Sequence record: NZ_CP049261.1
Length of the DNA: 64,000 nucleotides
Source of the DNA: a plasmid
Strand: one strand, 5' to 3'
Positions 1 to 64,000 of this stretch are shown here, piece by piece. Numbering within the stretch: position 1 is the stretch's first letter; each line of letters starts with the position of its first letter. The notes below the pieces were generated by a model. The model did no database searches. It saw only the letters and a program-made list of their open reading frames with translations, and had not been told where the DNA came from. The position numbers and the translations under genes were made by a program.

Positions 1-20450: not shown

Positions 20451-20840
20451 ATGACAGCTCCAGAACTGACGTTTTATGTGGATGATGAAGGAATTTCCGT
20501 TGACCTGGTGTTGTCGGCGTTTGGCGAAAACCCTGTCCAGTGCATAAATCTGGATGCTGATACAGTCGATAAAAAATACCAGGCCGATATTCAATTTCTT
20601 ATTAAGAATCAAAATGCTTTTTTTGAGAAAATCACTGATGAAGCCAGGGAATACTGCCAGCGAGTGTATGGTTGCGCTGCAAAAAATCTTCTCCTGATAA
20701 AAATTTATCTTTCTCCTGAGACGGAAAAAAGCGTTGGATTTATGTTTTCTGTCGATGTGGATCCCGAACACGGATTGGGATTAAAATTCAATGGGTTGCA
20801 GTTGATAAAAACAGGTAGTAGCGAAACGGCATTTTTATAG
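20451..20840 (+). CDS. Hypothetical acidic protein (129 aa) in AT-rich patch, immunity-protein-like
   Basis: AAGAGAAAAG RBS. Codon usage coherent with the neighbouring SUKH gene. The antisense ORF 20379-20771 is rejected. Confidence 0.4.
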   Translation: MTAPELTFYVDDEGISVDLVLSAFGENPVQCINLDADTVDKKYQADIQFLIKNQNAFFEKITDEAREYCQRVYGCAAKNLLLIKIYLSPETEKSVGFMFSVDVDPEHGLGLKFNGLQLIKTGSSETAFL

Positions 20841-20942
20841 TGTTTTAAAGCAATCTGGCGTGAACTTATCTTTAGCTGTCAAGATAAAATCTCTCCTGGT
20901 AGATTGAAAGAGCCAGTCAACATAACTCAGAGAAGGAAAAGT

Positions 20943-21464
20943 ATGCCGGTTTCCTGTGGAAAAATGATTACAGAAGCGGATATCCAGCGCCTGGAAAAAA
21001 CATACTGCATCAGCTTGCCTGAAGATTATAAAACGTTCCTTCTGTTAAATAATGGCTTTGTGGTTAAAAGCCCGGATTATTGTAATTTAGCGTATGGCGG
21101 TGTCGATGAGGGCGCTATTGCGTTTAATGCCCTGTTTGGGTTGGGGACTGAAAATGAATACTGTGATATTGAGTATAATAATGAAGAACTATTCAGTGAA
21201 CTGGATTTTATCGACAGCAAATTAATCATCGGCGACGATCCGGGTGGTAACTATTATTTGATGCTGAATGGAGAACGCCAGCAGGGCATATTTTACTGGG
21301 ACAGAACGCATCTGCATGCTGAAGATATCCTTCAACAGTTTGAGATACCTGAGCAAAATGAGTGCGGCAACCTTTACAGGTTAAGCGATACATTTACGCA
21401 ATTCTATCAAAGCGTTATCGACAATACGCTTGCTCAGGGAATGCAGGTAACGCGTGATCTGTGA
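20943..21464 (+). CDS. SMI1/KNR4 (SUKH-1) family protein, orphan polymorphic-toxin immunity protein
   Basis: ..LPEDYKTFLLLNNGFVV...IIGDDPGGNYYLMLNGERQQGIFYWDRTH.. is typical of SUKH-1. AAGGAAAAG RBS before ATG 20943. Confidence 0.65.
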   Translation: MPVSCGKMITEADIQRLEKTYCISLPEDYKTFLLLNNGFVVKSPDYCNLAYGGVDEGAIAFNALFGLGTENEYCDIEYNNEELFSELDFIDSKLIIGDDPGGNYYLMLNGERQQGIFYWDRTHLHAEDILQQFEIPEQNECGNLYRLSDTFTQFYQSVIDNTLAQGMQVTRDL

Positions 21465-21581
21465 TAGCCATTGCTGACCCCGCTTCGCCATTTTCCGCGC
21501 CAGCGCGCAGCCAGAAATGATACTATCTTACTCATAACGCCCTGTCCCGGCAGGCATAAACACCACCATCAGGAACGCCCT

Positions 21582-21965
21582 ATGAGTAATGATATTCCTA
21601 TCAAGTTTTACGACATCGCTGACGAGTACGCGACGGAAACAGAGTTGCCGGTAAGCGATGCGGAGCGCGACCGCCTGGCGCACTACTTCCAGTTGTTAAT
21701 CACCCGTCTGATGAACAACGAAGAAATCAGCGAAGAAGCGCAGCATGAGATGGCGCGCGAAGCGGGGATCCCTGAAGGGCGTATCGATGAAATCGCCAAC
21801 TTCCTGAATCAGTGGGCAATGAGTAACGCCTCTGCGCTACACAGCCTTTGCGAAAAAAAACGGCCCCTTTACGGGGCCGTTTTTACATTACCGTTTCTGA
21901 TTACACAAAGTGGATGTGCTTCTTGCCATGATGGGGTGAAACCTCAATGCGCGCCTCCACCTTGA
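21582..21965 (+). CDS. Conserved hypothetical protein. The reading frame runs through a hairpin terminator and 65 nt into the convergent ABC ATPase gene.
   Basis: [51 protein letters not shown]... A probable undetected indel near the 3' end. Confidence 0.4.
21855..21890. terminator. Bidirectional rho-independent terminator
   Basis: aaaaaaaacggcccctttacggggccgttttt. Confidence 0.65.
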
Positions 21966-22659
21966 ATACCTCGCGCAGCATCGCCTCCGTCAGCACCTCA
22001 TCCGGCGTGCCGCTCGCCACCACCTGCCCGCCCTGCATCACAATCAGCGCATCGCAAAACATCGCGGCGTGGTTGAGATCGTGCAGCGCCACAATGCTCG
22101 TCACCGGCAGCTCGCTGATGAGGCGCATCAGGTGCATCTGATGATGAATATCGAGATGGTTGGTCGGTTCATCCAGCAAAATCTCGCCGGGCGACTGCGC
22201 CAGCGCGCGGGCGATATGCACGCGCTGCCGCTCGCCGCCGGAAAGATGCTGCCACCCGTCGTCACGACGGTCGAACATATCCACGCGCTCCAGCGCCTGA
22301 CGCACGATCTCGTCATCCTGGTGCGTCCAGGACGAGAGCGGCGAATGGTGCGGAATGCGCCCAAGCTTCACCACGTCGCGCACGCGAATGTTGGCATCGG
22401 TCATCGCGTGTTGTTCAACGAACGCCACGCGCTGCGCCAGCTTTTTCCTGGACAACCGCGCGATGTCGCCATCGTCCAGCAGCACCCGGCCCGCATCCGG
22501 GCGACGAAGCCCGGCGAGAATGCGCAGCAGCGATGATTTCCCGGAGCCGTTCGGCCCGAGCAGGCCAAGCGTTTGTCCGGTTGGCACGCTCAGCGACACG
22601 TTATTCACGATACGCTTTTTACCCGCCGACCAGCTGAGGTTTTCCGCGCGGATGCTCAT
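21901..22659 (-). CDS. Iron-complex (siderophore/haem/B12-type) ABC transporter, ATP-binding protein
   Basis: Walker [21 protein letters not shown] signature. Walker B ILLDEP. FepC/FecE/HmuV-like. 252 aa. Confidence 0.8.
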
Positions 22660-22717
22660 GAGAATCTCCTTGAGCGATACAGGATCACCGCAAAGAACGG
22701 TACGCCAACCAGCGCAG

Positions 22718-23695
22718 TCACCACCCCACCGGCAGGCTCTGCGGCGCTATCAGCGTGCGCGAGGCGATATCCGCCAGCACCATCAGGATGGCGCCCATCA
22801 TCGCGCAGGCGATCAGTAACCGGCGATGCAGCGGCCCGAAGAAATAGCGCATCACGTGCGGCACCACCAGTCCGACAAAACCAATCGAGCCCGCCATACT
22901 GACGATAGCCGCCGTCATCAGCGCCGTTACCGCAAAGAGGATCAGGCGCACGTAACCGACTGGAATGCCGAGTGAGGCCGCCGCGTCATCGCCAAAGGTA
23001 AAGGCGTCCAGCGCTTTGGCGTGCCACAGGCAGACCGCCAGCCCAATGACGACCACCGCCAGCACCAGCTGAAATTCCGGCCAGCGCACGCCGCTGAAGC
23101 TGCCGAGCAGCCAGAACATCACGTCGCGCGCCTGCTGGGCGCTGGCGGCGGTACTGATGGTATAGGCGGTGATGGCGTTGAAAAGCTGAGAAGCGGCGAC
23201 CCCTGCGAGGATCGTACGCTCATTGCCGCCGCGCGCGCCGTTGGTCAGCAGTGCGACGAACGCGAACGCGGCGAACGCCCCGGTAAACGCGCCCACAGAG
23301 AGCGACACCGCCCCGCTGCCGATGCCGAGTACGACGATCGACACCGCGCCGGTCGACGCCCCGGCGGAGACGCCGAGCACGTAAGGTTCCGCCAGCGCGT
23401 TTTTCAGCAGGCTTTGCAGCACCGCGCCGCAAATGGCGAGGCCCGCGCCGCTGCACGCGGCCACCAGCGCCCGGCTGAGACGAAAATCCCAGATAACCGT
23501 TTCATGGATGCGGTTAAGCGGAACGGCGGTCAGCCCGAGTTTGTTAGTCACCGCTGCAAAGGTGGTTTGCAGCGGAATGGAGAGTTCGCCGATGCCCACG
23601 CTCAGCGCGATCACCAACGCGAGCACGACGACAGAGAGCGCCAGCAATATGAACGACGGCAGACGCCGGGTGACGGTTAAAGAGACCTCCGCCAT
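22718..23695 (-). CDS. Iron-complex ABC transporter permease (FecCD family)
   Basis: 325 aa, about 9 TM segments, FecCD/BtuC-like sequence. Its start overlaps the stop of the binding-protein gene by one base. Confidence 0.8.
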   Translation of the reverse strand: MAEVSLTVTRRLPSFILLALSVVVLALVIALSVGIGELSIPLQTTFAAVTNKLGLTAVPLNRIHETVIWDFRLSRALVAACSGAGLAICGAVLQSLLKNALAEPYVLGVSAGASTGAVSIVVLGIGSGAVSLSVGAFTGAFAAFAFVALLTNGARGGNERTILAGVAASQLFNAITAYTISTAASAQQARDVMFWLLGSFSGVRWPEFQLVLAVVVIGLAVCLWHAKALDAFTFGDDAAASLGIPVGYVRLILFAVTALMTAAIVSMAGSIGFVGLVVPHVMRYFFGPLHRRLLIACAMMGAILMVLADIASRTLIAPQSLPVGW

Positions 23696-24710
23696 CAGTT
23701 CAGCCCGAGCTTCTCAAGCTGCGCCGCCACCTGCTCCGCGCCGTAGAGCGTGCGGATGGTCGGATTCATCGCCTGGCCATCCATCACCACGATATGCCCT
23801 TTTTCACGGCGTCGAGCTGGCTGACCGCCGGATCGGTTTTCAGGAACTGGATTTTGGCGTCGGCGTTATCCAGCGCCCAGCGGTTGCGGTCAAGGCTTGA
23901 AACGACGATCACATCCGGGTTGGTGGCGATGATGCTCTCCCAGCTGAGCGTCGGCCACTCGCTTTCTGACGTGACGGCATTGTGGCCGCCGAGCAGATGC
24001 GCGATGTAACCCGAAGCGCCGTTTTTGCCGCCGACGTAGGCGTCAGAGGAAGGCGACGCGCTGGAGAACCAGAAGAGATACGACAGGTTTTTATGATTTT
24101 TGCCGAATTTTTCTTTCAGGGCCGCTTCGCGCGCTTTGAAATCTTTGGTGAGCGCCTCACCGCGCGCTTCGACGTTGAAAATCTTCGCCAGATCGTCGAT
24201 TTCTTTATAGAGGTACGTCATATCCCACAGCTGGCTGCGGCTGCCGTAGATATCGCCGGTGTTTTTCTTCGTAACGCAGACACCAGGTGAGAGATAGCTG
24301 TTGATACCCACCGCCGCGAAATCTTCACGCTTCGCCACTTTACTGTCCGGGCCTAACAGCAGCGGGATCTGCGCGGCGACAAAATCGGGGTTCTGCGCGA
24401 GGATTGACTCAAGCGTCGGGATTTCAACCGTCAGCAGTTTGACCTTTTCATTTTGCTTCGCGAGCTGCGGCAACACTTTTGTCGGCCAGAAGGCGCTGGC
24501 GGCCATTTTGTCTTCAAGGCCCAGCAGCAGCATGATTTCGGCGGTGTTCTGCCCGAGCGCCACCATGCGCTCCGGCGCTTTTGTAAAGGTGACTTTCATG
24601 CCGCAGTTATCAAGGGTCAGCGGGTATTGTGTGGCAAGAACAGGTTCCGAAGCGGCGCAGAGCAGGCAGAGCGCCAGCGCGTGTTTTACTAAAGCATTCA
24701 TCAACATCAA
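23695..24710 (-). CDS. Iron-complex ABC transporter periplasmic binding protein (cluster A/TroA-like). C-terminal frameshift near 23800.
   Basis: Signal peptide. The ORF stops prematurely at ..AVKKGISW. The -1 frame continues ..GHIVVMDGQAMNPTIRTLYGAEQVAAQLEKLGLN to a TGA at 23695-23697. Confidence 0.65.
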
Positions 24711-24940
24711 CCTTAACGTGTTTTATCGCCGCGTGCCGCACGGGAATGGTTACGGGCCGGACAAATTAGAATTTGTATTATGCAAATGAAAATCATTCTT
24801 AAGAGGAGGTCTTATACCGGGGCGCCTGCGGGAAGTCAATATCGTCTCGTTGACGGTTTTCGGCAGGCGAAAGTTGCCAGAGACGGCGCAAATATGTTTT
24901 AAGAGAGCCCTCACTTTTTCTGAACAGTTATGCGGTTTTC

Positions 24941-26174
24941 ATGTCCACTCATGCACCCCATGCCGCAAGGCATACTTCTCCTTATCTGCTCTCCGCCAGC
25001 CAGCTGGTATTTAACATCGGTTTTTACGCGGTGGTGCCGTTCCTGGCGATTTATCTGCGCGATGACATGCTGCTCTCCGGTGGCTTATCGGCACTATCAT
25101 CGGGCTGCGCACGTTTTCACAACAGGGCATGTTTCTGCTGGGCGGCGCGCTTTCCGACCGCTACGGCGCGCGCGCCATTATCCTGTGCGGCTGTGTGGTG
25201 CGAATTACGGGCTATCTGCTGCTGGCGCTGGGCGGCTCGCTGTGGGCGGTGGTACTCGGCGCGTGTCTGACGGGCGTTGGCGGCGCGCTGTTTTCGCCGT
25301 CGATTGAATCGCTGCTGGCGCAGGCCGGCACGCGCAGCGAAGCGGAAGGCAAGCGCAGCCGCGCCGAGTGGTTCGCGCTCTTTGCCGTCTGTGGCGAACT
25401 GGGCGCGGTGCTCGGCCCGGTCCTTGGCTCGCTGATGGCCGGGTTTGGTTTTAAAACGATGGCGCTCGCGGGTGCGGGCGTATTTATTGTCGCGCTGGTG
25501 GCGCTGTTTATACTGCTGCCGCGCACGCCGCATCGCGACGGCCCGCTGCAGATTGTTCCCTGGTGGCAGACCTTTCATCAGCCGCGCTTTGTCGCGTTTA
25601 TCCTCGCCTACAGCGCGTATCTTTACAGCTATAACCAGCTCTATCTGGCGCTGCCGGTGGAGCTGCGCCGCTCCGGCAGCAGCGATGCCGCGCTCGGGCC
25701 GCTCTTTATTCTCGCCTCGCTGTTGATTATCACGTTGCAACTGCCGCTCGCGCGGATCTCGCGCCGTTTCGGGCGGCGCGTATGTTACCGCTCGGTTTCG
25801 GGCTGCTGGCGGCCTCGTTTGTCAGCGTGGCGCTGTTTGCCCCGCTCCCGCCTTTCGCGGGCTGGCTGCGGCTGTTGCCTGCAGCATGTATGGTGACGCT
25901 CCTGACGCTGGGTCAGATGATTATCGTTCCGGTGGGGATGGATCTGGTTCCGCGTTTCGCCGCGGGCCGTAATCTCGGCGCGCACTACGGCGCGCTGGCC
26001 TCGATGGGCGGCGTGGCGGTGCTGGCCGGTAATTTTCTGCTGGGCGACGCGCTGGATAACGCGCTGACGCCCGGCCCGCAGGCGGCGGTGCCGTGGCTGC
26101 TGCTGGCGGTCTTTCCGTTGTGCAGCGCGCTGGCGATGGCCGTGCTGTGTCGCTTCTACGCACCGAAGGGCTAA
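24941..26174 (+). CDS. MFS transporter interrupted by two frameshifts (about 25085 and 25780)
   Basis: The three consecutive ORF pieces 24941-25270, 25129-25896 and 25782-26174 together give a 12-TM MFS protein. Confidence 0.6.
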
Positions 26175-27468
26175 GGGGCAGTCGGGAGAAGGAATATTAC
26201 CCGATGAGTGACATTGTCACGTTTTAAACGGTTCCGTGGGCTGTTCACCCGCTATGGCGGCGGGGAAACCACACAACGGCTGGCTTCTTTGAATGCTATG
26301 TGTGCACTACGGTTACGCGTTAGCGGAACAGGTCAAACGGTAACTTATCTTTAACAAAATTAATCTATCGCTGCACACGCCAGTGTGCAGCGTCGGCTGC
26401 CTGAAGAGAACGTTCAGGTGCAAATTATCAGGCCAGTTATCATCCACAAGGCGCGCCGGGATCCCAGGACGTGACCGTTGGGAGTGACGGATCGCAGCGC
26501 ATAAACACACACCATGCCAGGCGTTGATACCTGCCGTCTCCCTTTACTTTTTATGAATGGTTAAAAACAGCAGAATAATATTAGAAACGCTTAAGAATTT
26601 TCTTGGTTTCTGAAACCGGTCTCATCATAAAATCCTCACATGTCTTTATTTTTGTGTTTTTTCATCAGGCTTACCTTTAGTGATACTTTCCTTACAATAT
26701 CTCCATACTTTTTTAAATAAGATGGCAAGATATAACCTTTTCAATAAGTTCTAAAACTGTGTTTTAAATAAAAGGAATAATGGGTGAGGTAATAAAAGCC
26801 GTACGCTATTTCACCACGGTGATTAAAGAAGATACAGATAAGTGGGTGAAAAAAGGAGATTTAATGAGAGATCGGAAGCGTCATCGGCCCTGATAACGCT
26901 TCCGGGAGAGTGTTTAACGGCGCTTGCCGCCGCGTGAAGGCAGCGTACGCGATTTCACCAGAACAGTATGCTTATAAAAAGCATAGCCGATGATGACAAC
27001 CAAAAAGACGATCAATGCTATGGTCATTTTGACGATAACCTTCCTGATGGTGCGACTATTTTAATAATGACGGTATATCATACATGAATCTATATTACAG
27101 ATGCATCTTTATTATTTTCAGGGCTGTTTAGTCTGCGTTTAATAATATTCTGTGGCGCAATCCATTATCAATAGCACGTTAAACCGGCGCAGGTTTTATC
27201 CCGAGGTTATTTGTTATGCACGTCCATGTTGGTGAAAAAAACGCCCGCTGATTTACGCTACCATAACCCCTGTATTCGGTTGTCATAGCAAAAACGGATG
27301 ATCCGCTGTTTCCGCCCTTTCTGTTCTCCTCCACATACCACCTCTGCAGATTGCTACTTATTAAAATGTACCTTTGAAAAAGTAGCTTTACCGAAAAGCA
27401 CGCTTAAGGGGATAATCCTGCTACTTTTTACGAGGCGCAACATCGCGGCTGCGTGCGTTTACGAGGGG
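26175..27468. other. ORF-free, strongly AT-rich left border of the integrase island (probable attachment-site region, H-NS-type DNA)
   Basis: No ORF over 65 aa and none with an RBS. GC drops to about 35-40% between 26520 and 27300. Confidence 0.4.
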
Positions 27469-28445
27469 ATGATGACGGAACTGCCTGACGACAATCTGCT
27501 GCCTGGCGCTTTTTCAGGTCTCGATCCCCATGCGCTGTCAGTGGGTGACGAGGCGCTGCCCCTCAACCCGGCGATGGCATATCTTTTAAGCCTGCCTTCC
27601 GCCGCGAGCCGCCAGACCATGCGATCCTTCCTGCATATCGTCGCAGGCATGCTCGGTGCTCGCGCGTTGCAGCACTGCCCCTGGGGCAGCCTGCGCCGCC
27701 ATCATGTGCAAGGACTGCTGGAGATGCTTTCGGCTTCCGGGCGCGCACCTGCCACCATCAATACCTATCTGTCTGCCCTGAAAGGCACCGCCCGCGAGGC
27801 GTGGATGATGAAGCTGATGGACACCGACAGCTATCAGCAAATCCTTGCCGTGCGGGCGGTACGCGGCAGTCGTCTCACCCGCGGGCGTGCATTAACTCCG
27901 GAAGAAGTGCGCGCGCTGTTTTCGCTCTGCGAGCAGGACAAAAGCTGTAAAGGCCCGCGCGACGCGGCGATGCTGGCGGTAATGCTGGGCTGCGGACTGC
28001 GCCGTTCGGAAGTGGTCGGGCTGGATTATGCGAGCATTCTTGAGCAGGACCAGGCGCTGCGCGTGCTCGGCAAAGGAAACAAAGAGCGGCTGGCATTTAT
28101 GCCGGACACCGTCTGGCAGCGGCTCCGGCACTGGACTGACAGCGTACGCGGCGAATACCCCGGCCCGCTCTTCACCCGCATCCGCGCGGGTGACGATGTC
28201 ACGTCTGAGCGCCTGACCCACAGGCGGTGTATCATATTCTGAACGAACGCCGTATGCAGTGCGGCATTGATAACTGCGCACCGCACGATCTTCGCCGCAC
28301 GTTCGCTTCCATGATGCTCGATAACGGCGAAGATCTGATAACGGTACGCGACGCAATGGGCCATGCCAGCGTCACGACAACACAAAAATATGACCGCCGT
28401 GGCGATGCCCGCCTGCGCCGCGCGGCAGGCAAAATTAAGCTTTAA
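27469..28445 (+). CDS. int: Tyrosine site-specific recombinase (phage integrase family). Frameshift at the CCC run near 28216.
   Basis: GAGGGG RBS. Core-binding and catalytic domains. The C-terminal ..HDLRRTFASMMLDNGEDLITVRDAMGHASVTTTQKYDRR.. carries the R..H-x-x-R...Y catalytic residues in the second frame. Confidence 0.7.
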
Positions 28446-28538
28446 AAAGCGGTTAACGGCCCATTGCGTGGCCCGGCAAAATGTTACGCTCACCATCATC
28501 GTTCAACACTTTCTCAACTTCCAAAACCAGGGACAGGT

Positions 28539-29760
28539 ATGGTTTCAACACTGACATGGATTGACCACGACAGCCGCGCGCGTGAACGCACACTTCGCAT
28601 CCTCGCACAGTTTCAGGAAAAAGAGAGCCGGGATGAACTCGGCATCGGCACGGTGCGTGATAGCCTCGCGGACTTACTTTTTCCCGGTACCAGCACCATC
28701 CAGACACGGCTGCGTTACATGCTCTTCGTTCCCTGGATTTACCGGGCGCTGGAAGACAAAAAAGTGACTGCCGCGCAGTTTGCCGGCGCGGCGGATAAGC
28801 ACGAAAGAGAACTGGTCAGACGGCTCCAGACGGCCGATGACCATCACGGGATGTTCGGTAAAAATGCCGGTGGAGATATTAAACGTCTGCCCAGCTCCGT
28901 TTACTGGGCTGGTCTTGGTGCCTGGCACATTCGGCTTACACCTTTTTCTCAGGGCCAGTATCACCAGCGGATCGATGAGACCTATCGCCAGAAGCGCCGC
29001 ATTGCACGCCAGCAGCGTCACGCCCGCGATCGCGCGGATGATCCGATACCGAACCCGACAACGTGCATAACTGGCATCCGCGATTACCGGCGACGCCTGC
29101 TGACTTTCCTGAAAAGGTGACGTTCCTGCTCACTCGCGATGAGGCTGAGTTCATCCGCGACCGTCTCCAGGCGGCATGTCCGCATAGCCTGCTGGCCTTT
29201 CTGGCCTTACAGGACGATAAGCCGACAGGCGCGTATCCCTGGGAGTATGCCAATAGCGGTCGCTTTTCCGCGACACATCAGACGATCCTTCACCATGCAC
29301 GCCTTTTCTCGGAAGTCATGCATGGCGCGGCGCTCTCCTATAACTACCAGCTTGCCGAAAAGATCGAGCGTGAGGGCTGCGTGAACTGCATGAAGAGAAT
29401 TTCCAGGAATGGCGCAATGCTCTGCCGCTTGCGGAGATTGCACGCTGGAACATAAACGAGTTGTGGGCGCTTACTCACCGGGAAGGCCATCAGATAGCTC
29501 CGCAGACACGCCATTTTATCGAATCCTGGGTGCGGTATCTTCGCACGACGCCAGACGCGCTTCTGAAGGGCGATGCCAGCGCGCTGATTCAGTATCGTGA
29601 ACAAAAATTAAAAGGACCGCGCTCGCGGTTCACTAACAAGCGCGCGCAGGAGCAATGGCGCGGTCACTCGGGTACGAGACGGATCAATTATCGCTGGAAT
29701 ACCGTTAAAACGTTGCTCGCTGATTTGCACCAGGGGCTGTGTCAGGAGGCGGTATGCTGA
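28539..29760 (+). CDS. Unknown-function protein, first gene of the candidate three-gene defence operon. Two frameshifts (about 29060-29120 and 29400-29460).
   Basis: Three consecutive frames, 28464-29120, 29063-29455 and 29461-29760, form a protein of about 405 aa. MVSTLTWIDHDSRARERTLRILAQFQEKESRDELGIGTVRDSLADLLFPGTSTIQTRLRYMLFVPWIY... No domain recognised from memory. Confidence 0.45.
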
Positions 29761-31563
29761 GCCCGGATGCAAGAAGCCTCTATACCGCCGCGCTGACGCC
29801 ACCGCCGGGTATGCGTTTTGATGAAGCGCTGGCCACGACATTTTCACTGGATCCTACCTGTCTGCTCGAAGCGCCGGTGCATCTTGCACTGATGTCCATG
29901 GAAAACCAGGCGGAACAGGACGGCCTTGCCATGCTTGAATCCCTGCGACGTTATGCCGGACGCATGACGGTCTATGTTCAGCGCGGACGCATTCAGTTGC
30001 CTGCCATAGTGCGACCCAATCCGTTATTTAGTCTGCTTGAGCCGATGATTGTCGAAGTGAGCGCGCCCAACGGCGGTGTGTTTCACCCCAAAATCTGGGT
30101 GTTGCGTTTTGTCGCTCCGGTCAGGACACGGTGATGTACCGCCTGTTGGTGCTGACCCGCAATATAACGACCGATCGCTCGTGGGATCTTTCGCTGCAGC
30201 TTGAAGGCGTCATGGGGCGCAAAAAAAGGCCGGTGAATAAGCCGCTGGCTTATCTGCTGCGCCTGCTGCCGGGTCTCGCGAGCAGAGGCATTGCAGATGA
30301 GAAAACGATGCAGGCGCAGCGAATTGCTGATGAGCTTTATCGCGTTGAATGGGAGTTACCGGCAGGTTTTCAGGAGATGGCGTTTTATCTGCCGGGTATT
30401 AAGGCATTTAACTGGATCCCGCCTGCCTCACTGCGCATGGCTGTCATTTCACCGTTTTGTTCCGATGAGGCGCTGAACGCGCTGGTACAAACGACACAGC
30501 GTGCCGAGGCGTTGATTTCCCGACCGGAGGCGCTGGCAGCGTTAAAACCCGCCACGCGGGAGGCGTTCACGCAGTGCTCTCATTTAGACGATGCTGCGGA
30601 AACCGACGATGGTGAAGACACAGACGCTGTCGATATGGCGGCATCGCTCGCGACGGGCCTGCACGCCAAAGCGTATCTTTTTGAAACCCAATATTATTCT
30701 TTATATACGCACCTCGTAATGGGCTCTGCCAACGCGACTAATGCCGCGCTAAAAGCTGCCAGAAATATTGAGCTGCTGGTCGAGCTAAAGGGTCGTCAGC
30801 GCGATATCGGCGGCATCGATACGTTGCTTGACAAAGAGGGATGGGCGAATACCTGGTGGATTTTCAGGCAGATGAGTTACCGCCGGTGGATGCAAGCGCC
30901 CAGGCTGCCGCGCAGGCGCTGGAACACGCCAGAGCACAACTGGCCGCGTTGCCGCTGTCGCTTACCTGCGATCCGGTGGACGATGAGCAATGGCGGCTCA
31001 CGCTGGAGGGCGTTTTGCCGAAGTTTAAAGGTGTTGCGACGCTCAAGGCGTGGCCGGTCACGCTCATTGGCGAACATGCGGTTTTATTGCCGACAGAAGG
31101 CGCTGACGGCCCTTTCCCCTCGGGCAGTTTTCGCTGCGGGCTGTCACCGGGCTGACGGCGTTTGAGCTCACTACCCGCGAGCCCGCATTGTGCGTCCGGT
31201 TTGTGCTTAATCTGCCCGTGACGGGCATGCCTTCAGAGCGCAACGCGGCTATTCTGCAAAGCGTTATCAGCAACCCTGACGGCTTTCTGCGTTATCTGCT
31301 GTTATTGCTGGATCAGGATGACCCGCACTGCCGCTACAGGAAAAGTACAGAGTCGCTGCCGGGTGGCTGGCCCGTCTTGCCGATGGCGAGGATTTTCCTC
31401 TGCTGGAAATGCTGACACGCGCCGCCAGCCGCACGCCAGAACGTTTAAAAGAAATCGCGTCGCTTATCGGTGAGCTGCGCCAGGGAAACCGGAACGCGGT
31501 GATCCCGGAGGATTTTCTGGCGCTCTGGACGGTATTTGAAGCCGCCATGGAGGACGCGAATGT
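29754..31563 (+). CDS. Phospholipase-D-family nuclease with two HKD motifs. Several frameshifts.
   Basis: AGGAGG RBS. ATGCTGA overlap with the upstream stop. First HKD is GGVFHPKIWVLRF. Second is GLHAKAYLFE...HLVMGSANATNAAL. The C-terminal pieces at 30841-31155, 31188-31415 and the final frame end at TGA 31561-31563. Confidence 0.6.
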
Positions 31564-34500
31564 CTGATAATCGATTTTCTGCGCAGGCAGCGCTGGCCAC
31601 GCTGAAAGATTTTCAGCGTGATACGGTCGATTATGTGTTTGAGCGGCTGTTTGGCGAAAACAACACCACACGGTTTCTTGTCGCCGATGAAGTCGGGCTT
31701 GGCAAAACATTGATTGCACGGGGCGTTATCGCCAGAACGCTGGAACATCTGCAGGATAAAAAAGATCGCGTCGATATCATCTATATCTGCTCCAGCGCGG
31801 CGATTGCTGGTCAGAATCAAAAAAGGCTCAATCTCAGCGGCTCTGAAGGGTTCTCGCTCTCTACCCGGCTGACCTATCTGCCACGGCAGGTCAGCGAGCT
31901 GCGCAATAATAAAGTTAACTTTATCAGCCTGACGTCAGGCACAACCTTCGACCATACCGTAAGTCGTGAAGGCCATGCGGGAGAGCGCGCCATTTTGTAC
32001 CGGATTTTGTACGACCTCCCGCTGGGCCAGGGCGAGCGACGCACCCGGCTGCGTACAGGGCTGTTAAATCTTCTACAGGCGCGAATGGGAAAAGCGAGCT
32101 GGCGCGCCACCGCGCAGGGGCTGCGGGCTGATGAACTGGATAATGACCTCTGCAGGATGTTCCGACGCGAAGTGCTCGACGATAAACCGCTTTACGCGCA
32201 GCTTAAGCAGGGTTGCGAGCAGTTTATACGTTACCGTGACAGCAGCCGGATCCCGCCAGACGATACGCAGTTACGGCTTCGGCTTATCATGGCGCTGCGT
32301 CAGAAACTGGCTTTCGTTTGTCTGAAGGCCCTGAAGTCCGACCTGGTGATCCTCGATGAGTTTCAGCGGTTTAAGCATCTACTGGACGCTGAAGACGATA
32401 CCGCGCGGCTCGCCACGGCCCTGTTTGAACAGAAGGAGGCGCGTGTTCTGCTGCTTTCCGCCACGCCTTATAAAATGTTCACGCTGGATAACGAAACCGG
32501 GGAAGACGATCATTACCCGGATTTTATCCGCACACTGTCATTTCTGATGCGCGATCCGGCGCAGGTCAACCACGTCAGCGCGCTGCTTTCCGCTCACCGG
32601 GCCGCACTGCATGCCGGTATGCCTGAAGGTGAAAAAGCACGTCTTCAGGATGCGCTTTTGCGTGTGATGTGCCGCACCGAAAGGATTTCTGATACCCGCG
32701 ACCGTAACGCCATGCTCGTTGAAGTTCCCCGCATAGCGCCGCTGCAGGCCACGGATATCCGGCATATTCGTGCCGTTGATGCGGTTGCGGCCTGTGTGGA
32801 CGCAGGCGATCTGGTGGAGTACTGGAAATCGACGCCCCATTTGCTCAACTTTCTGAAGCGCTATGCGCTGCGTAATAAACTTGATGCGGCTATCGATGCG
32901 CCGTCACCTGCGCTCTCTGCGGCGCTGAGAGCGGCCCGCGATGAGTGGCTGACGCCCGGTCAGCTGGATGATTACCAGCCGCTTGAACCCGGCAACGCGC
33001 GGATGCGGCTTCTTTTTGAAGACACCATCGATAACGGGCTCTGGCAACTGTTATGGATGCCGCCATCGCTCCCGTATTACACACCAGGCGGCGTCTGGCA
33101 GGGGAAAACCCATCTGACCAAGACGCTTATCTTCTCCTGCTGGAATGCGGTGCCGGATGCTATCGCCACGCTCTGCTCTTATGAGGCAGAGCGCCGGATG
33201 GTCAGCGGCGCGTCGGTTACGCATCGCGAGCTTTATCAGAAAATCAAACCGCTGTTGCGGTTTGCGAAAGCCAGCGCGGACGACCGTCTGACCGGTATGC
33301 CAGTCATGGCATGGCTGATGCCCTCACCGGTCCTGGCGACGGCGATTGATCCACTCACGATGGCCTGTGCCGGGGATAACGGCCCGCTCCCGCTGGAAAC
33401 CGTGCTGGAAGCCGCCCGTGACATCTGCGAGACGCTTGTCGCCGCTTTACCCTCCAGCCCGGCGGAGGGCAAAGCCGATCCGCGCTGGTACTGGGCTGCG
33501 CCGGTGCTGCTCGATGCGCAGGGCGGGCTACTGGCGTGGTGTAAAGACCCACAAGGCTGGCGGGCGCTGGTGACGCCTGATGCGGATGACGACTCCCACT
33601 TCACCGCGCATCTGGAACAGCTGACAGACGCCGCCGAGGGACGCCTTACGCTCGGGCCGAAGCCAGACGATCTGGCGGACGTGCTCGCACTGTTCGCGCT
33701 TGGCGGGCCTGGTACCTGCGCATTGCGTGCGTTACAGAGGGTAGATCCGCAGACGGCGGGCGACAGCATGACCCTTCTCACCGGTGCGGCGACCATCGCC
33801 TCGGGGTTCAGAACCCTGTTCAACATGCCGGAGACCATTGCGATGCTGCGTGGCGCAAGTGAGGAGACCTACTGGCGTTTAACGCTGAAATATGGCGTTG
33901 AGGGCAATCTGCAATCCATGCTGGATGAATATGTCCATACGCTACGGGAATCGCCCGGCGTGCAGGGATCTGGCGTCGCGGCACAGGTGGCCACTCTGTC
34001 CGCGCATATCCAGTCTGTTCTATCGTTGCGTGTCTCCCGGCTGCATCTGGACGCGCTGGAGGCTAACGATGCGGGCTTTGAGCGTGTAGAGTTTTCGACC
34101 CGCTGCCGCTTTGCGCTGCGGTTTGGTGATATCCGGGATGACAATAACGACGCGCTGGTACGGGCAGAAAGCGTTCGCGATGCTTTCAATTCGCCGTTTC
34201 GCCCGTTTGTGCTGGCCTCCACGTCCATTGGCCAGGAAGGGCTCGATTTTCATACGTGGTGCCATGCGGTGATGCACTGGAATCTTCCCGCAAATCCTGT
34301 CGATTTAGAGCAGCGCGAGGGCCGGGTGCATCGTTACAAAGGGCATGCGGTGCGGAAAAATATCGCGCATGCTTATGGCATTGCGAGCCTTAAGGGCCAC
34401 AACGCGGGCGACCCGTGGCAAACCCTTTTTGCGCGGGCAGCGCAGGACAGAGCGCCTGGGCAGTCCGAACTTATCCCTTACTGGATCTTTGAGAACGGCC

Positions 34501-34721
34501 CGGCGCGCGTGGAGCGCCGTATTCCCGTGCTGCCTTACAGCCGGGAAACCGGCAAGCTCAAACGACTGAAGCAGGGGCTCGCGTTGTATCGCCTGGCGTT
34601 CGGACAGCCGAGACAGGAGGACTTACTCTCAAGTCTCAGCCATAACGCCCCGATCTCTGAAGATGCCCTTGCCGGAGGGCTGATATCACTTAAGCCGCCC
34701 GGCCGGTCCGGTAAAGCGTAA
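31560..34721 (+). CDS. SNF2/SF2-family helicase-related ATPase (1054 aa from ATG 31560), intact
   Basis: ATGTCTGA overlap with the PLD gene. GGAGG RBS. Motif I is LVADEVGLGKTLIA. Motif II is VILDEFQRFK. Motif III is LLLSATPYKM. Motifs V and VI are LASTSIGQEGLDFH and QREGRVHRYKGH. Confidence 0.8.
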   Translation: MSDNRFSAQAALATLKDFQRDTVDYVFERLFGENNTTRFLVADEVGLGKTLIARGVIARTLEHLQDKKDRVDIIYICSSAAIAGQNQKRLNLSGSEGFSLSTRLTYLPRQVSELRNNKVNFISLTSGTTFDHTVSREGHAGERAILYRILYDLPLGQGERRTRLRTGLLNLLQARMGKASWRATAQGLRADELDNDLCRMFRREVLDDKPLYAQLKQGCEQFIRYRDSSRIPPDDTQLRLRLIMALRQKLAFVCLKALKSDLVILDEFQRFKHLLDAEDDTARLATALFEQKEARVLLLSATPYKMFTLDNETGEDDHYPDFIRTLSFLMRDPAQVNHVSALLSAHRAALHAGMPEGEKARLQDALLRVMCRTERISDTRDRNAMLVEVPRIAPLQATDIRHIRAVDAVAACVDAGDLVEYWKSTPHLLNFLKRYALRNKLDAAIDAPSPALSAALRAARDEWLTPGQLDDYQPLEPGNARMRLLFEDTIDNGLWQLLWMPPSLPYYTPGGVWQGKTHLTKTLIFSCWNAVPDAIATLCSYEAERRMVSGASVTHRELYQKIKPLLRFAKASADDRLTGMPVMAWLMPSPVLATAIDPLTMACAGDNGPLPLETVLEAARDICETLVAALPSSPAEGKADPRWYWAAPVLLDAQGGLLAWCKDPQGWRALVTPDADDDSHFTAHLEQLTDAAEGRLTLGPKPDDLADVLALFALGGPGTCALRALQRVDPQTAGDSMTLLTGAATIASGFRTLFNMPETIAMLRGASEETYWRLTLKYGVEGNLQSMLDEYVHTLRESPGVQGSGVAAQVATLSAHIQSVLSLRVSRLHLDALEANDAGFERVEFSTRCRFALRFGDIRDDNNDALVRAESVRDAFNSPFRPFVLASTSIGQEGLDFHTWCHAVMHWNLPANPVDLEQREGRVHRYKGHAVRKNIAHAYGIASLKGHNAGDPWQTLFARAAQDRAPGQSELIPYWIFENGPARVERRIPVLPYSRETGKLKRLKQGLALYRLAFGQPRQEDLLSSLSHNAPISEDALAGGLISLKPPGRSGKA

Positions 34722-34727
34722 CGCCGG

Positions 34728-35402
34728 TTACGGTGCAATCTCCTGCCCGCGATAATCGATAAACCGGCACTGCAGATTATCCAGCGCGGCGTTGATGACG
34801 TTTTTCAGTCCAGCCGCGCTCTCGTCTACCGTCACCGGCGCACGTTCGCCGCCCATATCGGTCTGGACCCAGCCGGGATGCAGCAACAGCACGCTGCGTT
34901 TACCCGGCAGCGCCGATGTCACCGCGAATGAGCGCGCCAGCGAATTCAGCGCGCTCTTACTGGCGCGGTAGAGCGCCATGTCGCCGGTATCGTTATTTGT
35001 AAAGCTTGCGGTACTGGAGGACATAAACGCGATGACACCGCCTTCACGGACCTGCGAGAGCATCGTCTCCGCGAGTCGCACCGGTGCGATAGCGTTGGTC
35101 AGAAAGAGTGAGGCGATCTCCTGTTCGGTGGCCTGCGATACGCTCTGATGATCGGGGCCAAAAATACCGGCGTTGACGATGAGCGCGTCAAAGGTCACAG
35201 CGCTGAGGTGTTCTTTGAGGTGGACTACGCTTGCCGTGTCGGTCATATCGACGATTTGCGTGGTGATACGCGGATGGGTGTCTTTGTGCGTTGCGTCACG
35301 CACCGTCGCTATCACGTCGGCGCCCTCCTGCGCGAAAGCATTCGCCAGACCACGGCCAATCCCGCGCGATGCGCCGATAATCAGGATATGTTGTACAGTC
35401 AT
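34728..35402 (-). CDS. Short-chain dehydrogenase/reductase (SDR) family oxidoreductase
   Basis: ILIIGASRGIGRGLANAF cofactor motif. YRASK active site. 224 aa. Confidence 0.75.
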   Translation of the reverse strand: MTVQHILIIGASRGIGRGLANAFAQEGADVIATVRDATHKDTHPRITTQIVDMTDTASVVHLKEHLSAVTFDALIVNAGIFGPDHQSVSQATEQEIASLFLTNAIAPVRLAETMLSQVREGGVIAFMSSSTASFTNNDTGDMALYRASKSALNSLARSFAVTSALPGKRSVLLLHPGWVQTDMGGERAPVTVDESAAGLKNVINAALDNLQCRFIDYRGQEIAP

Positions 35403-35448
35403 GATTTTTTAACCTGCAATAATAATGAACCCATACTGATGGGCTTAA

Positions 35449-36018
35449 TCACTCCGCAAGGCGGTAGACCCCTGCTCCCCAGTAGCCTTTTTCCGGTTTA
35501 CGGATTTCACGCCAGCCCTGACGAACAAGGCTGCGGGCAATCAAACGATTCATGATGCCATGCCCCATCAAAAGCACCGGACTTTGCGCGTTACCGGCAA
35601 GCGCAGCGAGATTTTGCGCAGCCATTGCCGCGCGTGCTTTTGCGGCATGCAGCGTTTCAGCATTGCCCGATAACCCGCACAGCCATAACATGCGGAAAAT
35701 GCCACTCCAGGCCAGCGGCGACAAACGCAGCCTGCCAATACTGTGCACCGGCAGTTCTGCCTCCCGGTATAGCGCATCGGTTTGCACTGGATCACACCCC
35801 ATTGTTTTTAGAGAAGAGAGGGCACGAGGTAAATCGCTGCTGATAACAATGCCCGCTCTGGCTGCTAACGCGCGGCTTGCCTCAGGCGGTAAGTCATTCC
35901 CCGTACCGGCCTCGTTATAACGGCTTATCCAGCCTGGCATATCGCGGGAGCCGATCGCGCCTGAATGCGCTATATCAGGGCTGCCGTGACGCATCAGAAT
36001 AATTTCCATATCTTCCAT
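35449..36018 (-). CDS. Histidine phosphatase family protein (phosphoglycerate-mutase-like)
   Basis: IILMRHG catalytic motif at the N-terminus. 189 aa. Confidence 0.65.
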   Translation of the reverse strand: MEDMEIILMRHGSPDIAHSGAIGSRDMPGWISRYNEAGTGNDLPPEASRALAARAGIVISSDLPRALSSLKTMGCDPVQTDALYREAELPVHSIGRLRLSPLAWSGIFRMLWLCGLSGNAETLHAAKARAAMAAQNLAALAGNAQSPVLLMGHGIMNRLIARSLVRQGWREIRKPEKGYWGAGVYRLAE

Positions 36019-36030
36019 TCCACGGGTGGT

Positions 36031-36300
36031 TTACCTGGCGTGAAAAAAATATCCCACCAGCGCCAGTACCACCACAATAACGCCTGAGAAAATCGCTCCG
36101 CTGGCCCATGCGAAGGGAGCGATCTCTTCTTCTTTTTTGATATCCGCGTAACGCTTTAGTGCCTGCTCTGCCAGGGGCGCGTCAATCTCTTCGAACTGCT
36201 TTTCATAGCCTTTGGCTTTAAGCCGCGAGGCTTTTTCGGTATCGGCTTTATCGAACGCAAACAGCTGAGTGCCTTTCTTATAGAAGACAAATGTGGTCAT
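36031..36300 (-). CDS. Small hypothetical protein with C-terminal TM anchor (89 aa)
   Basis: AGGAG RBS. MTTFVFYKKGTQLFAFDKADTEKASRLKAKGYEKQFEE.... Confidence 0.45.
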   Translation of the reverse strand: MTTFVFYKKGTQLFAFDKADTEKASRLKAKGYEKQFEEIDAPLAEQALKRYADIKKEEEIAPFAWASGAIFSGVIVVVLALVGYFFHAR

Positions 36301-36583
36301 GGTGGACTCCTGTCGTGGTGACGCGCTATGCCTAACATACCGGAGCGGAATACATTTTGTACATGAATACCTTAAAGCGCTTTTAGCAGAAAAGCAGACC
36401 GTCGCTGATACATACAACCATGAATAAGTGTCCATCAGCCGGAATGGAAAAACAGAGGAAGTGGTGGCGGGGAATTATTCGCAGGGCGGTCGGGCATACA
36501 GGGAATGATCGGTAATCCGCCTGTAAAAACGCCCGGTACAGGTACCGGGCGTGGCATAAAAAATAACGTTTTTTATCTGCTAA

Positions 36584-38241
36584 TCAGAAGCTCTGCCAGT
36601 CGTTATCTGATACCGCGGCGGCGGCGGGCACCGGGCGCAGCGTTTTGATTGGCGTCACCGGCGCGGCGACATGACGCGCCGCGCTTTTCGCATGACTGGC
36701 GGCGGCGATGGTAAATGCACCAACCAGCTGGTTCAGGGATGCGGCCTGCTCCATCAGCGACTGCGACGCCGCCGAAGCCTGCTCGACCAGCGCGGCGTTC
36801 TGCTGGGTTACATCGTCCATCTGGTTGACGGCCAGATGCACCTGATTGATGCCCTGCGCCTGCTCCTGCGCGGCGACCGAAATCTCATCAACAATATCCG
36901 TTACCTGACGCACCGCCTCGGTCATTTTGCCGATATTCTGGCCGACGCCTTCCGCCTGCGCGGAACCGGTTTCGACGTATTGCATTGAGTTCTCAATCAG
37001 TTCTTTGATTTCCCGCGCGGAGGAGGACGAACGCTGCGCCAGCGTGCGCACTTCACCGGCCACCACGGCAAACCCTCTGCCCTGCTCGCCCGCACGCGCG
37101 GCTTCTACCGCAGCGTTGAGCGCCAGGATGTTGGTCTGGAAGGCAATCCCTCGATCATCGCGATAATGTCGGTGATTTTCGAGGAACTGTCGCGAATACT
37201 GCTCATGGTCGTCAGCATGGTATTGACGCGCGACTGGCTGTCTTCCGAAATATCACGCGCGTTTTTCGCAAGCTGGCTTGCAAGCTGGGTATTTTCCGCA
37301 GTCTGACGCACGGTTTCGCTCAGCTCTGACATGCTGGCGGCAGTCTGCTCCAGCGAAGCGGCCTGTTCTTCTGTGCGCGACGAGAGATCTTCGTTACCGG
37401 CGGAGATCTGCCCGGAGGCCGAGCTGACCGACTGCGCGGACGCTTCGACAGCGGCGAGTGATGAAGCCACATTGGCTGCCAGCGTATTGTACGCTTTGGC
37501 CGTCTGGCCTATCTCATCCTTACGGGAATCGTCAGCGCGCAGTGTCAGATCAAGATGCTCGCTCGCCGTTTCCAGCGTCTGGCGCATGCTGTTGAGCTGG
37601 TTGCGAATCGAGAAGATGGTCTTCAGCGTGAAAAAGCCGAGAATAAGGATGACCACTGCCGAGCCGCCAATCAGCGTCCAGAGCGTCTGGTAATAGGAGC
37701 TATCATTTTCCTTACGCAGCGTTTTGCCGACGTCAATGTTGACCCCCAGCTGTTTCTGGTACAGCGCGATCAACTGACGCGCGGCACCGCCGACACCGTT
37801 GTCATCACGCAGTGCGGCGAGCGCGAGAGCGTTGTTGTGTGCACGCGAGCTCTCTAAAAATGCCGGTAACCGGGACTGAACCGTCTGAATCAGCGTACCG
37901 GCGCTTTCAGAAATCTGCCGGTCTTCCTCGCTGGAGATTTCATTTTGCAGGTAAAACTGGTTCTGCGTGGTGATGCGGTTAATGACCGTATCAATCTCTT
38001 TTTCAATCTCGGCCTGACCTGATGCGTCAGCGGTATTCTGGTGGCGGTAGAGCCAGATAATTAATGTATTACTACCATCAATCATTTTGCCGATATCAAG
38101 CACCGACGGAAGCGTGTTTTCCTGGACGTACTGGAACCTTGCCTGAAAATTGCTGACGACCACTACCGATGTGATCACCATAGCGATCAGCGCGGCAGAA
38201 AGTAATGAAAACGTCAGCATAAGACGTTGTGTAATGGACAT
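36584..38241 (-). CDS. Methyl-accepting chemotaxis protein (4-helix-bundle sensor). Frameshift about 37100-37150.
   Basis: N-terminal piece 37105-38241 has TM1, a periplasmic 4HB domain, TM2 and HAMP. C-terminal piece 36584-37066 has the signalling domain and a C-terminal ..NDWQSF pentapeptide-like tail. Confidence 0.75.
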
Positions 38242-38534
38242 GGAGTGTTTCCTCGGTGATGCTTATTTTTGCTGTATGGAGCCAGTGCTTAAATCAAACC
38301 GGCACAACGAATATCGGCAGCCAGGCATGCAATAATTAGCCTCCGGCAGACGCTTTCTCGTATGCCCATGATTAACAAAACATTAAATTTTTTAAAGTAA
38401 TGACCTGGGAATGGTGTGGGAATTTGTTGCGGTGCTTTTTTAGGCTCGCCACGGCGCTTTGCTCTAAGGTTTATGTCAGTAAGCGAAAGCCTGTGCGCCG
38501 TTGCACTGGCGTCGCCACACCTCAGGAGGCCTTT

Positions 38535-39333
38535 GTGATCACACTGTGTAACGCCTGCGGCACGTCATATCAGGTTGACAATGCCCGGCCACAGCGCTGC
38601 AAAATTTGTGACGATGAGCGGCAGTTTGTTCCGGTAACGGGGCAGCAATGGGTGGACCATGATGCGCTGCTGGCGACCCATTCCAATAAATGGAAGCAGC
38701 ATACCCCGGATCTTTTCAGCATCCGGACGGTGCCGGATTTTGCGATTGGCCAGCGTGCGTTTCTGCTGCGTACCCCGCAGGGAAATATTCTCTGGACTGC
38801 GTCGCCACCCTGGATGACGCCACAAAAACCCTGATTGCCGCGCTGGGCGGTCTGATGGCCATTGCCATTTCGCATCCGCACTTTTACACCACCATGCAGG
38901 ACTGGGCGGCCGCCTTTAACGCGCCGGTGTATCTGCATGCCAGCGACCGCGAATGGATAATGCGCGACAGCCCGTTTATCCGCCTCTGGGAGGGAGATGA
39001 ACTGACGCTGGCTGAGGATATCCGCGTGATTCGCCTCGGCGGCCATTTTGCCGGTGGCTGCGTACTGCATGACGCGCGCGGCGACGGCCTGCTGCTGAGC
39101 GGTGATATTTTGCAGGTGACGCCGGGGCGAAGAGCGTCTCATTTATGTGGAGTTATCCGAATATGCTGCCGCTACCGGCCGCCACCGTCAGCGCGATGAC
39201 AGACCGGCTGCGCGGCGTGTCATTTTCGACGCTATGGGGCGCGTTTGAAGGCCGTGAAATCACTGCCGACGCCAGCGAGCGGGTGCGCCGTTCGGGGGAA
39301 AAATATGTGGCGTGTCTGAATCGCGCGGATTAA
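38535..39333 (+). CDS. MBL-fold metallo-hydrolase. Two frameshifts (about 38800 and 39130).
   Basis: AGGAGG RBS before GTG 38535. ..AISHPHFYTTMQDWAAAF.. is HxHxDH-like. Three frames are needed: 38400-38834, 38690-39199 and 39145-39333. Confidence 0.55.
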
Positions 39334-39353
39334 CGCTTTTTATTTCGTGACGC

Positions 39354-40676
39354 TCAGGCCCGTTCATACGCGACCCGACCATCAACATAGGTGCGGTATA
39401 TCGCGCGATCGTCACCCAGCGTCATCATCACGAAAAGCTTATCAAACAGGGTCGCGGAATTGTCATAGCGGAGCTGCTGCAGCGGCGTTGAGGTCGGCTC
39501 CAGCACCACAAAATCGGCCTCTTTGCCGGGCATAAAGTTACCAATAAGATGATCAAGCCCCAGCGCTTTCGCGCCGCCGAGCGTGGCAAGATAGAACGCC
39601 TCGTCAGCGGATAACGGATAGCCCTGCAACTGCCCGACTTTGTATGCCTCGTTCAGCGTTTGCAGCATGTTGAACGTGGTTCCCGCGCCGATGTCCGTTC
39701 CCATTCCGACTTTCACTTTTTTCTGCCACGCTTTTGGCAGATTAAACAAACCGCTGCCGAGATAGAGATTAGATGTGGGGCAGAAAGCGATGCTGGAGCC
39801 CGTGTCTCGCAGGCGATCCCACTCGCGCTCTTCAAGATGAACACAGTGCGCGAAGATGCAGTTGTGCCCGGTCAGGCCATAGTGATGATACACATCCAGA
39901 TAGTCGTCACGCTCCGGATACAGCGTTTTCACCCACTCGATTTCAGCCTGATGTTCAGACAAATGCGTCTGGAACCAGGTATCCGGATATTCTTCGCGCA
40001 GGCGCTGCGCCATCGCCAGTTGTTCCGGTGTCGACGTCGGGGCAAAACGCGGCGTGATGGCATACAGCAGCCGCCCTTTTTTATGCCAGCGTTCAATCAG
40101 CGCCTTGCTCTGTTCATAACTGCTTTGCGCATCATCCAGTAGCCAGTCGGGCGCGTTGCGATCCATCATGACTTTACTGGCGATAAGACGCATATTGATT
40201 TGGCTGGCTTCCTCGAACAGCGCGTCCACTGACTGCGGATGCACTGAGCCAAAAACCAGCGCCGTTGTGGTGCCGTTTCGTAATAACTGCTTAATAAAAA
40301 AAGCGGACATTTCGCGCGCGTATTCCCGATCTTCATAGCGTCGCTCGGCAGGGAACGTATATTTATTGAGCCAGTCGAGGAGCTGTTCGCCATACGCGCC
40401 GACCATTTCACTCTGTGGGTAATGAATATGCGTATCGATAAAGCCCGGCACCACCAGTTTTCCGCGGTAATCACGCACGCGGACCGTATCCGGAACCTGT
40501 TGTTTTCCTTTTTCCCACTCACCGAACCATTCAATTTTCCCGTGACGAATCAGCAGTAAGCCGTCTTCCATAAACCGCAGCGCCGGTGCTATCTCCTGAG
40601 GCGTTTCAGCGGTCCTGGTGAAATCAATAAAACTGCCGCGTACGGCTTTTAAGGTCTGTTCTGCTGACATCATCAC
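39354..40676 (-). CDS. guaD: Guanine deaminase
   Basis: 440 aa, near-collinear with E. coli GuaD/YgfP (..VPGFIDTHIHYPQSEMVGAYGEQLL...GMGTDIGAGTTF..). Confidence 0.9.
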   Translation of the reverse strand: MMMSAEQTLKAVRGSFIDFTRTAETPQEIAPALRFMEDGLLLIRHGKIEWFGEWEKGKQQVPDTVRVRDYRGKLVVPGFIDTHIHYPQSEMVGAYGEQLLDWLNKYTFPAERRYEDREYAREMSAFFIKQLLRNGTTTALVFGSVHPQSVDALFEEASQINMRLIASKVMMDRNAPDWLLDDAQSSYEQSKALIERWHKKGRLLYAITPRFAPTSTPEQLAMAQRLREEYPDTWFQTHLSEHQAEIEWVKTLYPERDDYLDVYHHYGLTGHNCIFAHCVHLEEREWDRLRDTGSSIAFCPTSNLYLGSGLFNLPKAWQKKVKVGMGTDIGAGTTFNMLQTLNEAYKVGQLQGYPLSADEAFYLATLGGAKALGLDHLIGNFMPGKEADFVVLEPTSTPLQQLRYDNSATLFDKLFVMMTLGDDRAIYRTYVDGRVAYERA

Positions 40677-40837
40677 CTCCTGCAGTCTGTCTTTTTTCTT
40701 CTGTGACTCTCTGTTGATGGGTTTTAATGCACTTTTCGTAGTATAGGATTTTCTCTCTGAGGGGCATTGCGATGGCGCACGTCATGTCCGGCGCACAGGC
40801 TGAAACGGCGTGCCTTTACCCTGCTAAGCCAAAAACC

Positions 40838-41140
40838 GTGCAGCGAATTAATGGTTTCACTACACCTTCGGAGTGGGACTGACGGAGTCAGGCCGTATCT
40901 CCGGCCTGCGGGTCCGCAGGAGCCGCCTGGCGGTGTAGTTACAACATACATTTAAGCGAATCTAGTTTACCCGCCCTTCGGGCGGGCGCGGGCGGCCCGG
41001 CAATGGGCAATCGCGCGCTCAGGGGTTCAAGAGTGAAACTGACGCCACAACCGTGGCCGGAAGCGACGCGGGCGTTTCCGAACGGTGCCTACGGTTTCAG
41101 TGGCGGTCCAGCATGTTTGAATTGTATGTTGTAACTATAA
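40838..41140. repeat. Structured intergenic element with imperfect inverted repeats (MITE-like or sRNA locus) in the guaD/gst divergent region
   Basis: About 60-bp arms, aaaaccgtgcagcgaattaatggtttcactacacc.. and ..gtgaaactgacgccacaaccgtggccggaagcg.. Inner 15-bp inverted repeats, ttacaacatacattt and aattgtatgttgtaa. A GC-rich hairpin, cccgcccttcgggcgggcg. Confidence 0.35.
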
Positions 41141-41252
41141 AAAGGCGTTTGTGGTGTGCTTTTACTGGTAATGGTGACTGACAACATCGATAGTGTATTG
41201 CCGTCAGTAAGCGTAAACGTTACGCAACTACGACGCTAACAGGAGACGTTCC

Positions 41253-41849
41253 GTGATTGTTTATACTTATCCCAAGAGCCGCTCGCTCAGGGTGCTCTGG
41301 ACGCTTGAAGAACTGGGCATGCCGTATGAGTCCATCAAAGCCGATATTCTTTGCGACGCCCCGGAAGTACCCTCGCCGCATCCGCGCGGTAAAGTCCCGT
41401 TTCTGACAGATGGCGACGTTTCCATTTGCGAGACGCTGGCCATCTGCACCTGGCTTTGCGAAAAACAGCCTGCCACCGCGCTTTTTCCCGCCGATCCCGT
41501 CCGACGCGCCGCGATAAACAGCTGGATCAGTTTCGCCTTAACGGATCTGGAATCGCCGGTATGGAATTTACTTAAACAGATGATTTTTGTGCCGGAAGCG
41601 CAGCGGTCCGCCGCACTGACACATTACTTCAAAACCGAAGCCGCAAAAGCCGTGGCGATGGTGGATTTGGCGGACAACGCACCGTGGATAGCGGGCGATG
41701 ATTTTACGCTGGCCGATATTTTTATGTCGCATACACTTTTCTGGGCAAAACTGGGCGGTATTACGCTTGGCGAGACGCTCGAAAATTACGTGAATCGCGC
41801 CTTTTCCCGCCCCGCGTTTATCCAGGCCCAGCAGCGAAATAACCAGTGA
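41253..41849 (+). CDS. Glutathione S-transferase
   Basis: 198 aa. N-terminal thioredoxin-like GST fold (..YPKSRSLRVLWTLEELGMPYE..). C-terminal helical domain. Confidence 0.8.
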   Translation: MIVYTYPKSRSLRVLWTLEELGMPYESIKADILCDAPEVPSPHPRGKVPFLTDGDVSICETLAICTWLCEKQPATALFPADPVRRAAINSWISFALTDLESPVWNLLKQMIFVPEAQRSAALTHYFKTEAAKAVAMVDLADNAPWIAGDDFTLADIFMSHTLFWAKLGGITLGETLENYVNRAFSRPAFIQAQQRNNQ

Positions 41850-41888
41850 TGACGGCCAGCAGGTATATTATCGCCACCGCGTATGCCC

Positions 41889-42290
41889 TCACCGGCCGTA
41901 AAAGCCGTCCAGATAGGTTTGCGCCAAATCGTCACCCAGCATCCGTTTTTCGCGCGGGCTGGTGTTGTCATCGAGAAACTGGCCGCGATGATTGGCAAAT
42001 TCACTGGTGGTCTGCATACCGCAGGCATCGTCACGGTAAGCCTTCGCCTGACGCTCTGCCCAGGCGATGTCGCGCCCCTGTGCTTTATCCGTTTTGCCCT
42101 GATTGTAGACGCTGGTAAATGCCGGCAGAAACGCGGCGATGCTGCCTGCTTTATCGACCCTTAAATTCGCGTCGTGTGATTCCATACCCTGCAAAACATA
42201 GTGGCGCGCGTGCATTTCTGGCGACGTTCTGGCCGTACATCCTGCCAACAGCGTAGCCACAGCCACAACTACCATTCCATAACGCCTCAT
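41889..42290 (-). CDS. Lipoprotein of LprI/DUF1311 (lysozyme-inhibitor-like) family
   Basis: AGGAAG RBS. Lipobox LLAGC. ..WAERQAKAYRDDACG...EKRMLGDDLAQTYLDGF.. Confidence 0.6.
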   Translation of the reverse strand: MRRYGMVVVAVATLLAGCTARTSPEMHARHYVLQGMESHDANLRVDKAGSIAAFLPAFTSVYNQGKTDKAQGRDIAWAERQAKAYRDDACGMQTTSEFANHRGQFLDDNTSPREKRMLGDDLAQTYLDGFYGR

Positions 42291-42513
42291 ATTTTCTTCC
42301 TGAAGTTGTCTGTTTATCGTGTTGAGGCCCGGCGCATGTTGCTTTTGTGCGCTAACCCCATGTATCAAGCGACAAATATTACCGCGCTAAATACAGGGTT
42401 AATACATACCGAATCAGGGGATTGCGCGGACTCAGAAGACATGCATTTGTCCGATGCCCATAAAAAAGCCGCGCAGGGTGAGCCCTGCACGGCTTATCTG
42501 CAACATCCTCTCG

Positions 42514-44495
42514 TCAGCCCCTCTGCTGGCGGGTACTGAAGAATGCCAGCGCGGTTTCCAGCGCTTTCGCCTGCTCTTCAAGCGACATCGCCGCGGCCGA
42601 AACCTGCTGCACCAGCGAGGCGTTCTGCTGGGTCACGCTGTCCATCTGATTCACCGCCACGCTAATTTGATCCACGCCGCGGGTCTGTTCATCCAGCGCC
42701 CGCACGATTTCATTGATAGCCAGATGAACGCTGGTCACGGCTTCGATTATCTGTTTCATCGTTGAGCCGGTTTCATTGACCAGCGTCACACCCTGCCCGA
42801 CGCGACCGGTCGATTCTGCGATGAGTTGCGAAATTTCCTTCGCCGCGTTGGCGCTGCGGCTCGCGAGCGTGCGAACTTCACCGGCCACGACGGCGAAACC
42901 GCGCCCCTGCTCACCGGCGCGTGCCGCTTCCACGGCCGCGTTCAGCGCCAGAATGTTAGTCTGGAAGGCGATGCTGTCGATGATGCTGGTGATGTCGCTG
43001 ATTTTCTGCGAACTCTCATCCACCTGCGACATCACATGCACCACGCGATCGACCAGCGCTTCGCCCGCACCGGCGATATCTTTCGCGTGCTCCGTCAGCA
43101 CAATGGCGCGTGAAGCGCTTTCGGCGTTGTTTTTCACCGTCGCGGAAATTTCTTCCATGCTGGCCGCCGTCTCGACAATTGCCGCCGCCTGCTCCTCGGT
43201 GCGGGAGGCGAGATCGGTATTGCCTGCGGCGATTTCACTGCTGCCGGCGCGCACGGAATGACTGGCGTCGCTGATATCGCCGACAATCTCGCGCAACCGC
43301 GACTGCATGGTGCTTAACGCATAAAAGATGCTCCGGGTATCGCCCTGCTGTACCGGAATCGCGTTATTCAGGTTGCCATGCGCGACAGAGAGCGCGATTT
43401 CGGACGCCTCCAGCGGCTCACCGCCCACCGGGCGCGCCACTTTGCGGGTAAACACCAGCGCCACCACCAGGCTCACAACCGCGATGCTCAGCACCATCAG
43501 AATGAGGGCATTGATAAGCCCTGCCAGGCTTCGGCCATCACCACGCTCACCGGCGTGACCACCGCCAGCTTCCACGGCGTGCCGCTGTTGCCCACGGCAA
43601 TCGTGTTCCAGGTGATAAACGCCGGTTCGCCCAGCACCGGGTCGTCATAGCGAATCACTTCGCGGCCCGTCACAGTGCCCTTATAAGGCTTGCCGATAGT
43701 CGCTTTATCCGGCGCGGAGATCACTTTATTGTCAGCCGAGAGGAGCAGCGCATAGCCCACGCCATCCCAGGGTTTGATCGCGCCCACCATTCTTTGCAGC
43801 GTTTCGAGAGAGAAATCGGACGTCACCGAGCCCTGGAATTTGCCGTCGCGCATTATCGGGGCGGCAATCGAGGTCAGCATCACATCCACGCCGTTGTACG
43901 GGTAAATGTACGGCTCGATGATGACATCTTTCTGGCGCTGACGCGGGAGGACGTAATAGTCACCGCTGCCGGGCGTTTCATAATCCACCAGATTATGCAG
44001 CGCCGGGTTACCTGCACTGTCACGATCCACATAACGCGCATAGCGCCCTTTGGGATCCTGGCCCGCCTGCCCTGCAAACGTGGCGTCGTTGGCATCAAAC
44101 GCGTTGGGTTCAAAGGTCAGTGACATCGATAAAAAATCATCATGCGCACGCAGAAAGCTGACTAACAGCTGCTCCAGGCCTTTACGATCGTTAAGCCCGG
44201 ACTCACGCAGCGACCACGCGCTGATACCCACATCGCGCGCGGCGGTTAACGCCGAATCCAGACGACGGCTCACCTCTAAGGTTTCCGTTTGCGCAATTTG
44301 TTGCAGGTGTTTTTTCGCGACATATTCCTGCTGCGACATCGATTGCCAGAGCAGTAAACCCATCGTGATACCAAAGCCTGCGGTTATCGTGACGAAAATC
44401 GATAACAGCATGAGGGTTTTGGTCTTAAGCCTTCTTTTCGAAGGATGCTGAGCGATCATTCTCTTCTCCCGGACGCCGCCAGAAAGGCGGGACAT
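42514..44495 (-). CDS. Methyl-accepting chemotaxis protein (dCache-type periplasmic sensor). Frameshift about 43500-43575.
   Basis: N-terminal piece 43497-44495 has the TM and Cache-like domain. C-terminal piece 42514-43575 has HAMP and the MCP signalling domain. Confidence 0.75.
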
Positions 44496-44819
44496 ATTTA
44501 CTCACTATCGGCAACTATCCAGGAAGCCTTATGCGTACAGGCCATTAAATTTTCTTAACGCAAACGGGTCGGAATAAGCGAAACGGGGAAACGTATTACG
44601 ATCAACGAGAAGGGAAACAGACTGGATTCAGAAAAAAAGCGGGCCGCCTGACATCGCAGCGGCCCGTAAACAGAATATTGGCTAAGGTGCCCCTTTTCCT
44701 GATGATGCTATCGTAGCGCCATAACCTTAAGGGAAACTTAAGGCATAAGTTAAATCTTAAATATTTACAAAGCGCGCGTTCCGCAGGCAATAAAACGATG
44801 GGCATCCGCGCCCGCACGA

Positions 44820-45590
44820 TCAGGACTCAACAAATTCCAGTTTCGCTTTTACGCGTTCAAGCGACTGAAGATAATCGATATTCTCAATAAGTTGATGTAA
44901 TTCCCGGGTTTCGCCGCCCGACGCCGCCAGCGCATCTTTAATAAAAGGCGAATGGCCGAAACGATGTAAGATCACATTTTTCTTTTGCATCCCGTTCAGC
45001 GAACAGAGTGTGATATAGCGGAAGCGTTTTTTATACGTGGCGTCATTTTTCAGTTTTTCCGTCGCCTCACAGGGCGCGGAAATAATGCAGCGGAACGGCG
45101 TCATCAGATACGGCTTAAGCAAGTTCAGTAAGCGCATTCCCGGCGACATCTCGTCGTTTTCCGGCGTGAACGCGTGCGTGCCATCCAGATACAGTATGAC
45201 CTTATACCGCCCGGCGAGCGCCACGGCGAGTGCCAGCTTTTTCTCTATCTCTTCCTCACTGGCATTCCCGGCAAACAGCGACACCATATTTATTTCAGCC
45301 AGATGGCACCCTGGCTGGATCTGCAACAGGTAACGCGAGAGATTACGGACAAAACAGGATTTGCCAACCCCTTCATTTCCCGATACCACCAGGCTGTTGG
45401 TATTACGGCATGACAGAATCGCCAGCGCCGAAAGAATTTCCGTTTCGCGATACATCACGTCAGGAATATTTCCGACCGCAAGCATAGCCATCAAATCGGT
45501 GGCGTGAATGCCGTTCTCTTCCAGCCCGGAATAAAACGCCTTCCTGTCATGTTGTGGCTCAATCGTGAACAAATTGTTAGGTGGTGTCAT
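44820..45590 (-). CDS. Hypothetical P-loop NTPase, Clp/Hsp100 NBD1-like (256 aa)
   Basis: ..CRNTNSLVVSGNEGVGKSCFVRNLSRYLLQI.. resembles the Walker A/sensor region of ClpA/B NBD1. No second domain. Confidence 0.45.
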   Translation of the reverse strand: MTPPNNLFTIEPQHDRKAFYSGLEENGIHATDLMAMLAVGNIPDVMYRETEILSALAILSCRNTNSLVVSGNEGVGKSCFVRNLSRYLLQIQPGCHLAEINMVSLFAGNASEEEIEKKLALAVALAGRYKVILYLDGTHAFTPENDEMSPGMRLLNLLKPYLMTPFRCIISAPCEATEKLKNDATYKKRFRYITLCSLNGMQKKNVILHRFGHSPFIKDALAASGGETRELHQLIENIDYLQSLERVKAKLEFVES

Positions 45591-46089
45591 TTTATTTTCC
45601 TTAAGCGTGTAATTACAAATGTAATAATCCCGGCCTCATTCATTACGGAATAAGGCCTTTGATCGCGCTACGCTTTTATCTTTAAGAATAATGATGGCGC
45701 CAGTGAGCAGACACGATTTATCCGACGCCAGAGCCATTTCTGCCTGCGTTTTTACGTGTCTTTTCTGCGCATTACGATGTTAAAAGCGTCCCGTTGAATA
45801 CCCCATGTAGGTTTTGCATCTCCCGTCAGGCTTGCAGGTCATCAATACCCGACGAGATTGCATCAGGAAAACTTGATAATTAAGTATCACTAAAATTTGA
45901 TTTAGCGTGAAGATAGGCAAAAATCTTAAAGCCGTCAACCGCCGAAATAATTATCGATAAATAAGTTATTCCTTATCCCGTGAATCGGCGAATTAAGATT
46001 TTCCTCAGTATTAATTCCGGAAATAAAGCGGTAATTTGTCCTGTTATTTTTTGACGCGGTTAAACACTGACGTCACCGAAATGACCGCA

Positions 46090-46122
46090 ACCTGCCATGC
46101 GTACACAGAAAAAACCCTGCCG
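46090..46122 (-). terminator. Rho-independent terminator of the HAAAP transporter gene
   Basis: Minus strand reads aaccctgctccggcagggtttttt. Confidence 0.55.
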
Positions 46123-46160
46123 GAGCAGGGTTTGTTGCGCAATAAGATGCAAATCGCGTA

Positions 46161-47416
46161 TCAGAACGTACTGTAAAGCAGCGCGGACACCGTGAGCAGG
46201 CCACCGGTGGCGACCATGACAGCCGTCGGGCCGCGCAGTGAACGCAGCGCATCGCGGGTGTAAATGAGGTACGTCGGGATCAGGAAAAGAAAGATGGCGG
46301 TCAGCGGTCCGCAGACTGTCTCAATCAGCGTAATCACGTCCGGGTTAAGATCCACCACGCCGAATGTCGCGATAAACATCGCGAGGAACGCGAGCGTCTT
46401 CGCCTGTTTCTTCATGCCTGCGTGCCCGGCCACCAGCGCCGTAATGGTTTCCGCAACAGGCAGGCACACGCCAAGAAACGATTTCGTCATCCCGACGATG
46501 GCAATAAAAGGCGCGATCATAAACAGCAGATCCAGGCCGCCCTGGCTTTGCATCACCGAGAGCATATTGAGGTTTTCCGCTTTCGCCCGGGCGAAGGTGG
46601 CCGGAGGGTTCGCGAGAAGGCAGCTCAGCACAAAGAACACGATGCTGAAAATGATCAGCGCATAGGCCACACGCACAACCCGCACCGACTTCATCTCGCC
46701 GCCATGACCACTCTCGCGATAATATGACGCCAGCGGCGCAATCAGCGGCGCAGAGCAGAGCGCGAAAGAGATAAGCGGCAGCGTCAGCCAGATATTTTTA
46801 AACGCCTCACCGGCGGGCTCGCCAGCCGGGATGAGCGGCATACTGAAATTCGCCAGGCTCCAGGCGGGGATCTGGATAACCGCTATCAGCAGCAGCGACA
46901 ACGCAAACGGCAGCGCCAGCGCACCCATCATACTCACCACTTTGTCACGGCCTTTACTGAGCGCCAGGAATAAAGCCGCGACGACAATAAACGCCAGCAG
47001 TGCGCGGTTCACCGGGGCGAAATGCAGACGATTAACCAGATAATCCGAGAGCGCGTTAACCAGCGAAATGGCATAGACCAGGGTGACCGGGAAATGGGCG
47101 ACGCAGAAGAAAACACGAATTGCCGTTCTCCCCTTTGCGCCGAAAAATGCGCCAAAAAGCGGTAACGTACCGTCATCGGGCTGGTTGTCGCGCATAAATA
47201 CACGGCAGATTAGCACATGCGGCACCAGCGAGAGGGAATGCCCAGCACCAGCAGCAGAAGAAAAACCAGCGGGCCGCGCGTGCCGATTTCGACAGGAAGG
47301 AACAGTGTCCCTGCGCCAACGGTGGCACCATAAACGCCCAGCATCCAGAGGGTATCTCTGAATGTCCAGCCGGTACGGGCAGGCAGGCTGCTGTCCGTAG
47401 TGGTTGATATTGTCAT
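46161..47416 (-). CDS. HAAAP-family amino-acid (Ser/Thr-type) transporter. Frameshift near 47215-47225.
   Basis: N-terminal piece 47210-47416 is MTISTTTDSSLPARTGWTFRDTLWMLGVYGATVGAGTLFLPVEIG, like SdaC/TdcC/YhaO. It continues in the 354-aa frame 46161-47225. Confidence 0.65.
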
Positions 47417-47589
47417 TGTCTCTGTTTTCAGCTTGTAGATTAAGAATGTACCGATGCCGTTTTCACAGGCCGGTTAAGGAAAAACGCACAGGGCGCAAAC
47501 AGGGGCTGAATGATATAGAAATCGGCCGCTGAATTCGAAGTTCACTGCGGATAAAACGTAAATAAACGCAACGACGCGCGTGGTAATAA

Positions 47590-47613
47590 CAAAGGGGCGT
47601 CGGCCCCTTTGTC
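47590..47613 (-). terminator. Hairpin following mgtA stop
   Basis: caaaggggcgtcggcccctttg perfect stem-loop with a weak U tract. Confidence 0.4.
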
Positions 47614-47623
47614 ACTGGTTTAC

Positions 47624-50338
47624 TCAGAACCACTGTCCAAATTTGCGGATGTACAGCCGTTTCATGCCCTGCACGACCACACAATAGGTGAAAAGAATCC
47701 CCACCAGCCACGGGAAATAGCTCAACGGCAAGGGCACCAGTCCAATCATATGGCCGAGCGGCGAGAACGGAATGGCGATGCCGACTGCCATCACGATCCC
47801 TGTGGTTATCAGCACCGGCAGCGCGGCGCGGCTCTGAATAAACGGGATTTTCCGGGTACGCAGCATATGCACCACCAGCGTCTGCGACAGCAGCCCTTCC
47901 ACAAACCACCCGGACTGAAAGAGCGACTGCGCCGCAGGCGAGTTGGCGGCAAACACAAACCACATCACCGCAAAGGTCGCCATATCGAACAGCGAGGACG
48001 TCGGCCCCATCCAGATCATAAAGCGCTTAATATTCTGCGCATCCCATTTACGCGGCTGACGCAGAAACGCCTTATCCATGCGATCCCAGGGCAGCGAGAG
48101 CTGCGAAATGTCGTACATCAGGTTCTGCACCAGCAGATGAATGGCCAGCATCGGCAGGAACGGCAGAAACGCGCTCGCCACCAGCACCGAAAAGACATTG
48201 CCGAAGTTAGAGCTGGCGGTCATGTTCAGGTATTTGATGATATTGCCGAAGGTCTCGCGCCCGGTCAGCACGCCCTGCTCCAGCACCATCAGATCTTTTT
48301 CCAGCAAAATGATATCCGATGACTCTTTGGCGATATCCGCCGCGCTGTCAACCGAAATCCCGACATCCGCATCGCGCAGCGCCGGCGCGTCGTTAATGCC
48401 GTCGCCAAGGAACCCAACCGTGTGGCCGTTATTTTGCAGCGCCCGCAGAATGCGGGATTTCTGCAATGCCGTCAGCTTCGCGAAAATCGCACAGCGTTCA
48501 ACCGCCACAGCAAGCTGCGCTTCGTCCATATCGTCAATGACATCGCCCGTCAGGATCTCGCGGCGGTCGATCCCTACCTGCTCGCAGATGCAGGCCGCCA
48601 CCAGCGGGTTATCCCCGGTCAGCACCTTCACGGTAACGCCGTGCTCATGGAGCGCTGAGATCGCCTGCGCCGCGCTCGCTTTTGGCGGATCGAGAAACGT
48701 CAGCATCCCTTCAATAATCAGCCCGTTTTCGTCCGCCACGCAGAGGGGATGATCAAGCCCGGTCTGTGGCAGTTCGCGTGTCGCCACCACCAGCACCCGG
48801 AAGCCCTGCGCGTTGTACTGGAGCGTTAAGCGCAGGTACGCGTCGCGGCGCGCCTCATCAAGCGCATACACCGTGTCGCCCTCGCGGATATGCGTCGAGA
48901 CAGAGAGCATCTCTTCAACGGCACCCTTGCAGATAAGCGTCTGCTGATGCTCGCCATACCCTTCCACCACCACAGAAACGCGGCGGCGTACAAAATCAAA
49001 CGGCAGCTCGTCAATTTTGAAATAGCCGGATTGTATCGATGGTGAAAGCGCGGCCTGCCCGGACGCCAGTACCGCCTTGTCCATCAGGTTTTGCGAGCCG
49101 CTCAGGTTGACGCTGTTCAGCCAGGCAAGTGTGAGCACATGCAGGCTGTCGCGGCCGTGGCAGTCGAGATGCTTTTCAAGAACAATCGAGTCCTGGGTGA
49201 GCGTGCCGGTTTTATCGGTACAGAGCACATCCATCGCGCCAAAATTCTGTATGGCGTTCAGGCGCTTCACAATCACCTTGCGACGGGCCATGACAATCGC
49301 CCCCTTCGCCAGATTAGAGCTGACAATCATCGGCAGCATTTCTGGCGTCAGCCCCACCGCGACGGCCAGCGCGAAAAACGTGGCGTCCAGCCAGTCGCCT
49401 TTGGTGAAGCCGTTGATGAGCAGCACCACCGGCACCATCACCAGCATAAAGCGGATCAGCAGCCAGCTGACACTGTTCACGCCTTTATCAAACGCCGTCT
49501 GGGTGCGGTTGCCGACGAGCGATTTCGCAAGCGATCCGAAATACGTTTTCGCGCCGGTCGCCACCACCACGCCGCAGGCGGTGCCGCTCGCGACATTGGT
49601 GCCCATCAGACAGATATTGCCCCGCTCCAGCAGGCTGGCGCTGTCGTCATGGATATCGTCTGCGCTTACGCCTTTCCCCTGCACATGGCCGGTGACGTCA
49701 TATTTTTCCACCGGCAGCGACTCGCCGCTCAGTATCGCCTGGCTGATAAACAGATCCCGTGAGGCAATGAGCCGTAAATCCGCCGGGATCAGATCGCCCG
49801 CCGAGAGAGTCACGATATCGCCCGGCACCAGCTCCTCGACCGGGATTTCCCGTTTCTCGCCGTCACGGTTGCTGACGGTACGGCGCAGCACGGTCGCCGT
49901 CGTGCTTACCATCGATTTCAGCGCCTGCGCGGCTTTATTGGTGCGAAACTCCTGCCAGAAGCGCAATAAGCCGCTCAGCAACACCATCGTCACAATGGTA
50001 ATAACGCCGGTCAGATCGGTCTCCTGCCCTGCGCGCAGCGGATACCAGTAATCGGTAAAGAAACTGATCAGCGCCAGCGCCATCAGCACATAGATAAACG
50101 GGTTGTTGAACGCCTGGAGCAGTTGCACCAGCGCGGGCGGCGCGTTGTCATGCGCCACGGCATTCGGGCCATAAGCGGCAAGGCGCGCCTGCGCCTCTTT
50201 TTCCAGCAGTCCTTTTTCGCTGCTTTCCAGCCGCGCTACTGTCTCTTGCGGGCGCTCTGCGGAGGCCATTTCGATGCAAAACGTCGCCGCCTGTTTTTTT
50301 GCGGCATTATTCATTTTTCTGGAATTGTACTTTGCCAT
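47624..50338 (-). CDS. mgtA: Magnesium-translocating P-type ATPase
   Basis: 904 aa. DKTGTLT phosphorylation motif. TGDN and GDGINDAPAL motifs. Collinear with E. coli/Salmonella MgtA. Confidence 0.9.
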   Translation of the reverse strand: MAKYNSRKMNNAAKKQAATFCIEMASAERPQETVARLESSEKGLLEKEAQARLAAYGPNAVAHDNAPPALVQLLQAFNNPFIYVLMALALISFFTDYWYPLRAGQETDLTGVITIVTMVLLSGLLRFWQEFRTNKAAQALKSMVSTTATVLRRTVSNRDGEKREIPVEELVPGDIVTLSAGDLIPADLRLIASRDLFISQAILSGESLPVEKYDVTGHVQGKGVSADDIHDDSASLLERGNICLMGTNVASGTACGVVVATGAKTYFGSLAKSLVGNRTQTAFDKGVNSVSWLLIRFMLVMVPVVLLINGFTKGDWLDATFFALAVAVGLTPEMLPMIVSSNLAKGAIVMARRKVIVKRLNAIQNFGAMDVLCTDKTGTLTQDSIVLEKHLDCHGRDSLHVLTLAWLNSVNLSGSQNLMDKAVLASGQAALSPSIQSGYFKIDELPFDFVRRRVSVVVEGYGEHQQTLICKGAVEEMLSVSTHIREGDTVYALDEARRDAYLRLTLQYNAQGFRVLVVATRELPQTGLDHPLCVADENGLIIEGMLTFLDPPKASAAQAISALHEHGVTVKVLTGDNPLVAACICEQVGIDRREILTGDVIDDMDEAQLAVAVERCAIFAKLTALQKSRILRALQNNGHTVGFLGDGINDAPALRDADVGISVDSAADIAKESSDIILLEKDLMVLEQGVLTGRETFGNIIKYLNMTASSNFGNVFSVLVASAFLPFLPMLAIHLLVQNLMYDISQLSLPWDRMDKAFLRQPRKWDAQNIKRFMIWMGPTSSLFDMATFAVMWFVFAANSPAAQSLFQSGWFVEGLLSQTLVVHMLRTRKIPFIQSRAALPVLITTGIVMAVGIAIPFSPLGHMIGLVPLPLSYFPWLVGILFTYCVVVQGMKRLYIRKFGQWF

Positions 50339-50467
50339 ACCGGCACCTGTTATTCAGGGTGCAGCAAAACGCGCGGGCGTCTTACCGCAGGTTTTAAAAC
50401 GCGCACGCCATTTCACCTTTAAAAAAGTAAAGGCGTGCTAAAGCATATTGTTAAAAACAGAAAGGAA

Positions 50468-50512
50468 TTAACGCAGAGGCGGAGGGAACAGGGCTGTGTG
50501 AATAAAAAACAT
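50468..50512 (-). CDS. mgtL: Proline-rich leader peptide ORF in the mgtA 5' leader (mgtL-like), MFFIHTALFPPPLR
   Basis: GGAG RBS 9 nt upstream. 14 codons with a PPP run. Position inside the mgtA leader about 130-175 nt upstream of mgtA matches the known Pro-sensing attenuation leader. Confidence 0.45.
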   Translation of the reverse strand: MFFIHTALFPPPLR

Positions 50513-50724
50513 AGGTAAGCACTCCTTAATAAAACAAGGATTAATGTCCGGGGTGCAATAAGATGAAAACGTACATTGCTGCCCGCCATGAGAGGCAAAC
50601 AGCGCAGGGATTGTCGCGAGTTTGCCCGTTAATAAATTCCGGTATCGCTGTTCAGAAGGGGAATCTCCATCAATAATTTTCCCGCAGTATAATGCGCGAC
50701 CCTGTAAAGTAAATGCCTAACGGC

Positions 50725-50742
50725 CTGAGGTTTACAGAGCGT
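50725..50742. promoter_or_regulatory. PhoP box-like direct repeat GGTTTA-N5-CGTTTA upstream of the mgtA leader
   Basis: ggtttacagagcgtttag matches (T/G)GTTTA-N5-(T/G)GTTTA. It lies between the roxA terminator and the mgtA leader. Confidence 0.4.
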
Positions 50743-50857
50743 TTAGATTTTTATTTCAACACGCGGCGTACTCAGTTTGAATTCACAGCGGCCTATTATT
50801 TCCGGGTTGCGTAAAATCCCATAACGCTTTTTTATTAACGACTGCCAGGTTATTTCA

Positions 50858-50893
50858 TAAAAAGAAAACGGCCTTCATGAGAAATGAAGGCCG
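50858..50893 (-). terminator. roxA rho-independent terminator
   Basis: Minus strand reads ggccttcatttctcatgaaggccgttttcttttt. Confidence 0.65.
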
Positions 50894-50905
50894 TGCGCCA
50901 GCCGT

Positions 50906-52027
50906 TTATTCGTCAAAGAACCAGTAGCCCTGATTTATCAGCGCGGTCAGTTCCTCCATAAATGCGGGGTGATGCAGCGCGTCGCCAAGTTCATGCTGGC
51001 TGAGAGCGGTATAACGGCGCAGCGCGTCAACCGCGCGCGGGTCGGCGGTCTCATACGGCTCGCTGTTAATGAAAAAGCCGCCGTTGACGTTCAGCACCCG
51101 CAGGCCAGAGAGGCGCGTCAGCGTTTCGCCGCCCAGCAGCGCCTCGCGCACCTCTTCAGCCGTATACGGCGGTTCGGCAGGTGCAATATCCAGTTCGTGG
51201 CGCGGCGTGGTGACGAACGATCCAAACCAGCGGGTGAAATCTTCCGGCTGGTTCATCATCTCAATCATCATCTGGCGAATACGCTCAAGCTCATACGCCT
51301 CGATGCGGCCCGGATGGTCGCGGCAGGTCAGATCCGGGTCGCTGTAGTGCTCGCCGCCCAGATCGTTTTCCAGCGCGTAGTCCGCAAAGCTGCTGATTAA
51401 ATCGCGCCCGTTCGGCCCACGGAAACCGACGGAGTAGTTCAGCGCCGTTTCATGGGTGAAGCCGTCATGTGGGAATCCGGGCGGAATATAGAGGATATCG
51501 CCCGGTTCAAGATCTTCATCGATAATTGGCTCGAACGGATCGACATGCAGCAGCGCCGGATGCGGGCAGAACTGACGCATCGGCAGCTTGTCGCCCACGC
51601 GCCAGCGGCGGCGGCCCATGCCCTGAATAATAAACACGTCGTACTGATCGATATGCGGGCCGACGCCGCCGCCCGGTACGGAATACGAAATCATTAAATC
51701 GTCCAGACGCCAGTCCGGCAGCACGCGAAACGGACGCACCAGCTCGGCGGAGGGCGCGTGCCAGTGGTTCACCGCCTGCGCCAGCAGCGACCAGCCGGTT
51801 TCACCCAGCCCGTCGAAATGTTCAAACGGGCCGTGACTGGCGTGCCACTTACCGTTTTTATGGCTCACCAGGCGGCTGTCGACCTCCGGCTCCATCGCAA
51901 GCCCGGCCAGTTCGTCCGGCGTGATCGGGTCAATAAAATTCGCAAACGCCTGTTTCAGTACGACAGGTTTTTTCTGCCAGTAAGTTTCTAAAAATTCCGG
52001 CGAGTTCAGATTGAGTTGGTAAGCCAT
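50906..52027 (-). CDS. roxA: Ribosomal protein uL16 Arg81 hydroxylase RoxA (YcfD), JmjC/cupin 2OG oxygenase
   Basis: 373 aa, collinear with E. coli YcfD (..PGGGVGPHIDQYDVFIIQGMGRRRWRVG...PPGFPHDG..). Confidence 0.85.
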   Translation of the reverse strand: MAYQLNLNSPEFLETYWQKKPVVLKQAFANFIDPITPDELAGLAMEPEVDSRLVSHKNGKWHASHGPFEHFDGLGETGWSLLAQAVNHWHAPSAELVRPFRVLPDWRLDDLMISYSVPGGGVGPHIDQYDVFIIQGMGRRRWRVGDKLPMRQFCPHPALLHVDPFEPIIDEDLEPGDILYIPPGFPHDGFTHETALNYSVGFRGPNGRDLISSFADYALENDLGGEHYSDPDLTCRDHPGRIEAYELERIRQMMIEMMNQPEDFTRWFGSFVTTPRHELDIAPAEPPYTAEEVREALLGGETLTRLSGLRVLNVNGGFFINSEPYETADPRAVDALRRYTALSQHELGDALHHPAFMEELTALINQGYWFFDE

Positions 52028-52175
52028 AGCATCACACCAGTGAAGGATTGAGGGCGCGATTATAAGAAGGCCGGGTGGTTCAGCGCCTTGTCATGGGTCA
52101 AGCGCCGACCCGCGCATTATCAATGCGCCCTGTTTTTCGCTATGATGCGTACTGCTGTTTACCGCCGGAGGGCTT

Positions 52176-52343
52176 ATGCATTATCTGCTGGAACTGATTT
52201 CCGATCTTATTTTGTACTGGCCAACCCGTAATCCGCCGCCGGAAGGAAGAAATGCCATTCCTTCGCTCAAACACAAGCCGCTGTTTCGTATGCCCGAGGG
52301 CGATCCGCTGAAAAAAGACGAGCAGCCTAAAGAGCCCGAATAA
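52176..52343 (+). CDS. Small hypothetical protein (55 aa), not in the ORF track
   Basis: GGAGGG RBS 5 nt before ATG. MHYLLELISDLILYWPTRNPPPEGRNAIPSLKHKPLFRMPEGDPLKKDEQPKEPE. Confidence 0.3.
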   Translation: MHYLLELISDLILYWPTRNPPPEGRNAIPSLKHKPLFRMPEGDPLKKDEQPKEPE

Positions 52344-52464
52344 TCGCCTGCGCCTACGCCGCTAATTATCCCCGAAAACCCCGTTATATCGGCCCATCGC
52401 TGCCGCCTGCGCAATGTTACGCTGCGTGATAATCCAGTCATTTTAATAATTTCACGGCAGGTGA

Positions 52465-55406
52465 TTGATGGCGCGTCACGTTTCCGGGCTGCTGAAAGCG
52501 GTCTGTTTCCTCTTTGTTTTTGCCGTGCTGTTTGCAGTGACGCTCTCCTCTGCCCGCGCGCTTTCCACCGCGTGCACGGCGCTGAACGCGGCAAGCCCGG
52601 TGAGTTCCGGCCTCAGCACGTACAACGCCAGCAGTTTCAGCGCAGATGAAACTCTCACCGTCTCGTTTACCGACAGTGGCGCGGGTACAGGCGGCCTGCC
52701 GATGAATGCGGATACCGTCATCATGCAATCCCGTGACTTCTCGCAGCATTATCTGATGCATTACAGCTCCGATGGCAATGCGGGGAGTTTCAGCACCACG
52801 CTGACCGGCGCACAGCTCACGGCGGGCGGACTCTGGTTAAAAGTCTCAACGGCCAACGGCTTTATCAGCCCGGTGACGGTTTCCTGTACTGCGGCGGCCA
52901 CGCTCTCCTCCGATGCCACGCTGAGCGGGCTCTCGTTTTCCGGCGGCGCGCTCTCGCCTGGCTTCTCAGCCAGCAACACCAGCTACCACGCGACGGTCGA
53001 TTACGCGGTCTCCTCGGTGACGCTGACGCCAGTTACCACCCACAACGCCTCCACTGTCACCGTGAATGGCAACGTCGTGTCTTCCGGCTCCGCATCGCCC
53101 TCTGTCAACCTGAGCGTGGGTACCAATACCCTCACGATCGTCGTAACCGCCGAAGATGGCACCACCAAAAACTACAGCGTTGTTATCCAGCGCAACGAGC
53201 AGACGCCCGTGGCGGGTAACGTCAGCGCGCAGGTGGCGTCCAACAGTCAGAATAACCCCATTGCACTCGCGCTCTCCGGCGGCACCGCAACGGCGGTGAA
53301 TCTGGTTAGCCCGCCGCAGCACGGCACGCTGATGATTTCCGGTACGACGGTTACGTACACGCCGCTGGCCGGGTATAGCGGCAGCGACAGTTTTACCTAC
53401 AACGCCAGTAACAGCGCGGGCACCTCGGCGAACGCCACAGCATCGCTGACCATTACCGCGCCCGCGGCCGTGACGATATCGCCCGCCAGCGGCGCGCTTA
53501 CGCCTGCCACCGTGGGCAGCGCCTGGTCGCAGAACGTTTCCGTCACCGGCGGCACAGCGCCTTATATCTGGACTGCGCATGGCCTGCCGGCAGGTATCAC
53601 GCAGAACAGCGCGACCGGCGCGCTCTCCGGTACGCCCACCACGTCCGGCAGTTTCAGCATTTCGCTGACCGCGCAGGATGCCGCGGGCGTTTCTTCCACC
53701 GTAACCTATACGCTGGTGGTATCAAACGGCGCGCCACCTGACGCCACGCTCGTGATGACGCCAGCGGCGGGCGCGCTCCCGTCCGGCACCGTTGGCACGG
53801 CCTTATCGCAGACGTTCGCGGTGAACGGCGGCGCTGCGCCATATCGCTGGCAGCTGAGCGGCTCGCTGCCCGCTGGGCTCACTTTCTCCGGTGGCCTCCT
53901 GAAAGGCACGCCGGGCGTGGCAGGCGACAGCGCCTTTACGCTGTCAGTCACCGATGCGAACGGCACCACGGTTCACGCTGCCTACACGCTGCGCATTAAC
54001 GCCGCGGCGGCACAGGCGGTGGATCAAAGCGCGTCGCTCTCTGCCGGGCGCGTGACCCGCGTGTCGCTCACGCGTGGTGCCACCGGCGGCCCGTTCACCG
54101 GCGCGCGTCTGCTGGCCCCCCGGATAAACGCCAGGGCACGGCCAGCATCCAGCCGCAGGGTGGCGATTACGAACTGACATTTACCGCCGCGCCGCAGGCC
54201 AGCGGTACCGTTGTGCTGCGCTATGTGTTGTTAAGTGCTTCGGGCATTACGTCACCTGCGACCATTACGTTCTCCATCGCCTCACGCCCCGATCCGTCGA
54301 AAGACGCCAGCGTGACGGGCACCGTCAGCGCGCAGTACCAGGCGGCGCAGAACTTCGCCCGCGCGCAGATCCGCAACTTCAACGATCGCCTTGAACAGCT
54401 GCACGGCAGCGAAGACGTACCGTCCAGTCTGAATGGCGTCCACTTCGCCCTGCCCTCCTCGCCGGCGGAACGCGGGCTGGATACCGATCTCTGGAACGCC
54501 GCGCTTCAGCAGCAGGCGCAGCTGGATGCGCAGAACAGTCTGCCGCCTGCGCTGCCATTTGGCATGCAGACGCCTGGCCAGCGGCTCTCTTACTGGACGG
54601 GCGGCTATGTCGATTTCGGGCGCGATAAAGACGCGACGATGCGCCTGAGCCATACGCTGGTGGGCGTCAGCACCGGCGTGGATTACCGCTTCACGCCCAC
54701 CGTGACGGCAGGTGTGGGAATGGGGTTCGGGCGCGACGTCAGCGATATCGGCGACACCGGCACCCGCAGCAATGGCCGCTCACTGAGCACCGCGCTGTAT
54801 GCGAGCTATCACCCGGACGCGGTTTTCGTCGACGGGCTGTTAGGTTACAGCCGCCTCGATTTCGACAGCAAACGCCACGTGAGTGAAACAGATGTGTATG
54901 CGCGCGGCAGCCGCGCCGGCAGCCAGGTCTTTGTCGCGCTGACCTCCGGCTACGAATTCCGCCTGCCGCAGAGTCTCGTCTCGCCGTATGGCCGCGTGCA
55001 GATTTCAAAGACGCATCTGGAGAGCTACAGCGAATCGGATGCGGGCATGTATAACCTGGCGTTCGCGCCGCAGCGTTTTTCACAGGTGACGGGCAGCGCG
55101 GGCCTGCGCGCCGAACACCGTGTACCGGTAAGCTGGGGCGATCTTCGTCTGCAAAGCCGCGTGGAGTATTCACGCCTGATGAATGACACCGGCAGCGCGC
55201 GCGTCGGGTATGCCGATACCGGCAACGACACCTGGCGCCTGTCGCTGTATGAGCAAAATCGCCAGACGCTGGCGCTTGGCGTCGGGCTTGATATGGCGCT
55301 ACCGAATGGCGTCACGCCTGGGCTTGCGTATCAGGGTACGCTGGGGCTGGATGACAGAGGTTCACGCGCCCAGACCATCATGGCGCGCATGAACGTGGCG
55401 TTTTAA
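52465..55406 (+). CDS. Autotransporter adhesin. Signal peptide, passenger with He_PIG/Ig-like repeats, C-terminal beta-barrel. Frameshift about 54100-54180.
   Basis: Signal MMARHVSGLLKAVCFLFVFAVLFAVTLSSARA. Repeated ..GSDSFTYNA../..TAPYIWTA../..AAPYRWQL.. units. Barrel domain 54213-55406 with aromatic-rich beta strands ending ..ARMNVAF. Confidence 0.7.
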
Positions 55407-55416
55407 TCTGCCATAA

Positions 55417-55452
55417 AAAAACGGCGCAGAAGATAACCCCTGCGCCGTTGGT
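55417..55452. terminator. Bidirectional terminator between the autotransporter and glgX
   Basis: aacggcgcagaagataacccctgcgccgttggtttt. Confidence 0.55.
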
Positions 55453-55467
55453 TTTATGGCATCGCCA

Positions 55468-57505
55468 TTACGGACGTCTGAACAGCGCGATGCTGCGCCC
55501 TTCGAGCTCGAAATCCTTCTCTTTGGTGATAACCAGGCCGTGATTCGCGGTGTCGGAGGTGGTCAGTTCCAGCACCCAGCCGCCTTCGCCAAACTGCGGA
55601 ATGCGGAACGGCACGTTGCCTTCAAACGGGTTGAACAGCATCAGCACGTCGTGCCAGATGCCCTCTTCGGTCTCCAGATCGGGCCTGCCGATGTACACCC
55701 CGAGCGTCGAGCCTTCGTCCCACTGCTCCGGCTGCTGATAGCCGCCGCCCGCGTTGAACCACTCGATAACCATCCCGTCGCGCCAGTTTTCACGGCGCAG
55801 CAGCGGCTGCTCGGCGCGCAGCTTAATCACCTTACGGGTGAATTCGCGCAGCGCCTCGGCGCTTTCCGGCAGGTTCTCCCAGTGCACCCAGGAAATTTCG
55901 CTGTCCTGGCAGTAGCCGTTGTTATTCCCCATCTGGCTGCGGCCAAACTCGTCACCCGCCAGCAGCATCGGCGTACCGTGGGAGAACAACAGCGTGGCGA
56001 GGAAGTTACGTTTCTGGCGCTCACGCACCGCGTTGATGCCTTCATCGTCCGTCGGGCCTTCCGCGCCGTAGTTGTACGAGCGGTTGTCGTTATGGCCGTC
56101 GTTGTTATCCTCGCCGTTATCCTCGTTGTGCTTCTCGTTGTACGACACCAGGTCGTTGAGCGTGAAGCCGTCATGAGCGGTAATAAAGTTGACGCTCGCC
56201 CACGGACGGCGGCCGCGCTGATCGTAGAGATCGCCGGAGCCGAGCAGGCGCGCCGCGAAATCGGTCGAGACGTTATCGCCCTTCCAGTATTCACGCACCG
56301 TATCGCGGTATTTGTCGTTCCACTCCGCCCAGCCCGGCGGGAAGCCGCCCACCTGATAGCCGCCGGGCCGATGTCCCACGGCTCGCCAATCAGTTTCACT
56401 TTCGAGAGCACCGGATCCTGCATGATGGCGTCAAAGAAGCCGCCGCGCTGGTCAAATCCTTCCGGTTCGCGGCCAAGAATGGTGCCAAGATCGAAACGGA
56501 AACCGTCGATATGCATCGATTCCGCCCAGTAACGCAGCGAATCCATCACCATCTGCAGCACGCGCGGGTGCGACGTATTCACCGTATTGCCGGTGCCGGT
56601 ATCGTTGATGTAATAGCGGTGCTGATCGGGCATGGTGCGGTAATAAGAGAAGTTATCGATACCTTTAAACGACAGCGTCGGGCCAAGCTCGTTGCCTTCG
56701 GCGGTGTGGTTATAGACCACATCCAGGATCACCTCGATACCGGCGTCATGGTAGGCACGTACCATATCGCGAAAACCCTGAATGCCGCGCGGGCCGAAAT
56801 AGCGCGAGGCAGGTGCGAAGAAGCCGAGCGAATTGTAGCCCAGAAGTTTTTCAGCCCCTTGTCCAGCAGATGCTGATCGTCCGGGAACCAGTGCACCGGC
56901 AGCAGTTCAACAGAGGTAATGCCCAGGCTCTTGATGTAATCCACCGTCGCCTTATGCCCCATACCGTCGTAGGTGCCGCGCAGCTCCGGCGGCACCGCCG
57001 GGTTGAGCTGCGTGAAGCCTTTGACATGAGTTTCATACACCACCGCGTGTGGCCAGGCGATGGTTGGCCGGTTCTGATCCTGCCAGTCAAATTCGTTCGG
57101 ATCGATGACGCGACACTTCGGCATATAGGGCGCGCTATCGCGCTCATCGAAGGTAAGATCTTTATCTTCGTGCAGCAGGTCGTAGGCAAAATGCGCCTCG
57201 TTCCATTCGATATTGCCGACGAGATCGCGTGCGTACGGGTCGACCAGCAGCTTGTTCGGGTTAAAGCGATGACCGTTTTCCGGATCGTACGGCCCGTGTA
57301 CGCGGTAACCATACAGCGCGCCAGGTTGCAGACCCGGCACATAGCCGTGCCAGACTTCATGCGTATATTCCGGCAGCGTCAGACGAGCGATTTCATTTTT
57401 GCCGCTCGGATCGTAGAGACACAGCTCCACGCGCTCGGCGTGTGCGGAGAAAATCGCGAAGTTCACCCCCTCGCCGTCGTAATTTGCGCCGAGGGATAAC
57501 TGCAT
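55468..57505 (-). CDS. glgX: Glycogen debranching enzyme GlgX/TreX (GH13). Two frameshifts.
   Basis: Three consecutive minus-strand frames: 56729-57505 ([20 protein letters not shown]..), 55827-56765 and 55468-56379. Confidence 0.75.
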
Positions 57506-57608
57506 CCCGCCGTGATTTCAAAAGCCTTACCGTTTGACATATCTCCCTCTCCCTCCGGACCGTAAATGTTCAGGACTACCACGATTCATGATGTTTATTT
57601 ACATGGAA

Positions 57609-60138
57609 TCAGTCGGTTATGAGTATCACGGACGAGCAGCCGTCGGCTGTCTCCAGGTTTATCCGATCGGCGAGCGTTACCGTCTCGCCGGTCAGCACGT
57701 TGCGCCAGCGTCGCTGCGCGAGCGTCGCTGGCAGCACGATGTGGGTGTCGTGCCAGCCTGCACGGGCCGGTAGCGACGCGCTTTCATAAAGCGCGGTGAA
57801 CATCAGCCGCGGCGCTATCACGATGATGGCGTCATCGCCGAGCGTGCGGGCGTAAGCAATCACGTTACTGTCGAACTCGCCTTCGGCGTGAAGCGGCAAA
57901 TAGTCACCGTGGCGGAACAGTGCTGGATTCTGCTGGCGCAGGTGCAGCACGCGGGCGATCAGATGCTGCTTAAGCCGCCCGCTGATCCAGTCCTGCGAGG
58001 TGGCAGCAAAATTCGCCTGCGGCGCCAGCATACTGTCGAGCGCGATGAAATCCGGCTCGCGGCGGTTATCCGGGTCCACCAGGCTGAAGTTGAGCGCTTC
58101 GCTGCCCTGGTAGATATCCGGCACGCCAGGCGCGGTCAGCTTCAGCGCCGTCTGGGTCAGGCTGTTCACCAGCCCCGCGCGGATAAACGGCTGCAACGCC
58201 TCGTGGAAATCCTTCAGGAAATCCTGATTATCCGGCGAGAGCATATGGCGTGCGTAATCCAGCACCGCTTTTTCATAGGCGTCGTTAGTGTCCGCCCAGT
58301 CGGTGCGCAGCTTCGCTTCACGCAGCGCTTTTTCCACGAAGCCCAGGAAGCGTTCTTCCAGCGCCTTCAGGCCTGCGGCGTCATCCGGCTTCAGCGTGGC
58401 AGGCCAGACGCCCGCCAGCGCCTGATAGAGCATCCAGGTATCGGCGCCCTTCGGCGCGGTGCCGTCATTGAGGAACACCACTTTGGTCTGGTTGAGCTGA
58501 CGCCAGCGCGCAACGCACTCGGCATAAAACAGCGGCGCTTCGGTGAGTGCATAGAGCCTGGCGCGGGCGTCTTCGCCACGTTTGGTGTCATGGGTTGACG
58601 TGCTGGTAAGCGCGTCCGGCTGATGTTTCAGGCGCAGCTTCATCTCTTTATGGAAGCGATCCGCCGAGTAGGTGCGCGGCAGCGGCTCAGCCCCACTTCA
58701 TTGAGCGCAAGCTGCATGTTCTGGCGGAAAAACAGCGTGTCTTCCACCGATTTGGCCATCAGCGGGCCGGTAAGCTGCTGAAAACGGGTGCGGAACGTGG
58801 CGGCGTCGGCGAGTGAGCCGCCGGAGACGTTGCCGGCCAGCACATCAGCGAGAAACCCGAGCGCCTGCGCATCCGGCGCGTGCTCGCTGGCCTGCACTTT
58901 CGCGACCACTTTCTGCAGCAGCGCGCTGTCGGCGGGCGTCAGCCCCTGCGCGGTGCCGTAGGTGCGATACACCGGGAACGCCACCAGTAATTCGCGCAGC
59001 GCGCCGCGAAGCACCGGCTCTTCCAGGATCACGCCTTCCTGCTGTGCAATGCGGGTTGCCAGCCGCAGCAGCGTGGTGAACTCCCTTCAAAATTCCGGTC
59101 GGCCATCAGCAGCTTGGCGTCACGCAGTTCGGCAGACATATCCACTTCCTGGCCAACCACGTCGTGATACGCCTTGCTGAGATCGTCGAGCTTCGCGTCA
59201 TCCACCAGCACATCCGAGAGCGCGGCGATAAATTCATAGCCCGTGGTGCCGGAAATCGGCCAGTCGTCGGGGATCTGCTCGCCCTTGCCGAGTATTTTTT
59301 CGACGGTGATGTAGCAATCCGGCCCGGCTTTTTCACGCAGCCGCTCCAGATACGCTTTCGGATCGGCAAGGCCATCGACGTGATCCACCCGCAGGCCATC
59401 CACCGCGCCGGCGTGCACCAGTTCGAGGATCAGCCGGTGGCTGTCGTCAAACACGGCGTCATCTTCAACGCGCACGCCCGCAAGCCCGGTTATCTCAAAA
59501 AAGCGGCGGTAGGAGAGCGAGCGCGGCGCGTCGCGCCAGGAAATCAACTGATACGGCTGGCGGTCATGCAGCGCCGCAATCGCCTGTTTATCGGTAATGG
59601 CCAGCACGTCCGCCTCACGCCCCTGCCAGGTCTCCGGGTTGAGCGGGTAGTAGCTGTCGTAATAGGCGAGCGCGGGTTTGCCGGTTTTCGGATCGGGCTT
59701 AACGCTGATTTCGCCGTTCTCCAGCACGTTCTCAAACGTATCGCCCAGGAACGGCAGCGTCAGGCGGCGCGTCCAGTCGATATCGAAATGGCGGGCGTAA
59801 CGGCTTTTTTCGCCGTGTTCAATCACATCGCGCCACCAGGGGTTTTCCAGCGACGCCGCCATATGGTTGGGCACGATATCGAGGATCAGCCCCAGCCCGG
59901 CGGCTTTGAGCGCCTGCACCATGCGGTCAAAGCCTTCGCGCCCGCCGATGGACGGCTCGATTTTATTGGCGTCGGTCACGTCATAACCGTGTGTGGAGCC
60001 GGTGGTCGCGGTAAACACCGGCGACGCGTACAGATGGCTGATGCCAAGCCGCTTCAGATAAGGCACCAGGCCCGCCGCGCGGTCAAACGTCATACCGTTG
60101 CGAAACTGAATGCGGTACGTTGAAGAAGGAATACTCAT
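57609..60138 (-). CDS. treY: Malto-oligosyltrehalose synthase TreY. Two frameshifts.
   Basis: Three frames: 59029-60138 (MSIPSSTYRIQFRNGMTFDRAAGLVPYLKRLGISHLYASP..), 58640-59032 and 57609-58643. Confidence 0.75.
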
Positions 60139-61919
60139 TGCGCGTCTCCTTTCGCCAGGCGAACGTGAATGCTGTTAGCAGGCAGTTCGTCGCCAGCCTG
60201 CGGCCAGGCGAACAGCGTATCGCCCGGCATTTCCGGCAGCGGTTGCGGGCGCTCGCCGATATTCAGCGCCAGCGACAGCGTGCCTTTCGGGAAGGTCCAG
60301 CTCACCGCCACGAAGCCCGGCGCGGTGTCGATAACGCGCCCGCTGTGGCCGCCCGCCGTGGACAGCAGCGGCACGATATGCTCACGGCGAAGCGTCAGCA
60401 GCTCGCGGGTGAGCGCAAGCCACGCCCTCCCCTCTTCGCTTTCCGGCTTCTGCCAGTCGAGCTTCGACATCTCAAACGTCTGCTGCGCGTTCGGGTCCGG
60501 CACGCTGTCGCCGTCCCAGTCGCCGTGGCCTTCAAATTCACGCGCGCGGCCTTCGCGCACGGCTTTCGCCAGATCGCCGTGGAAATCGGTAAAGAACAGG
60601 AACGGGTTGGTTTCGCCGTACTCTTCGCCCATAAACAGCAGCGGAATGTGCGGCGAGAGCAGCAGGGTGGCGAGCAACACTTTGGTACGGTCGCTTCCCG
60701 CGAGCTCAATCAGGCGTTCGCCCCAGGCGCGGTTGCCGACCTGGTCGTGGTTCTGGATAAAATCGACGAAGGCGACCGGCGGCTGGCCGGTGCTGTCCAC
60801 GCCGCGCGGCTCACCGCTCTGCGGCGAGACTTCGCCCTGATAGGCAAAACCTTCCGTCAGTATGCGGGCAACGAGTTTTTCCGGCTGTTCGGCGAAGTCC
60901 TGGTAATAAGCGTGCGTTTCGCCGGTGGCGAACACATGGATGGCGTTATGGAAATCATCGTTCCATTCGCCGGTAAACAGCGGCGCGCTGCCGTCCGGGT
61001 TGCGCGGGTGCAGGAAAATCACGTTGCGGCTGTCTTCGGTGGTGAGATGCGCCGGGCGGTCGGTGATTTCCGCACGGATGCGCTCGGCGATTTCAACCAG
61101 CGCGTGTTTTGCTGAGGTATCTTCAATCTGGTCGATGGCGTCAAAACGCAGGCCGTCCAGGCGGTACTCTTTCAGCCAGTAGAGCGGCGCTTCAACGATG
61201 TAACGGCGCACCGCATCGACGTCATAGGCGATGCCGTTGCCCCACGGCGTCATGCGCTCTTTGTGGAAGAAATCGGGCGCCAGCAGCGGCAGATAGTTAC
61301 CTTCCGGGCCGAAGTGGTTGAGCACGATATCCAGCACCACGGAAAGCCCGTGGGCGTGGGCGGCGTCGATAAACGCTTTGAAATCGTCCGGCGTACCGTA
61401 GGCGGAATGCGGCGCGTAAAGCAGCACGCCATCGTAACCCCAGCCGCGGTTACCGCCGAACTGCGACACCGGCAGCACTTCCAGCATCGTGACGCCAAGC
61501 TGCGCCAGGTACGGCAGCTTTTCAATCGCCGCGCGGAAGGTGCCTTCCGGCGTGAATGTGCCGATATGCATCTCATAGACGACCGTCTCTTCCCACGGGC
61601 GGCCATGCCAGTCCGTGGTTTGCCACTGATACGCGGCGGGATCGACAACCAGCGACGGCCCGTTAACGTCCGCTTTCTGGGCGCGTGAAGCCGGGTCCGG
61701 CACGGTCATGCCGTCTTCCAGCACAAAACAGTATTCGGTTCCGGGTGCGACGCCCGGTACTTCCCGTTCAAACCAGCCATCGCCTGTCGGCGTCATGGGC
61801 AAATCCTGGCCCGCGAGGCGCAGCGTCACGCGCTTCTGTCCGGTCGCCCAGAGACGGAAGCGAGCGGCGCCGTCCGCCGCATATTCGCTACCCCAACTTT
61901 TCAGGAATGTTGACTCCAT
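60135..61919 (-). CDS. treZ: Malto-oligosyltrehalose trehalohydrolase TreZ
   Basis: 594 aa, intact. GH13 catalytic motifs (..GLRFDAID.., ..VLDIVLNH..). ATGA overlap with treY. Confidence 0.85.
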   Translation of the reverse strand: MESTFLKSWGSEYAADGAARFRLWATGQKRVTLRLAGQDLPMTPTGDGWFEREVPGVAPGTEYCFVLEDGMTVPDPASRAQKADVNGPSLVVDPAAYQWQTTDWHGRPWEETVVYEMHIGTFTPEGTFRAAIEKLPYLAQLGVTMLEVLPVSQFGGNRGWGYDGVLLYAPHSAYGTPDDFKAFIDAAHAHGLSVVLDIVLNHFGPEGNYLPLLAPDFFHKERMTPWGNGIAYDVDAVRRYIVEAPLYWLKEYRLDGLRFDAIDQIEDTSAKHALVEIAERIRAEITDRPAHLTTEDSRNVIFLHPRNPDGSAPLFTGEWNDDFHNAIHVFATGETHAYYQDFAEQPEKLVARILTEGFAYQGEVSPQSGEPRGVDSTGQPPVAFVDFIQNHDQVGNRAWGERLIELAGSDRTKVLLATLLLSPHIPLLFMGEEYGETNPFLFFTDFHGDLAKAVREGRAREFEGHGDWDGDSVPDPNAQQTFEMSKLDWQKPESEEGRAWLALTRELLTLRREHIVPLLSTAGGHSGRVIDTAPGFVAVSWTFPKGTLSLALNIGERPQPLPEMPGDTLFAWPQAGDELPANSIHVRLAKGDAQ

Positions 61920-62224
61920 TCTGTTACCTCATTTAATCCAGAAGTGAGCAGTGGCGCGATCGCGCGATTTCCGCTCCTGTGGCGCGCCTCAGGAACGTGA
62001 ATGTGAAAGCATGATCCGGGTGCCGCAGCGGGCCGGTAGCGCGCAGGCCGCCTGTGTGAAAGCGGTTTTCTGCCTGGGAGGTACAACGGATTACGGATTG
62101 TCCCGACCCTGGCGGCATACGTGAACAATCATAGACCATTACCGGAGAAGTGCCGGGACGCGCGGCGGGGCGCGTCAGAAGAAGAGGTATCCGCGCCGCG
62201 TGCGAAACGGCGCAGGATGAGAGA

Positions 62225-63553
62225 TTATGCGGCCGCGAGGCGCGCGCACTGCTGGTGCATGCCGTTAAAAATAACGTCGGCCAGAGAGGCGGGGAAATCC
62301 ACCGGGAGCGCGTCGGCCACGCGCGCGATCACCGCAGGCGCGCTGGCTGTCAGCGCATCAATCATGTCGTTGACCTGCGCCGCCGACAGCCCGGCAAGCT
62401 CGCCCTGGCGCAGCCAGTGACGGCGGCGGATCTGGCTCAGGTGGTAATAGTTACTGCTGCCGCGCACCGCCATCGCCAGCTTGCACTTCTGCCACGCAAT
62501 CTGGTTATTACCGGGCCCGATGACCGGCCAGGCGGAGAGCACGTCGTAAAGCGGCGTCAGGTGGTAACGGTTGCCGGGCAGATGCGCAATGCTGAAATTC
62601 TTGGCGTGGCCGTCGGTCGCGGCGAGGATCCAGAAGATAATCTGCGCGCGGAAGAAATTCGCGCGATCCGCCTGCGCGTTTTCTGAACGGCTCAGAACCG
62701 TCATGATATCACCGATGCCCGGCCCGCCGTCGGCCTGATATTTACGCAGCGGCGAAACGCCCAGCGCCTGGCACATATCCTCCTGCGGCAGACGCAGCCA
62801 CCACCGGCCATCACCGGACAGACGGCGGTCGAAGCGCTCAACAATCAGCACTTTTTGCTCTTCGAACTGCGCCATCTGCGTGCGCGCGACCGGAATATCC
62901 CAGGCCGCCAGTAGCTGCGCGCAGAGCCATTCGTTTTCAATGGAGGTGCGCATATCCGCCTGCATGTTGCCCACCAGCCCCAGCGGCAGTTTGAAAATAT
63001 GCGTGGTGGGCGTGTTGCCCTCCGGCAGGCACCACTGGTCTTCGTGCCACAGCAGCGCGGTTTTCTCCTGCGCGCCCGCAATGGAGAGCCGCAGCTCCTC
63101 TTCGCCGCCATGCTGGCCGGGGAACGCCTCTGCGGTGTGGCGCAGCATCGCGGCAATATCCACTGTGGAGAGTGGACGGGCACGGATGGTAAAGAGCCCT
63201 TCCGGCGCTTCACCGGCGGGCAGCAGCTGAATAGCGCCGACGCAGTCGCGCCCCAGCTCCGCCAGCAGATCGAACGGCTCCAGGCTCTGCGCCCGGTAGC
63301 GCATCGCCAGCCGCCGCCGGATGTTTTCGCTGTCCGGCAGCAGGTTGTCGAAGTAATCGCGCACCTGCGCGCCGCGGTAGGACTGATTACCGGGCGTGAA
63401 CGGCAGCGACAGCGACAGCGGCCTGCCCTGCGGATCGGCAATCCACTCCGGCAGATAGGTCAGCCGGTCTTCGCCGTTGTGTTTATCCCAGTAACCGACC
63501 GGCAGGCCGTTCATCCAGAGCGCTAAACGCGACGTGCGGCGCATGATTACCAC
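62225..63553 (-). CDS. hipA: HipA serine/threonine kinase toxin
   Basis: 442 aa, intact. ..SIAGAQEKTAL.. and ..HAKNFS.. HipA motifs. Confidence 0.85.
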   Translation of the reverse strand: MVIMRRTSRLALWMNGLPVGYWDKHNGEDRLTYLPEWIADPQGRPLSLSLPFTPGNQSYRGAQVRDYFDNLLPDSENIRRRLAMRYRAQSLEPFDLLAELGRDCVGAIQLLPAGEAPEGLFTIRARPLSTVDIAAMLRHTAEAFPGQHGGEEELRLSIAGAQEKTALLWHEDQWCLPEGNTPTTHIFKLPLGLVGNMQADMRTSIENEWLCAQLLAAWDIPVARTQMAQFEEQKVLIVERFDRRLSGDGRWWLRLPQEDMCQALGVSPLRKYQADGGPGIGDIMTVLSRSENAQADRANFFRAQIIFWILAATDGHAKNFSIAHLPGNRYHLTPLYDVLSAWPVIGPGNNQIAWQKCKLAMAVRGSSNYYHLSQIRRRHWLRQGELAGLSAAQVNDMIDALTASAPAVIARVADALPVDFPASLADVIFNGMHQQCARLAAA

Positions 63554-63828
63554 GCCTCGCGACGGGCAGGCGAATCGTCACGCGCGGGCGCGTCAGACTC
63601 CGCCGCCTGCGTTTCGCACAGCGTCATCTCAATGCCCAGCACGTTAAAGACGCGGAACAGGCGCTCAATGCTGGCCGTTTCGGGGTTCGCCTCCAGCCGC
63701 GCATAGGTTTGCTGCGTGACGCCAAGCCGCGCCGAAACTTCTTTCTGGGTCAGCCCCTGTTTTTTACGAAAGCCCACCAGCAGCGGGCGCAGCTGGCTGA
63801 GCGTTTTCAGTGGATACCGGGTGTTCAT
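63547..63828 (-). CDS. hipB: HipB antitoxin, Cro/C1-type HTH repressor
   Basis: 93 aa. ..LVGFRKKQGLTQKEVSARLGVTQQTYARLE.. HTH. Overlaps the hipA start by 7 nt. Confidence 0.85.
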   Translation of the reverse strand: MNTRYPLKTLSQLRPLLVGFRKKQGLTQKEVSARLGVTQQTYARLEANPETASIERLFRVFNVLGIEMTLCETQAAESDAPARDDSPARREAW

Positions 63829-63859
63829 CTTGCTGGTCGCACCTTCAGATACATACGAT

Positions 63860-63945
63860 AAGCTGTATTCTCTATTTTACACCCTTCAGGCTGTAGCATG
63901 CAATTACAGCATAAAGGGTGTTAAACGCAGAATACAGCCTGAACG
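63860..63945. promoter_or_regulatory. hipBA promoter region with inverted-repeat operator half-sites
   Basis: ctgtattct (63868-63876) pairs with agaatacag (about 63930). ttcaggctgta pairs with tacagcctgaa. These are palindromic sites as expected for HipB operators. Confidence 0.4.

Positions 63946-64000: not shown

Follow-up and report, generated by a model that had tools for sequence, protein, structure and literature searches.

Azaca is a named anti-phage system, credited to Millman et al. 2022, that consists of a helicase, a phospholipase D (PLD) nuclease and a DUF6361 protein. Azaca protects against T4 by >10^6-fold, phage plating also covered a Klebsiella homologue (KpAzaca), and the Bacillus system (BmAzaca) prefers T4 dsDNA, with cleavage achieved only by the three-protein complex (bioRxiv 10.1101/2025.07.10.664194). 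In the same preprint, mutants of the nuclease active site and of the ZacC Walker A motif were dead, the cut-site motif was degenerate, and modification dependence was offered as a suggestion and not as a demonstrated specificity.

DISARM resembles Azaca in combining a PLD protein (DrmC) with an SNF2-like helicase (DrmD), but it also includes DrmA, DrmB and a methyltransferase, which are absent from the Azaca operon. Mokosh (MkoA/MkoB or the fused MkoC) is likewise a defence built from a PLD nuclease and a helicase; unlike Azaca, it uses an SF1 helicase, MkoA, and has no DUF6361 partner. Hachiman (HamAB) and Azaca are both nuclease-helicase complexes in which the nuclease cleaves only with its helicase partner. 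Hachiman differs in having a DUF1837 nuclease, in cleaving independently of its ATPase motifs and in its indiscriminate target, whereas cleavage by Azaca depends on Walker A, with T4 DNA preferred. In SauUSI, a single polypeptide reportedly combines the nuclease, helicase and target-recognition domain; each chain has one HKD, and the protein dimerises. Azaca, in contrast, has two HxK motifs in one nuclease chain, a separate helicase and a required third subunit, the DUF6361 protein. SauUSI-type enzymes (7CLG; PADLOC mREase_IV and PLD_Helicase; NCBIfam phospholipD_antiphage) and Azaca nonetheless share a PLD-type nuclease centre, an SF2 ATPase and the lack of a cognate methylase, and both likely act on modified DNA.

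Here we analyze a locus within a stretch of 64,000 nucleotides from sequence record NZ_CP049261.1 (the window), which is a pESA3/pSP291-1-like IncFIB virulence plasmid of Cronobacter sakazakii. We consider it highly probable that the locus is a complete Azaca operon carried as a 6.3-kb accessory segment of the IncFIB plasmid, that its frameshifts are artefactual and that ZacABC would cleave DNA in a modification-dependent manner.

Operon layout and assignment to Azaca

Three co-oriented genes occupy positions 28539-34721 on the plus strand, downstream of a tyrosine recombinase gene. With frameshifts corrected, zacA (28539-29760) encodes a DUF6361 protein of 407 aa and zacB (29754-31567) a PLD-family nuclease of 605 aa, and zacC (31560-34721) encodes an SF2 helicase/ATPase of 1053 aa in one intact ORF. 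The stop and start codons of zacA and zacB overlap in ATGCTGA (29754-29760), and those of zacB and zacC overlap in ATGTCTGA (31560-31567). An earlier note on this DNA, made from the letters alone, had described the same arrangement of genes, overlaps and recombinase, which we confirm; its lengths of ~405, ~600 and 1054 aa hold approximately and become 407, 605 and 1053 aa once six bases are restored in zacA and zacB. The corrected proteins share 98.3-99.2% identity with those annotated on plasmid pSP291-1. A promoter and terminator scan around the operon gave counts no better than shuffled sequence, and the 91-bp leader held no promoter-like site above chance.

All three proteins were matched full-length by the PADLOC Azaca profiles. 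An intact sister copy matched the ZacA profile at 4e-141 (positions 1-394/396) and the ZacB profile at ~8e-188 (positions 1-583/586), and the ZacC profile was matched with E=0 and 1186-1191 bits (positions 4-1016/1019) by both the window copy and the intact sister copy. Fragments read directly from the window matched the same three profiles in collinear order, the three zacA fragments covering ZacA positions 1-165, 169-272 and 302-394. We conclude from these profile matches that the trio is the already named Azaca (ZacA-ZacB-ZacC) anti-phage system and is not novel. The earlier note had proposed an undescribed defence system and had set beforehand, as a refutation, the assignment of the trio to a named system by profile search; that search, run here with PADLOC, assigns the whole trio to Azaca, gene 1 included. 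Gene 1, for which no family had been recognized, is ZacA and matches Pfam DUF6361 (PF19888) at 1.7e-66. Azaca had been named there as a look-alike only, and the kinship stands but the separateness does not. The broader picture of a three-gene, single-operon nuclease-helicase anti-phage module with a poorly understood first gene is borne out by the layout and the profiles, and the absence of a methyltransferase, DrmA/DrmB or an SF1 helicase from the operon agrees with the profile searches.

Relatives of ZacA were found in at least 3401 protein clusters and in 424 species genomes. Failure of the three genes to co-occur elsewhere had been named as another refuting outcome; instead, 62 of the 63 related loci with sufficient downstream DNA, from Bacillota to Planctomycetota, have ZacA-ZacB-ZacC in that order on one strand. 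The Cronobacter operon is ~45-60% identical to the other-phylum homologues compared. Set against Azaca as described, it matches in its three protein families and their order, keeps the PLD HxK pairs and the Walker A motif and lacks a methyltransferase. The architecture is identical, and what is particular is the host and replicon, an IncFIB virulence plasmid with an adjoining Xer-like recombinase.

ZacB carries two HxK motifs, H111-P-K113 and H304-A-K306, and the second is followed by G324-S-A-N327; all three elements (111-113, 304-306 and 324-327) are invariant in 70 ZacB homologues. The label "double-HKD PLD nuclease" given previously is therefore right as to the two HxK motifs but not as to a full HKD, since the canonical Asp is absent (R118 and E311 instead). 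The Pfam PLDc_2 model stayed below threshold (17 bits against 27), and a search of solved-structure sequences with the single ZacB sequence returned nothing meaningful. Among solved structures, the ZacB catalytic motif is closest to SauUSI (7CLG), an ATP-dependent type IV restriction enzyme that unites PLD and helicase parts; SauUSI residues 115-160 align with the HxK...GSxN segment over 46 residues (E 2e-4).

ZacC has a Walker A motif, GLGKT, at residues 46-50 and a motif II, DEFQ, at residues 271-274, and it matches Pfam DEAD, ResIII and Helicase_C. The assignment to a helicase made in the earlier note holds, but the "SNF2-family" part of it is loose because the Pfam SNF2 models gave no match to ZacC and SNF2-type similarity is limited to a weak match of the C-terminal lobe to DrmD and RapA. 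A sequence search of solved structures with ZacC returned only a 49-residue RapA motif match, and such searches with ZacA, ZacB and ZacC found no Azaca structure. The ZacC N-terminus is similar to fused PLD-helicase anti-phage proteins.

An AlphaFold2 model of ZacA, built from a 23-sequence alignment, was all-helical and of moderate confidence (mean pLDDT 72.5), with a poor N-terminal half. ZacA had no fold match among solved structures, and a profile search of solved-structure sequences likewise returned nothing meaningful. In the published biochemistry, mutation of conserved ZacA residues had no effect (bioRxiv 10.1101/2025.07.10.664194).

Proposed mode of action and relation to other systems

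Complex formation, the preference for T4 DNA and the need for all three subunits are carried over to Cronobacter from the biochemistry of BmAzaca. By this analogy, ZacA, ZacB and ZacC would assemble into one complex in which ZacC, an SF2 ATPase, would provide ATP-dependent DNA engagement or translocation, the two HxK half-sites of ZacB would form one PLD-type catalytic centre that cuts dsDNA at loosely defined sites, and the all-helical DUF6361 protein ZacA would be the obligatory third subunit. The preferred substrate would be hypermodified phage DNA of the T4 type (glucosyl-hydroxymethylcytosine), a preference that would in turn make the action type IV-like restriction. Azaca may thus resemble a modification-dependent (type IV-like) restriction enzyme that is ATP-dependent and split over several subunits, and the genomes of T-even-like phages would be destroyed on entry without a cognate methyltransferase.

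Three described families were considered for the operon and rejected. A SauUSI-type type IV restriction enzyme does not fit separate nuclease and helicase proteins in which no reader domain was recognized, and the similarity is at the level of the motif: the match to PADLOC mREase_IV reaches 15 bits, far below family cut-offs. Azaca may work like the SauUSI-type type IV family without being a member of it. For DISARM (DrmA helicase, DrmB DUF1998, DrmC PLD and a methyltransferase), the operon gave no DrmB, DrmC or methyltransferase profile match, and the C-terminal lobe of ZacC matched the DrmD/DrmA models weakly at 39-56 bits, the 56 bits with DrmD standing against a cut-off of 610 and covering ~70 residues only. 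No Mokosh model was among the PADLOC matches for any of the three proteins at E<=0.001-0.01.

The modified-DNA restriction enzyme has to be weighed against a different mode of action, in which Azaca would be a sensor of DNA damage or genome integrity that triggers indiscriminate DNA degradation and abortive infection in the manner of Hachiman. The nuclease-helicase architecture common to the two systems is consistent with such a sensor, as is the highly degenerate cleavage motif, and a similar mechanism has been hypothesised in a survey preprint. Cleavage by Azaca needs the helicase Walker A, however, unlike that by Hachiman, and the ZacB motif is closest to a type IV enzyme, SauUSI. We regard the damage sensor as unlikely.

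The variable plasmid segment

The operon makes up a presence/absence segment of 6,280 bp (28448-34727, plus strand) that contains zacABC only, with the 91-bp leader in front and 6 bp past the zacC stop, and that is bounded by the stop of the recombinase gene and by an SDR gene. The recombinase (27469-28445, plus strand) is a Xer-like tyrosine recombinase of ~325 aa with a Pfam Phage_integrase domain and a SAM-like N-terminal domain, and it scores under the NCBIfam XerC/XerD cut-offs. Upstream of it, and outside Azaca, lies an AT-rich stretch of ~1 kb with no annotated gene (26511-27468). In C. turicensis pCTU1 the stretch is likewise conserved upstream of the homologous recombinase, with a bgl operon to its left. 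The tyrosine integrase and AT-rich ORF-free border reported previously were both found at these positions. On the right flank, the SDR-family oxidoreductase gene (34728-35402, minus strand) is convergent with zacC and belongs to the plasmid backbone. A PADLOC scan of five of the six annotated genes within 6 kb to the right (two AAA ATPases, a histidine phosphatase, the SDR and a small ORF) gave no defence matches, and because these neighboring plasmid genes gave none we do not regard the locus as a defence island. A megablast search of E. coli complete genomes with the region returned no match.

Most plasmids of C. sakazakii and C. turicensis carry Azaca in the slot that separates the recombinase from the SDR gene. 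In C. sakazakii strain H322 (plasmid pH322_2) the recombinase is kept and the Azaca segment is replaced by a filler of 27 unrelated bases. A repeat search at the segment ends (28448 and 34727) found short chance matches only and no att-like repeats, and a similar recombinase lies beside Azaca just once among 80 other loci (tblastn E<=1e-3). An integrative island or integron-like cassette was rejected on these grounds, and the earlier description of the locus as an integrative island is unsupported for a locus on a plasmid whose recombinase is kept without Azaca. On Cronobacter virulence plasmids the slot could be an exchange site serviced by the recombinase, with ZacA also a new modified-DNA reader or regulator, a combined reading that we hold to be quite improbable. 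If the exchange-slot reading were true, carriage of Azaca would set the susceptibility of a Cronobacter lineage to T4-like phages with hypermodified DNA. Where phages are used to control C. sakazakii in infant-formula settings, the outcome could depend on whether the 6.3-kb segment is present.

Frameshifts and competing identities

As read in the window, zacA is spread over 3 frames and zacB over 5, and zacC is one intact ORF. Each of the six lesions removes a single base from a short homopolymer of C, G or A. Two are in zacA, after 29042 (where CCC is read as CC) and at 29372/29373 (where a run is one base short), and four are in C or G runs of zacB, after 30116, 30837, 31115 and 31321. The recombinase gene is also split, by a one-base homopolymer deletion after 28216, and ~36 further one-base deletions lie within positions 1-43000 of the window, in T6SS, iron-transport, MFS, chemoreceptor and other genes. 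Compared over 15.1 kb with four independent assemblies encoding an identical ZacC, the window shows 3-6 substitutions against 12 one-base deletions in homopolymers, of which the operon accounts for 0-1 substitutions and 6 deletions. In those four assemblies zacABC is intact, with a ZacA of 407 aa and a ZacB of 605 aa. The assembly collection indexes the exact ZacC sequence in 655 blocks, and the four neighborhoods represent all 24 contigs read, where zacA and zacB are intact; intact genes are carried on at least 12 complete plasmids. We conclude that the six frameshifts are most likely homopolymer-length errors of the assembly behind the window, since ~36 similar deletions strike unrelated genes, and that all three Zac proteins are most likely made in the organism. 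Real frameshifts with proteins not made, which the earlier note had listed as a refuting outcome, were not borne out by the near-identical assemblies.

Three other identities for the locus were weighed against a working Azaca operon. Were the frameshifts real, only ZacC would be made and the system would be a decaying remnant, dead in this strain; the broken zacA and zacB beside a whole zacC would suit such decay, accessory defence genes are often lost, and the sister plasmid pH322_2 lacks the whole segment. The same type of lesion at ~36 other sites in unrelated, conserved plasmid genes, the excess of deletions over substitutions both along the 15.1 kb and in the operon, which is unlike natural decay, and the intact zacA and zacB in neighborhoods sharing the exact ZacC sequence make a remnant very unlikely. 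The "phospholipase D" could alternatively be a lipolytic virulence factor, given that its gene is carried on a pESA3-type virulence plasmid and that a paper on Cronobacter plasmids lists the segment as a recombinase, a hypothetical protein, together with a phospholipase D, with a discussion of PLD as a virulence factor (PMC9169379). The protein is, however, a full-length ZacB match whose translation is coupled to that of a DUF6361 protein and an SF2 helicase, the operon is conserved across free-living bacteria of many phyla, and among solved structures the ZacB catalytic motif comes nearest to a restriction endonuclease, which together leave a lipolytic role only the slightest chance. An undescribed nuclease-helicase system distinct from DISARM, Mokosh and Azaca has still less to commend it, with virtually no probability in our judgement: a methyltransferase, DrmA/B and an SF1 helicase are all absent, genes 1 and 2 have no NCBIfam model and the RefSeq names are generic, but the very high-scoring, full-length Azaca profile matches for all three proteins refute it, and the literature defines Azaca by the same helicase, PLD nuclease and DUF6361 protein.

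With the locus assigned to Azaca, the "phospholipase D" of Cronobacter virulence plasmids, considered a possible virulence factor (PMC9169379), belongs to an anti-phage system as its nuclease. The literature searched contained no paper mentioning both Cronobacter and Azaca. As Azaca already has a name, standard PADLOC profiles that detect it and a first round of biochemistry, the system as such offers little discovery value. Because the assembly has pervasive homopolymer undercalls, other "pseudogene" calls in the window are to be distrusted. Against such undercalls, zacC and the surrounding 5.8 kb are free of deletions, which is somewhat uneven for random error.

Gene layout and assignment to Azaca

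An ORF listing of positions 24000-40000 gave a single long intact ORF on the plus strand (31536-34721), preceded by seven shorter plus-strand ORFs in shifting frames (28464-31415). The feature is real and was correctly delineated in the earlier note: both of its quoted stop/start overlaps were found, ATGCTGA at 29754-29760 between zacA (28539-29760, plus) and zacB (29754-31567, plus) and ATGTCTGA at 31560-31567 between zacB and zacC (31560-34721, plus), and its suspicion of frameshifts was borne out by the shifting-frame ORFs across zacA and zacB. The biologically supported start of zacC is the ATG at 31560, giving a protein of 1053 aa. The upstream tyrosine recombinase gene (27469-28445, plus) is likewise broken into two frames. 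In Pfam, the first three fragments matched consecutive profile positions of one family, DUF6361 (PF19888), one later fragment gave a weak PLD-like match, and the long ORF matched DEAD, ResIII and Helicase_C.

A PADLOC-DB scan returned collinear matches of these fragments to the three profiles of Azaca, described in the literature as a helicase, a PLD nuclease and a DUF6361 protein and credited to Millman et al. 2022. Fragments 28464-29120, 29063-29455 and 29461-29760 matched ZacA profile positions 1-165, 169-272 and 302-394; fragments 29739-30134, 30131-31165 and 31188-31415 matched ZacB profile positions 1-122, 127-350 and 469-514; and 31536-34721 matched positions 4-1016 of the 1019 in the ZacC profile with 1186 bits. 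The intact orthologues on the Cronobacter sakazakii plasmid pSP291-1 matched end to end (ZacA 4e-141, ZacB 7.9e-188, ZacC E=0). Judged by these profiles, the operon belongs to a defense system that is already known, named and detectable by profile. The earlier note had proposed an undescribed system; the profile search instead places the whole trio, gene 1 included, in Azaca, the finding that the note itself had set against its claim. The other defense-family matches, to DrmD, DpdE, BrxH and PDC-M27C, all spanned only ~50-90 residues in the helicase C-terminal lobe and fell far under the family cut-offs.

Origin of the frame breaks

In the alignment to pSP291-1, each frame break corresponds to the loss of a single base from a short homopolymer run: in zacA after 29042 and 29372, in zacB after 30116, 30837, 31115 and 31321, and in the recombinase gene after 28216 (all plus strand). 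Comparison with a complete sister plasmid across positions 1-43186 found ~36 further one-base homopolymer deletions against ~4 one-base insertions, with the deletions breaking T6SS genes, the iron transporter, the MFS transporter, a chemoreceptor and others. Examples in G, C, A and T runs lie at 222, 837, 3337, 3391, 4198, 6680, 7893, 10124, 12864, 21813, 22724, 25770, 37147, 38793 and 39123.

Within the assembly collection, 655 blocks index a ZacC protein identical to that of the window. Compared with four independent assemblies carrying an identical ZacC, positions 25569-40718 showed 3-6 substitutions and the same 12 one-base deletions, and the operon itself 0-1 substitutions and 6 deletions; zacA and zacB were called at 407 and 605 aa in all four. 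Restoring the six bases yields proteins of 407, 605 and 1053 aa, 98.3, 98.8 and 99.2% identical to their pSP291-1 counterparts. Because deletions outnumber substitutions, always fall in homopolymers and are spread over unrelated genes, systematic undercalling of homopolymers is indicated rather than pseudogenization, and from the comparison of assemblies we judge that the apparent damage to zacA and zacB is an assembly artifact. Two stretches are free of deletions, 15009-21812 and 31322-37146 (5.8 kb, including all of zacC), the latter making the error distribution somewhat uneven. Any "pseudogene" in the window should be presumed an assembly error until shown otherwise.

Conservation and proposed mode of action

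Homologs of ZacA form at least 3401 clusters, with DUF6361 in all of the 120 listed; among the matches listed, identity is still 54-60% in Desulfobacterota, Kordiimonas and Geothermobacter, and a scan of species-representative genomes found a relative in 424. Eighty loci were fetched, 63 of which extend at least 6.3 kb beyond the ZacA start, and 62 of these 63 carry ZacA, ZacB and ZacC in that order on one strand. At the sole exception, from a Spirochaetia MAG (OZ253665.1, 10224-11765), the ZacB match stops at residue 515 and a ZacC match is absent; this locus may be truncated or masked. In 70 ZacB sequences H111-x-K113, H304-x-K306 and G324-S-x-N327 are invariant. The two HKD motifs read in the earlier note hold as two HxK motifs; since R118 and mostly E311 occupy the canonical Asp positions, "double HxK" is more fitting than strict HKD.

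We found Azaca biochemistry in one source, a 2025 preprint on purified Bacillus ZacABC (bioRxiv 10.1101/2025.07.10.664194), in which T4 genomic dsDNA was preferred, cleavage occurred only with the three-protein complex, the cut-site motif was degenerate, and a ZacC Walker A mutant and nuclease active-site mutants were inactive, while mutation of conserved ZacA residues affected neither complex formation nor cleavage. Its authors suggest glucosyl-hydroxymethylcytosine as a possible cue. The best solved relative of the ZacB family profile was SauUSI (7CLG, E 2e-4), a PLD-helicase restriction enzyme of type IV that depends on ATP, with the likeness running across the HxK...GSxN segment, and the ZacC N-terminus showed weak likeness to fused PLD-helicase anti-phage proteins. 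The main rival reading is a Hachiman-like integrity sensor with an abortive outcome, which could likewise be extrapolated to the Cronobacter operon. Taken together, the preprint biochemistry, the SauUSI match and the ZacC likeness favor Azaca as a split, three-subunit, ATP-dependent, modification-directed restriction system, and the Cronobacter operon would by extrapolation act in the same way.

Plasmid setting of the segment

At least 12 complete C. sakazakii plasmids of the IncFIB "virulence plasmid" type represented by pESA3 and pSP291-1 share 98.5-98.8% identity with the region. In them all three genes are intact and named in RefSeq "DUF6361 family protein", "phospholipase D family protein" and "helicase-related protein"; no close copy was found in E. 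coli genomes. Expected cargo of such plasmids fills the rest of the window (a T6SS cluster, iron ABC transporter, MFS transporter, chemoreceptors, guaD, mgtA, an autotransporter, treYZ/glgX and hipBA).

On C. sakazakii pH322_2, homology ends at 28447, just past the recombinase stop, and restarts at 34728, the stop of the SDR gene (34728-35402, minus); on that plasmid this convergent gene lies 29 bp beyond the recombinase gene. The intervening 28448-34727 (6,280 bp) contains zacABC alone and is replaced by 27 unrelated bases, so that by alignment Azaca varies by the clean presence or absence of the whole segment. A Cronobacter plasmid paper (PMC9169379) did not recognize the segment as a defense system, and our literature search found no paper connecting Cronobacter with Azaca. 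The C. turicensis plasmid pCTU1 has the same recombinase-zacABC order at ~83% DNA identity, and conserves well an AT-rich stretch of ~1 kb upstream of the recombinase with no annotated gene (26511-27468); farther left, a bgl operon (arbG/arbF/casB) lies between that stretch and the MFS gene. Promoter-like hexamers occur on both strands of the stretch (27067-27096, plus; 27171-27142, minus).

The earlier note had placed the operon on an integrase-linked integrative island, a reading we found unsupported. An integrative or defense island is disfavored because no att-like repeats were found at the segment ends, five neighboring plasmid genes had no PADLOC match, and a similar recombinase lay near ZacA in just 1 of 80 other loci (tblastn, E<=1e-3). 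The recombinase is Xer-like, yet under the XerC/XerD cut-offs, and its link with Azaca may not extend beyond this plasmid family. The family is well studied, and what interest the locus adds is at annotation level: ZacB is the protein listed as "phospholipase D" on Cronobacter virulence plasmids, and the Azaca segment is variably present beside an Xer-like recombinase.

Elsewhere, ~6.7 kb of the T6SS cluster (ImcF-related/tssF/tssG) is absent at 16121-16123 relative to pCsaC79b (16172-22918 of that locus), in agreement with the published variability of T6SS on pESA3-type plasmids (PMC9169379); other sister plasmids have larger truncations. Low-GC patches within or beside this cluster (9000-11000, 13000-16000 and 20000-22000; 0.37-0.48 vs ~0.59 around) correspond in a sister plasmid to a putative T6SS immunity lipoprotein, DUF2931, PAAR, hypothetical genes and small genes after dsbD, and resemble effector/immunity cargo gained by horizontal transfer. 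Between a chemoreceptor gene and mgtA lie two neighboring genes annotated "AAA family ATPase" (~44800-47400; sister-plasmid locus L005 1637-4235, minus strand), where GC is lower (0.47-0.50 at 44-46 kb); they had no PADLOC match and might represent a small insert of foreign origin. At ~62000-63700 (L005 19052-20655, minus strand), a HipA-family toxin is paired with an HTH antitoxin; this hipBA-type toxin-antitoxin pair is plausibly a plasmid-maintenance module.
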